Assembly (NCBI GenBank): GCA_021816745.1
Contig: JAKAWY010000003.1
Coordinates: 1-46,594, forward strand
Direction of reading: 5' to 3'
Source of the DNA: Thermoplasmata archaeon
Lineage (GTDB): Archaea > Thermoplasmatota > Thermoplasmata > Thermoplasmatales > Thermoplasmataceae
DNA: 46,594 nucleotides
This document shows positions 1-46,594 of this stretch, piece after piece. Position numbers and translations under genes: made by a program. Numbering within the stretch: the stretch's first letter is position 1; each line of letters begins with the position of its first letter. The notes below the pieces were generated by a model that had not been told where the DNA came from, did no database searches, and worked only from the letters and a program-made list of their open reading frames with translations.

Positions 1-993
1 TCTAACCTTGGATAGTGTATTACCGGCTTGTTCTCCATTATGTTGTATATTTATATATAATATATAAACTTATACATGAGAGACCTCACGCAACAATCTA
101 CTTCTTTAAAGAAATCGGCAGTCTTCCGGTCATGAATGCAGTACCTAAGGGGCAAATGTTTCTATACGAGATTTTTTGAAGAAAAAGCTTCTGATTAGCG
201 AACCAGCTATCAATGGCCCCACAAGACCATAAAGCTCATTATCCAAGATCTAACTTCAGATTTCATATAATAAGCAACATTACTCCACAGATAATGGATC
301 TATTTGGTGATTTCATTAAGAAAAATAGGGATAAAACACTGAATTAGAGGTGGTGAATGTTTAAAAAATTCAATTGGCAAATCCCTGTATGGCACATTCA
401 ATTGGGGAAGTCAGGCTGTAGAGAAGAGAGACATTCCCATATTCATAATCACCACTTATCCCTGTCATCTCAGCCTTATTCACGATTCCGTTCAATGTCA
501 CCACACCCAGATATTCGGGAGGGAGAGTCTTTATCCTATTCTCTTTTTTGACCCACTTTGCTCTGGTACTGTAGGCATAATAGTTGTTCCCGATGTATAG
601 TCCCCTGTTCTTGTATTTCCTTGCCCAGTCGGGAATATTATTCACATAGCGTATATATACCATGCATATAAATATACAGACGATCACCCTCACTATTTTA
701 AACAGCTAAAATAACCAAGACTTGATAGACCTTTTAAGAAAGGGATTTCAATCGTTATGCATAAATAACGGAGTTAAGGCTTAAATATGATTTCAATGAA
801 AGAGCCGTGCAGGAAAATTATGACTCATTGCCTCATATGCTCTCATTACCCAATTCGGATGGATGTTTGACTTTTCACCTGAAAATCTTCTCTTCTTGTT
901 CTGGACAGGCCATATTTCAGAAATTACCTGGTTTACAATTGTTGTTGTCACCGCCGCTGCAGGATTCGTAATGAATAAGCGTACTGTGCCCGT

Positions 994-2016
994 CTAATCA
1001 AAGCCAGGAGCACTTAAACTGTTCATCACCGCCTTTCGCAGTCTGAAGATGAATACTAATGCGATCAGGGTGATGGTTGTTATCAGCGGGACTATCCCGG
1101 TCAACTCTACAAACTCTGCCCATATCAGAAGAGGGGTGAGGAGACCAAATGCAAGAGAAAACAACTCCTTTTGGTTATCCTGAGCAGGGAGATGTTTCAT
1201 GACCGAAAAAAGCAGTGCGGAGAATGCTGCCGTCAACAGAAACATATCCAACAAAGGTGGAATCCTCCCGACACCATTTTGCCCAAAAGGAAAAGCAATA
1301 TAAGCTAAGTAAAATGGGAAAACAAGGAAACCGGCAATGAAGAATTTCTTCCTGCCGGGAGACGCTGTTCCTCGAGGGAAGAACAGGTTGGAAGGAACTT
1401 TTACGGCAACCAATACAAGGAACAGTGAGAGCAGCCCAAAGAACAGGTAATCCAGTTCTGTTGGCATGGGCCTTCCTGGAATGGTACTGGAGATGACGTA
1501 AAGCCAAATATTGAGGAACAGCACTGTCAGCACATAAAATGCTCCAACTGCAATGGAACCCTTCCTTCCAAGCAGTGGTTCTTTTGAGTACTTGGGGAAA
1601 GCGATAGTGAGTAGGAGAAGCGGCAGTCCTATGCTGAAAATCGCATGAAAATAAGTCAGGCCCACTGCCCAAACCCAGTCTACTCCTGCGTACCTTCCAT
1701 ATATTTCGAGAAGGCCCACTGGACTTCCGGAGACCTCGAAAAACGTGTGAACAGAGATTCCCTCCTCCATTATCCCGTAAGCGCAACCGAGAATGAACAC
1801 GGAAACCCAGCCCTTCCTGTACCTTATGACAAACTCCCTGATCAGCAGGGCTCCTGTTGAATACAACCCAAGGTTTGCAAGAAGTTCGAATAAGAATGCG
1901 AAGGGACTGGCAATAAGATTCGTGATTGGAGTGGATCCTGTAAGGTATTCTGGTATCCCCGGCGTCATGATCATGAGAAGCAGCATCATCTTCTTCCGTG
2001 TACCACTGGGAACCAT
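994..2016 (-). CDS. polytopic integral membrane protein, function unknown
   Basis: 340-aa ORF with about 9 helix-length hydrophobic segments (LLLLMIMTPGI, FLFELLANLGLY, VFILGCAYGI, LLLLTIAFP ...). No catalytic motif recognised. The overlapping 283-aa ORF 1175..2026 in another frame is Arg/Ser-rich and judged spurious. Confidence 0.5.
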   Translation of the reverse strand: MVPSGTRKKMMLLLMIMTPGIPEYLTGSTPITNLIASPFAFLFELLANLGLYSTGALLIREFVIRYRKGWVSVFILGCAYGIMEEGISVHTFFEVSGSPVGLLEIYGRYAGVDWVWAVGLTYFHAIFSIGLPLLLLTIAFPKYSKEPLLGRKGSIAVGAFYVLTVLFLNIWLYVISSTIPGRPMPTELDYLFFGLLSLFLVLVAVKVPSNLFFPRGTASPGRKKFFIAGFLVFPFYLAYIAFPFGQNGVGRIPPLLDMFLLTAAFSALLFSVMKHLPAQDNQKELFSLAFGLLTPLLIWAEFVELTGIVPLITTITLIALVFIFRLRKAVMNSLSAPGFD

Positions 2017-2138
2017 ATATCCTCATCTCGTTCCCGACTACCGAAGGACCTGCCCGGAACTGTACAATTATTCATGTGTGGTATAAAAATCTGATGCACC
2101 GATTTCTCAACACTCTATCCCCAAAGCAAAGTTGAATT

Positions 2139-2700
2139 TCATGGATAATGGGTTTGTGACAGGAGTTCCTGTAATCCGGGAGAGATACCTGAACGCCTGA
2201 ATGAAAAGAATAGGAACAGCTGGAAAGTGCTGCTCCAGTAGATAGAATTTGTATATCCTTTCACAGGACTTTTTCTGGAAATACAGGGCCTGTATCCGTA
2301 CATCGTAAATGGTGTGAGCACAATGGCTGTATCAATGAGAATCAACTCTGTGGCCCCAACAGTCCATGAAAGAGTCATAGTATAAATCAGAACCCCCTCG
2401 GTACCTATTACTATTCCCTCTATCACTGGAGCGGAGATATATCACCCATTCCAGAGTATAAACAATAATATATCATTGCCAAGATAAAACCCGCAATATC
2501 CGTCACAAGGTAGAATATGAAGAGCATGTGACTGTCAGGGAAAGTGTTGTCATAGGGATGCACCTGAGTCCGAATAGAATGCTTTGTTGAACTCTATTGC
2601 ATAGCCCATTTTAACCATTACGAACATGGCAGCAATCCCCAGATGCCAACTTCGCAAAGAGTCATCCACAGACTCTGTCCGTTCTGCCTGGACGTTATGT
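2139..2700 (-). pseudogene. possible degraded membrane-protein gene (frameshifted fragments)
   Basis: The 95-aa ORF 2139..2426 starts with GTG. Hydrophobic reading frames continue upstream on the minus strand (…YDNTFPDSHMLFIFYLVTDIAGFILAMIYYCLYSGMGDISP, then …MFVMVKMGYAIEFNKAFYSDSGASL*) but are broken by frame changes and stops. Confidence 0.2.
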
Positions 2701-2886
2701 AAATACCCGAAATCGAGATACTTGAACCATTCCCACTATTCAAGTTAGCATGTCATCAAATGCAAGATCGTTCACGCAACCAGACCCTGATCTATCGTTT
2801 TCTTACAATTTCTTGTGTCTGGTCTTAGGATTCAAGAAATGATACAGGAACTTGGGATATAGAATAATTTGCATCGCAATTGGTCA

Positions 2887-2958
2887 AGGATAGGTAGGGA
2901 TTTGAACCCTAGTAAATGGGATCTGCAGTCCCACGCATAACGTCTCTGCCACCTATCC
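2887..2958 (-). tRNA. tRNA-Cys (anticodon GCA)
   Basis: The reverse complement folds as a cloverleaf. Acceptor stem GGATAGG/CCTATCC; anticodon stem TGGGA/TCCCA with loop CTGCAGA (GCA); T-arm TAGGG-TTCAAAT-CCCTA. Discriminator T, no encoded CCA. Confidence 0.8.
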
Positions 2959-3024
2959 GCGAAATGGGTATTATTTAATGAATAATTATTTTTGCCTTCT
3001 TGGTAGAAATAAAAGCGTATTAAT

Positions 3025-3519
3025 TTGCATATTTCGTCTAAAGAATTTATGCCAGGTCACAATACAAGAACGATGAGTTCATCAGATTGCCAGGCATCCT
3101 TTAAAGCTGGTAAATTAACTTTTTTACCTGTTTCCATTATTTTGGCATTCATAGCAATTATAATTCCAATTTATCTTTATCCTGCTTTTTTTATCAATAA
3201 TTTTCTTGGCCTTTTCCCGTATGTCATTCTACTCATATTCATATTTTACTATGACAGGGAGCGCTATTTACGGTTGGCAACAATTCAGATATTTAGCGAC
3301 AGAATTCATATCATAAAGAAAACTGAGAAGAATAGTTTTCGATTTTCAGAGATTACAGGAATAGAGAAAAAACCGGAAATTGGAAAGAAGCTTTTTGTCA
3401 TATCAATGCAGGATGGAAGAAAAATTGGACTATACGACAGGAGAATTCGTTCCTTGGGCAACTCTTTTATTAACATTATTATAGATAGAAGCAGAAAAGA
3501 TATCGCAAAAACTGATTAA
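3025..3519 (+). CDS. hypothetical small membrane protein
   Basis: 164-aa ORF in an AT-rich segment. One strongly hydrophobic stretch (FLPVSIILAFIAIIIPIYLYPAFFINNFLGLFPYVILLIFIFYY), followed by a basic soluble tail. Confidence 0.35.
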   Translation: MHISSKEFMPGHNTRTMSSSDCQASFKAGKLTFLPVSIILAFIAIIIPIYLYPAFFINNFLGLFPYVILLIFIFYYDRERYLRLATIQIFSDRIHIIKKTEKNSFRFSEITGIEKKPEIGKKLFVISMQDGRKIGLYDRRIRSLGNSFINIIIDRSRKDIAKTD

Positions 3520-3549
3520 TCTTTAATATTATCTTCAGATATATGACTT

Positions 3550-3996
3550 GTGGCAGGCAATCCCGGGAGAATAAGAAGAAAGGCAGGATTTTGGATTATT
3601 TTATTCACAGTGCTGTTCCTTCTGTTCCTGGAATTATTTAAACTCTTTTTTGAATTATCGTTAGTAGGTTTGGATTTCATAATAATCACATCATTCATGT
3701 ATGCCCTTTGGTTGTCCTTCTCCTTCTGGTCTGGCAGAAATTCCTTATTCTCACTGGTTTTTGCACCATTTATCTTATTTGAGCTGATTATTGGGTTCAA
3801 CAATGCAACTCCGTCTTCGTTGAGTTTTTCAGAAACTATGCTATCTCTTATATTACTCGTTGCAGACATTGTATCGCTCTGGATTATGCTGGAATTCAGG
3901 TATGCCATAAGAATCAAAAAGGGGAAGACACCACAATACCATGATGAAATAAAAGAGGTATTGATGGAACTGGAGTACCTTGAACCTCCTCTTTGA
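3550..3996 (+). CDS. hypothetical membrane protein
   Basis: 148-aa ORF with 3-4 hydrophobic helices, same strand and directly downstream of 3025..3519. Preferred over the overlapping low-complexity minus-strand ORF 3516..4001. Confidence 0.3.
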   Translation: MAGNPGRIRRKAGFWIILFTVLFLLFLELFKLFFELSLVGLDFIIITSFMYALWLSFSFWSGRNSLFSLVFAPFILFELIIGFNNATPSSLSFSETMLSLILLVADIVSLWIMLEFRYAIRIKKGKTPQYHDEIKEVLMELEYLEPPL

Positions 3997-4095
3997 AACA
4001 ATGGTTCTATCTACTTTTCTAAAATAATTTTTCCCATAATCCTATTTTCTTATAAGATTGGGAATAAACTTACTGTAAATCCATTATTTAATGTT

Positions 4096-4710
4096 TTAGA
4101 ATATTCCTCTGGGCCTTAGTTCACTCATTCCACCATCAATGTTAGCCACATTAAAACCGCGATCTGAAAGAAACATCGTGATGTACATGCTCCTGTTACC
4201 ATGTTCACAAACTATGGCGTATCTCTTGCTCTTATCCAGTGTTTCGTATTTTGCGATAATATCATTCATGGGCATCAAAATTGCCTCTTCTATATGGCCT
4301 GTTGCCCATTCATATGGATCTCTGACATCTATGACGTTCCACTGGTCCCGCTGTTCAAGGTACTGATCAGGAGTCAGATTGGTTGCATGTGCTACCTTGA
4401 ATTTACCCTTTTCCAGAAAATCTTTGTAAATATAAATCTGAGGCTCTACTCCCCTGGACTTCAGGCTGCTGCTGATTTTTTCCGATATTTCAGGATTTAG
4501 TGCAAGAAAAACCAATTTTCTGCCTGCATTTTTTGCATAGGAAGCTATGTCATCAGGCCATCTTCTTTCATAAAAAGTCGCAAGAGCTGATTCAGGAATA
4601 TGAGATTCCATGTACTCCTCAAAGGAGCGAGTGTCCACAAGCTCTACTTTTCCTTCCTTAAACATTACAATATCTTCTTCTATGGACATCTTGATACCTC
4701 TACAAAACAT
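4096..4710 (-). CDS. rhodanese-domain sulfurtransferase (inactive N-terminal plus active C-terminal rhodanese domain)
   Basis: The C-terminal half has the rhodanese fold signature VIDVRDPYEWATGHI and an active-site Cys loop AIVCEHGNRSM. The true start may be the internal Met (MSIEEDIV, about 4689). Confidence 0.7.
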   Translation of the reverse strand: MFCRGIKMSIEEDIVMFKEGKVELVDTRSFEEYMESHIPESALATFYERRWPDDIASYAKNAGRKLVFLALNPEISEKISSSLKSRGVEPQIYIYKDFLEKGKFKVAHATNLTPDQYLEQRDQWNVIDVRDPYEWATGHIEEAILMPMNDIIAKYETLDKSKRYAIVCEHGNRSMYITMFLSDRGFNVANIDGGMSELRPRGIF

Positions 4711-4762
4711 GAATTAGACTTAACCTATTAATCTTTAATATGAAAAATTTGGTAAAATAGAT

Positions 4763-5773
4763 TCAATTCATTCCCCGATTCTGGATTTTCATATACATAC
4801 TGATAGAACTATTAGGGGACAGAAAATGGATTAAAAGTATAACACTGATGTAAAAACATTCTTTACACCCCTTACTGAAAAATAGATATAACATTTTCAA
4901 GGAAAATCCAATAGATCCCTTTCTTCCCCTGCTGTAGATAATGTTGTTGGCTAGCATTTTTCCTATTAAAATCTGATGAAATATCGCATAATTCGGATTC
5001 GCACTTTTAACTAAAGTTGAAAGTTTTTCCAAATTTTCAATGGATTCGTCAGTAAATTTCACCCTGGATGACAAAAACTGATCAACTGAACCAACAATTC
5101 CTGTAACACTCTGGTGTTTTCTATAATAAGTGAGGGGTATTTCAAGAACGCCAATCTTCCTTCCATAATCTACAGAAGCCATGAAAAGCGCCTTATCCAG
5201 ACTGCGTTCAATTTTTCTTATCTGTGGTGAGTATCTCTCTGCGACCTCTTTTCGCATTGAAATACATGAGACATACCAGTCAGCCCTGCTTGAAGTTATT
5301 TTTCCAGGTTTACTGATAACGGATTTTATAGAAAGATCATAAATGGTTATTCGACTTTCATGAAGGTCTATTCCATCCAAACTGGAATATTTAGAATCTT
5401 CAGAAATAGTATAGATGCCATTGTGAATGTATGCAAGATCCGGATCACTCATAAACAGGGAATAGATTCTTGAGAGTTTTTCAGGATGAAACATGTCATC
5501 ATCATCCATAAAACAGATGAAGCTACCAGAGGCGTTTTCCATACCAATGGCAAGTTTTACTCCGAAACTTTTCTCATCCGTGAACATTGTTTTTATTGAA
5601 TTACTGGACAAAAACGCGTCGATATCAGGATCCTGGAAATTTTTTACAACAATAATTTCAACTTGAAATTCATTTTTAAGTGATTGTCCAAGAATGGAAT
5701 TTATGGCATCTTTCAGGTATTTTTTTCTGTCATGTGCCGTGATAATTACTGATACCGTATTTTCAGGATTCAT
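4763..5773 (-). CDS. glycosyltransferase family 2 (GT-A fold)
   Basis: N-terminal VSVIITAHDRKKYLKDAINSIL resembles a GT2 nucleotide-binding start. Acidic DxD-type motif FMDDDDMFHPEKL. Overlaps the next GT gene by a few nt, consistent with an operon. Confidence 0.75.
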   Translation of the reverse strand: MNPENTVSVIITAHDRKKYLKDAINSILGQSLKNEFQVEIIVVKNFQDPDIDAFLSSNSIKTMFTDEKSFGVKLAIGMENASGSFICFMDDDDMFHPEKLSRIYSLFMSDPDLAYIHNGIYTISEDSKYSSLDGIDLHESRITIYDLSIKSVISKPGKITSSRADWYVSCISMRKEVAERYSPQIRKIERSLDKALFMASVDYGRKIGVLEIPLTYYRKHQSVTGIVGSVDQFLSSRVKFTDESIENLEKLSTLVKSANPNYAIFHQILIGKMLANNIIYSRGRKGSIGFSLKMLYLFFSKGCKECFYISVILLIHFLSPNSSISMYMKIQNRGMN

Positions 5774-6845
5774 AGACTTCCATTATCCTCCGCATGACGT
5801 TTTCAGTGGAAAATCTTTTAATAAGAGACTCCCTGATTTTATTCAGCTCCAAATCTACCTTATAATTATCCACTGCTTCTCTCATGGTGGCAGCTGAATT
5901 CACTATCTTAACTATACCCTCTCTGCCTAATTCTCCCGATATTCCAATGTCTGTACAAATTACTCTGGCCCCTGAATAAGCAGCCTCCACCATGGCGACT
6001 CCAAAGGACTCAAACCTGGATGCAAAGAGGAATGCATTTGAATTTGCCATAAGAGTATACAGATCGTTTTCTGGTACATTTCCCAAAAATTTGATCTCAA
6101 CGCTATTATCCAGGCCCGTTTGCCTTATGGAATTTTCATATCCTTTGTCAGGGGTATTTCCGGTTAGCAACAGTGGCATCCCGGTTCCTTTTATGGCCCT
6201 GACGATAAATTCAATATTTTTGTTTTTCTGAAGCCCTCCCGAATGAATGAAATAGTTGTTCTTTGCAACTGAATATTTTGTTAAAGTTTCTTCAGGATTT
6301 TCATTTATCACAATTTTGTGAAAATCCACAGGATCAGGCACTACATCTATTTTTTTCGACAATGAAGGAGAAATTTTTTCAGTTATGGCTTTTTCATATT
6401 CTGTAAGGCAGATAATCCTGTCAAACTTGTCAAGGAAAGAAGGCATAAACTGATTATAATACAGTGAATTCGCAATGCCTCCGTAAATCATCTGATAGAA
6501 TCCATGTGCTGTAAATATTTTCTTTCCATGAAGATCCTTCAGGTGCCAGTAAAGGTAATCAGAGCTCCAAACTCTTTGACCATGAATATGAAATATATCA
6601 GAATCAGTGGAAGATAGATCCTTCCAGTAAGAAGATGGTGGAAATCTGAACTTCCCTACCCTCTTTAAGGAAATGCCATGGTAATGTATTCGATCAGTGT
6701 CCTTAAGGGAAGAAAGATCTCCATGGTCTGAAAAAACATGCACTTCATGACCCAGGGATGCTGCGCTCTCCACTGAGGATCGCACCACTTTCTCTGTTCC
6801 ACCTGTATGCGGATAGTAATGATGACTTGTATACGATATCTTCAT
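5763..6845 (-). CDS. glycosyltransferase family 4 (GT-B fold)
   Basis: C-terminal FASRFESFGVAMVEAAYSGARVICTD matches the E-x7-E motif of retaining GT4 enzymes. 4-nt overlap with the upstream epimerase gene. Confidence 0.8.
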   Translation of the reverse strand: MKISYTSHHYYPHTGGTEKVVRSSVESAASLGHEVHVFSDHGDLSSLKDTDRIHYHGISLKRVGKFRFPPSSYWKDLSSTDSDIFHIHGQRVWSSDYLYWHLKDLHGKKIFTAHGFYQMIYGGIANSLYYNQFMPSFLDKFDRIICLTEYEKAITEKISPSLSKKIDVVPDPVDFHKIVINENPEETLTKYSVAKNNYFIHSGGLQKNKNIEFIVRAIKGTGMPLLLTGNTPDKGYENSIRQTGLDNSVEIKFLGNVPENDLYTLMANSNAFLFASRFESFGVAMVEAAYSGARVICTDIGISGELGREGIVKIVNSAATMREAVDNYKVDLELNKIRESLIKRFSTENVMRRIMEVYES

Positions 6846-7615
6846 TTCAATTCACTTTCTAGCTTTTTAAGAATATTTCTGATGCCTTCCTCCAATGGGA
6901 TTGGATTCTCAACCGGAGAATTTTTAGCCACAAGTTTATCGGCCTCTTCAAGGATAAAGGGCTTTTCTTCAATTTCGATCTTTTTTCCGCTTATTTGCTC
7001 CACCATCTGGATTAGTTGATTTACCGAAACTCCTTTTCCTGTCCCAAGCTCATAATCACCAGGTGTGAGTTTCCCGTTAACTACCTTTATTACAGCTTTA
7101 GACAGGTCACTAACATTCAGGTAATCTCTGACATGTGTACCATCACCAAACCTGATTGCCTTTTCACCAGTCAGGGCTGCCTTAGAGAAAAGATAAACTG
7201 CACCTTTCCTGGCATTGGTTCCATAGATGTTGAAAAGCCTGAATATGGTTGCCCTGGTTCCGTATAAATTTCTGTAAAGATTTATCCATTCAGTTCCATG
7301 TTTTTTTGACATGGAATAAGCATTGCTGGGTTCTGCAGTCGATCCGGACGACGGGAATAAAAACATTGCATCTGTTTTTCTTGCCAGTTCCAGGCATTTC
7401 ATTGTAAGGGCCAGTCCATCCTCAAAGTATTCATACGGGTGGTTCAGGGAATTTCTGATCAGGGTTCTTGCACCGAAATGAAGGATTGCATCAAATTTAA
7501 TTTCCGGTATCTTATCACCAATATCAACACCAACAGGGGCATATCCTGCTTTTTGCAGATCTTCCATTAGTTGCGTTCCAATAAATCCTTTGCTGCCTGT
7601 GACCAGGATATTCAT
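6842..7615 (-). CDS. NAD-dependent epimerase/dehydratase (SDR family)
   Basis: Rossmann motif ILVTGSKGFIGTQL (GxxGxxG) at the N-terminus and catalytic YxxxK (YSMSK). The start is taken at the internal Met (MNILVTG) rather than the ORF-track Met 21 nt upstream. Confidence 0.8.
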   Translation of the reverse strand: MNILVTGSKGFIGTQLMEDLQKAGYAPVGVDIGDKIPEIKFDAILHFGARTLIRNSLNHPYEYFEDGLALTMKCLELARKTDAMFLFPSSGSTAEPSNAYSMSKKHGTEWINLYRNLYGTRATIFRLFNIYGTNARKGAVYLFSKAALTGEKAIRFGDGTHVRDYLNVSDLSKAVIKVVNGKLTPGDYELGTGKGVSVNQLIQMVEQISGKKIEIEEKPFILEEADKLVAKNSPVENPIPLEEGIRNILKKLESELK

Positions 7616-7654
7616 GCCACATAATCGGCAACACAAAATTAAATATTTTCAATG

Positions 7655-8836
7655 TCACTTTTTTTCCACGTGACCTAAGTAAAAGGAATCAACAAATTTA
7701 AAAAATTTTTCATTGACACTCTCAGAGTTGTAATTGTTCCTGAAGAATTCTATCCTTCTGGATTTTTCAATTCTCAGGGAATCAATGGACTCCATTGCAG
7801 TTTTCAGGGATAGTGAAACTTCCTCAGGGGTGCTCTTTATGAATTTCATTATTCTTTCTTTTTCAGCATCAATAAATGAAGATCTTATCACACGCCCGGA
7901 AATGACAAAGCATCCAGCTGACATTGCTTCAAGAACTGTATAAGGAAAAGAATCCCAAAGTGTAGGGTAAATGAAAATATCTGCATTACAGTATTCACGC
8001 TTTAAATCCTCGTCACTGAGTTTGCCCATGAACTGTATACCGTAGGGGGCAAGGTCAAGTGGTTTGTATGATCCTGTTCCCACTATTTTAAGGGATGCAC
8101 TCCCCGATATTCCGGACATCTTCCATCCCTGAATAAGCACCTCTATTCCCTTTATGGTCTCAAGCCTTCCCACATAAAGGAATTTTACGTTCCCCTGATT
8201 GGATGGGGCGTTGCATACAATTTCCGGGGATCCATTGGGGAGCTTAAGGATGGTGGCCTTTCTTCCAAGAATGCCTGAAAGGCTATCTCTTCCAGGATAA
8301 ACATGAAATGCTCCAATACCTCTGTAAATAAGTCCTGCAGCATAGAGCCTTGCTTTCATCATGCTGACTAATCCCTGATCATGAAATTCAGTATGTGAAG
8401 AGCCAATCATTTTCTCTCCCTTGAATAATCTCCAGTATTGATTTTTAGTCAGATAAACTACGTCCAGGGATTCTTTATTCAATTTTTTTTTGTAAAAAGG
8501 TGAAAATAATAAAACAAGGAATGGAATAAAGATGATATCGAGAATGAAGGATAAAATACGGCTTTTCCTGAAAAATCTGAGATTATTTTCTATAAGGTCA
8601 AGTTTTACTGAATGAAATTTTAAAAGGTAATCTGCCTCCTTTTCCAGTCTCTTCTGATCTGAAAAATTTGTGCTGATAATAGAAATTTCAACATTATCAG
8701 GAACGTTATGGAGCGTGTTAATGAGCCATCTCTCCACTCCTCCACCCATGGAAGGATCCGTGATTAGATGAAATCCCATCCTGGTGGCTGTTTGAACCAT
8801 GGAAAGACAATATGGAATTGTATATATAGATAACAA
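7655..8836 (-). CDS. glycosyltransferase family 4 (GT-B fold)
   Basis: IYPTLWDSFPYTVLEAMSAGCFVISG matches the GT4 EX7E region. First gene of the minus-strand glycosylation operon. Confidence 0.75.
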   Translation of the reverse strand: MLSIYTIPYCLSMVQTATRMGFHLITDPSMGGGVERWLINTLHNVPDNVEISIISTNFSDQKRLEKEADYLLKFHSVKLDLIENNLRFFRKSRILSFILDIIFIPFLVLLFSPFYKKKLNKESLDVVYLTKNQYWRLFKGEKMIGSSHTEFHDQGLVSMMKARLYAAGLIYRGIGAFHVYPGRDSLSGILGRKATILKLPNGSPEIVCNAPSNQGNVKFLYVGRLETIKGIEVLIQGWKMSGISGSASLKIVGTGSYKPLDLAPYGIQFMGKLSDEDLKREYCNADIFIYPTLWDSFPYTVLEAMSAGCFVISGRVIRSSFIDAEKERIMKFIKSTPEEVSLSLKTAMESIDSLRIEKSRRIEFFRNNYNSESVNEKFFKFVDSFYLGHVEKK

Positions 8837-8878
8837 TCAGCACTTCCGAATTGGCACTTTTATATTGTACTTTTAAAT

Positions 8879-10705
8879 GTGTTCATGGGGTTTATAGGAG
8901 GCATGAATTTCAAAGCAATTCACGGAAAGGAAATTTTTAAAAAATGTGTTTCAATATTCAATGACAGATACACACTTATTTCTTTGATTATCGCCATGAT
9001 TTTTGCCATAATTTACAGTTATATCTCAATTATGAGGTATCTGGCCCTCACTCAGAATGTGCTTGATTTAGGGGTAAGTTCAAATCTTCTGTATTCTGTC
9101 ACTCACGGGGGCCTCTTTCCCACTGCACTTAATCCAAGGCCTCTGGTTCCTGCAAAATTAATTTACATTCCCATGGGTTTTATTTACTCTCTCTATCCGC
9201 ACGAATGGTCCTTATTGATTTACCAGGATTTCTTTCTGTCACTTTCACCCATAGCGCTTTACTTCATTGGTCGGGAATTAGGCTTTGGTAAACGAATGTC
9301 CCTGGGGTTTGAGGTACTTTATTTTCTTTATTATCCTTTAAGTGGTGTATACTGGTTTGATTTCCATTTCATGGCGTTTTTCCCCACACCTTTCCTTTTC
9401 GGTATTCTGATGTATCTTCGAAGCAACAGAAACTGGATTCCACTGTTATTCATAGCGTCAATCACTGATTATATGGCACCAGTGCTTGTCGGGTGGTTCC
9501 TGATGATTGAAATGGTGAAGTCGTTCAGGAAAACAGGGATGAAGTCCAGGCTGTTCAATGAGATTATCATGTATATACTGATGGTTATATTGTTCCTGGT
9601 GCCAACCCTCTATGGAGGCAGGCCATACTACTCAAATTATATGTCCGTACAAAATTCTAGTGGATTATATCTTACAGATACCCTGAAATACGATTTTATT
9701 TTACGTGTGCTTCTTCCAGTTCTGTTCATTCCTCTGGTCGCATTTGAGTATTTAAGCATGCTGATACCATACTGTCTTTTTATTATTTTTAACAACTATG
9801 CGCCATACCAGAATTTAATGTTCTTCCAATACGGTGCTCTTTACACCCCGGTTGTGATGTTTTCCTTATTGGTCGGACTTTCAAGAATTATGGGAAAACT
9901 GGAAATGAAGTGGGGAGCTAAGAAAAGTAAAATTTCAATTAAGGGTATAGTGTGTGCAGTCATTGTGGTAAATATGGTCATGTTCACCCTATACACTCCA
10001 ATTGGTGCATCTTATAACGGACATCTTGCAAAGGAGTACGTAAACCCATCTTTGACAGGCTCTGCACAGTATTATGAATTTTTCCAGAAGATCACGCCTC
10101 AACCTTACGATGCAGCCATAATGAAAATGATGGATAAAATACCAAAAGGTTCTTCTGTTTTCGTCCAGGGAAATCTTCCGGAACTTTGCCAGGGATACAA
10201 CGCCAGCGTTACAATACAAAGCCTTTCCCATCCACCAGAATATTTTGTGGATGATCCTTATAATTACCAGTTTTACAACATAATTCCATACCCAGTGGCC
10301 GGTTTCAAAAATATCTCATTCCTCCAGGCGACAAATATTCTTTTGAATACAAACAATTATGGATTAGTGGACTCATATCAGGGCGCATCTCTGTATGAGC
10401 TGGGTTATTCAGGCACTGCATCCAGTTTTACTCCATTGGATTACAATTTTTCCACGCAGAATCCAAATTCAAATGTGGAAATTCAGTTTTTAGCACCAGG
10501 AAATTATAATGTTTCCATAAGCAATTCCACCGGGGGGAATTTGAGCCTGATCATTGGAAATTCAACACTACATCCAGTCGGCCAATTAAATGGAACTTAC
10601 TTTTTTACTTATACAACTGCTTTTTACGAAAGCAATGTACGGATGTCCATACAGGGCTCAGGTCATTCCACCATCTTAATCAATTTAGTACAGGGGGAAT
10701 TATAA
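8879..10705 (+). CDS. large polytopic membrane protein, sequon-rich C-terminal extracytoplasmic domain (possible GT-C-type glycosyltransferase)
   Basis: 608 aa. About 10 hydrophobic helices in the first ~330 aa, with an acidic loop motif VLDLGVSSN after the first helix. The soluble C-terminal ~250 aa carries many N-x-S/T sequons (NASV, NISF, NFST, NVSISNSTGGNLSLIIGNSTL, NGTY). Divergent from the GT operon. Confidence 0.55.
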   Translation: MFMGFIGGMNFKAIHGKEIFKKCVSIFNDRYTLISLIIAMIFAIIYSYISIMRYLALTQNVLDLGVSSNLLYSVTHGGLFPTALNPRPLVPAKLIYIPMGFIYSLYPHEWSLLIYQDFFLSLSPIALYFIGRELGFGKRMSLGFEVLYFLYYPLSGVYWFDFHFMAFFPTPFLFGILMYLRSNRNWIPLLFIASITDYMAPVLVGWFLMIEMVKSFRKTGMKSRLFNEIIMYILMVILFLVPTLYGGRPYYSNYMSVQNSSGLYLTDTLKYDFILRVLLPVLFIPLVAFEYLSMLIPYCLFIIFNNYAPYQNLMFFQYGALYTPVVMFSLLVGLSRIMGKLEMKWGAKKSKISIKGIVCAVIVVNMVMFTLYTPIGASYNGHLAKEYVNPSLTGSAQYYEFFQKITPQPYDAAIMKMMDKIPKGSSVFVQGNLPELCQGYNASVTIQSLSHPPEYFVDDPYNYQFYNIIPYPVAGFKNISFLQATNILLNTNNYGLVDSYQGASLYELGYSGTASSFTPLDYNFSTQNPNSNVEIQFLAPGNYNVSISNSTGGNLSLIIGNSTLHPVGQLNGTYFFTYTTAFYESNVRMSIQGSGHSTILINLVQGEL

Positions 10706-12409
10706 TTGGATCACAAATGGAATGAGTCAAAGGAAGTTGTGGAAAGGCTTGGGTTTCTTGCACTAGGTGCTGTGATTCTGATTCTTCCCAATGGGCTCTA
10801 TTCAGACACAGGCTACACGTCTTTCCCTTCAATAATACTGGAACTTTTCGCATATATTGTCGGGTTCCTGATTATACTCTATGCACTCATATCCCCCAAT
10901 TCAAAAAAGGATAACGGGAATAGACTTGTATTCATCATGCTGGCCTCCATGGGTACAGTGACTCTCCTGTATTTCTTCTATGGAATAGCGGTTAAACATA
11001 GTGTTACGGATGAAACTTTCATCGATATGACAGCTGCAAAAAATTTCCTTGCAATGATTAACCCATACGGGTTCCGCATTCCAATCTCCACATTTAATCA
11101 GAATGGTGTACCGCTTTCTTATCTTACCCCAACTCTTGCAGGTGGATTCGTAAATACACTGGGATACCCCTCCCTGTCATTCCTGATGCTTGTTCCTATG
11201 GTGTTATTGCATCTGAATCCTGTATTGTTGACGGTTCTGTTCTCATCTCTTCTTCTCTTTACTATCGGTCTGAGGTACATGAAAAGCAGTGTCAGATATG
11301 CTTCTCCTTTGGCTATATCGATTTCACTCCTGAATCTTAACGTGATATTCTTTTCACTGAACGGGATAAATGACGTAGTCTGGGCAGAATTTTTGGCGTT
11401 GTCTATTATTTTTATCAATAGAAAATATGCTGGAGGTCTGTTTTTTGGGCTTTCCCTTGCATATAAACAGGTACCTGTCTTCCTGATGCCCTTCTTTATG
11501 GTTTATTTGCTTAAAACACACGGGTGGAAGAGAATGTTACAGTTTGTTTTTTCATCCATTGTTACATTTCTTATATTCAATCTGCCATTTATCATATGGT
11601 CTCCTTCCACTTATTTCTCTGCAGTGCTGTCACCAGAAAGCACCTCCCTTTTAGGAATTGGCTTTGGGCCTTCCCAACTGGCATTTGCAGGATATCTTCC
11701 ATTTGTAGGTGAAAAAGTTTTCCAGTATACAGAAGTGGCAGTTTTTATAATTCTTATTCTTCTTTATTATATAAATTTCCAGAAGTTGAAATATGTCATG
11801 ACTGCACTTCCACTCATCTTTTTCCTGTTTAATTACAGGCTTCTGGAGAATTATGTCCTTTTCTGGCCGATCCTTTCCCTACTGATTATTCCACAGATTA
11901 TTGAAGATCATGATGCAAATCCTGAACCTCGGACTGTGGAAAATAAAAATGTAATGAAAATCTTTACAGACAGGAGGAAAACGGTAATATCTGCTGCTTT
12001 GGTTATCCTGCTTGTTCTGGTTCCCATATCCGCTTCTATGGTAAGCATGGAATCCTACAACCCTTCTTTTACAATTATATCTGTTTCCGGGAAAACCACT
12101 ACTACTGAACTCCAGAGCATGACAGTGGAAGTTCAAATGAAATCCCCTGTAAGCAATGGCACGTATAATTTCCGTGTCCTGACAGGTGGCCCCCTCTTTT
12201 TCCCAAACGGGTATCTGTGGAATGTCACATCTCTAAAATATATGCCAGGTAACACCGTGAAATTCCACATTCAATCATACAATTCCACCCAGGGAATCGT
12301 AAAAGGCAAAAGTTACATCCTCGAGATATACTCTGTTAATTCGTCAGGATGGATTGAATTTGTTTACAACGGCAATAATGTGTCATTTAACAATGTTCAA
12401 TGGTACTGA
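10706..12409 (+). CDS. second large polytopic membrane protein with sequon-rich C-terminal domain (possible GT-C-type glycosyltransferase)
   Basis: 567 aa. Starts with TTG immediately after the stop of the previous gene, suggesting translational coupling. Multi-helix N-terminal region; the C-terminal ~150 aa has NGTY, NVTS, NSTQ, NSSG and NVSFNN sequons. Confidence 0.5.
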   Translation: MDHKWNESKEVVERLGFLALGAVILILPNGLYSDTGYTSFPSIILELFAYIVGFLIILYALISPNSKKDNGNRLVFIMLASMGTVTLLYFFYGIAVKHSVTDETFIDMTAAKNFLAMINPYGFRIPISTFNQNGVPLSYLTPTLAGGFVNTLGYPSLSFLMLVPMVLLHLNPVLLTVLFSSLLLFTIGLRYMKSSVRYASPLAISISLLNLNVIFFSLNGINDVVWAEFLALSIIFINRKYAGGLFFGLSLAYKQVPVFLMPFFMVYLLKTHGWKRMLQFVFSSIVTFLIFNLPFIIWSPSTYFSAVLSPESTSLLGIGFGPSQLAFAGYLPFVGEKVFQYTEVAVFIILILLYYINFQKLKYVMTALPLIFFLFNYRLLENYVLFWPILSLLIIPQIIEDHDANPEPRTVENKNVMKIFTDRRKTVISAALVILLVLVPISASMVSMESYNPSFTIISVSGKTTTTELQSMTVEVQMKSPVSNGTYNFRVLTGGPLFFPNGYLWNVTSLKYMPGNTVKFHIQSYNSTQGIVKGKSYILEIYSVNSSGWIEFVYNGNNVSFNNVQWY

Positions 12410-12574
12410 TTTTTTAAAAATATTTAAAGAGAATTGATCGAGTGTATAGACAATATTTCTTATTTTTAGAATTTTTTAAACTAAAACCGATTCTATATAA
12501 ATAAAATTGAAAGGTTTATTAATAGTGGTTTTACAAAGTGTAGACATTAGACAGACACACCCGGTAAAAAAACC

Positions 12575-12590
12575 AAATGTTTATATACAG
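12575..12590 (+). promoter_or_regulatory. archaeal TATA-box candidate for the 12609 gene
   Basis: TTTATATA at 12580..12587, about 25 nt upstream of the ATG at 12609, fitting a leaderless archaeal promoter geometry. Confidence 0.4.
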
Positions 12591-12608
12591 CTAAAATAAT
12601 ACTACACT

Positions 12609-13007
12609 ATGATCCCGGATGCCAAGGACATTAAAATTACACTTAGGATATCAGAGGAGGATTTGGATCAGATCGATTCCTTCCTTGAAGAAAATCCAAA
12701 ACACGGTAACAGATCAGAATTTTTAAGGAATTGTGCACTGGATTCCATTTCAAGGATAAAAAATTTTAAGGGCGATGGCCAGGCAGGCCCAAAATTCACT
12801 GATCGCGAAAACATGATCATGGAAAAAATGATCGACATGGGATACTATTACAACATGGATGACGTAGTCAGATCCATAGTGGATTATTGTTTTGATACAG
12901 GCGTAATAAAAGCAATTTTTGAGGACAAAATAAACAGGTTCAACCAGATAGAGAACTCCATCTCAAGGGGTTTCAGCATCAGGGAAGAGAAAGTTGGGAG
13001 GTTATGA
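12609..13007 (+). CDS. ribbon-helix-helix (RHH)-like DNA-binding protein with C-terminal extension
   Basis: The N-terminus KITLRISEEDLDQIDSFLEENPKHGNRSEFLRNCALDSI has the beta-strand/helix/helix pattern of Arc/MetJ/CopG-type RHH regulators. 132 aa. Confidence 0.45.
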   Translation: MIPDAKDIKITLRISEEDLDQIDSFLEENPKHGNRSEFLRNCALDSISRIKNFKGDGQAGPKFTDRENMIMEKMIDMGYYYNMDDVVRSIVDYCFDTGVIKAIFEDKINRFNQIENSISRGFSIREEKVGRL

Positions 13008-13762
13008 AATTGGAAGTTAGTGAAAGAGTCCGCGAAAGTAGCAGGAGCATACCATATCAGATGGATCCCTCAGCTATATTCAGCATATATAACGGAATGT
13101 CCATCCTGGTTCTTGGAAACAAAATGGAGAACGTTTTCAGGAAATTGACCGAGAAGGTAAAATCTGGTGAACTCAATACCAGGACTGGAATTTACTTTGT
13201 CAGGGATGTCCAGACAAATTCATTCTCCAGCAGGGGCCCCATAAGGGGATATATGAGCACATCCAAGAACGATCTTTACAGGGAGAGTGAAATGATCACG
13301 CTTCTTAACGAAGATGGAACTGAAATGGATGAAGAAATTGAGGAGATCAAAAACCCTGATGTAAAGATCATGGCCCTGGAGGACATCGTTTCAGATTCAG
13401 ATTTCAGGAAAGGAGCTGAACTGGTTGCAGGACTGGTGGACAGAACATGTGCAACCATCATTGTGAGTGACTTTGATGATGACTTCGCAAGAAAGATTCA
13501 CGCTTCGCTGGTTACCAAGATACCTGTGACAAGAGAGGCTACTGCATCCTTTGTCATAAGGAACAGGGACATTTCAAAATCCAACGTAGAGGCCATAACC
13601 CTGATCAACAGCATCAAGGCGCGTATGGACAATTTCATGGTCATCGAAAAGAAGAGCCTCATGACCAGAATACCTGTTATGGAGAACGCCAGGGAAGAAC
13701 TGGAAGTCAAAATTATTAAAAACGTAGTGGATTTCATGGACCAGGTTCCTAGCCTGGTCTGA
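13004..13762 (+). CDS. hypothetical acidic protein, co-transcribed with the RHH gene
   Basis: 252-aa ORF whose start overlaps the upstream stop by 4 nt (ATGA). No recognisable motif. Acidic segments (EDGTEMDEEIEEIKNPD, DFDDDF). Confidence 0.45.
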   Translation: MKLEVSERVRESSRSIPYQMDPSAIFSIYNGMSILVLGNKMENVFRKLTEKVKSGELNTRTGIYFVRDVQTNSFSSRGPIRGYMSTSKNDLYRESEMITLLNEDGTEMDEEIEEIKNPDVKIMALEDIVSDSDFRKGAELVAGLVDRTCATIIVSDFDDDFARKIHASLVTKIPVTREATASFVIRNRDISKSNVEAITLINSIKARMDNFMVIEKKSLMTRIPVMENAREELEVKIIKNVVDFMDQVPSLV

Positions 13763-14254
13763 TTATTTTATTATAGAGTTCCTGATTTCTTCAAGGCTCA
13801 TGGTTCTTTCACAGTACTGGCAACGGTAATTGTTTCTGCTTCCTGTTTTTTCCCTTTTAAAAACTGACTTGACAGGTTCCTTGGCATTGGTAATGCAGTT
13901 CTGGTTCTGGCATTTTATCAGGTCTTCAACATTTTCAGGAAGAGATACCCTGAATTTCTCAGTGATTGCGAACTTTTCCACAATGTTTATGGTGGCATCA
14001 GGGGAAACCATGCTGATGAGATCCAGCTCTTTTTTCTTGAGAATTTTCTTTTCAATCTTCACAATGTCTTTCAGGGAACCGTTACTTGACCTGACATTCA
14101 TGAGCATACTTACAGTGAATCCGGATCTGCTTGTGATCTTGAGCACTGAAAGCACTTCCATGGCTGAGCCAGCCTTTATGTGATCAATGACTATCCCATC
14201 CTCTATTTTTGAAATTTTTAGGGTTTTTTCCTCAGTCAAATCAGGCACCTCCAA
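13763..14254 (-). CDS. pyrI: aspartate carbamoyltransferase regulatory subunit
   Basis: Size (163 aa), position immediately downstream of pyrB, and the C-terminal zinc domain CQNQNC…CQYC (C-x4-C…C-x2-C) typical of PyrI. Confidence 0.85.
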   Translation of the reverse strand: MEVPDLTEEKTLKISKIEDGIVIDHIKAGSAMEVLSVLKITSRSGFTVSMLMNVRSSNGSLKDIVKIEKKILKKKELDLISMVSPDATINIVEKFAITEKFRVSLPENVEDLIKCQNQNCITNAKEPVKSVFKREKTGSRNNYRCQYCERTMSLEEIRNSIIK

Positions 14255-15161
14255 GAATCATGTCTATCAAAGCCATACGAACGTACACACCATTTTCAGC
14301 CTGCTTAAAATAAAAGGCCCTGGGATCCCTGTCAACATCAGGGCTTATTTCATCAACCCTGGGAAGAGGGTGCATTATAATGGCATTCTTCTTCATCTTC
14401 GAAACCGTTTCCGGATCAAAGGAATATGAACCAATTACCTTGGCATAATCGTTCAGATCCACAAAACGTTCCTTCTGAATCCTGGTAACATAAAACACGT
14501 CAGTTTTTTCAAGAATTGGGTTTATATCAGTTCCTTTGGTGACCTTTTCCGGATGATCAAGAGTGGAAAGAATATGATCAGGCATTTCCAGAGACTCAGG
14601 TGAAATAAGTGTTATGGTGGTGTCGAATCTGTTCAGGGCCCTAAGGAGTGAATGGACAGTTCTTCCATACTTCAGGTCACCGACCATGGAAATGTTCAAA
14701 TCATCCAGGGACTTGAATTTCTCCCAGATGGTAAAAAGATCAAGGAGAGTCTGTGTTGGATGCTGGCCCGAACCGTCGCCTCCATTCAATACAGGGACAG
14801 AAGAAAATTCTGAGGCAAGTCTTGCAGCTCCTTCCATAGGATGCCTCATGGCTATGATATCTGAATATGAGGAAGCCATCCTGATGGTATCAGCCAGAGT
14901 TTCTCCCTTTGAAGCTGAACTGCTCTTTGGCTCAGACACAGAAATGACGCCGCCTCCCAGCCTGTGCATGGCACTTTCAAAGGAAAGCCTGGTCCTGGTG
15001 CTGGGCTCAAAGAATAAAGTTGCCATGATTTTTCCGTCCATGGTCTTTATTTTTTCCCCCTTTGAAAGTTTCTGCTTGAAGCTTGATGCTCTTTCAAAAA
15101 CCCTAAAAATATCATCGTTTGAAATGTCGCCAATACTGACAACACTCTTTTTTGTTAGCAT
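14241..15161 (-). CDS. pyrB: aspartate carbamoyltransferase catalytic subunit
   Basis: Carbamoyl-phosphate binding STRTR, aspartate-binding HPTQ and HPLP motifs are all present. 306 aa; overlaps pyrI by 14 nt. Confidence 0.9.
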   Translation of the reverse strand: MLTKKSVVSIGDISNDDIFRVFERASSFKQKLSKGEKIKTMDGKIMATLFFEPSTRTRLSFESAMHRLGGGVISVSEPKSSSASKGETLADTIRMASSYSDIIAMRHPMEGAARLASEFSSVPVLNGGDGSGQHPTQTLLDLFTIWEKFKSLDDLNISMVGDLKYGRTVHSLLRALNRFDTTITLISPESLEMPDHILSTLDHPEKVTKGTDINPILEKTDVFYVTRIQKERFVDLNDYAKVIGSYSFDPETVSKMKKNAIIMHPLPRVDEISPDVDRDPRAFYFKQAENGVYVRMALIDMILGGA

Positions 15162-15353
15162 TAAAAATTAAGATGCATGTGAAATATATAACTATTCTCA
15201 ATAGGTGGAAAACAACCTGCGTGCTTGAAGTTTATCTTATATTTTAATAATAACCTGGAGAAATTTAACCATTATTTCTTATACAGTTAAATTAATAAAT
15301 TCATTCTTAAAAAATAACAAAAGTGTTAAAATCCCCATAAGTAATAGATAAAG

Positions 15354-16079
15354 ATGAAAAATCAGGATATGGTTCTGATTCCAGGTGCATGGTTGGGATC
15401 GTGGGCATGGGATAAAGTAAATCCCCTGCTTTCCAAAAATGGATTCAATCCCCATCCATTGACACTTTCTTCCATGGCTGACAGGAAACATCTGATTTCT
15501 GAAAATATAGGAATGGAAACTGTCATCAACGATGTTATTAATTATATAGAATACAGGGACCTGGATCAGATAGTACTGGTGGGGCACAGCTTTGCAGGAA
15601 AAGTTGCAGCAGCTGTCACTGATCGTATACCTGATAAAATCAGTTACACCTTATACATAGATGCATTTATTCCGGATGATAGCACAAAGCCACAGGGCAT
15701 ATTTAATCCAGTGGAAGAGTATGGGAAGAGTGAGCTTGGCCTGTATGGAATAAAATTCAGTGAAAAAATCATAGAGATGATCGGAAGGGACGTCAAGGGG
15801 AAAGACAGGGAATTGATGCTCAGGAAAGGAACAGAATGGCCACTGAAACTTGCAACTGATCCAGTTGTACTTACAGGAAATTACAAGAAAGTTAAAGAAG
15901 CCTATATTTTCTGCCTTCTGCCGGAGAAGGGTAAATCCGTGGAGGAAATATATAAAAGTATAAAGGGTGAGATAGACACGCTGAGAGGAAAGCACAGGAT
16001 TATGGAATCCGGGCACTGGCCCATGATTTCCAAACCGGATGAGCTTACAAAACTTATGCTGGAACTCCTTGCATCCTGA
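15354..16079 (+). CDS. alpha/beta-hydrolase fold esterase (methylesterase/SABP2-like)
   Basis: Oxyanion-region LIPGAWLGSWAWDKV and nucleophile elbow GHSFAG (GxSxG). 241 aa. Confidence 0.7.
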   Translation: MKNQDMVLIPGAWLGSWAWDKVNPLLSKNGFNPHPLTLSSMADRKHLISENIGMETVINDVINYIEYRDLDQIVLVGHSFAGKVAAAVTDRIPDKISYTLYIDAFIPDDSTKPQGIFNPVEEYGKSELGLYGIKFSEKIIEMIGRDVKGKDRELMLRKGTEWPLKLATDPVVLTGNYKKVKEAYIFCLLPEKGKSVEEIYKSIKGEIDTLRGKHRIMESGHWPMISKPDELTKLMLELLAS

Positions 16080-16096
16080 TCTTTATCTCCTTGAAG

Positions 16097-17215
16097 TCAA
16101 GATGACTGGATTACTGCGTCATATACCTCTTTTCTCATAATCTCAGGTTCAGGGATCCTTTTTTCCGAGAAGATAGATCTCACCATGGTTCCGCTGAATC
16201 TTTTCCTGTCTTTTTCAGGGTGCGGGCAGATGGTTTCATCAGTTATTTCAGCACAGGATTTGCAGTGGAATGCTTCATTCATGTATATGGGGGTTATGCC
16301 AAGTTTTTCTATTCCTGAAACATATTTCCATGCATCGTAGGGCCCATAGAAGTTTCCCACCCCTGCATGATCCCTGCCAATAATGAAGTGTGTGCATCCA
16401 AGATTCTTCCTGATTATGGCGTGCATCAGTGCCTCCCTGGGGCCAGCGTATTCCATAACATAGTTAAGAGGATGCAGTACAGTTCTCTCAGAAGGAAGAT
16501 AGTTGGATATGTAGGCCTCATAACCATTTACAATCTGTTTATCGTTGAAATCCCCTGTTTTTTTCTGTCCGACCACAGGAGTCAGGATAAGTCCATTTGT
16601 TATTTTCAATGCCGATTTATGCAGATATTCATGTCCGCGGTGAGGCGGATTTCTGGTCTGGAATCCAGTGATGGTTTTGAATCCACGCTTTTGAAATTCA
16701 TCCCGTGTCATTGAAGGATCAATCTGGGGGTATTTCAGGAATTTATTGGCTCCTGATACCACCTTCAGTTCACCTCCAATAAAATGGTTTCCTGATTCAA
16801 GAGTTCTCCTTACTCCCGGGTGCTCTAAGCTGGCTGTTCCAAAAACATTCCTTGAGTATTTTTCCAGATCCAGGGTATATTTTTCATTAACATTCATAAT
16901 AGCCAAAATGTAATTGTTGAAGTTGAGCGAAACATCATCACCCTCCCTGATATTTCTGTATTCTTCCTCACACAATGGAAAAAGGACAGGTATTGACCAT
17001 GGTGTGCCATCCTGCAATGCAGAATTATTGATAATTGAATCAACTTCTGAACTCAAACTAAATCCTTTCAATGGACTGAAAAGGCCTTTACCAATACTTT
17101 CAACCCTGACCATCTGGTTTTCATCCAGTTTTAAATTAATTTGTGGCGTATCCTCTATGAGACTTTCTGAACCCTGGATGTAAGTCCTCTTTCCTCCATG
17201 ATATTTAGTTTCCAT
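16097..17215 (-). CDS. sat: sulfate adenylyltransferase (ATP sulfurylase)
   Basis: QTRNPPHRGHEYL and GRDHAGVG signature motifs plus an N-terminal YHGG. The start is moved to the internal Met (METKYHGG) so the gene no longer overlaps cysH by ~100 nt; a 5-nt gap remains. Confidence 0.85.
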   Translation of the reverse strand: METKYHGGKRTYIQGSESLIEDTPQINLKLDENQMVRVESIGKGLFSPLKGFSLSSEVDSIINNSALQDGTPWSIPVLFPLCEEEYRNIREGDDVSLNFNNYILAIMNVNEKYTLDLEKYSRNVFGTASLEHPGVRRTLESGNHFIGGELKVVSGANKFLKYPQIDPSMTRDEFQKRGFKTITGFQTRNPPHRGHEYLHKSALKITNGLILTPVVGQKKTGDFNDKQIVNGYEAYISNYLPSERTVLHPLNYVMEYAGPREALMHAIIRKNLGCTHFIIGRDHAGVGNFYGPYDAWKYVSGIEKLGITPIYMNEAFHCKSCAEITDETICPHPEKDRKRFSGTMVRSIFSEKRIPEPEIMRKEVYDAVIQSS

Positions 17216-17912
17216 TATTTCTGGCCCCCGCTGTATTAAGATGAATCCCGCATTCTTTGCTTTCATTCTCCCACCACCACCTGCCATCCCTTTCACCCTC
17301 TCCCACATGAACGGGCCTGGTGCAGGGAAGACATCCTATACTTCTGTACCCTTTCGAATAAAGCTTATTTTCCTCTATCCCCCTGCTTCTTGTGAACTCC
17401 TGGACATCATTATAGGTCCAGTCAAGCAGGGGGTTGATTTTCACAATAGATCCTGTGTTTTCCAATTTTTTCGATCTTGCTCTCAGATTGGTCTGTTCTG
17501 ATCTGATCCCCGTAACCCATGCACTTCTCCCTTCTAAAATTAAATTCATAGGCTTCACTTTCCTCTCATTGCAACAGGCATGCCTCATTTCAGAACTTTG
17601 ATAAAACAGGTTGGGCCCATGGGCTGAAATCAGTTTGCTTAGTGATTCCTGGTCAGGATAAACCATCCTGATCTGAATTTCCATGGACTCTTTCACGTAC
17701 TGGATAAGATCATAAGTTTCCTGCGGCAATCTACCTGTGTCAAGAGTGTAAATATCAATTCCAATTTTATTTTTTTTAAGCAAGTTCAGGATAATCATGT
17801 CTTCCCTGGAAAAACTGCAGAGAAAAACCATTCCTGTTTCATACTCAATATACTGTTCAGAAAGCAGTGTTGAAGCTTCCATTTCCAGATTCCTTAGCCT
17901 GTCTTCAATCAT
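17205..17912 (-). CDS. cysH: APS/PAPS reductase (Fe-S type, CysH family)
   Basis: C-terminal KECGIH (ECGLH motif) plus the Cys pairs HACCN…SIGCLPCT. That pattern is characteristic of the [4Fe-4S] assimilatory APS reductases rather than cluster-free PAPS reductases. Confidence 0.8.
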   Translation of the reverse strand: MIEDRLRNLEMEASTLLSEQYIEYETGMVFLCSFSREDMIILNLLKKNKIGIDIYTLDTGRLPQETYDLIQYVKESMEIQIRMVYPDQESLSKLISAHGPNLFYQSSEMRHACCNERKVKPMNLILEGRSAWVTGIRSEQTNLRARSKKLENTGSIVKINPLLDWTYNDVQEFTRSRGIEENKLYSKGYRSIGCLPCTRPVHVGEGERDGRWWWENESKECGIHLNTAGARNNGN

Positions 17913-18019
17913 ATATATCCAGAAGTTAAATGTGATTTATTTACATATTTAAAGAGGTAATAGGCACAATATTTGCATATATTTCGCATAATTTATATGC
18001 TTTAATAATATGCCAATAA

Positions 18020-19009
18020 ATGGATGGAAACCATCTTTTTTGTGAAGATATAGCCCAAATACCCAAGACTATGGAAAAGCGTAAGGCAGTGACAATGGTT
18101 ATTGATCGATTATCCTATGATCCTTCATTATTGGATGATATTGGTGTTTATGCCACTTATGTGAAAATGGGGTGGGGGCTTTCATTTCTTTTGCAGGAGA
18201 AAGTCCTGGCAAACAGGATCAACAGGTACAAAGGATTAGGGCTGGGAGTTTCAAACGGAGGCACCTTCCTTGAAAAATGCTACCTGATGGGTAAATTTGA
18301 TGATGCATTGGAAAGGCTATACCGTGCAGGTTTTTCATGGCTTGAACTCAGTGAAGGGATAACGAACCTTCCAAGAAAATACAAGAAGAGTTTTACTGAT
18401 TTTGCAAATTCAAAAGGGTTGAATTTTGTGATGGAGGTAGGAAGGAAAAACCAGGGGAGCCAGCTCAGCCTCACTGAAACGCTTGAGGAAATTAGCCAGG
18501 CAATGGAATACGGGCCGTCTAAAATAATTATTGAGGGCAGGGAGACTGGTGTTGGAGTTGAGATATACGACATGGAGGGAAATATAAAATGGGACTGGGT
18601 ACAGGAAATTATATCGAATTATCCCATTGACATGATCATGTTTGAAGCACCACAGGAGAGGCAGCAGGTGGAGCTAATAACACACCTTGGCCCTGATATA
18701 AATCTTGGAAATATTTCCATGTCATCCCTTGCTGCATTGGCCAGCCAGAGGCTTGGCCTGAGGGGGGATACCTTTGGCATTGAAATTTCCACCGGTAATC
18801 TTTCTGCAAGTCCAGCTACTAAGTTTGTCTATCACGTCATTAAAAATTCCATATCTACAGATCAAACACTAATTATGAAAATTACAGGACTGGAAAGAAG
18901 GACTGTGCAGAATTCCATTAAGGAATTGATGGAAAATGGATGGATAGTGGAAAGATCAGATCCAAGGGATATGAGAAGAAAAATTTACGCACAGAAAAGA
19001 AAACCATGA
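18020..19009 (+). CDS. (2R)-phospho-3-sulfolactate synthase (ComA family) fused to a C-terminal winged-helix domain
   Basis: ComA-like motifs along the first ~250 aa (VTMVIDR, KFDDALERL, KIIIEGRETG, IMFEAPQERQQVE, LRGDTFG). The last ~75 aa (KITGLERRTVQNSIKELMENGWIVERSDPRDMRRKIYA) look like a MarR/wHTH DNA-binding domain. Confidence 0.7.
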   Translation: MDGNHLFCEDIAQIPKTMEKRKAVTMVIDRLSYDPSLLDDIGVYATYVKMGWGLSFLLQEKVLANRINRYKGLGLGVSNGGTFLEKCYLMGKFDDALERLYRAGFSWLELSEGITNLPRKYKKSFTDFANSKGLNFVMEVGRKNQGSQLSLTETLEEISQAMEYGPSKIIIEGRETGVGVEIYDMEGNIKWDWVQEIISNYPIDMIMFEAPQERQQVELITHLGPDINLGNISMSSLAALASQRLGLRGDTFGIEISTGNLSASPATKFVYHVIKNSISTDQTLIMKITGLERRTVQNSIKELMENGWIVERSDPRDMRRKIYAQKRKP

Positions 19010-19047
19010 TTTTGCCTCAGATATAGGCTAAAACCTTTTGAGGCATT

Positions 19048-20754
19048 ATGGAATTGTTATTGGATATTATGCCTTCGGTTAATGTCTGTCTGGTGCATCC
19101 TCCCAGTATCTACGACTTCAGGAAGAGAGATCTCAGGGAGGGGCCCATCAGCGACGTTATTCCTTCTACTCCTGTTTTTGAAATGTATCCTGTGGGGTTC
19201 ATCAGTATGCTTTCCCACCTTGTGAAAAATGGATACAGGTGCAGGATCGCCAATGTTGCAGTTCAGATGCTTATGAACAGCAATTTTGATGTTGAAAAAT
19301 ACCTGGGAAATATCGAGGCAGACATTTTTGGAATAGATCTTCACTGGCTTCCTCACACACATGGTGCTTTCCAGATCGCCTCGATCATAAGAAAGGTCCA
19401 TCCGAATTCATATATCCTTCTGGGTGGCTATTCAGCTTCTTATTTCGCTGAAGATATAATGAAAAACAAGCAGGATATTGACTTTATCCTTGCAGGGGAT
19501 CTCATGGAAGAACAGATTCTGGCTCTGGCTTCACGGATTGAGCAGGGGAAATCGGTAGAAGATGTATCCAACCTTTTTTACAGAAAAGATGGAGCTATAA
19601 AAAAGAATCCAAGGAAATATGATAAAAATGCCATTGCAAATGTATACATGGACTACAAGGGACTGATTAAAAATGCAATTCAGTATCATGACATCAAGGG
19701 CCATCTACCTTATCTGGAATGGATCAGGAATCCCGTGGCCATGACTCTTATTCAGAGAGGTTGCCAGTACAACTGCGGGTTTTGTGGTGGTTCGTACTAT
19801 TCTTACAGCAGGAATTACGGTGGAAGTTCTCCCATAATCAGGGATATAAATACACTGGGTGAAGAGATGGAAGACATCATGGACACCATAGACACTCCAG
19901 TATTCATCGCGGGGGATCTGAATGCCATGGGGGAGAAATATTACAGATCATTTCTTGCTGAGTTGAAAAACAGGGGCATTGATCTTCCACTTTTGACAGA
20001 ATACTTCGTACCACCGCCTGAAAATTACTATGAGTTGCTGTCAAAATATGTTCCCGATTACGCCTGTGAAATTTCACCAGATTCACTGGATCAGAAAATC
20101 AGGATGAAAACAGGACGGGGGTATTCAAACAATGAGCTTGAAAAATCAATTTCGTTCGCATCAAAGTACGGTTCCAGGAAGTATGATGTATACCTGTCCA
20201 TAGGACTTCCGGAACAGGGGATTGAAAATGTAATGGATGATACAGATCGATTAAAGTCTTTAATGAAACAATTCTCTACTCCGGAAATGCCTGTTTATGG
20301 GTTTATTTCTCCCTTATCGCCATTCCTTGATCCTGGTTCTTTATTTTATGAGATGAGGGAGAAATTTGGTTATATCATCAGGGCTAAAAGTGTACAGGAA
20401 TATTATGAACTTCTGGATCATGGAAGAACATGGACTGATTTTCTAAATTATGAAACCAGTCGAATGAGCAGGGATGACATAGCCAGGGCAACTTACCTGT
20501 CAGGGATAAGAATGGTGGAAGCAGAAATATCACTGGGATATATGGATAGGGAGACTGGATATCAAATCATTATGAATATCCAAAGTTACATGAATGGCGA
20601 TGATTATGCTCCCCAGAGTGACAAGAGCAAGCACCTGACTTATCTGGTGAAGGAAATTGAATGGTCAAGAAAACATGGACTCAAAATGTATTCATTCATG
20701 GTATTCCTGTACTCTGTATATGAGGGAATCAGGAGAACTGTCATGTATGGGTAA
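19048..20754 (+). CDS. B12-binding-domain radical SAM enzyme (class B rSAM; candidate GDGT ring synthase-like or methyltransferase)
   Basis: Radical-SAM cluster motif QRGCQYNCGFCGG (C-x3-C-x2-C) mid-protein, preceded by an N-terminal Rossmann-like region (ILLGGYSASYF) typical of cobalamin-binding rSAMs. 568 aa. Confidence 0.7.
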   Translation: MELLLDIMPSVNVCLVHPPSIYDFRKRDLREGPISDVIPSTPVFEMYPVGFISMLSHLVKNGYRCRIANVAVQMLMNSNFDVEKYLGNIEADIFGIDLHWLPHTHGAFQIASIIRKVHPNSYILLGGYSASYFAEDIMKNKQDIDFILAGDLMEEQILALASRIEQGKSVEDVSNLFYRKDGAIKKNPRKYDKNAIANVYMDYKGLIKNAIQYHDIKGHLPYLEWIRNPVAMTLIQRGCQYNCGFCGGSYYSYSRNYGGSSPIIRDINTLGEEMEDIMDTIDTPVFIAGDLNAMGEKYYRSFLAELKNRGIDLPLLTEYFVPPPENYYELLSKYVPDYACEISPDSLDQKIRMKTGRGYSNNELEKSISFASKYGSRKYDVYLSIGLPEQGIENVMDDTDRLKSLMKQFSTPEMPVYGFISPLSPFLDPGSLFYEMREKFGYIIRAKSVQEYYELLDHGRTWTDFLNYETSRMSRDDIARATYLSGIRMVEAEISLGYMDRETGYQIIMNIQSYMNGDDYAPQSDKSKHLTYLVKEIEWSRKHGLKMYSFMVFLYSVYEGIRRTVMYG

Positions 20755-20919
20755 AAGTTATTTATTAGAATGGAAAGATGTACTGGAAGTGATAAAGTAC
20801 TTGCAAACATTGACTAATATCAGAAAATTTGGAACAATTTAGTACGAGATAAATAACATCAATTAATATTATCCAATAAATACTCTTAACAAATATATAC
20901 TTAATTCACATGTTAAATT

Positions 20920-21819
20920 ATGCTATACTGCCCAGTATGTTATGAAGAAACAGCAAAATCTGACTTTGAATCCCTGGCAACCCATTTCCTGTCTGATAGT
21001 TTGAAAAATGACGGTAAACACGTTTCATGGCTTAATCGAAATATTTCTAAACTAAAGTTAAACAATGATGAACTTTCAAAACAACTGATGAATTTCTACC
21101 ACGTTGGAAATGATGGGATAAAAATGTGGATAATAAGGGACTTTATACAATTATTCAGAGGAGTGAATCCCCATCCATTCATTCTGGGAATGCAGGAATA
21201 TGATGTTCCTCTTCTCAAAGGGTATGTGGTGGAACATCATCACTTCCTAAAGCAGTGGATTAGATCATGTTCTTATGCGATGGCCAAGACAGATCTGACT
21301 GAAGTTCATGATTATGAAATTGAAAATATTGTTACTGAGATGCATGGTTATGGCAGTAATGCTCCGTCACACCATGAACTGCTGATCAGGATGGGTGAGT
21401 CCCTTGGACTTGAGAGAAAAGAAATATTGGATTCAAAACCCCTGAAGGGAACACAGGAAGCAATTAAGATTTGGCAAAAAATTGCCTCTGAAAAATCAAC
21501 CATGGAAATCATGTCTGCTATGCACTCTCTGGAACTGATAGCAAACAGGGATCTTCAGAGATACGGTGCAAAATATCCTTATTTCAACCCTGAAATGCTT
21601 AAATCCCCTGCTGTTTCAGATGAGGTCAAAAACTTTCTCAGGGAAGGATATGAAGCAGATGTTTCGCATTCATACCAGGCGCTAAGTATAATTCAGGAGC
21701 ATTGCAATCCTGATAATATTCTCGATATACAGTCTGCATATCTTGTATCATCCAGGGCATTTTTCACTTTTCTTGAGTCCAGAATTGAAAGAGGTGAGAT
21801 GTATAAAAACCAACAATGA
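20920..21819 (+). CDS. hypothetical protein with N-terminal CxxC; possible all-alpha heme-oxygenase-like/TenA-PqqC-like (putative di-metal) fold
   Basis: 299 aa with N-terminal CPVCYEE. Paired carboxylate/His patches spaced as in all-alpha di-iron enzymes (VVEHHHF, EIENIVTEMHGYG, SHHELL, MSAMHSLELIANRD). The assignment is a motif-level impression only. Confidence 0.35.
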   Translation: MLYCPVCYEETAKSDFESLATHFLSDSLKNDGKHVSWLNRNISKLKLNNDELSKQLMNFYHVGNDGIKMWIIRDFIQLFRGVNPHPFILGMQEYDVPLLKGYVVEHHHFLKQWIRSCSYAMAKTDLTEVHDYEIENIVTEMHGYGSNAPSHHELLIRMGESLGLERKEILDSKPLKGTQEAIKIWQKIASEKSTMEIMSAMHSLELIANRDLQRYGAKYPYFNPEMLKSPAVSDEVKNFLREGYEADVSHSYQALSIIQEHCNPDNILDIQSAYLVSSRAFFTFLESRIERGEMYKNQQ

Positions 21820-22099
21820 GAAGGGTTGTGGACTGTGTGATGCAACTTGGGGAGAGTATTACAGGGAAATTGATGGCGACAGGATGTTCTTCTGCTGCAA
21901 TATATGTGCAGACATCTTTGAAAACATGGTAAAAGAGGTCAAGGAAAGAACTGGTTGGGACAGCATTGATTATATAGAACTCATTGGAAACTACAGTAAA
22001 GGGAGGGAATGCACTGCAAAATCAGGTGACAGGACTTATAAATACTATTTCAGAACTTATTCCGATGGAAGAATGATGTCATTTGAGGGCAGGAATTAA
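21794..22099 (+). CDS. small TRASH/YHS-type metal-binding domain protein
   Basis: CGLCDATWGEYYREIDGDRMFFCCNICADIF fits the TRASH/YHS pattern C-x2-C-x19-C-x3-C with the aromatic-FFC core. The in-frame ORF begins at TTG 21743, overlapping the upstream gene. GTG 21794 preceded by AGAGG is proposed as the start. Confidence 0.45.
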   Translation: MRCIKTNNEKGCGLCDATWGEYYREIDGDRMFFCCNICADIFENMVKEVKERTGWDSIDYIELIGNYSKGRECTAKSGDRTYKYYFRTYSDGRMMSFEGRN

Positions 22100-22117
22100 G
22101 ATTTAACCAGTAAAAAA

Positions 22118-22190
22118 TGGGTCTGCCCGGATTTGGACCGGAGTCTCCAACTCCCGAAGCTGGAAGGATACCAGGCTACCCCACAGACCC
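22118..22190 (-). tRNA. tRNA-Pro (anticodon CGG)
   Basis: The reverse complement GGGTCTG…CAGACCC-A forms a 7-bp acceptor stem. Anticodon loop TTCGGGA (CGG); T-arm TCCGG-TCCAAAT-CCGGG. Followed on its own strand by a T6 tract. Confidence 0.75.
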
Positions 22191-22209
22191 TTGAAAAGGT
22201 AAATGTGTA

Positions 22210-23328
22210 TCAGGATATTTTATTTTCCATAGCTGTTGAGACTTCTTCATGCGTTACAAGTGAATGAAAATACATGTAGAAAAGAATAAGAACAACTGGA
22301 AGTGCAGTGTTTGGATCAGTGGATGGATTAACATAAATCCCCATGTCCTGGAATATTACCCATATACTGAATATATATGCAGCAGTGAGTAAGTATGATG
22401 CTTTTCGCTTCCCAGCAATGGCTAAGCAAAGAGCAAGGGGGACTAAAACAAATATGATGTTAAAATAGAATCCGTAAATTGATATTATGGGATATATTGC
22501 ATTCAACAAATAGGCCAGTGGAATTGGCTCCCCCTGGTTGAACATTAAGTTGTAAGGAATACCTGCCAGATTGTTATAAGCCCAGAATCCACTTCCTGGC
22601 ATGGCCTGAAGAATGGAGGATGTCAATAAAAACACAACAAGAATCACGTTGAAAAACTTTGAAATGTTTTTTTCATTATTCAAACTATTAATAAAAAATG
22701 GAATTGACATCAGGGAATATATCAGGGCTGACCCAGGATAACCTGTAAGATATGATGGATTCCCGGCAAAAATACCCCCAAAACCTTCTCCGAAAATCCA
22801 GATTATGATCCCCCAGAGAAATGAGATTATGGAGACAATCTTAAGTGCTCTTTCTGACCTGATCAGAATGAATGAAACACCTATAAAAATTTGAAGTGCT
22901 CCACTTATGGCGTTAAACTGATAGGGATGGATCATCCATGTATTGTACCCAATCATCAGGAAGGACGATAATGATGGGTTTTGAATTCCTGAAATGACAG
23001 GAAATAATATCAATGAGAGGAATTCATACGGCATCTGAGGTTGCAGTTGAAGTATCCCGTCAGCAAGCCAGAGGCCACCCAGTGAAAACTGCAGGGTATA
23101 AGGAATAACACTTTTGCTGTCATTTCTGTAGGAAAACCAAATCAACAGCGAAACCAAAACTGCAATGAATGAATACCCGATGGCGTATACAAAGAACCTA
23201 TTGTACTCAAAGGAAGGAATAACGAAAAAATAGAAGTCGAAAATGAAAATGAAAACAAGGAGTATAAAAAGTGAAATTAAAGTGAATAAAGGAGCAATCA
23301 GTGGTCTTTTTTGTCTCATCATATCCAA
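22210..23328 (-). CDS. polytopic integral membrane protein, function unknown
   Basis: 372 aa with ≥10 hydrophobic helices across the whole length. No motif recognised. Confidence 0.5.
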   Translation of the reverse strand: MDMMRQKRPLIAPLFTLISLFILLVFIFIFDFYFFVIPSFEYNRFFVYAIGYSFIAVLVSLLIWFSYRNDSKSVIPYTLQFSLGGLWLADGILQLQPQMPYEFLSLILFPVISGIQNPSLSSFLMIGYNTWMIHPYQFNAISGALQIFIGVSFILIRSERALKIVSIISFLWGIIIWIFGEGFGGIFAGNPSYLTGYPGSALIYSLMSIPFFINSLNNEKNISKFFNVILVVFLLTSSILQAMPGSGFWAYNNLAGIPYNLMFNQGEPIPLAYLLNAIYPIISIYGFYFNIIFVLVPLALCLAIAGKRKASYLLTAAYIFSIWVIFQDMGIYVNPSTDPNTALPVVLILFYMYFHSLVTHEEVSTAMENKIS

Positions 23329-23380
23329 TGGAGGTGATACATACCAGTTATATATGTTTCATTCATATGAGATTGAATAA

Positions 23381-23403
23381 AAAATATATTGCAGTTAAAT
23401 ATA
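23381..23403 (+). promoter_or_regulatory. AT-rich TATA-box candidates upstream of aIF5A
   Basis: AAAATATATT and TTAAATATA lie 15-35 nt upstream of the ATG at 23417. Confidence 0.3.
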
Positions 23404-23416
23404 GGGCAGTGGTATT

Positions 23417-23800
23417 ATGAGTTGGCAGGAAGCAGAAGTCAGGGAACTAAAAGTTGGCAGGTACATGTTGATTGATGATGTAGCCTGCAAGATCATGGAA
23501 ATTAATTTGTCAAAACCGGGAAAGCATGGTGAAGCAAAGGGAAGAATTGTCGCTATCGGTATTTTTGACGGTCAGAAAAAGAGTGTTGTTTATCCAGTAA
23601 AGCATAAAGTGAAAGTTCCAATCATAGAGAAGAAGAAGGCACAGGTGCTCAGTTTGAAAGATAATGAAGCACAACTTATGGACTCTGAAACCTTTGAGAC
23701 CTTTTATCTCACCCTTGATCCTGATCAAATAGGCAAGGTAAAAGCCGGGGAGGAGATTTCCTATTGGGAAGCAATGGGAATCAGAAAGATCATGGATTAG
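23417..23800 (+). CDS. translation initiation factor 5A (hypusine-containing)
   Basis: Hypusine loop [13 protein letters not shown] with the modified Lys in GKHG. 127 aa, SH3-like N-terminus plus OB C-terminal region, as in archaeal aIF5A. Confidence 0.9.
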
Positions 23801-24669
23801 TGCTTTCTGAATTTGCTTCATACAGGAAAATAGCAGATGCATTAAGCACCTACGAAGATTCCAGATATGTGATTTTCGGGGTTCCCTTCGACTACACCTC
23901 CTCTTTCAGGAGAGGATCATCCAGGGGGCCACAGGAAGTCAGAAGAGCTTACGATAATCTAGAATCATACGATGTTTTCTACGATGTGGATTTTACGAAA
24001 ACAGCGATGTGTGACATCGGGGATCTTTACGTAACTGAAGACCCGGACGACACGGTGGATTCTGTGGAACAGGTAGTTTCCATAATTCGCAGTGATGGGA
24101 AAATACCCATAATGATCGGCGGTGAGCATTCCATTACCGGCGGATCAATTCGCAATTACAGGGATCATGGGATGATTATCATAGATGCACACTCAGATTT
24201 CAGGTATGAATACATGGGCCACAAAAATAACCATGCATGTGCCACCAGGAGATCACTGGAAGTCCTGGGTGAAGGCAAAATATTCTCATTTGGAACAAGA
24301 TCAACATCCATAGAGGAATTTCAGGATCCTGATTATAAAAAGGTGAATTTTCTCAGATCTGAGACAATCCACAGGGATGGCATACAGGAAGTGTACAGGT
24401 CAGTGGAATCAAAACTTCCGGATAAAATGTATTTTTCTATTGACATGGATGGTATTGATCCTGCATTTGCCCCCGGGGTTGGAACTCCAGAACCATATGG
24501 ACTTAAAGACACTGATGTCAGGTACCTGATCAGGAAAGTTTCCAAAAAAACCTATGGGTTTGACGTTCTTGAATTCACACCTGATTTCGATAACGGGAAT
24601 ACAGCGATGCTGGCCGCAAAACTGATACAGGACTTTGTGGGAAGCAGGGAATCAAAAATAAAGTTTTGA
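23764..24669 (+). CDS. speB: agmatinase (arginase/ureohydrolase family)
   Basis: Binuclear-Mn motifs [19 protein letters not shown] and [16 protein letters not shown]. The ORF start overlaps aIF5A by 37 nt; GTG at 23800, overlapping the aIF5A stop by 1 nt, is an alternative start. Confidence 0.85.
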
Positions 24670-24672
24670 AGT

Positions 24673-24969
24673 TTATGCCGATACGCTTTTTCCAACCTTT
24701 TCTATGATTGCTGCACCTGGGAGAATGAGATAACTCTTCAAAGAAATCCTTATGATTGTGATAAATGCGTTTTCATTCTCAGTTGAATGAATGAATGGAA
24801 TCAATGATTTTGCAAGGCTTTTGTTTATTTCCAGCAGTTCAAAGTCAACACGTTCATGTTCATAGATTGAAACGGGTAGGAGCGATCCTGTTCCCCTGTA
24901 TTCATTTTTCTTGAATTCAAGGGTTTTCCTTTCGCCAACTTCAATTTTCATACTATCCCAATTAAGCAT
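24673..24969 (-). CDS. hypothetical protein
   Basis: 98-aa ORF convergent with agmatinase. No motif recognised. Confidence 0.35.
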   Translation of the reverse strand: MLNWDSMKIEVGERKTLEFKKNEYRGTGSLLPVSIYEHERVDFELLEINKSLAKSLIPFIHSTENENAFITIIRISLKSYLILPGAAIIEKVGKSVSA

Positions 24970-25117
24970 GAAATTGCTTGTATATAAAGTTGCACAGTAC
25001 TGCCCGAATCACTATATATTATAAAGTTAAATTACTATGAGTAATATCTTTCTGAAATGTTTTCTCGGAAAGTATGGAAAAAATATTAAAGTGTTATGAA
25101 TAAAGGTACACCGAACT

Positions 25118-25412
25118 TGATCGGGGGGGTAGGCGCCCTCTGTGACCCAAAGTCTATAGGTGGGGACGACTTCCTGGTGAGGCCAACCTGGCCTCTGTGA
25201 AGCCTTTAGGGATCCATGAAATTTCGAACCAGTGGATCGGAGGTTATCTGATCATGATTCACAGGTTTCATGGTCTTATATCTGTCTGAAAATCCGCCAG
25301 GTCCGGAAGGGAGCAACGGTAATCGGAACTTACGATGCTTCTGGAGAGCGGGGTCGAGTGAACTGAAGGATAAACTTCACAGGACGTCAGGCCCGAACCA
25401 GGAACGTTCGGT
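25118..25412 (+). ncRNA. signal recognition particle RNA (7S/SRP RNA); boundaries approximate
   Basis: GC-rich structured ~300-nt segment in an AT-rich intergenic region. It contains the domain IV/helix 8 consensus GCCAGGTCCGGAAGGGAGCAACGGTA (25293..25320). The G-rich 5' end GGGGGGGTAGGCGCCC and the 5'/3' complementary arms (CCGAAC…GTTCGG) fit an archaeal SRP RNA. Confidence 0.7.
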
Positions 25413-25425
25413 TTGAAGTGTTAAC

Positions 25426-26559
25426 ATGTTCAAGAGCATCCAGGATCCAATTTGGGGCCCCATCATGGTCACCCCGGAATTCCTAAACATTATTGATACT
25501 CCAGAATTTCAGAGGCTCCACTGGATAGGTCAGCTTGGGTTGTGCCATATGGTTTTTCCTGGTGCCACACACACAAGATTCCAGCATTCTCTTGGAACTA
25601 TGCATATTGCTGAGCAGATGGGAGAAAAACTGGGTTCTTCACATAAAAAGGAACTGATGGCCTCTGCACTGCTTCATGATGTTGGCCATTTCCCTTTCAG
25701 CCATTCCTTTGAAGAATATTTTGAGGATAATTTCAACATAGATCATGAATCAGTTTCCAGGGAAATAATAATGGGAAAAAGAGGTTCAGGCCAGATTACA
25801 GACGCACTTGTAAATGCAGGAATTAACCCGGAATCTGTATGTTCAATATTATCCAAGTCAGGTGAATTTCCACTGGAGGAAAGCATTGTAAGCGGGCCCA
25901 TTGACGCTGATGAAATTGATTACCTCGCCAGGGACAGCTATTTTACCGGAGTTAACTTATTGCCTTTTGATTTCAGGAGGATTGTATCCGTGCTGATGAA
26001 GCGGGATGGAATAATTTACATTGAAAACAAAGGGATTCCAGCAATTGAATCTCTTTTAATTTCAAGATTTCTAATGTACAAATCCGTTTATTTTCACAAA
26101 ACTGTAAGGATCATACAGAAAATGATCAGCAGGGCTGTAGATCTTGCCCATCCCGGAGCAGAGTCGGTCCAGATGAATGATGGGCAATTCTTCGATCTTG
26201 TGGGAAATGGAGCAGGTGAATCCATTGTGGAAAGAGTTTCAAGAAGGGATCTGGTCAAACTAGTGGCACAGCATGAAATATCTGATAACAGTCAATTGAA
26301 TTCTCTAAATGAATTGATCAGTTCAGAATTTCCGGATGTATACACTGACGTGGTTCCGCCCTTCAGTTTCCTGGATGATGACAGGGTAAAAAACAGGATA
26401 ATGGTAAAAATAGGTTCAACTTTTACAGACATACGGGATCTTTCCCCTCTTCTAAAGTCACTATATGACAGTTTCAACATGAGAAAAGTGCTGATTTATG
26501 CTGATCAGAGAAAAACAAACGACATTAGCAGGGTCATTGAAGAGTTTTTTTCATCCTGA
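25426..26559 (+). CDS. HD-domain dNTP triphosphohydrolase-like phosphohydrolase (dGTPase family)
   Basis: Motifs RFQHSLGT, LLHDVGHFPFSH and DADEIDYLARD, in the order typical of Dgt/SAMHD1-type HD enzymes. 377 aa. Confidence 0.75.
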   Translation: MFKSIQDPIWGPIMVTPEFLNIIDTPEFQRLHWIGQLGLCHMVFPGATHTRFQHSLGTMHIAEQMGEKLGSSHKKELMASALLHDVGHFPFSHSFEEYFEDNFNIDHESVSREIIMGKRGSGQITDALVNAGINPESVCSILSKSGEFPLEESIVSGPIDADEIDYLARDSYFTGVNLLPFDFRRIVSVLMKRDGIIYIENKGIPAIESLLISRFLMYKSVYFHKTVRIIQKMISRAVDLAHPGAESVQMNDGQFFDLVGNGAGESIVERVSRRDLVKLVAQHEISDNSQLNSLNELISSEFPDVYTDVVPPFSFLDDDRVKNRIMVKIGSTFTDIRDLSPLLKSLYDSFNMRKVLIYADQRKTNDISRVIEEFFSS

Positions 26560-26989
26560 AGGCATCCCTGCTTCCCCTCATCTCCCCCTGGTAAAAATTT
26601 TCCAGCCTGTGGGTAATGGTATATCCTTCTTTTCTATACATTGAAAGGGCTGATTCATTGAAAACCCTGACTTCCAGTATGGATTCAGTAAATCCATGAT
26701 TCCTCATGGCATCTTCAATTACATGCAAAAGTGCCTTTCCAATACCTTTTCCCTGAAATTCTGGAGAAACACAAATACTCTCTATATCCGCAGATTTTTC
26801 ACTAATGCCAATGGCCATGACATATCCGGCAGGCCTGTCATCCAGATATGCAATTATAGTCATATCCCCGCTTTCAAGAAATGAATCTATAATCATTTCC
26901 ATATCATAAGCGTCTATTCCAAAGGCTTTCTGCTCCAGATAATGGATGGTATCCATATCTTTATGCGTTGCAGGTTTGAAAGTAAGCAT
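26534..26989 (-). CDS. GNAT-family N-acetyltransferase (RimI-like)
   Basis: Acetyl-CoA binding motif QGKGIGKALL within a 151-aa protein. Convergent with the HD gene, overlapping it by 26 nt. Confidence 0.8.
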   Translation of the reverse strand: MLTFKPATHKDMDTIHYLEQKAFGIDAYDMEMIIDSFLESGDMTIIAYLDDRPAGYVMAIGISEKSADIESICVSPEFQGKGIGKALLHVIEDAMRNHGFTESILEVRVFNESALSMYRKEGYTITHRLENFYQGEMRGSRDAFRMKKTLQ

Positions 26990-27035
26990 ATTATCAACTC
27001 AAATATTAGTAATTACTAAAGATATTTATCTTATC

Positions 27036-27767
27036 ATGAACTTTCCAGGTATGTTGAAAGAATCCGGCTTATTTGAAAATTTCAGTTCGGAGCTTATGAA
27101 AGGAAGGCCAGTTTTAATTTTTGACCACGAAAAGAGGGAAGGTGAGACTGACATGATCTTTGCCTCTGAAAAGGTGGACTTCAATTCAATCAAGACTCTC
27201 AGGAAGGATGCCGGCGGACTTGTATGCACCACAATAAAGGAAGGACTGGCTGATATTTTAAGTATGCCATTTCTTGAAGAACTTTACAAAAGGTACCTTC
27301 CATATGGAAACGAGGCTTCTTTTTCCGGTGACATGAGATATGACAGCCATTCATCCTTTACATTTACCATTAATTCCAGGAATACCTTTACAGGAATCAG
27401 TGACAAGGATCGCTCCATCACTGTAAATGAACTTGTAGGATTTATGAAAGGAATAGGGGAATTTAAAGAGCCGGTACATGAATTCTATGGTAAATTCAGG
27501 ATTCCAGGACATGTTTCTCTTTTAATTGCAAGGGAGGGTTACTTCAGTAAAAGAAGGGGGCATACCGAACTTGCAACCTACCTTGTAGAGTCCTGTGGCC
27601 TGTTTCCTTCAGCGACCATTGCCGAAATGCTAGCTGATGACGGAAATGCCATGAAAATGAATGAGGCCATGGATTACGCAGATAAGAATGGGTTAATGTT
27701 TATAGAGGGGAAAGATATAATCGCCCGGTGGGCAGATGAAAAAGGTAATGGCATCGGGGGTTTTTGA
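27036..27767 (+). CDS. ribB: 3,4-dihydroxy-2-butanone 4-phosphate synthase
   Basis: REGETDMIFA and RRGHTE motifs of archaeal DHBP synthase. The start is taken at the internal Met (MNFPGM), which avoids overlap with the GNAT gene and sits ~20 nt after an AT-rich box (AAAGATATTTAT). Confidence 0.8.
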   Translation: MNFPGMLKESGLFENFSSELMKGRPVLIFDHEKREGETDMIFASEKVDFNSIKTLRKDAGGLVCTTIKEGLADILSMPFLEELYKRYLPYGNEASFSGDMRYDSHSSFTFTINSRNTFTGISDKDRSITVNELVGFMKGIGEFKEPVHEFYGKFRIPGHVSLLIAREGYFSKRRGHTELATYLVESCGLFPSATIAEMLADDGNAMKMNEAMDYADKNGLMFIEGKDIIARWADEKGNGIGGF

Positions 27768-28161
27768 TATATTACACCTAGGTCACATCCACTATCTTGA
27801 GGAATCCAGAAAACAGGGCGACTTTCTTGTGGTGGTTGTAGCGTCTGATTCCACTGCATCCAGAAATGGAAAAAAGATCCTGTTTTCACAGGAAAGCAGG
27901 AAGAAAATGGTAGAATCCCTTAAGGTGGTTGATGAAGCCATAATCGGTGGGGAAGGCAATATCTTTGATACAATTTCTTTAGTAAAGCCAGATGTCATCA
28001 CACTGGGTTTTGATCAGAAATTCGATCCTGAGGTGATAAAGGAAGAAGCAGGAAAAAGGGGTTTGAATCCTGAAGTATACCGGTGCAGCCCCCTGGACTC
28101 ACTTGAACCCTTTGGAACCAGGAAGATAAGGAAGAAGTTGCAGGAAGAAGGGGCCAGATGA
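27736..28161 (+). CDS. ribL: archaeal FAD synthetase (FMN adenylyltransferase)
   Basis: Nucleotidyltransferase motif SGVFDILHLGH (GxFDxxHxGH), 141 aa. The start may be the Met at ~27748. Confidence 0.8.
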   Translation: MKKVMASGVFDILHLGHIHYLEESRKQGDFLVVVVASDSTASRNGKKILFSQESRKKMVESLKVVDEAIIGGEGNIFDTISLVKPDVITLGFDQKFDPEVIKEEAGKRGLNPEVYRCSPLDSLEPFGTRKIRKKLQEEGAR

Positions 28162-28652
28162 AGATTATCGGGATAGCAGACACCACATTTGCAAGATATG
28201 ACATGGCAAAATCAGTCATGGATGAACTGGGGAAAACTGGTACAGGTTTCAGGACAATTCGTTATACCGTTCCCGGCATCAAAGATCTTCCGGTGGCCTG
28301 CCTGAATCTTTTCCAGAAGGATGCAGATATTGTGATTGCACTGGGGATGCCAGGTCCAAAGCCAGTGGACAAGATTTCTTCTCAGGTAGCCTCCATGGGT
28401 CTGATGGAAGTACAGGTAAAGACTGGAAAGCACATCATTGAAGTGTTTGTGCATGAGGATGAGGCATCAAATGACAGGGAATTATCATGGCTATGTGACA
28501 GGAGGGCCAGGGAGCACGCCTTAAACACATACAACCTGATTTTCAGGCATGAACTGTTAATGGAAAACAGCGGGAAGGGCTTGAGACAGGGATTCAGGGA
28601 TGCAGGGGACACGGAAGGGATAAATGGGGAAAGTAGTGCCAGAAGGCACTGA
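28158..28652 (+). CDS. ribC: archaeal-type riboflavin synthase
   Basis: N-terminus MKIIGIADTTFARYDMA is the conserved start of the lumazine-synthase-like archaeal riboflavin synthases. Confidence 0.85.
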   Translation: MKIIGIADTTFARYDMAKSVMDELGKTGTGFRTIRYTVPGIKDLPVACLNLFQKDADIVIALGMPGPKPVDKISSQVASMGLMEVQVKTGKHIIEVFVHEDEASNDRELSWLCDRRAREHALNTYNLIFRHELLMENSGKGLRQGFRDAGDTEGINGESSARRH

Positions 28653-28654
28653 GG

Positions 28655-29077
28655 GTGAAATATATGAAAATAGGTATTGTAGTATCGGAATACAACTATG
28701 ACATCACTATGATGATGTTGATGAGGGCAAAGGAGCATGCGGAATTTCTGGGAGCGCAGGTTGCAAAGGAAATCAAGGTACCAGGGACCTTTGAGATACC
28801 GCTGGCAGTCTCGAGACTGCTTAAATCAGGCAGCGTGGACGGAGTGGTGACACTTGGTGCAGTCATGCAGGGCGAAACTGATCATGATGACATAATCATG
28901 CAGAATACAGCCAGGAAGATAATGGACATTGGAGTGGCTGAAGGAAAGCCCGTTTCCCTTGGAATATCGGGACCAGGAGAGACCAGGTTGCAGGCAGAGG
29001 CCAGAATTGAGATGGCCAAGGATGCTGTGGAATCTGTTGTTAAAATGATCAAAAGAATGGAGTCAAATGGAATCTGA
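28655..29077 (+). CDS. ribH: 6,7-dimethyl-8-ribityllumazine synthase
   Basis: KIGIVVSEYN and VPGTFEIP (GAFE(I/L)P) motifs. 140 aa. Confidence 0.9.
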   Translation: MKYMKIGIVVSEYNYDITMMMLMRAKEHAEFLGAQVAKEIKVPGTFEIPLAVSRLLKSGSVDGVVTLGAVMQGETDHDDIIMQNTARKIMDIGVAEGKPVSLGISGPGETRLQAEARIEMAKDAVESVVKMIKRMESNGI

Positions 29078-29250
29078 GATTCCATTTTCTTTCACTTAAT
29101 AAAATCAATAAACTTATTGCAAAATCAAAATATATTTTTTAGAAAGGAAAGATATTCGCATTTTCACAAATTCCTGTAATACCCAATTCAGACATTCCAG
29201 TCAGAAATGCAGTAAAATCCTGAAAATCTGTCATAAGTTAGCAATCATAC

Positions 29251-29270
29251 CCTATAAAAGAATATATACA
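29251..29270 (+). promoter_or_regulatory. TATA-box candidate for the 29291 operon
   Basis: CCTATAAAAGAATATATA lies ~30 nt upstream of the ATG at 29291, after a 210-nt AT-rich intergenic region. Confidence 0.35.
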
Positions 29271-29290
29271 CATAAATCATTTAGTAAATC

Positions 29291-29836
29291 ATGGTTGCTG
29301 ACAATTCCCCTGATATCAGGGGTACTGTAGAAGACAACAGGGGATTGCTCAAGAAGATTCAGATTATTGTTCCCGGGTTTTCCGGATACAGGGAAAAGGA
29401 GGATCTCAGGGCTGCTGATGAACTACTCCGTTCACAGGTCTCCGGGATTTTTTCAGAAGTACTATCATCACTTGATTCTATGAGGCAGCAGCTCAGCATC
29501 TGCTTCAAAACTGCAAACCTTATGGCATTGGCCTCCACCATATCAACGCTACAAACCATCCAGGGTGACATACTGCATGCACAGCAGGGTTATTCTGGAA
29601 TATCTCCATCCATCAGAATCAATGATCACAGCCTTGATAAAATCTATGAATTTGACTATGGTTTCGTAAAGTCTGGCAAAGAAATGAAAGATTCAATATC
29701 ATCAGCGGGAGATGCATGTAGCATGGGAGATCAGATCCTGTCAGAACTTCTTTCAAAAATAAGGGTATCAGCAACTCAGTGCAGGAATTCCTGGTCGCAG
29801 AGAATGAATGAAATTGAAAATATAAAGGTGTCATAA
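29291..29836 (+). CDS. hypothetical protein (predicted mostly alpha-helical), first gene of the SPFH/zinc-ribbon module
   Basis: 181-aa ORF ending 2 nt before the next gene. No motif recognised. Confidence 0.45.
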   Translation: MVADNSPDIRGTVEDNRGLLKKIQIIVPGFSGYREKEDLRAADELLRSQVSGIFSEVLSSLDSMRQQLSICFKTANLMALASTISTLQTIQGDILHAQQGYSGISPSIRINDHSLDKIYEFDYGFVKSGKEMKDSISSAGDACSMGDQILSELLSKIRVSATQCRNSWSQRMNEIENIKVS

Positions 29837-29837
29837 T

Positions 29838-31001
29838 ATGTTTGGAAAGAAATCTGAAAAGGTTCCATACAAGGGTGGAAGTGTTGCAGGATCCATAACT
29901 ATTGCATGGGAAACACAGTTCAAGGAAAGCAATGCCATGTGGAAGGTTCCAAGGCTCATCAGGCTTAATGATAACATAGTTGTAAGAGAGGATGAAACAG
30001 CTGTGTTTTTCAGGGACGGAAAAGTACTGACCTACTTCGACAAGCCTGACAGGTATGCACTGACTGATTTCAATGCACCTGTGGTGGGTGGCCTCCTAAA
30101 ATTCTTTACCGGAGTGCAGCAGCAGGCTGAGGTATACTACATCCAGAAAAGGATACTGGATGGGAAATACGGGAGCCAGAGCCCATACCAGTTCATGGAT
30201 CCGACGTTTGGGATCGTAAACTTAAGGGTGTTTGGAGAATTCAGGTGGCAAATTTCAGACCCTGCATTATTCATAAACCAGTTCGTTGGAACATTCAATG
30301 CAGTGGGATCAGGGGATGTGGAGGCAAGGCTTAAGGATCAGATAGTGGTTCTGATTTACAATGTAATAGGAAAAATGAAGGACAACGGGGTGAAGGTCAC
30401 TGACATACCCTCAAACCTTTTGAACATAGAACAGGCCGCTCTTGGACTGGCCCCCCAGAATTTCCAGCAGTACGGCATTACCATTTCTAAATTGCAGGGA
30501 ATAAACATATCACTGCCTGATGAGGTTCAGAAGGCCATCGACACGAGATCAGAAATGTCTGTGCTGGGTGTTAATTATCTCCAGTACCAGGCAGGCCAGG
30601 CCATGGTTGACGCATCAAAGAATCCAGGCGGAATGGCAGGCCTCGGAGCGGGATTGGGAGTAGGCATGGGTGCAGGTGCCGGAATGGGTTACGCCATGTC
30701 TGGCGGAATGGCAGGACAGATGCAGGGCCAGGGGGTAACATGCCCTAAGTGCGGAACCATTGCAACTGCAGGTTCAAGATTCTGCCCTTCATGCGGCAAT
30801 GATCTCAGCAAGCCACAGAATAAACCAGTTCAGCCCATGACAAAGTGCCCTTCATGCGGAACAGATATGCCTGAAGGAACAAAATTCTGCCCCAATTGTG
30901 GTCAGAAGATGGCACAGAATGAGAAGGTAAAGTGCCAGAAGTGCGGAACTGAATCAGCATCTGGCACAAAATTCTGCCCTAACTGCGGAGAAAAATTGTA
31001 G
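29838..31001 (+). CDS. SPFH/Band-7-like (YdjI-type) domain protein with Gly/Met-rich linker and four C-terminal zinc ribbons
   Basis: The N-terminal ~250 aa carry AVFFRDGKV, AEVYYIQK and WQISDPALF, which match my recollection of the Band_7_1 (YdjI-like SPFH) family. Next comes GGMAGLGAGLGVGMGAGAGMGYAMSGGMAGQMQGQG. Then four CPxCG…FCPxCG zinc-ribbon units. Confidence 0.55.
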   Translation: MFGKKSEKVPYKGGSVAGSITIAWETQFKESNAMWKVPRLIRLNDNIVVREDETAVFFRDGKVLTYFDKPDRYALTDFNAPVVGGLLKFFTGVQQQAEVYYIQKRILDGKYGSQSPYQFMDPTFGIVNLRVFGEFRWQISDPALFINQFVGTFNAVGSGDVEARLKDQIVVLIYNVIGKMKDNGVKVTDIPSNLLNIEQAALGLAPQNFQQYGITISKLQGINISLPDEVQKAIDTRSEMSVLGVNYLQYQAGQAMVDASKNPGGMAGLGAGLGVGMGAGAGMGYAMSGGMAGQMQGQGVTCPKCGTIATAGSRFCPSCGNDLSKPQNKPVQPMTKCPSCGTDMPEGTKFCPNCGQKMAQNEKVKCQKCGTESASGTKFCPNCGEKL

Positions 31002-31012
31002 GAGTTGAAAAA

Positions 31013-32026
31013 ATGTATTGTATAAAATGTGGATCGGAAAACCCGGATAACGCAGCGTTCTGTTATAAATGTGGAACAAAGATCGGTAATGTGCAGGCTG
31101 GAACCCAGGGAACAACTTCAACCCAGCCAGGGTCTCAGAGGGAGACCATAGCCAGTTCAGGTGTAACTGAACTTAAATGCCCTGGATGCGGAGCACCAAT
31201 CAAGCCTCAGCAGGGAGAGGCAGTGTTGACATGTGAGTATTGCGGGAAAAGCATCAGCCTGGGGAATTCAGGATGGCAGAATGTTTCAAAGCATTCCATG
31301 CTTTCGCTGCAGATAGATGATTCTGAAAAACTAATCCAGATCATCAAAAGACACATGGATCATGGGCTCATGGAAAGGCATTCCTTCGAGGAATCCAAGG
31401 AGGAAAGCTCTGAACTGTCATATGTTCCATACTGGATTGTACCTGTGAGTTCCAATTCAAGTTACAAGTTCCTTGACATGGGTGCAGAAATTGGCACTCT
31501 GGCCATGGATGCTGCCATCATGGGTGCAGCTGGAGAAATGGGAAGAGGCAGAGGCATGGGCGGAGGAATGATGGACGGTTTCCTCATTGGAGGAGTAATG
31601 GGTGGCGGAATGGGTGGAAACAATGCCATAAGGGGTGCGAGCTATTCACACAACTATGAGTTGCCCGTGGTCTCACTGAAAGGAAGAGAACACCTGCAGC
31701 CCATATCTTATTCCTTCAACCTTGGAGCAAGAAAAGATTTTGACAAATCCAAGATTGTGAACAGCATCAAGGTGCTCAATGGGGACATTGATGAAGATAC
31801 AGCAAGGACTCTGGCAAAAACCTACGCAGACCAGGAACAGGAAAAAGCCATCAGGGCCAGGCACCACCATCTTGAAGCGCTGCAGACACAATCCTCTCCA
31901 GGTACACCCGAACTTCTCCATGTGCCAGTATGGGTTGCCAAATATACTGGAAAAAAGAGATCATTCACTTTTGTAATCGATGGTTCCAACGGTGCCGTGA
32001 TCAAGGCAGATGAGCTGAAACATTAA
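31013..32026 (+). CDS. zinc-ribbon protein with Gly/Met-rich segment, third gene of the module
   Basis: N-terminal CIKCGSENPDNAAFCYKCG and CPGCGAPIKPQQGEAVLTCEYCG zinc ribbons. Internal GEMGRGRGMGGGMMDGFLIGGVMGGGMGGNN low-complexity segment similar to the one in the upstream protein. 337 aa. Confidence 0.5.
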   Translation: MYCIKCGSENPDNAAFCYKCGTKIGNVQAGTQGTTSTQPGSQRETIASSGVTELKCPGCGAPIKPQQGEAVLTCEYCGKSISLGNSGWQNVSKHSMLSLQIDDSEKLIQIIKRHMDHGLMERHSFEESKEESSELSYVPYWIVPVSSNSSYKFLDMGAEIGTLAMDAAIMGAAGEMGRGRGMGGGMMDGFLIGGVMGGGMGGNNAIRGASYSHNYELPVVSLKGREHLQPISYSFNLGARKDFDKSKIVNSIKVLNGDIDEDTARTLAKTYADQEQEKAIRARHHHLEALQTQSSPGTPELLHVPVWVAKYTGKKRSFTFVIDGSNGAVIKADELKH

Positions 32027-32035
32027 TCACTCATC

Positions 32036-32060
32036 CCATTTTTTTCGGAAAGTTTTTTTG
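32036..32060 (+). terminator. oligo-T archaeal terminator candidate
   Basis: Two T7 runs (32039..32045 and 32053..32059) immediately after the stop of the 31013 gene. Confidence 0.4.
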
Positions 32061-32150
32061 CATTTTTAAAAATCATCAATATTTTGTACCGGAATTCCCC
32101 TCATTTTTCATCCTGAATAAGACAGAAATATCTTTACATAAGGAGTTGTA

Positions 32151-33404
32151 TTGTATTTATATATGGCCAGGACTGTAATGAAGATTCCACCTTCACTATG
32201 TCTTAAATGCAGGGGAGGCTCTATGCTTTGTGGTCTATCATACTGTCCCATACAGGTCAAACTCACCATGAAATCAGTATCCACAAAGCTTACCGGCAAT
32301 TCTTTTTCCGGATCTTCCCCGCCTGGAATATTTGTGGGAAGGTATGGATATCCAAATATCAAGCTGTATCCATCTGCCCCTCCTGAGCATGGTGATACCG
32401 GTTCCTACGAGAATCCACATGAATGGCTCAACATGCCCATGGAACAGTTTCTTTCCATGCGTCTTTCCATGGCCAGGGGAAGTGTTTCGGTGAAGGTTTC
32501 CGATGCCGTTTCACCTGACAGATTATACCAGGAAATTCAGGCCATGGCACTGTCGGGAAAATCAGTGGATGTGGAGATGGATTTTGAAAAACAGCTTTCC
32601 GGCGGTGATGCAATTCTTGATGAACATGTACCACCCATGGGGCCATCTGCTCCAATCAAAAAAATTGAAATAGGAAATTCGGCACCTAAGAGGAGTGTGG
32701 ACAGGGTTCACAGCGACACGGACATGAAGGCCATGGATGCCATGGACTATCTCTACAAGTCCGGTATTGATGTTTATGAAATTTCCAAAATACTTAGCGT
32801 AGGAGCCATAGGGGAAGGAAAAGCAAGGAAGGCGGTTCCCACCAGGTGGTCAATCACTGCAGCAGACAAGAATGTCTCTGATCTGCTGGTGGACAAGGTA
32901 AAGGATCTGCCACAGATTGACAAGTATTATGCCTATGTCAGGAAAACACCGGGAAACCTGTTCATGGGAATTCTTGTACCATGGGTATGGATTTATGAGT
33001 GGGGTGAGGCATGGTTCCCGGGAAGCACATGGAATCAGTGGAGCACCGATTCCTTTGTGGAAATAGATCATGAGGATTACAATGGGAGAAAGACATATCC
33101 GGACATAGGTGGTTGTTATTATTCAACCAGGCTCTCCGTGGCTGAGAAATTTCTTGAAATGGGAAGAAGCGGCGGGGCCATAACGTGGAGGGAGATATAT
33201 CCAGGTTTCAACCTGCCAGTGGGTGTATGGTATGTCAGGGAGAACATGAGACAGCTGTTCAACGTTAAACCTGAGGTTTTTGACACACTGGAGGATGCAG
33301 TTGCATATATTACACAATTCATGCTGGTGGATCCTCCCAGGTGGAAAGAGAAATCCTATGTGATTCCTTCCCTGAAATACAACAACCTATGGAGATTCAT
33401 GTGA
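32151..33404 (+). CDS. Nre-family (NreA-like) archaeal DNA repair protein, putative
   Basis: N-terminal Cys cluster CLKCRGGSMLCGLSYCP (C-x2-C-x6-C-x4-C), ~400 aa length and an extreme C-terminal degenerate PIP-like NNLWRFM fit my recollection of the Nre family. The start may be Met5 or Met10. Confidence 0.45.
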   Translation: MYLYMARTVMKIPPSLCLKCRGGSMLCGLSYCPIQVKLTMKSVSTKLTGNSFSGSSPPGIFVGRYGYPNIKLYPSAPPEHGDTGSYENPHEWLNMPMEQFLSMRLSMARGSVSVKVSDAVSPDRLYQEIQAMALSGKSVDVEMDFEKQLSGGDAILDEHVPPMGPSAPIKKIEIGNSAPKRSVDRVHSDTDMKAMDAMDYLYKSGIDVYEISKILSVGAIGEGKARKAVPTRWSITAADKNVSDLLVDKVKDLPQIDKYYAYVRKTPGNLFMGILVPWVWIYEWGEAWFPGSTWNQWSTDSFVEIDHEDYNGRKTYPDIGGCYYSTRLSVAEKFLEMGRSGGAITWREIYPGFNLPVGVWYVRENMRQLFNVKPEVFDTLEDAVAYITQFMLVDPPRWKEKSYVIPSLKYNNLWRFM

Positions 33405-33408
33405 TAAC

Positions 33409-34245
33409 ATGATAATAAGGGAATACACTGCATCCAGTGCCTTAAACAGATCCGGGATGAAGGAGCTTGAATATACACTGAACCCGTATTCAGGATGTTT
33501 TCATGGTTGCGTTTATTGTTATGCCATAGACATGACTTCGAAAAAAGAGGCTGCCGATAACTGGGGTGAGGTAATCTATGTCAAGACGAATCTTCTTGAA
33601 CTTCTAAAAAAGGAGGTCATTGGAAAGAAGAGGGGAATGGTGGGAGTCTCCAGCGTTACAGACCCATACCAGGCAGTGGAATCAAAATACAGGCTGACCA
33701 GGGATGCAGTCTCCATTCTCCTGAAGAATGGATTCCGTGTCACAGTCCAGACAAAATCACCCTTGGTGGCCAGGGATGTGGATTTGTTTTCAAGATACAG
33801 GGAAACATGTGATGTGGGGATGACCATTACCACCATGGACAGTAAAGTGGCACTATCCATGGAACCACATGCACCTTCACCGGTTTCCAGGGGAATGGCT
33901 CTGAAAAAAATGTCTGAATCCGGCGTCAAACTCTGGATATTTGCAGGCCCCATTATCAGGGGAATAAACGACAGCAGGGAAGGAATAGAGAAGATATTCA
34001 ATCTTGCCAGCGAAACCGGTGCAAGAATCATCTATGACACATATGTCCCGTATAAAGGTGCTTCGGAACTCATGTCCAGAACTCTGAACATGGAAGGGAA
34101 GAGCAACACTTACTACACTGATAAAGCATGGCAGGAAAGCATCAGGAACACTTTCCTTGAATTTGGAAGTTCATATAACGTCAGGATAAATTCAGAGTCT
34201 GAAGAGTGGTTAATGGAACTCAGGGAAAATTTCCGCACCTTCTGA
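33409..34245 (+). CDS. radical SAM protein of the SplB/DNA-photolyase-like family (COG1533-like)
   Basis: NPYSGCFHGCVYCYA matches the characteristic SplB-type C-x3-C-x2-C context. 278 aa. Confidence 0.7.
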   Translation: MIIREYTASSALNRSGMKELEYTLNPYSGCFHGCVYCYAIDMTSKKEAADNWGEVIYVKTNLLELLKKEVIGKKRGMVGVSSVTDPYQAVESKYRLTRDAVSILLKNGFRVTVQTKSPLVARDVDLFSRYRETCDVGMTITTMDSKVALSMEPHAPSPVSRGMALKKMSESGVKLWIFAGPIIRGINDSREGIEKIFNLASETGARIIYDTYVPYKGASELMSRTLNMEGKSNTYYTDKAWQESIRNTFLEFGSSYNVRINSESEEWLMELRENFRTF

Positions 34246-34298
34246 AATTTATGGATTAAATTGCAAAAAGGATTTAATCTCATATCTGATCAATAAGC

Positions 34299-35624
34299 AT
34301 GTCTATTGAAACTTTCAATCCTTATGATGGAAAAAGGCTTGCAACATACAAGGAAGATGGAGAAGAAGCTATAAAAAATATTTTCAGCTTAGTCAGGGGA
34401 GAACAGGTACAATGGAAAAGAAGCATAGATGACAGAATCAATTATATCCTGAAGGAGGTCGTGCCAAGATTCAGGAAGGAAAAAGAGAACCTGGCCCACA
34501 TAATGTCCAGTGAGATGGGAAAACCCATATCTCAGAGCAAAGCAGAAATCGACAAGTGCATCTCCGCCATGGAATACTTCTGCCATGAGGGAAAGAAACT
34601 CCTTTCAGACAGGTACGTGGAAACTGAGGCAAAGGAAAGTTTTGTGCGTTTCGAGCCCCTTGGAGTGATCTTTCTGGTCATGCCGTGGAATTTCCCTCTA
34701 TGGCAAGCCATGAGGGCTGCAATACCCGCCATGATTGCTGGAAATGGCATTGTACTGAAACATGCATCCATTGTGACGGGAAGTGCAGTTAAGGTGGAGG
34801 AGATTTTCGGATCGCCTCTTTTCAGGGTCATAAAAGTTCCAGGTGAGGGCGCACTTAAGGCCATTAAATATTCAGATGGTGTTTCATTCACAGGATCGGA
34901 AAAGGCTGGTGCAGCCATATCTGCCGAAGCGGGAAGGAATGTCAAAAAAACAGTTCTCGAGCTGGGAGGATCAGACCCCTTCATCGTACTGGAAGATGCC
35001 GATCTCGAAGGGACAGCAAAACAGGCCACATTTGCAAGGCTCCAGAATAACGGGCAGAGCTGCATTGCCTCAAAGAGATTCATTGTGAGCAGGAAGATAT
35101 CCGATCAGTTCCTGGAACTGATGGAGGAAAATTTCTCAAGCGTGAGGATCGGTGATCAGCTGGATCATAAAACGTACCTTGGGCCTCTTTCATCCAATTC
35201 CCAGGCAGCGACAGTCCGCAAACAGATACAGGAACTCTCCGGGATTGGAAAGGTGGAGTCTCTTGGAGAGAACAGTGGTAATATTGTTCCACCTACCATT
35301 GTACTCACCGATAAGCTTTACGCCGAAGAGGTGTTCGGGCCTGTGGCAATTTTTAAAACATTCAACACACTGGAGGAAGCGGCATCCCTGGCCAATGAGA
35401 CCAGCTTCGGGCTTGGAGCATCAGTATGGGGTTCACACGAAAGTGCATCTAAAATCATTCCTGAAATACAGTCCGGCATGATTTTTGTTAACAAGATGGT
35501 GGCATCTGATCAGAGGCTGCCATTCGGTGGCATCAAAAAGAGTGGATATGGCAGGGAACTCTCATCCTTCGGATTGCTGGAATTCACCAATATCAGGACA
35601 GTATGGATACAGGATCACCCCTGA
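34299..35624 (+). CDS. NAD(P)-dependent aldehyde dehydrogenase
   Basis: ALDH motifs FPLWQAMRA…AGNGIVLKHAS, LELGGSDP, catalytic Cys in GQSCIASKR, and EEVFGPV. 441 aa. Confidence 0.85.
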   Translation: MSIETFNPYDGKRLATYKEDGEEAIKNIFSLVRGEQVQWKRSIDDRINYILKEVVPRFRKEKENLAHIMSSEMGKPISQSKAEIDKCISAMEYFCHEGKKLLSDRYVETEAKESFVRFEPLGVIFLVMPWNFPLWQAMRAAIPAMIAGNGIVLKHASIVTGSAVKVEEIFGSPLFRVIKVPGEGALKAIKYSDGVSFTGSEKAGAAISAEAGRNVKKTVLELGGSDPFIVLEDADLEGTAKQATFARLQNNGQSCIASKRFIVSRKISDQFLELMEENFSSVRIGDQLDHKTYLGPLSSNSQAATVRKQIQELSGIGKVESLGENSGNIVPPTIVLTDKLYAEEVFGPVAIFKTFNTLEEAASLANETSFGLGASVWGSHESASKIIPEIQSGMIFVNKMVASDQRLPFGGIKKSGYGRELSSFGLLEFTNIRTVWIQDHP

Positions 35625-35680
35625 TTCAAAATCCGGTTAAAATTCAGTTAATATTTTTAGCATATAACTCATATTGATAT

Positions 35681-37270
35681 ATGAAAGGCAGTGATCTCTT
35701 TGCCAAGGCACTGAAACATGAAAGTGTCAGGCATATATTCGGCATTCCGGGGGAGGAGAACATTGATCTTCTTGACTCCATATCACAAACAGACATCAAT
35801 TTTATTTTGACAAGGCATGAGCAGGGCGCAGCTTTTATGGCCGATGCGTATGCCAGGGTCAGCAAGAAACCCGGTGTATGTCTATCCACCCTTGGGCCCG
35901 GGGCCACAAATCTTCTGACAGGGGTTGCCAATGCACATCTTGATCGTGTTCCTCTGGTGGCTATTACAGCACAGGCCCCACGTGACAGGATCCACAAGGA
36001 ATCTCACCAGAATGTTGACACCATTGAGTTATTTTCAGGTGTAACCAAATACAACAGGGCAGTGATTGTGGGGGAAAGCATTCCTGAAATTGTCAGAAAG
36101 GCATTCAGTTCAGCCATGAAGGATCAGCCTGGTGCAGCCCATATTCAGCTTCCTGAGGATATTGCAAGAAATCAGGTTGTGGAGCAGTTAATGGTTCCCA
36201 TACCTGAAGAGGCAATTTATGAGGCCAGTGGAAAAGTGATCAGCAGCGCAGCAGAACTGGTTAACAGCGCGAAGCTTCCAGTTATTCTTGCCGGTAATGG
36301 TGTAATTCGATCATCTTCATGGAACAAACTCAGGAAATTTGCAGAAAAAACAGGGATACCTGTTGTCAACACATTCATGTCAAAGGGAATGCTCCCATAT
36401 GATCATCCACTGAATCTTTTCACCATTGGCGGCAGGCCTTTTCCCATGGAGCTAAGGCCGCTTATCCACTCAGATCTCGTGATAGCAGTGGGCTTTGACA
36501 TTGTGGAATATGATCCTGTTATCTGGAATGTGGATTCCAGCAGGAAAGTCATAAACATAAGTTCCACCATGGCAGAAATGGATGAGCACTTCCCTGTGGC
36601 ATTTGATCTGGTGGGGAATATCGGTATAACTCTGGATCTTTTAATGAAGAAGGTGAATAAGAGGGCAATGCCTGAGGAATTCACAGGTATAAGGGAAAGA
36701 AGGAAACAGTTCCTGGAATCTCCCGGAAAAGGCCAGGAAAAGATTCCAAAGGAGATATTGAAAATACTGTCCAGTGAAAACAGGCAGAACACCCTGGTCA
36801 TATCTGATGTGGGCCTTCATAAGATCTGGGTGGGAAGATATTACCACCCAAATTTCCCGGACAGAACCATAATCTACAACGGTTTTGCATCCATGGGTGG
36901 AGCATTGCCCGGTTCTGTTGGTGCTTTAATGGCCAATCCAGGCCTTGATGTCATTTCAATCAATGGAGATGGAGGGTTCCTTATGAACGTTCAGGAACTT
37001 GAGACGGCTCACAGGCTTGGTTTGTCTTTTACCGCCATCGTGTTCAACGACAGGGCATACAGCCTTATTGAAAAGCACCAGATCGATGCAGGCCTTCCAA
37101 CCGCCCATGTTCATTTCACCAATCCTGATTTCAGCTTGCTGGCTAAAAGTTTTCACTGTGATCATCACCTGGTCCAGGACGGGAAAGACTTTGGCAGGGC
37201 GTTGAAAGAATCCAGGAAGGCCAGCGGTATTGACATCATTGAGGTAGTCATACCTGATATGCAGGATTAG
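35681..37270 (+). CDS. thiamine-diphosphate-dependent enzyme (acetolactate synthase/benzoylformate decarboxylase family)
   Basis: N-terminal Pyr domain IFGIPGEENIDLLDS…TRHEQGAAFMADAYARV and ThDP-binding GDGGFLMNVQELETA…NN motif. 529 aa, three-domain layout. Confidence 0.8.
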   Translation: MKGSDLFAKALKHESVRHIFGIPGEENIDLLDSISQTDINFILTRHEQGAAFMADAYARVSKKPGVCLSTLGPGATNLLTGVANAHLDRVPLVAITAQAPRDRIHKESHQNVDTIELFSGVTKYNRAVIVGESIPEIVRKAFSSAMKDQPGAAHIQLPEDIARNQVVEQLMVPIPEEAIYEASGKVISSAAELVNSAKLPVILAGNGVIRSSSWNKLRKFAEKTGIPVVNTFMSKGMLPYDHPLNLFTIGGRPFPMELRPLIHSDLVIAVGFDIVEYDPVIWNVDSSRKVINISSTMAEMDEHFPVAFDLVGNIGITLDLLMKKVNKRAMPEEFTGIRERRKQFLESPGKGQEKIPKEILKILSSENRQNTLVISDVGLHKIWVGRYYHPNFPDRTIIYNGFASMGGALPGSVGALMANPGLDVISINGDGGFLMNVQELETAHRLGLSFTAIVFNDRAYSLIEKHQIDAGLPTAHVHFTNPDFSLLAKSFHCDHHLVQDGKDFGRALKESRKASGIDIIEVVIPDMQD

Positions 37271-37363
37271 ACACCGTGAATTTGATCAAACATGGATGTG
37301 AACATTGTTAGCAGGAATTGGTACGAATAATTTTTAATATATCCTGAAACTGAAGACAACTCC

Positions 37364-38536
37364 ATGGATAACGTCAAACTGGTAACAATGGCATCGGCCT
37401 TCAGGGGCCTTGGATTTTCATCCATATGGATCTACAGTTCCATATACATGAACAGTTTCCTGAAGCTACCGACCATCTTCATTTCCGTGGTATTTCTTGT
37501 GGGTGGTCTTTTTTCGTCCATTTCTCAATATGCAGGAGGAAGGCTTGGTGATCTGGTGGGCCACAAACCTGTTTACAATCTTTTCATGTTCCTGTCATTT
37601 CTTGCAAGCCTCTTTTATTCCATATCCCCTGTGATCACTGGATCCCAGTTTTATTATTCCATTATCCTTGGAATAATCATGATCATGAACGGCCTGCAGT
37701 CTCCCTCATCCAATGCACTGGTTTCCCAGTCAAGCCAGGTGCAGCTGAAGGGTTTTTCTATCCTCAGGGTTGGGAATAATCTTGGGTGGGGTTTCGGGCC
37801 TGCCATAGGAGGATTTATTCTTTCCTTTCTGGGATTTCAGTATCTGTTCTACTTCTTCACCATATTTTCACTGCTGTCTTTTCTGATTACCCTGTTTGTC
37901 AGCAGAATTGAGGCCAAACCCACAGTGAAGCAGATTAACTTCAGGACTAGCAACGTTGCGTTAATCATTTTGTCTTTTTCTGCCATGTTCCTATTCATGG
38001 TACAAGCACAGGAAACAATCTCACTTTCCATATATTCCAATGAGATTTTCTCAGGCACTTATTACAACATAGGAATCATTTACATGATCAATGGTCTGCT
38101 TGTGGTAATTACACAACCGATATTCTACAAACTGGCCAAACGGACAGGAGAATATATATCGCTGACTCTGGGTGGCCTGATCTATACCCTGGGATTTATG
38201 ACATACGGCCTTGATTCAAACCTATGGCAGATGATCATATCCACGGCAATCCTGACCTTTGGGGAAAACATGGCTTTTCCCACGGGGTATTCTATTATCG
38301 CAGAGATATCAAGAAAGGAGAGGATTGGGACCAATATTGGCATTTACAATGCCTTCATCTCCATAGGAAGGGCCACTGGACCATTACTTGGAGGTTACTT
38401 TTTACCTCTGGTGTCAAATCACCTTTTATTATGGACACTGGTAACCATACCTGGGTTTGCGGCTACAATAATCCTTATCCTGTCCATCAGGGTCATTGAG
38501 GATTACAGGCATCGTTTCAACTCACCGGTTAGTTGA
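37364..38536 (+). CDS. major facilitator superfamily transporter
   Basis: 390 aa with ~12 hydrophobic helices and an MFS-like loop GGRLGDLVGHK between helices 2 and 3. Confidence 0.7.
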   Translation: MDNVKLVTMASAFRGLGFSSIWIYSSIYMNSFLKLPTIFISVVFLVGGLFSSISQYAGGRLGDLVGHKPVYNLFMFLSFLASLFYSISPVITGSQFYYSIILGIIMIMNGLQSPSSNALVSQSSQVQLKGFSILRVGNNLGWGFGPAIGGFILSFLGFQYLFYFFTIFSLLSFLITLFVSRIEAKPTVKQINFRTSNVALIILSFSAMFLFMVQAQETISLSIYSNEIFSGTYYNIGIIYMINGLLVVITQPIFYKLAKRTGEYISLTLGGLIYTLGFMTYGLDSNLWQMIISTAILTFGENMAFPTGYSIIAEISRKERIGTNIGIYNAFISIGRATGPLLGGYFLPLVSNHLLLWTLVTIPGFAATIILILSIRVIEDYRHRFNSPVS

Positions 38537-38555
38537 AATTCAAGAATGTAGATAA

Positions 38556-40382
38556 TTAATTGTTTTCCATTACCTCATTGAGCCTGCATATGGACCTTAT
38601 GACACCGAGATGAGTGATGGCCTGGGGGAAGTTTCCAATAAGCTCATTGGTTTCCATTTCCACCTCTTCAGAAAAGAGGTAAAGGTGATTGCCGTAACTT
38701 ATTATTTTTTCAAGCACTTTCCTTGCCTCTTCAGTTTCCCCTGTTTCAGTAAGGTATTCCACGTACCAGAAAGACATCAATAGAAATGCATTATCCTTGC
38801 ATTTCAGCCCATCATCGTTGTTGTATCTCCTGAACAGATAGTTTTCGTTCATCAATTCTCCCTTGATTCTCTCAACTGTTTTTTTGCATATGGGATCATC
38901 CGGGGGAAGGAAACCGGTAAGGGGTATTCTTATGAGTGAACTGTCCACGTCAGTTGAGCCGTAATACTGTACAAAAGATCCTGTTTCCTGATCAACTCCA
39001 TAGGTCAGAATATCCTGTTTTATGGTGTCTCTTACAGTTTCCCAGTGCTTGTAATTCCCTCCAAAATTTAACAGGTGTCCAAGCTTGATGGCACGATCAA
39101 AACCCAGCCAGCACATTATTTTTGAATAAGTGTAATGTTTAGGCTCTGTTCGGAACTCCCATATGCTTGAATCAGGTATATTCCAGACCTTCTCAATTTT
39201 GTCCAGCAGTTTTACAATAAAATCCCACATGTAGGAATTAACAATTCCACCGATTTCTGCCACGTTGTAAATAGCATTGATAAAAGAACCATAAACATCA
39301 AGCTGGAATTGTTCAGCGGCAAGATTTCCTATCCTTACTGGTTTGGATCCAAGGTATCCGGAATAATCAATGGATTTTTCCCTTAATACAGAATCTCTCT
39401 CAATTCCATAAAGTACCTTTATATCCCCCTGGCTTTCAATTATATCCATCATATCATAAAGATAGTTGGTGGACACCTGCTTAAATCCCATCATTGCCAG
39501 TGCCTGAATCACGTATGAGGTATCCCTTACCCATGAGAATCTGTAATCCCAGTTTCTTTCACCTCCAATGCATTCTGGTAGACTGGATGTGGGGGCCGCC
39601 ACCATCATTCCAGATGGATCATGAAATAGTGATCTCAGGGTTATGGCCGATCTCATGGCCACCTCTTTCATTATGCCTTCATAGGTACCCAGGGATGCAA
39701 AATTCTTCCAGTATTCAATGGTTTCTTTCAGCCTGTATTCACTCTGGTAATTCTCAATCCTGTCTTCCCTTCTCATTCCGTAGGAAATGACCAGGTAGCA
39801 TTTCTGTCCTTTTTTAAGTGTTATGATACCCTTACCATCATCAGGAATCCAGTCAATTTCCATGGATGAAAACAATCCTGATATCCTGTCGTTTTTCCTG
39901 AAAATAACCTTTCTTGATGTCTTGAATACTTCTTTGGGGGAGAGCATATAATCCATGGTGGGTTTGAAAATAACCTCAATCTCACAATCTTCAACTGCCT
40001 CTATAATCCTGTGCAACTCGGGAAAATTAATGCTTGCATAATCAGTAACAGGCATGAAATCGGTCATCAAAATAATCTGGGCATTATTGTGATAGATTTT
40101 AGTTTCCAGCACAAGCGTGTCATCAATATAATTCTGCTCTGAACTGAGGTTCTGCATATTTCTTAAATTAGTCTGGAATGAACCACCCTTGAAAGAATCA
40201 AGTATTGAATCAAAAACAGGATCAGATGAGAAATTTGGTAGACATAGCCAGTCAACAGTACCGTCAACTCCTACAAGAGCTGCACTTCTGTTGTTTGCCA
40301 CCATCCCATGATATTTGATCTTAACAAAATTATCCTGTCGAATATCGTCTATGTTTATTCTTTCATTCATGGAGTTTTCCAT
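38556..40382 (-). CDS. glycoside hydrolase family 15 (glucoamylase/trehalase-like)
   Basis: Catalytic-region signature VAAPTSSLPECIGGERNWDYRFSWVRDTSYV and a 608-aa length typical of archaeal GH15 enzymes. Confidence 0.85.
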   Translation of the reverse strand: MENSMNERINIDDIRQDNFVKIKYHGMVANNRSAALVGVDGTVDWLCLPNFSSDPVFDSILDSFKGGSFQTNLRNMQNLSSEQNYIDDTLVLETKIYHNNAQIILMTDFMPVTDYASINFPELHRIIEAVEDCEIEVIFKPTMDYMLSPKEVFKTSRKVIFRKNDRISGLFSSMEIDWIPDDGKGIITLKKGQKCYLVISYGMRREDRIENYQSEYRLKETIEYWKNFASLGTYEGIMKEVAMRSAITLRSLFHDPSGMMVAAPTSSLPECIGGERNWDYRFSWVRDTSYVIQALAMMGFKQVSTNYLYDMMDIIESQGDIKVLYGIERDSVLREKSIDYSGYLGSKPVRIGNLAAEQFQLDVYGSFINAIYNVAEIGGIVNSYMWDFIVKLLDKIEKVWNIPDSSIWEFRTEPKHYTYSKIMCWLGFDRAIKLGHLLNFGGNYKHWETVRDTIKQDILTYGVDQETGSFVQYYGSTDVDSSLIRIPLTGFLPPDDPICKKTVERIKGELMNENYLFRRYNNDDGLKCKDNAFLLMSFWYVEYLTETGETEEARKVLEKIISYGNHLYLFSEEVEMETNELIGNFPQAITHLGVIRSICRLNEVMENN

Positions 40383-40472
40383 GAAATCATCTATTATAAC
40401 AATGATCTCTTTTTATTTAATTCAGGGTGCACAATGGAAAAATCTTTTTATAATCTAATGATTACGGGAACA

Positions 40473-40575
40473 CCCGGCTTAGCTCAGTTGGTAGAGCGAC
40501 GGACTGTAGAGGGTAGTACGGGGAGTATAATCCGCCGTAATCCGTAGGTCTCTGGTTCAAATCCGGAAGCCGGGA
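40473..40575 (+). tRNA. tRNA-Tyr (anticodon GTA) with ~30-nt intron after position 37
   Basis: Acceptor CCCGGCT/AGCCGGG, D-arm GCTC-AGTTGGTA-GAGC, anticodon stem ACGGA…TCCGT with loop CTGTAGA. The stem is interrupted by AGGGTAGTACGGGGAGTATAATCCGCCGTA (about 40510..40539). T-arm TCTGG-TTCAAAT-CCGGA. Confidence 0.8.
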
Positions 40576-40745
40576 TCCCAAATAATTGAAAATTAGTTTG
40601 AATAACACTGAATTCATCAATCATAACACTCAACGTAAAATTTTAAAAAAATCCTGTTTGTATAAGCGATTGTAAACTATAATTTCTCACATCTTTAATT
40701 TAATGAAACTTTCATTCAAAATTGTATTAATCTGAAGGGTATTAT

Positions 40746-41390
40746 TCAAAATTTTAGAAAATTTTTTAAATTTTCTAGCATAGTTTTATAGTTGTTTACG
40801 TATTTTTCAACGTCAGTTAAAAGATTTTCTGAGTTATTTGGATAAATATCGTAAGCAAACCACGTTGACAGGAGTTTTATTGCAATTGGATATATCTTTA
40901 TTTTTAATAAGATGGCCATTAATAGAATTTCTTTTTGACTAAAAACAATTTTTATTATTGAAGGTTTTTCCAAATTTATTGTATATCTCTTTACCCATTT
41001 TGCTGTTTTTCTAACAAGATGATTTACAGAATCCTCATCTTGGTTTATGGAGTTTGCAATAAGAATCATTCTTCTAGTTGAACTCATTGGCAATAAGATA
41101 AAATAATTATTCTCCCACAAATATTGTGAAAGAGTCATAAGGGCAGTTCTTTTATTACCATCAACAAATGGATGTAATCTGATTGCCAATTCCAATAAAG
41201 ATGCACCCTTTTCATAAATATTATCATAAATCTCTATTCCGGAAATAATAAGATCAGGTTTCTTGGCAATTTCATCAATAAATCCTTCGTTTATTATGCC
41301 GGGCTCTGTATTAGAGTTCTCTTTGCTGACATAATACTCATGAATATTTATAATATCTTCTTTTTCTAACAATTTGCTCAAGAAAATCAA
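40746..41390 (-). CDS. Doc/Fic-family toxin-like protein
   Basis: Doc-type active-site motif HPFVDGNKRTA in a 214-aa ORF that starts with TTG. Lies in an AT-rich segment downstream of tRNA-Tyr. Confidence 0.7.
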   Translation of the reverse strand: MIFLSKLLEKEDIINIHEYYVSKENSNTEPGIINEGFIDEIAKKPDLIISGIEIYDNIYEKGASLLELAIRLHPFVDGNKRTALMTLSQYLWENNYFILLPMSSTRRMILIANSINQDEDSVNHLVRKTAKWVKRYTINLEKPSIIKIVFSQKEILLMAILLKIKIYPIAIKLLSTWFAYDIYPNNSENLLTDVEKYVNNYKTMLENLKNFLKF

Positions 41391-41760
41391 AAAAAATTAA
41401 AGTTCTTTTAATCTCTCGAAGATAAACTTGTTTGTAGGTATCTCCATAAATCTTTCTATGAAATCTGATTTTTTCATGTTAGGATTTTTTACCAATCTGT
41501 TTTTCATAGGTACTCAAAAATTATATTATAAAGAATGGTATAAACATTTGTATTTTCAGTTCTGCTCTTTTCTTATAGAATAGTTGGGCTTCGGAAAATG
41601 ATCACTAGGTAAGCGAGCATTTCTCCGGAATAGATTCACATATGCTTGATTAAGTTACTCAATTTTTATTTATCTCAAATAATTCTTACATTTTTTATAT
41701 GGAACATAATGCTCTCCCTCTTTGGTAAAGTATAATATATAGACACATGCTCACATTAGA

Positions 41761-42405
41761 ATGGGTGGAGTAACAACATACTATAACAAATATGTAAATG
41801 AGATGAAGGAAAAGCAAAAAAAGAGATTAGCACCTTTACAGTTGGTAAGTAAAATAGAAGAATTTCTCGTCAAGGAATTCGCCAATTTTGTCATTTCAGA
41901 ATCCTCTGGAAAAGACTTTGTGTTAACAAATTATGGTTGCAAAGGTGAACCGAGAATAGATATGTGTTTTATTACAGGAGAACATAAAAAACCATATATC
42001 TATGGCATGTTGGAGGCAAAGTATTTTAGAAATATTCACAGAATTACTGAAGTAAGCAAGGCAAGGGATGAATTAAGTGGAGGTCTAAATAGTCTTCATA
42101 AGCAGATCGGCAATTACCCAAAGGATAAACATTGCGATTTGGAAGTAAGACTCAATTCCAAGGAGAATCGTATTTACGGTATGGTATTTGCTTCTCATGT
42201 AACATACAAGGAAAAAAAGGATTCTGATTGCAATGAGTTTTTTGATATTATTTGTAATAAGGCCAAATCCAAGTTTGTGTTTTACGATCTGAAGGATCAG
42301 AATCCTCGATTAGATACAGTATATGAAAGAGAGGAAGTCCAGGTTCTTGGCAATACTGCATATGCAACTTTAAAAGTTGGGTTATGGGTAAAAAAACAAG
42401 AATAA
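41761..42405 (+). CDS. hypothetical protein with possible PD-(D/E)xK nuclease-like core
   Basis: 214 aa. The PRIDMCFI…IYGMLEAKYF spacing resembles a D…(D/E)xK restriction-endonuclease-fold motif. Weak. Confidence 0.35.
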   Translation: MGGVTTYYNKYVNEMKEKQKKRLAPLQLVSKIEEFLVKEFANFVISESSGKDFVLTNYGCKGEPRIDMCFITGEHKKPYIYGMLEAKYFRNIHRITEVSKARDELSGGLNSLHKQIGNYPKDKHCDLEVRLNSKENRIYGMVFASHVTYKEKKDSDCNEFFDIICNKAKSKFVFYDLKDQNPRLDTVYEREEVQVLGNTAYATLKVGLWVKKQE

Positions 42406-42621
42406 ATTAACACTTGAAACGATTTTTGTGGAAATACCTCTAATAGACACCCTATATTCATTATTTATTCTCATTTCAACGCATGTTACAATTTGTCATT
42501 GACCGGGAAATTGTTTCATCCCGTTTTGCAATATCTAGTATTATCTTGTTTCCCGTGATTACATTTATCTTTTCTTTGATTAATTTTATATACATTCAAG
42601 CAGTTATACTTTCGTAAAATT

Positions 42622-42855
42622 ATGAATTTTTGGGAAACTTTGACTTTTGGATTTGTTATGCTGGGATCATTTTGTTTAATGCTTGGTGTTTTCCTCTCGA
42701 CCTGGGCCTATAACGGGGGCATTAACGTACCCATTGGTGTCTATGCGGGGACTTCATTTTTTAACGATGGAATGGGTCTATTTTTTGTATTTTTGGTTGC
42801 TGGACTACTTATAAACCTGCTCACAGGGAAGAATTTCCATAAAACATACCCTTAA
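42622..42855 (+). CDS. small two-helix membrane protein
   Basis: 77-aa ORF with two hydrophobic helices, in an AT-rich region. Could be spurious. Confidence 0.3.
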   Translation: MNFWETLTFGFVMLGSFCLMLGVFLSTWAYNGGINVPIGVYAGTSFFNDGMGLFFVFLVAGLLINLLTGKNFHKTYP

Positions 42856-43232
42856 GTTTAATTTTTAAAGCAATTGTATTTGGAATAACCTTGAAATAGG
42901 GATTATTCAATCAATTTTTCCGTTCAACAATTCATTTTTTAAAATTAATTGAAATAATTTCACAAATTAAACGAAGATGTAAGGTATTAGAATCGGATTA
43001 GTTTCTTAAATTCTTATGCATTTCAGGGAGTATTTATTTGTATCAAGAAATATTTATTAAAAATTAAAATTAAATATTTTAAATTTAGAATAAAGCGGTT
43101 GCTCCTAATTCTGCAATTGAGTTTTGATTTAATTAATATTATTTTTTATTTATGATATTTAAATTATTCAGTGTTACACTTGATTAATAGAACATTTAGC
43201 AACTCTTTATTGCCTCACATTTAAGGTTATTA

Positions 43233-43245
43233 GGTTATATTTTGT
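43233..43245 (+). promoter_or_regulatory. TATA-box candidate for the respiratory cluster
   Basis: GTTATATTTTG lies ~26 nt upstream of the ATG at 43264, at the end of a 400-nt AT-rich intergenic region. Confidence 0.3.
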
Positions 43246-43263
43246 TCCTATATTTTTAACCTG

Positions 43264-43923
43264 ATGCCAATGAATGAGAAAACATTCTACGCCATTATTT
43301 TAGCCATTGTCGTCGTAGGCGGCATAGGAATAGGAATAGCATATGAGCACCCAGCATCTGTTTCTTCAGGTTCTTCTGCAACACCAGGTCCTTACCACCT
43401 GACATTAGCAGTATTTCCACATCTGGTATACAATGCAACACAGACAAACGAACCCGCCTTCTTTGTAATCAGCAATGGAACTTTACAATCATCTGTCAAT
43501 ATTACAGTTCCATCGCATGTGTTGATTGATCTTACAATTATCGATTATGACTCAGGACCTGGAACAGGAACTCCCTCTTCATACCTCAACGTTACCGGTA
43601 CTGTCGGAAATGTAGTATATCTGACGAACAGAACACTTGCAACCGGTGGAACCACTGCTGTAGGAACTCAGAACATAACCGTTCTTGGAAACACCACCAT
43701 GAAGATTTCAACAATGTCAATCAATGATATTGCACACACCTTTACAGTTGGAGGGTTAGATGGAATTGGGCAGGATCTAAATATACCGGTTGGGCATGGT
43801 GTGGAATTTACACAGTTCTATGCTAACAATACGGGAAAATATATGTGGATGTGCCATGTTCCATGTGGTCCTGCTGCAATGTCCACCATGGGATGGATGA
43901 TGGGTAATTTCTACGTTAGCTAA
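43264..43923 (+). CDS. membrane-anchored cupredoxin-like copper protein (sulfocyanin-like / CuA-like)
   Basis: N-terminal anchor helix FYAIILAIVVVGGIGIGIAY. C-terminal Cu-site-like segment AHTFTV…MWMCHVPCGPAAMSTMGWMMG containing His, two Cys and Met residues. Many N-x-S/T sequons indicate an extracellular location. Confidence 0.5.
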   Translation: MPMNEKTFYAIILAIVVVGGIGIGIAYEHPASVSSGSSATPGPYHLTLAVFPHLVYNATQTNEPAFFVISNGTLQSSVNITVPSHVLIDLTIIDYDSGPGTGTPSSYLNVTGTVGNVVYLTNRTLATGGTTAVGTQNITVLGNTTMKISTMSINDIAHTFTVGGLDGIGQDLNIPVGHGVEFTQFYANNTGKYMWMCHVPCGPAAMSTMGWMMGNFYVS

Positions 43924-43938
43924 TCTGGTGTTGGTAAC

Positions 43939-44694
43939 ATGAGTGAACCTAATAAGAATCAAGATTTGAATGCACCCAACAGTGCCTCCAGAAGAACCTT
44001 TTTAAAGGTTATGGCTGGCATTGGAATTGGTGCAGTCGCTGTTGGTCTTGGTCGTGGTGCTATACAAAACATTATTCCAGCAAGTGTAGGGGTATCTGGA
44101 TATCCCACACTCACTTTATATAAAAGTACAACTGGCACCCCACTTCAGATTTCTGATCTGACTGTCAATAATCCCGCAGCAGTAATATTCAGCTACCCAT
44201 TGCAGAATGAGCCCAATTTTATTTTAAGGCTTGGCGATTCTTCAAACAATGATGTTTCCTTAAATCCATACAAGGTTCAGATACCTGCCACAGGAGGAAC
44301 CTACACAGCACCGGGTGGAGTTGGCCCATATGGTTCAGTCATAGCATATAGCGCAGTATGCCAGCATCTTGGTGGAACCCCGCCGTCGATTCATTATTAC
44401 CCGCCAGGAACCACAATTCCAAATCACCCAGGACATTCCGGATCCAATAATACGGGGTTTATCAACTGCATATTACACGGAAGCACATACGATCCATTCA
44501 AGGGATGTTCAGTAGTTACTATTCCGACAAAATCACCACTACCAAGCGTTGTATTAGCGTATGATACCACAAAACAGACTTTTTCTGTCAGTTCGTTGGT
44601 TGGCCCGACCATACAAGGACATACAAGCAACTTAACGGGAGGGAGTCCATTGCCATCTTCCAGTTCCACAGAGGTTACCACGATTGCTGTCTGA
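43939..44694 (+). CDS. Tat-exported Rieske [2Fe-2S] protein
   Basis: Twin-arginine signal SRRTFLKVMAG. Rieske boxes CQHLGG and CILHGS (C-x-H … C-x-x-H) spaced 31 residues apart. Confidence 0.75.
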   Translation: MSEPNKNQDLNAPNSASRRTFLKVMAGIGIGAVAVGLGRGAIQNIIPASVGVSGYPTLTLYKSTTGTPLQISDLTVNNPAAVIFSYPLQNEPNFILRLGDSSNNDVSLNPYKVQIPATGGTYTAPGGVGPYGSVIAYSAVCQHLGGTPPSIHYYPPGTTIPNHPGHSGSNNTGFINCILHGSTYDPFKGCSVVTIPTKSPLPSVVLAYDTTKQTFSVSSLVGPTIQGHTSNLTGGSPLPSSSSTEVTTIAV

Positions 44695-44703
44695 GGTGTT
44701 CAA

Positions 44704-46329
44704 ATGAGTGAAAATGAAAAATATGAAACTAGTAATGAAATCATAAAGATCATGAATGATCCACAGCCATTTCCAAGGAAGGTTCCTGATTATATGAGGG
44801 GAAAAGGCGGATTGTGGTACTGGACAGGTGCTATTCTAATGTTTGCATTTTTATATGAAGCCGTAACAGGTCTCATTCTTCTGTTTGCATATATCCCTTC
44901 AGCTGCATATTCCAGTACTGAATATTTCCTGAACAGCACACCATACGGAATGATCATTTTGACAACGCATCTTTATGGTGCATACGTTATGATCGCAGTG
45001 CTCTATTTGCACCTTTTAAGGAACCTGTTTGTAGGTGCTTACAAGAAACCCAGGCAAAATCAATGGTTTTTGGGTGTTTTACTTTTGTTGATGACCATAG
45101 GAGTTGGATTCTTTGGTTATTCCATGAGTGGTGATGTATTATCTATAAATGCAACAGGTGTAGGAAAGGGAATTGCTGCAGATGTCCCCTACATGGGTGA
45201 TTATTTGAAAAGAATATTCTTTGGAAATGGTACTACTACATCACTTTTCCAGAGAATGCTTGGATGGCATGTGGTTCTTGTTGTACTGATTGGTGTTCTT
45301 TTTGCTTTGCACTTCTTCCTGGCTGAATACAATACCATAATGCCAAAAAGATCAGAAGCAAATTACACAGCACCTGCAGTGGACAAAGAGAGTTCCGCAT
45401 ACAAAGCTTGGTTCCCTTACAATATGCTTTACATGGTGCAGATTGCACTTTATACATTTGCCCTGATTCTGATAATTCCGTCTTTCCTTGCTGCTTTACC
45501 AAATTCCGACGTACCTATGCTATTCAGCCCATTTCCACAGGTTGCTGCCAATGCTCCATTCGGAGGTCCATTTTACCCGCCATGGTTTTTACTCTTTGTG
45601 TACAAAGCCATGGATTTCGATCTTCCACTTAACCCTCTATGGATGACAGTGGTATTTGGTGGAATTCCTGTTCTTTACGTTTTCTTCCTTCCTTGGATCG
45701 ACAGAAACAAATCACTTTCAATACTTGACAGGCCAATCACAGTTTCACTTTCCGTAGTGGGTACAGTCTATCTCATATTGATGTCGGTATGGGGTGGAGT
45801 TGCTGCAGGACAGCCAATATCTGCTGCAATAGTGGCTGCATTCTTTTTGGGTATAGGAATCCCTGTCTTCATTGTAGTATGGCTTGCTATCTGGTCCATA
45901 AAGAACGACAAGGTAAATCTCAGCGAACCCGGAAAATCATATCTTTTGCTTGCCTTGACAGGTATATTTGCATTCGCTACAGGATCCTTCATAATACCCT
46001 CCATTGAAAGCGGTGCATCAATTTACACTATTCCACTCATCTTCTTTGCATCAATCACTGCTTATCTTGTGTTCATGGACTTCATAATCATCAGGCCAAA
46101 GGGCGTCGAACTTACACTTTTCAATGACGACAGGAAATTCAGGCCTTTCACTTATACTATCATTTCTGCCATCCTTGTGTTTGCAGCAGTTGCAATCTTA
46201 ACAATCATCAGTTTCCTTGACCCCACAAACGTTGCACAGGAATCCGGATATGGACTTGGACTGGGACTACTTCTGTTCATAAGCGGAACACTGATAAAGA
46301 TATACAGAACAACAGAATACGCAGAATAA
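44704..46329 (+). CDS. cytochrome b of a bc-type (quinol-oxidising) complex
   Basis: Two His pairs separated by 14 residues in consecutive helices (HLYGAYVMIAVLYLH and HVVLVVLIGVLFALH), as expected for the bL/bH heme ligands. 541 aa with a long hydrophobic C-terminal extension. Confidence 0.85.
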   Translation: MSENEKYETSNEIIKIMNDPQPFPRKVPDYMRGKGGLWYWTGAILMFAFLYEAVTGLILLFAYIPSAAYSSTEYFLNSTPYGMIILTTHLYGAYVMIAVLYLHLLRNLFVGAYKKPRQNQWFLGVLLLLMTIGVGFFGYSMSGDVLSINATGVGKGIAADVPYMGDYLKRIFFGNGTTTSLFQRMLGWHVVLVVLIGVLFALHFFLAEYNTIMPKRSEANYTAPAVDKESSAYKAWFPYNMLYMVQIALYTFALILIIPSFLAALPNSDVPMLFSPFPQVAANAPFGGPFYPPWFLLFVYKAMDFDLPLNPLWMTVVFGGIPVLYVFFLPWIDRNKSLSILDRPITVSLSVVGTVYLILMSVWGGVAAGQPISAAIVAAFFLGIGIPVFIVVWLAIWSIKNDKVNLSEPGKSYLLLALTGIFAFATGSFIIPSIESGASIYTIPLIFFASITAYLVFMDFIIIRPKGVELTLFNDDRKFRPFTYTIISAILVFAAVAILTIISFLDPTNVAQESGYGLGLGLLLFISGTLIKIYRTTEYAE

Positions 46330-46336
46330 TCTAACC

Positions 46337-46367
46337 GGCATGCATTCATGCATGTCCTATTTTTTTA
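46337..46367. terminator. palindrome plus T-tract between convergent genes
   Basis: GCATGCATTCATGCATG inverted repeat followed by a T7 run, between the cytochrome b gene (+) and the HAD gene (-). Confidence 0.3.
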
Positions 46368-46391
46368 TTAATAATCTAGAAATGACAAAAA

Positions 46392-46594
46392 CTAGATAAA
46401 TTTCAGGATTTCACTTATTTCTTTTATTTTATCATCAAAAACGGCAATATCTCTTTCTTCTCCATGTGTTACAAGAAAGCATCGGATGTTAAGAATCTTT
46501 GCAGGGATCATATCATTCAGCGAATCTCCCACCACCATTGTGTTTCCTCTTGAAGTCCCCATTCTTGACATTGCCAATTCGTATGCTTCTGTTG
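46392..46594 (-). CDS. HAD-superfamily hydrolase, C-terminal part (gene continues beyond the window end)
   Basis: HAD motif IV VVGDSLNDM lies near the window edge. The N-terminal part of the protein must lie past 46594. Confidence 0.55.
   Translation of the reverse strand, partial: TEAYELAMSRMGTSRGNTMVVGDSLNDMIPAKILNIRCFLVTHGEERDIAVFDDKIKEISEILKFI

Follow-up and report, generated by a model that had tools for sequence, protein, structure and literature searches.

Does a group of glycosyltransferase genes that faces two genes for large membrane proteins, in an acid-loving Thermoplasmata archaeon, form an assembly line for a sugar chain, and what could be its product? The locus was analysed within a DNA stretch of 46,594 nucleotides (the window), in which all seven open reading frames described by the initial annotation were present in the positions and with the families given there (Table 1). 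It is likely that the region is a conserved cluster for the assembly of a sugar chain or glycoconjugate, in which both faces of the membrane are used, and, judged from the sequence and from structural models, it is a plausible candidate for the builder of cell-surface glycans or of a lipoglycan in these archaea.

Organization of the cluster

Five genes lie on the minus strand, which encode the tandem rhodanese, GT2, GT4, short SDR epimerase and second GT-B enzyme; the two membrane-protein genes diverge from them. Overlapping stops and starts had been ascribed to the minus-strand genes; this was true for two of the four junctions (GT2/GT4 with 11 nt, GT4/epimerase with 4 nt), whereas 18 and 52 nt separate the genes at the remaining two. 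There is no spacer (0 nt) between the two membrane-protein genes, and the second one starts with TTG, having a GGGGGA stretch just upstream. Two candidate TATA-like boxes were recognized in the intergenic region, TATATATAG (8822-8830) and TTTATATT (8860-8867). The nearest ATG, at position 8800 for the minus strand and at 8885 for the plus strand, is about 20-26 nt away in either case, a spacing which fits the expectation for leaderless archaeal transcripts; these boxes might serve both operons.

Table 1. Features of the putative glycan assembly cluster
Feature	Position	Strand	Basis
Tandem rhodanese-domain protein, 204 aa	4096-4710	-	PF00581 1e-25, two stretches
GT2 (GT-A fold) glycosyltransferase, 336 aa	4763-5773	-	PF00535 3e-15
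GT4 (GT-B fold) glycosyltransferase, 360 aa	5763-6845	-	PF13439 1e-17 and PF00534 4e-16
Short SDR sugar-nucleotide epimerase/dehydratase, NAD-dependent, 264 aa	6842-7636	-	PF01370 1e-28
Second GT-B glycosyltransferase, 393 aa as listed	7655-8836	-	PF13692 1e-17 and PF00534 5e-15, C-terminal half only
Divergent intergenic region, short, AT-rich, with TATA-like boxes (candidates)	8801-8884	.	inference from sequence
DUF2079-family GT-C-fold membrane glycosyltransferase (predicted), 608 aa	8879-10705	+	PF09852 and model
Divergent GT87/ALG3/PIG-M-like GT-C-fold membrane glycosyltransferase (predicted), 567 aa	10706-12409	+	model

The block of six genes is present again in other Thermoplasmata with 36-78% identity, and it was found as a whole in three related loci (L004, L007 and L008). 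The pair of the DUF2079 and 567-aa proteins is present in eight lineages (36-52% identity), and the homologues all belong to Thermoplasmata, in agreement with the archaeal origin that had been proposed for this DNA.

Cytoplasmic enzymes and the rhodanese

A role on the cytoplasmic side of the membrane is predicted for the GT2. Its NCBIfam matches (TuaG, PglI, AglG) were weak and below threshold, and L004, L001 and L007-L013 have orthologues at the corresponding place, with 35-52% identity. Two GT4 enzymes had been claimed, and one of them (5763-6845) indeed has both the Glyco_transf_4 N-domain and the Glycos_transf_1 C-domain, with 51-60% identity to its counterparts in L004, L007 and L008, whereas the other (7655-8836) matches C-domain families only and is referred to here as the second GT-B enzyme. 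The latter likely starts at the ATG at 8800 or 8779, it contains one hydrophobic helix (residues 94-112, hydropathy peak 2.64), and its L004 orthologue has 370 aa, the alignment beginning at residue 20. The top NCBIfam match of the GT4 was Agl16 with 65.7 bits against a cutoff of 575, thus it was rejected as an Agl16 equivalog; the named equivalogs AglG, PglI, PglJ and PglH were also rejected, since all scores were far below the NCBIfam cutoff.

The epimerase, the likely true start of which is the ATG at 7615, shows the features of extended SDR proteins (the PF01370 match and the motifs GxxGxxG, as GSKGFIG, and YxxxK, as YSMSK), and with 66-78% identity it is the best-conserved gene in the block. 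It is unusually short, about 45 residues shorter than the model, and its match to GalE (TIGR01179, 5e-25) was below the cutoff. The rhodanese adjoins the cluster, and its connection to glycosylation is doubtful: its top NCBIfam match, 'rhoda_near_glyco', reached 47 bits, far below the cutoff of 145; the gene is syntenic in L007 and L008 (63-65% identity) and absent from the L004 cluster, which is otherwise conserved.

Two membrane proteins with GT-C fold

The prediction that the two membrane proteins are GT-C-type transferases was supported by the AlphaFold models, both of which are GT-C folds and not transporters. Each protein has a polytopic N-terminal domain in the range of 8-13 helices with the modelled fold of solved GT-C enzymes; where about 10 helices had been noted, hydropathy and the models gave approximately 11-13, followed by the soluble C-terminal domain, which is all-beta or alpha/beta, and the positive-inside pattern places the first loops and the C-terminal domains of both proteins outside. 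A conserved acidic residue in the first loop had been named as a check, and in both families the first juxtamembrane helix bears an invariant Asp at its tip, within the first extracytoplasmic loop: D63 in 32 sequences of the DUF2079 family (motif V[FYL]DLG, at the start of helix 61-74 of the model) and D102 in 35 sequences of the second family (at the start of helix 102-115). The same kind of position is taken by D58 of PimE and by the catalytic Asp of ALG6, ArnT and PglB (PMC12041525), and from their position in the models and from one profile alignment D63 and D102 are predicted to be equivalent to the GT-C catalytic Asp. It is very improbable, in our view, that both proteins stand outside the pathway as transporters, flippases or structural surface proteins which lie beside a glycosyltransferase operon by chance, even if profile searches of PDB sequences gave no sequence-level match to a solved structure for either of them.

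As it had been noticed earlier, the AglB motif WWDYG is missing; WWDxG is absent from both membrane proteins and from every frame of the window. An STT3/AglB/PglB identity was rejected on this ground together with the lack of an STT3 Pfam match and the different C-terminal domain, the likeness being in the fold only. Membership in ALG6/ALG8 (PF03155) was rejected as well, with 19.5 bits against 25 and a partial match at residues 176-298, and so was membership in PMT (GT39), which failed on the PMT Pfam match and the lumenal MIR-domain loop.

DUF2079 had been listed among the families to be considered, and the 608-aa protein clearly passes the Pfam gathering threshold (88.2 bits against 28.2, residues 54-433). 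Its database copies begin at the ATG at 8885, which gives 606 aa. The DUF2079 domain is common to all 47 homologues found, and the Thermoplasmata subgroup adds a sequon-rich C-terminal domain of 200-270 aa that is largely missing in the shorter members (about 470-500 aa). In the model (pLDDT 84.5, pTM 0.85) this domain consists of an alpha/beta part and a beta-sandwich and is predicted to be extracytoplasmic. Neither a paper on DUF2079 nor a characterised member was found in the literature searched. The protein might act as a PMT-like protein O-mannosyltransferase, or it might glycosylate surface proteins directly as an alternative oligosaccharyltransferase; we regard both as improbable.

The 567-aa protein passes no Pfam threshold, and its model (pLDDT 76.4, pTM 0.80) identifies it as a distant relative of PimE, ALG3 and PIG-M: the best structural matches were GPI-MT-I (PIG-M), ALG3 and PimE, with 13-17% identity to the solved enzymes. 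Compared with PimE (GT87), ALG3 (GT58) and PIG-M/Gpi14 (GT50), all of which depend on polyprenyl-phosphate-mannose, it has two extra helices before the core at the N-terminus, and, at the C-terminus, an extra late transmembrane helix followed by an Ig-like, sequon-rich outer beta-sandwich. GT87 was another family proposed for comparison, and this suggestion was borne out in part: the fold is PimE-like and 3 of 20 family members match PF09594 (best 6e-7), whereas the 567-aa protein itself has no match even at E up to 1. K254-Q255 is conserved and aligns with the KQ of a GT87 protein; in PimE, K195 holds the donor phosphate (PMC12041525). The two proteins had been suspected to represent uncharacterised GT-C families, which is right in the experimental sense, but they are not new superfamilies, since DUF2079 is already in Pfam and the wider family of the second protein has about 1,800 representatives.

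The C-terminal domains are dense in N-x-S/T sequons, as it was claimed: the DUF2079 protein has 8 in residues 381-608 (3.5 per 100 aa) and the 567-aa protein has 5 in residues 447-567 (4.1 per 100 aa), against 1 in the membrane part of each protein and a mean of 0.41 per 100 aa in the other 34 open reading frames of the window. The excess is largely compositional, because N, S and T are abundant in these domains; the fraction of shuffles of the own domain reaching the observed count was 0.01 for the DUF2079 protein, a modest excess, and 0.11 for the 567-aa protein, which is not significant. The contrast between domain and membrane part is conserved, with 3.2 versus 0.37 sequons per 100 aa in 32 DUF2079 homologues and 4.5 versus 0.25 in 20 homologues of the second protein.

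Sugar donors and gene neighbourhoods in relatives

In 21 of the 23 related loci that could be assessed, the homologue of the 567-aa protein adjoins a GT2+GtrA_DPMS_TM gene or a GtrA-only gene, and the top NCBIfam matches of those GT2 genes were the polyprenyl-phosphate sugar synthases PgfS, ArnC, AglJ and PpgS. In Cuniculiplasma-type relatives two paralogues and a Dol-P-sugar synthase are together in one cluster. No Dol-P-sugar synthase, GtrA, flippase or AglB was found in the window or in the closest relatives L007 and L008, nor did tblastn of the window with the synthase and GtrA proteins of the relatives give any match; for this reason the donor supply and the acceptor are deduced from other genomes. 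The same logic of three functions as in the multi-component transmembrane systems (a GtrB/CsbB-type GT-A synthase, a GtrA flippase and a GT-C enzyme; PMC8035078) and in AglD/AglR/AglS of Haloferax is present in most Thermoplasmata relatives, which qualify as such systems, whereas the window, without synthase and GtrA genes, does not.

Proposed pathway and its possible product

In the proposed pathway the epimerase would supply an epimerised nucleotide sugar at the cytoplasmic face, and the GT2 with both GT-B enzymes would assemble a short glycan there, either on a lipid carrier in the membrane or on a lipid acceptor. A flippase encoded outside the window would flip the intermediate, and both GT-C enzymes, the sequon-rich C-terminal domains of which would be outside the cell, would probably extend it at the outer face from dolichol-phosphate-hexose donors, as the behaviour of their families and the neighbourhoods in relatives suggest. 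Extension of a pre-assembled glycan, instead of decoration with a single sugar, is suggested by the coupling of the GT-C pair to a four-gene cytoplasmic operon. The donor of the 567-aa protein would most probably be Dol-P-mannose, and its acceptor is most probably lipid-linked, since its nearest structural relatives PIG-M, ALG3 and PimE use such acceptors. The end product would be either a lipid-linked N-glycan precursor or a membrane lipoglycan or glycolipid, and we lean slightly to a lipid-linked, mannose-rich glycan.

The two-compartment assembly of eukaryotic ALG and mycobacterial PIM/LM/LAM glycans is similar by family behaviour, with nucleotide-sugar GT-B and GT-A enzymes on one side and lipid-phosphate-sugar GT-C enzymes on the far side; here, by contrast, the sequence of steps has to be deduced, as have the carrier, the flippase and the product, and no oligosaccharyltransferase is linked to the cluster. 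In PIM and lipomannan synthesis GT4 enzymes work inside, and GT-C enzymes of the PimE/Mpt type use polyprenyl-P-mannose outside.

A parallel with this mycobacterial pathway, in which the cluster would build a mannose-rich oligosaccharide on the tetraether lipids typical of Thermoplasmatales, is a real possibility, which we put somewhat short of an even chance. Two GT4-like enzymes with a GT-C enzyme are a PIM-like set, and two paralogues clustered with a Dol-P-sugar synthase, as in the relatives, would be expected for several linkages. The structural relatives of the 567-aa protein are polyprenyl-P-Man-dependent and act on lipid-anchored glycans (PMC12041525). Its close family was seen in Thermoplasmata alone, a group with a glucose- and mannose-containing tetraether lipoglycan (PMC12448462), although the genome-collection scan used family-specific motifs, by which this restriction is partly built in, and it concerns the close family, the approximately 1,800 representatives of the wider superfamily carrying no taxonomy. 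Moreover, it is for Thermoplasma that the lipoglycan is documented.

Alternatively, an agl-type cluster might build a dolichol-linked N-glycan, to which the GT-C pair would add the late sugars outside, the acceptor being the flipped lipid-linked oligosaccharide or the protein-bound glycan; this, too, we consider possible, though less likely than not. The Agl16 match of the GT4 and the weak AglG and PglI matches of the GT2 point in this direction, similarly to the matches of the synthase beside the relatives' homologues to AglJ and to the haloarchaeal Dol-P-hexose transferase, to the N-glycosylation of Thermoplasma surface proteins and to the sequon-rich outer domains of the GT-C enzymes themselves. 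There is also a precedent for the use of Dol-P-Man after flipping in AglS of Haloferax, an archaeal Dol-P-Man mannosyltransferase (PMC4973528). On the other hand, all Agl scores are far under the equivalog cutoffs, the window has neither aglB nor the WWDxG motif, and the closest structural relatives of the 567-aa protein use lipid-linked and not protein-linked acceptors.

Significance

Most Thermoplasmatales appear to be without a canonical S-layer (PMC12448462), and their survival in hot acid depends on glycosylated surface proteins and a tetraether lipoglycan; an assignment of genes to the lipoglycan of Thermoplasmatales was not found in the literature searched. It would be an ambitious and, as a whole, unlikely proposal that the cluster, with the Cuniculiplasma-type paralogue and Dol-P-sugar synthase, is the machinery for this mannose-rich tetraether lipoglycan, an archaeal counterpart of mycobacterial PIM/lipomannan synthesis. 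If it were true, DUF2079 would gain its first assigned function, and the family of the 567-aa protein would count with the nearest relatives that PIG-M and ALG3, lumenal enzymes described as eukaryote-specific (PMC4973528), have in prokaryotes.

It should be emphasized that the general logic of the cluster is already well known, and the finding is useful rather than surprising. The cluster offers testable candidates: a conserved outer-face GT-C pair with the predicted catalytic residues D63 and D102, and the cytoplasmic enzymes that probably feed it. Enzymes of the PIG-M/ALG3/PimE type that carry a fused Ig-like outer domain, as modelled here, are widespread in Thermoplasmata, which is relevant to the question of how the lumenal glycosyltransferases of eukaryotes arose.

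Organization of the gene cluster

The ORF list reproduced exactly the gene map of the initial annotation, which had described a glycosylation island with two putative GT-C-type membrane proteins, and Pfam matches assign the cytoplasmic genes to enzyme families (see the table); the NCBIfam equivalog cutoff was reached by no gene of the cluster. The overlapping stops and starts that had been claimed exist at the GT2/GT4 (11 nt) and GT4/epimerase (4 nt) junctions, while 18 and 52 nt separate the genes at the two remaining junctions. The two membrane-protein genes abut with zero spacer, and a GGGGGA stretch lies upstream of the TTG start of the second. The divergent spacer between the gene sets is AT-rich and 84 bp long, and two TATA-like boxes are predicted in it. 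A bacterial-type promoter and terminator scan, a type not applicable to archaea, gave fewer sites than shuffled sequences.

Features of the window and of related loci (L001, L004, L007, L011-L013)
Locus	Feature	Position	Strand	Matches and remarks
Window	Two-rhodanese-domain protein, 204 aa	4096-4710	-	PF00581, 1e-25
Window	GT2	4763-5773	-	PF00535, 3e-15
Window	GT4, complete	5763-6845	-	PF13439 plus PF00534
Window	SDR epimerase/dehydratase, short, 264 aa	6842-7636	-	PF01370, 1e-28; GSKGFIG and YSMSK motifs in translation
Window	Second GT-B enzyme	7655-8836	-	PF13692, 1e-17, in C-terminal half only
Window	First membrane protein, 608 aa	8879-10705	+	
Window	Second membrane protein, 567 aa	10706-12409	+	TTG start
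Window	Ribbon-helix-helix protein and 252-aa ORF	12609-13762		Weak CdrS-like match of the former, 4e-5; 4-nt overlap with start of the latter
Window	ATP sulfurylase, PAPS reductase, ComA phosphosulfolactate synthase-HTH fusion, B12-binding radical SAM enzyme	16097-20754		About 4 kb from the cluster
Window	Low-GC segment	40001-44000		GC 0.31-0.35, against about 0.40-0.48 elsewhere in the window
Window	Fic/DOC-family gene	40746-41390		
Window	219-aa ORF	43264-43923		Zero Pfam matches; 8 N-x-S/T sequons (3.65 per 100 aa)
Window	Rieske/cytochrome b genes	43939-46329		
L001	GT2+GtrA_DPMS_TM synthase and second-protein paralogue of about 760 aa	7013-9331		
L004	The same two genes	11839-15141		
L011-L013	The same two genes			
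L007	Insertion of about 1.8 kb between second GT-C gene and ribbon-helix-helix gene	11701-13520		Includes 464-aa ORF on minus strand

Several more specific roles were considered and rejected. The GT2 is not regarded as a Dol-P-sugar synthase, since it has neither a GtrA/DPMS membrane domain nor a hydrophobic segment above threshold and gave zero matches to the Dol-P-sugar synthase models of NCBIfam. The epimerase scored 19 bits against a cutoff of 575 as UDP-sulfoquinovose synthase, and the rhodanese, which is syntenic in the closest relatives only and missing from the metagenomic contig L004, was not accepted as part of the system. In the second GT-B enzyme the N-terminal half has zero Pfam matches and carries a strongly hydrophobic helix (residues 94-112, hydropathy 2.64), which suggests a membrane-anchored GT-B.

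Fold and family of the membrane proteins

Both membrane proteins adopt a GT-C fold in their structural models and possess a conserved first-loop Asp, thus their proposed nature as GT-C-type transferases is supported. The first is a DUF2079 member, and its model resembles Pmt4 (fold-comparison value 16.3), Pmt2 (14.6), PglB (14.3), ALG9 and ALG12 (13.4), STT3B (13.2), ArnT (11.5), DPY19 (11.3), AftB (11.0) and AglB (10.6). The model of the second (pLDDT 76.4, pTM 0.80) is closest to GPI mannosyltransferase I (21.4, with 17% identity), followed by ALG3 (18.8), GAB1/PIG-U (18.1), PimE (16.3), ALG12 (14.7), ALG6 (14.5) and ArnT (14.2). NCBIfam gave zero matches for either protein, and searches of PDB chains with the single sequences and the family profiles returned nothing real (antibody light chain, S1P receptor, myomaker and NuoJ, all at E 0.04 or worse); therefore the tie to solved GT-C enzymes is provided by fold comparison only. 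Profile-profile comparison of the two families yielded only a weak signal (54% probability); the two are not close paralogues.

The sole Pfam match of the second protein was Alg6_Alg8, below threshold; it is not a GT87 member by Pfam. Membership in ALG6/8, STT3 and PMT was rejected. The family profile of the second protein aligned to a GT87 protein of Pfam (probability 98.2%), and a direct GT87 match was found in 3 of 20 family members, the relation to GT87 being probably one of remote homology only. With E limited to 0.001, an exhaustive profile search collected 1,828 representatives; of ten sampled from them, five gave near-threshold matches to GT87 or ALG3, and two had C-terminal TPR repeats. 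In the distant relatives P0150 and P0225 the GT-C core is fused to such repeats, an arrangement reminiscent of TMTC-type O-mannosyltransferases.

Conserved residues and topology

The conserved acidic first-loop residue, the lack of which had been set beforehand as refuting, is present in both families. D63 shows no variation among 32 DUF2079 homologues and belongs to the motif V[FYL]DLG, which follows the first transmembrane helix directly. D102 is likewise invariant, in 20 close and in 35 diverse relatives of the second protein. In the models the first loop helix (61-74 in the first protein, 102-115 in the second) bears this residue at its N-terminal tip, the kind of position that is also taken by the catalytic D58 of PimE and by its counterpart Asp in ALG6, ArnT and PglB (PMC12041525). 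The second protein has also kept R378 and K254-Q255, the latter aligned with the KQ of the GT87 protein; in PimE the donor phosphate is bound through K195 (PMC12041525). The WWDxG motif occurs in neither protein, nor in any frame of the window, in agreement with the reported absence of the AglB WWDYG motif.

Lys/Arg clusters fall in predicted cytoplasmic loops of the first (1-29, 181-185, 220-224) and the second protein (63-70, 236-241, 405-421), which puts the loops bearing the Asp, and also the C-terminal domains, outside the cell. The outward-facing C-terminal domains are rich in sequons (3.5 and 4.1 per 100 aa in the first and second protein, versus 0.2-0.3 in the membrane parts), and this contrast is maintained in all homologues; the 34 other ORFs of the window have 0.41 per 100 aa. 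These densities agree with the outer location.

Gene neighbourhood in related genomes

All homologues of both membrane proteins come from Thermoplasmata (Cuniculiplasma, Caldiplasma, Ferroplasma, Thermoplasma volcanium and many MAGs from acid environments); identical copies of the second protein carry the label 'Candidatus Thermoplasmatota archaeon', and the nearest relatives in the species-representative genome set are about 51% identical. The linkage of the cluster genes is conserved: the full block, in which the GT2-GT4-epimerase-GT4 set diverges from the DUF2079 and second-protein genes, was kept in three other loci, namely L004 (36-66% identity) and the Thermoplasmata MAG loci L007 and L008 (51-78%), where the rhodanese and two downstream genes are retained as well. 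The pair of DUF2079 and second-protein genes was found in eight lineages. The neighbours of DUF2079 genes in T. volcanium and other genomes include an epimerase, Wzx-type flippases and GT2/GT4 genes.

Downstream of the pair, L004 and the Cuniculiplasma-type genomes (L001 and L011-L013 among them) carry a GT2-GtrA_DPMS_TM fusion and a larger second-protein paralogue (27-30% identity). Such a synthase stands immediately upstream in more distant members of the second-protein family, Ferroplasmaceae have a GtrA-only gene at that position, and a synthase or GtrA link is present at 21 of the 23 assessable related loci. The best NCBIfam matches of these synthases were PgfS, ArnC, AglJ, PpgS and haloarchaeal Dol-P-hexose transferase, which are polyprenyl-phosphate sugar synthase models, all below cutoff. 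Synthase, GtrA gene and paralogue are missing at the locus in the window, L007 and L008.

Other features of the window

The remainder of the window encodes unrelated metabolism. The ribbon-helix-helix gene and its neighbouring 252-aa ORF, which gave zero family matches in Pfam and NCBIfam, are syntenic with the cluster in L007 and L008 (77% and 66% identity). A sulfosugar has reportedly been found in Thermoplasma N-glycans, and it is conceivable that the sulfur genes are linked to glycan sulfonation. The low-GC segment, with its Fic/DOC-family gene and ORFs lacking family matches, may be foreign DNA. The 219-aa ORF, directly upstream of the Rieske/cytochrome b genes, equals the outer GT-C domains in sequon density, and its product may serve a respiratory complex as a glycosylated outer subunit.

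Proposed function

We propose that a glycan would be assembled on lipid at the inner face from nucleotide sugars, flipped by a flippase encoded elsewhere, and extended at the outer face by both GT-C enzymes, with dolichol-phosphate hexoses as donors; in the case of the second protein the hexose would probably be mannose. The synthase/GtrA linkage in the relatives has the same logic as bacterial multi-component transmembrane glycosylation systems (PMC8035078) and as Haloferax AglD/AglS (PMC4973528). Our literature search on DUF2079 (PF09852) found zero papers mentioning it, and no paper that ties Thermoplasma lipoglycan to a mannosyltransferase; that the cluster is lipoglycan machinery and an archaeal relative of PIG-M/ALG3 seems unlikely to us. 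Both membrane-protein families are experimentally uncharacterised, but systems of this kind are well known: divided between two compartments, the cluster would work like the ALG and PIM/lipomannan pathways.

Follow-up and report, generated by a model that had tools for sequence, protein, structure and literature searches.

A conserved archaeal gene trio encoding a SamI-type SPFH protein, a SamG-like zinc-ribbon protein and a helical protein that may be a dedicated SPFH partner

Within a 46,594-nucleotide stretch of a Thermoplasmata archaeon (GenBank assembly GCA_021816745.1, contig JAKAWY010000003.1; hereafter the window), three adjacent genes, termed here A, B and C, on balance probably constitute an operon for an SPFH membrane module, a PspA-independent variant of the SamGHI (YdjGHI) type, in which A would act as the dedicated partner of the SPFH protein. 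The term PspA-independent denotes that PspA is absent from the ORFs of the window and from the archaeal loci carrying the trio. SPFH proteins such as stomatin, prohibitin, flotillin or HflK/C organise membranes across every domain of life. To our knowledge, work on their soluble Band_7_1 branch has been confined to Bacillus subtilis, in which its role was initially linked to PspA, and the family of A has been studied by nobody. A full-text literature search on the gene context of Band_7_1, PF13421 or COG4260 returned nothing. The features of the locus are as follows.

29253..29269, + strand: candidate archaeal promoter, two TATA-like AT-rich motifs (read from sequence)
29291..29836, + strand: gene A, 181 aa, uncharacterised family of ~175 aa, distantly related to NCBIfam LIMLP_15305
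29838..31001, + strand: gene B, 387 aa, YdjI/SamI-type soluble SPFH protein (PF13421 match, BLASTP to YdjI)
29958..30560, + strand: Band_7_1 SPFH domain of B, residues 41-241 (Pfam PF13421)
30621..30731, + strand: Gly/Ala/Met-rich segment of B, residues ~262-298, GGMAGLGAGLGVGMGAGAGMGYAMSGGMAG
30732..30998, + strand: three tandem four-cysteine zinc ribbons of B, residues 299-387 (Pfam, sequence)
31013..32026, + strand: gene C, 337 aa, YdjG/SamG-like (hhalign to YdjG)
31016..31252, + strand: two zinc ribbons of C, residues 2-23 and 55-80, with a low-complexity linker between them
31322..31474, + strand: first alpha/beta domain of C, residues 104-154
31478..31618, + strand: Gly/Met-rich, moderately hydrophobic insertion of C, residues 156-202
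31628..32020, + strand: C-terminal YpeB/PepSY-like alpha+beta domain of C, residues 206-336
32039..32067, + strand: candidate archaeal terminator, oligo-T runs T7, T7 and T5 (read from sequence)

The original prediction had placed three co-directional ORFs of 181, 387 and 337 aa at this locus, and their positions and lengths proved exact. The spacer of 11 nt between B and C was likewise correct, but that between A and B was found to be 1 nt rather than 2, the stop codon of A ending at 29836 and the ATG of B starting at 29838. The TATA-like motifs and the oligo-T tract that had been expected on either side of the trio were both located by reading the sequence, and are regarded here as candidate signals. 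The former, TATAAAAG at 29253-29260 and ATATATAC at 29262-29269, lie 22-38 nt upstream of the ATG of A within an AT-rich spacer of 213 nt that separates A from the lumazine synthase gene, and the first oligo-T run begins 13 nt past the stop codon of C. In addition, Shine–Dalgarno-like motifs precede B (GGTG) and C (GGAG). The short spacers, these internal motifs, the single upstream AT-rich spacer and the downstream oligo-T runs together suggested that A, B and C are organised as one operon. The neighbouring genes in the window, for riboflavin synthesis, Nre and radical SAM proteins, offered no functional hint.

B was matched by the Pfam Band_7_1 model PF13421 with an E value of 2.6e-35 and 122.4 bits (gathering cut-off, 24 bits), residues 41-241 being aligned with positions 11-210 of the 211 of the model, and BLASTP aligned B over its full length with YdjI of Bacillus stercoris (E 1e-15), an alignment that also covers the Gly/Met linker and the last ribbon. 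These matches bore out the predicted combination of a YdjI-type SPFH/Band_7_1 domain with zinc ribbons, and the motifs AVFFRDGKV, AEVYYIQK and WQISDPALF from which it had been proposed were all found in B. Tandem ribbons were indeed present at the C-terminus, where Pfam DZR, Zn_Ribbon_1 and Zn_ribbon_3 matched, but they numbered three rather than four, as judged from the CxxC...CxxC count and from the three stretches matched by Zn_Ribbon_1. A segment equivalent to the Gly/Ala/Met-rich one, GAGVGLGAGVGMGAAMAQ, was kept in bacterial Band_7_1 proteins irrespective of their C-terminal module. In a crude hydropathy test, no transmembrane helix was recognised in B, its highest 19-residue Kyte–Doolittle score being 1.11, in the Gly-rich linker, as against 2.1 for the transmembrane helix of YdjH, which served as the yardstick. 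A PDB sequence search with B yielded a zinc-finger match only. Judged by its sequence, B is solidly assigned as an orthologue-grade relative of the soluble SPFH scaffold YdjI/SamI.

An equally solid assignment, again by sequence comparison, was obtained for C as a relative of the zinc-ribbon/YpeB-like partner YdjG/SamG. Profile alignment by hhalign gave 97.6% against Bacillus YdjG and 97.2% against the Band_7_1-linked zinc-ribbon protein of Paracoccus. The two ribbons that had been predicted for this downstream protein were confirmed at residues 2-23 and 55-80 and aligned to residues 6-75 of YdjG, and a YpeB-related alpha+beta domain follows them. Furthermore, the first alpha/beta domain of C is closed by a conserved strand, YVPYWIVPV, whose counterpart in YdjG is YIPFWMF. 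The C-terminal transmembrane helix that characterises YdjG is absent from C, which ends in a PepSY-like beta sheet, and the sole hydrophobic stretch of C is the internal Gly/Met-rich insertion at residues 156-202, which takes the place of that helix. This insertion was modelled by AF2 with pLDDT below 50, and its Kyte–Doolittle maximum was 1.05, compared with 1.3-1.6 in relatives and 1.56 for the transmembrane helix of YdjG; it may represent a monotopic membrane anchor or a co-assembly segment. Homologues of C numbered at least 349, some of them labelled Cuniculiplasma, Thermoplasmataceae, Methanomassiliicoccales or Nitrososphaerales.

The family of A comprises 1329 cluster representatives and lacks a Pfam model; the A protein of the window itself matched no Pfam family at E<=1. 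It did match NCBIfam NF047596 (LIMLP_15305, Leptospira) with an E value of 1.4e-6 and 28.3 bits, residues 28-171 being aligned with positions 26-169 of the 175 of the model. Since this score lies far under the curated equivalog cut-off of 210 bits, A was considered to be a distant relative of NF047596 and not a member. At the superfamily level, however, homology was indicated by the fact that 50 of 50 sampled members of the A family matched nearly the whole model, the best with an E value of 3.7e-20. The NF047596 family carries no assigned function, and the single paper naming the locus tag LIMLP_15305 lists it only as the neighbour of a small RNA. Structure prediction gave A as a four-helix bundle (helices 39-70, 74-96, 112-137 and 147-180) with a conserved loop, HAQQGYSG, at residues 96-103. 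The N-terminal segment preceding the bundle is conserved (P28, G29, G32, Y33, R40, D43 and R47), yet was modelled with low confidence. A PDB sequence search with the A profile returned designed helical bundles only (E>0.003), and a fold search of PDB libraries with the model of A gave generic matches only. Some members of the family carry a zinc ribbon at their N-terminus.

The same A-B-C order was found in all eight other archaeal contigs that contain the whole module (loci L001, L005-L008 and L098-L100), with unrelated flanks, and the arrangement is therefore not attributable to chance. The contigs with the trio include ones bearing each of the four labels given above for C homologues, so that the trio was seen to be co-conserved across Thermoplasmatota and beyond, and their proteins share 35-45% (A), 63-76% (B) and 43-55% (C) identity with those of the window. 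A ninth archaeal contig holds A and B only, beside a shorter C-like gene. As for the wider distribution, a metagenome scan was run with an A protein of the bacterial type, and in the branch holding Chloroflexota proteins, 61 of the 63 further loci with enough downstream sequence had an A-family gene immediately upstream of a Band_7_1 gene, with gaps of <=186 nt. The A-B dyad was also present in a Chloroflexi MAG and two other contigs. One protein (P0251) that seems to join residues 1-82 of A to positions 68-210 of Band_7_1 was discounted as a Rosetta-stone fusion, being probably a deletion or an assembly artefact. The A family is, on the evidence of gene order, a near-obligate upstream neighbour of this Band_7_1 type in archaea and bacteria. 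A YdjG-like gene is usually absent from the bacterial A-B loci, and C was accordingly taken as an accessory part rather than a core one. In about one third of the bacterial dyads, a different accessory gene lies upstream, whose product combines two transmembrane helices with a wHTH-like domain and one zinc ribbon. Zinc ribbons were encountered on every component, namely at the C-terminus of B, the N-terminus of C, the N-terminus of some A proteins and in the bacterial accessory protein.

In comparison with the pspA-ydjGHI (pspA-samGHI) operon of B. subtilis, for which a Bacillus ydjG locus was retrieved by means of a published primer sequence, B shares the architecture of SamI (Band_7_1, Gly/Met linker, C-terminal ribbon and no transmembrane helix), C shares with SamG the two N-terminal ribbons and the YpeB/PepSY-like domains, and the genes are adjacent and co-directional in both systems. 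In contrast, B carries three ribbons and Bacillus YdjI one, and the gene order is A-I-G in the archaeal trio as against pspA-G-H-I in Bacillus. The archaeal trio loci contain neither PspA nor the TPM-domain protein YdjH, no relative of either having been found by phmmer among the ORFs of the window or in any archaeal trio locus, and are headed by the unrelated helical A; A itself is no disguised YdjH (hhalign, 0.1%). Two-hybrid analysis in Bacillus pointed to YdjH, which contacted YdjI and PspA directly, as the likely anchor in the membrane, and YdjI reaches the membrane only with YdjG/H (PMC8581546). The lack of this likely anchor in the trio counts against our explanation.

Other Band_7_1 loci differ in their partners. 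In the dyads of Chloroflexota and other uncultured, probably mostly bacterial, organisms, A lies directly 5' of a Band_7_1 gene with the conserved Gly/Ala/Met segment, as in the archaeal trio. On Paracoccus pFER4, the Band_7_1 gene is likewise paired with a YdjG-like zinc-ribbon gene, but an A-family gene is missing and TelA and DUF2927 genes lie upstream; TelA, although helical and upstream, was rejected as a relative of A (hhalign, 0.3%). In Ralstonia, like Paracoccus one of the Proteobacteria, the Band_7_1 gene occurs in a polyamine context, DUF350-SPFH-DUF4178-speD.

On the explanation that we favour, B would oligomerise beneath the cytoplasmic membrane like other SPFH proteins, and C would tether or regulate it through the Gly/Met-rich insertion and zinc-ribbon contacts. 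A, produced in fixed proportion by translational coupling, would make direct contact with B by means of its N-terminal segment and the end of the helical bundle, both of them conserved, the evidence for this putative contact being the adjacency of the two genes, and would control the assembly or the output of the SPFH scaffold, thereby filling the place held by YdjH and PspA in Bacillus. The physiological role may be the sensing or buffering of membrane stress; a role in membrane stress or repair is suggested by homology to the Bacillus system, where SamI/YdjI brings PspA to foci at the membrane and holds SamGH signalling in check (PMC8581546; bioRxiv 10.64898/2026.02.06.704340). An unambiguous transmembrane helix was recognised in none of A, B and C (maximum hydropathy 1.05-1.11), which counts against a membrane module.

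The original prediction had gone further and seen in the locus a rearranged counterpart of the PspA-YdjGHI operon, possibly with A as a divergent PspA/ESCRT-III-like partner; spelt out, A would be a polymer that the SPFH protein recruits and that then repairs the membrane. B and C are true homologues of YdjI and YdjG, and A is all-helical and comes first in the operon like Bacillus pspA; however, a 50-sequence A profile aligned with Bacillus PspA at an hhalign probability of only 0.1%, and neither PspA_IM30 nor Snf7 figured in the 25 Pfam families that the 50 members hit most frequently at E<=1. The predicted structure of A, moreover, is a compact bundle with helices of 23-34 residues and lacks the long alpha1-alpha2 hairpin of the ESCRT-III fold. 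This part of the prediction was hence abandoned, and such a system is very improbable here. It is also rather improbable that the SPFH protein controls a protease or a quality-control machine of the membrane, on the pattern of HflK/C-FtsH or stomatin-NfeD, with A and C as substrate adaptors, although no role of prokaryotic SPFH proteins is better documented (reviewed in bioRxiv 10.64898/2026.02.06.704340). The trio does resemble the SPFH-NfeD (stomatin/QmcA-YbbJ) and HflK/C systems in that a small, dedicated partner gene accompanies the gene for an SPFH-fold protein. Nevertheless, the module shows no conserved gene for NfeD, FtsH or another protease, neither A nor C bears a protease signature or, by Pfam, an NfeD signature, A is predicted to be a soluble helical bundle and not an OB-fold NfeD membrane protein, and B lacks the membrane anchor and the long coiled coil of the HflK/C and stomatin types.

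Less remote, but still unlikely, is a signalling device in which the SPFH protein sequesters nucleic-acid- or regulator-binding modules (ribbons, HTH) at the membrane and frees them on stress, with A as a switch or an anti-regulator. The C-terminal modules of the Band_7_1 proteins beside A are interchangeable (a double zinc ribbon, an HTH_17-like domain or a SHOCT-like helix), the two-transmembrane bacterial accessory protein joins a wHTH-like domain to a zinc ribbon, and loss of SamI in Bacillus causes a global transcriptional change through SamGH (bioRxiv 10.64898/2026.02.06.704340). Against this, the ribbons are of the short DZR type, which often mediates protein contacts, there is no known DNA or RNA target, and no transcription factor gene is conserved beside the archaeal trio. 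Finally, an antiviral defence system or mobile-element cargo is barely credible. SPFH and zinc-ribbon domains do occur in some defence systems, and the 63-76% identity of B across archaeal phyla could mean horizontal transfer. Yet PADLOC gave only zinc-ribbon noise and PHROGs only zinc-ribbon matches, the flanks are housekeeping genes that differ from genome to genome and include no integrase and no defence island, and a tblastn search of 72,556 plasmids with A found no match.

Returning to the PspA-independent SamGHI-type module, the trio supports the recent view of a SamGHI core whose action does not depend on PspA, which was found to be dispensable for the phenotype by which SamI restrains SamGH (bioRxiv 10.64898/2026.02.06.704340), as SamI and SamG are conserved across several archaeal lineages whose trio loci contain neither PspA nor SamH. 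The A family, which accompanies this SPFH type at almost every locus examined, gains a named context for its more than 1000 clusters lacking a Pfam model, and A becomes a testable candidate for a missing partner or regulator of Band_7_1 scaffolds. More broadly, the A family may constitute a new class of obligate Band_7_1 SPFH partner with a status like that of NfeD for stomatins. According to this proposal, which we advance tentatively as falling a little short of an even chance, the A-SPFH dyad would be ancient, widespread in archaea and bacteria and able to work without PspA, with the A-SamI-SamG trio as its fullest form and the zinc ribbons as glue between the components. For wall-less acidophiles such as the relatives of Cuniculiplasma, a link that we infer, a membrane-stress module of this kind would matter.

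The trio consists of three co-directional genes, A, B, and C, with spacers of 1 nt between A and B and 11 nt between B and C; the latter agreed with the original prediction, whereas its value of 2 nt for the former was corrected by the coordinates. SD-like sequences, GGTG before B and GGAG before C, lie 8-10 nt ahead of the ATG codons, and a 213-nt AT-rich spacer separates A from the last riboflavin gene. An identical copy of A is also among the annotated proteins of a MAG named 'Candidatus Thermoplasmatota archaeon'. The features of the window are as follows.

2887-2958, minus strand: tRNA-Cys
22118-22190, minus strand: tRNA-Pro
25109-25413, plus strand: archaeal SRP RNA (RF01857, 142 bits)
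26946-29077, plus strand: riboflavin/FAD gene cluster, immediately preceding the trio
29253-29260 and 29262-29269: candidate TATA-like motifs upstream of A
29291-29836, plus strand: A, ORF of 181 aa
29838-31001, plus strand: B, ORF of 387 aa
31013-32026, plus strand: C, ORF of 337 aa
within 32039-32067: candidate terminator of three oligo-T runs after the C stop codon
32163-33404: Nre, downstream of the trio
33409-34245: radical SAM gene, downstream of the trio

The SRP RNA confirmed the archaeal origin of the window. The riboflavin/FAD cluster comprises DHBP synthase, a cytidylyltransferase-like (RibL-type) gene, and two DMRL_synthase-fold genes, namely riboflavin synthase and lumazine synthase. 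Elsewhere in the window, a 103-nt tRNA (40473-40575) was found by Rfam and missed by ARAGORN, and thus probably contains an intron. The adjoining stretch (40600-43250) has a GC content of 0.31-0.35 versus 0.40-0.48 in its surroundings, its ORFs at 40746-41138 (minus), 41761-42405 (plus), and 43264-43923 (plus) gave no Pfam match, and it may be an element integrated at the tRNA gene.

Protein B matched Pfam Band_7_1 (PF13421), the SPFH type concerned, over residues 41-241 (122 bits, E 2.6e-35). In addition, B aligned over its full length, including the linker and one ribbon, with YdjI of Bacillus stercoris (E 1e-15, 23% identity), whose pspA-ydjGHI locus was retrieved via a published ydjG primer (PMC8581546). 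These two results identify B, at the level of sequence, as a YdjI/SamI-type soluble SPFH protein, in line with the original prediction. A Gly/Ala/Met-rich stretch separates the SPFH domain from the zinc ribbons, of which three with four cysteines each (residues 299-387), rather than the predicted four, are present.

A profile of 30 C sequences matched Bacillus YdjG with 97.6% probability (E 4.5e-12) over C 2-145 and YdjG 6-145, a stretch that takes in the two ribbons plus the first alpha/beta domain and ends at the strand YVPYWIV in C and YIPFWMF in YdjG; a second, weak HMM domain linked the C-termini. The AF2 model of C (pLDDT 78.5) predicts, in order, two ribbons, the alpha/beta domain, a low-confidence Gly/Met-rich insertion (156-202), and a confident helix plus four-strand domain, which fits the published YdjG layout, in which two zinc ribbons precede a YpeB-related domain and a TM segment (PMC11237479). 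The anchor, however, differs: in YdjG it is a TM helix at the C-terminus (hydropathy 1.56), whereas C has only the internal insertion (1.05 in the window C, 1.3-1.6 in relatives). At least 349 C homologues were found, a few of which carry source labels (Cuniculiplasma, Thermoplasmataceae, Methanomassiliicoccales, or Nitrososphaerales; 40-70% identity).

Protein A gave no match in Pfam and matched NCBIfam NF047596 ('LIMLP_15305 family') weakly, albeit over nearly its full length (E 1.4e-6; 28 bits versus a cut-off of 210). Searched with a profile, a set of 1.84 billion cluster representatives yielded 1329 relatives at E<=1e-3, 737 of which reached E<=1e-10; almost without exception they are 170-180 aa long, and all of 50 sampled relatives matched NF047596. 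Conserved positions are located in the N-terminal region (P28, G29, G32, Y33, R40, D43, R47), in a loop (G100, Y101), in helix 3 (L115, Y119, D122), and in helix 4 (R171). The AF2 model (pLDDT 75.5, pTM 0.71) predicts a four-helix bundle, in which residues 1-37 are conserved yet of low confidence. Taken together, the family, Pfam, and model results left the proposal that A is a divergent PspA/ESCRT-III protein unsupported. Meanwhile, some A-family proteins (P0148, P0159, P0160, P0183) bear an N-terminal zinc ribbon, with a Pro-rich linker between it and the A domain in three of the four; all three component types are thus ribbon-bearing in one lineage or another. A further protein, P0251 (266 aa), is an apparent fusion of A residues 1-82 with Band_7_1 model positions 68-210, which could be a natural deletion joining both genes or an assembly artefact.

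The trio was returned by every look-up begun from an archaeal C homologue (L006 Nitrososphaerales, L007 Methanomassiliicoccales, L008 Cuniculiplasma, L098 Thermoplasmataceae, L099, and L100) and by two begun from A (L001 and L005), with unrelated flanks in each case. All the upstream genes matched the A profile at E<=2e-46, and identities to the window proteins were 35-45% for A, 63-76% for B, and 43-55% for C. The more distant L003 has A-B with a shorter C-like gene ahead. Between the window and L006, L007, and the unlabelled L099, B is 64-66% identical, against only 36-39% for A and 44% for C, a difference suggesting that the SPFH protein is very strongly constrained or that the module was transferred horizontally.

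The A-B pairing is not confined to the archaeal trio. Some A-family proteins are labelled Chloroflexota/Anaerolineae by NCBI, and an A-family gene lies directly upstream of Band_7_1 in the contig of a Chloroflexi-labelled protein, a contig with PlsX and FabF, and a 1.1-Mb JGI scaffold. A metagenome scan with the A branch holding the Chloroflexota-labelled proteins yielded 80 loci, 63 with >=400 bp downstream. In 61 of these 63, a Band_7_1 gene lies on the same strand <=186 nt from A; in the others it is 846 nt away or absent within 818 bp. A YdjG-like gene is usually absent. Upstream, 25 loci among L010-L095 carry an accessory gene of ~172 aa (e.g., L036 3458-3976, L010 4406-4924) encoding a pair of TM helices at the N-terminus, a wHTH-like central part, and a C-terminal CPxCG...CPYCG ribbon. 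In the bacterial version, its product probably serves as the membrane anchor; its ribbon resembles the second ribbon of C. A GAGVGLGAGVGMGAAMAQ-type segment is kept in every SPFH protein of the metagenome loci. Following it, 27 of 48 complete genes (L016-L095) encode a double zinc ribbon, and most of the 21 ribbon-less C-termini an HTH_17-like or SHOCT-like module. This variable C-terminus looks like an exchangeable output or adaptor module. On the JGI scaffold (L011, 6613-9274), three mutually different ribbon-bearing YdjG-like paralogues (255, 396, and 199 aa) follow A-B in place of a single C gene.

No A adjoined the proteobacterial Band_7_1 genes examined (Paracoccus, Ralstonia). The Ralstonia gene sits in a polyamine operon; in Paracoccus ferrooxidans pFER4 (1626-6344), TelA, DUF2927, Band_7_1, and a YdjG-like zinc-ribbon gene (match 97.2%) stand in a row, and the SPFH-YdjG pair is tied to a toxic-anion-resistance-type helical protein, not to A or PspA.

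On the basis of these homologies, the trio belongs with the Bacillus SamGHI/YdjGHI system as a variant form: in the archaeal version, I and G are retained, H and PspA are missing, and A is added; a PspA-like reading of the module is rejected. In Bacillus, soluble YdjI reaches the membrane only with YdjG and YdjH and then recruits PspA (PMC8581546), and SamI restrains SamGH signalling, a phenotype for which PspA is dispensable (bioRxiv 10.64898/2026.02.06.704340). In the proposed model, B would form a sub-membrane SPFH oligomer, which C may tether or modulate by way of the Gly/Met-rich insertion and of ribbon contacts, and A may bind B directly and control assembly or output; the sole basis for this contact is that the A and B genes are, nearly universally, tightly adjacent and translationally coupled. 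As the trio proteins have no clear TM helix, membrane association is only putative. Among the rival readings, a signalling device sequestering nucleic acid or regulators is suggested by the interchangeability of ribbon and HTH modules. A protease-regulating scaffold would be another, for which no linked protease or NfeD gene was found. For defence or mobile cargo, a further rival, neither PADLOC nor PHROGs gave support, and housekeeping genes make up the flanks.

Two of the three protein families already have a characterised Bacillus member, and the way the domains of B are arranged can already be seen in Pfam and the PSP comparative-genomics papers. No description of the A family-Band_7_1 pairing or of the A-I-G trio (A with SamI-like B and SamG-like C) was found in the open-access full-text literature. 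What appears to be new is the A family with its near-obligate Band_7_1 pairing, together with an A-I-G trio that lacks PspA and YdjH and is conserved in several archaeal lineages.
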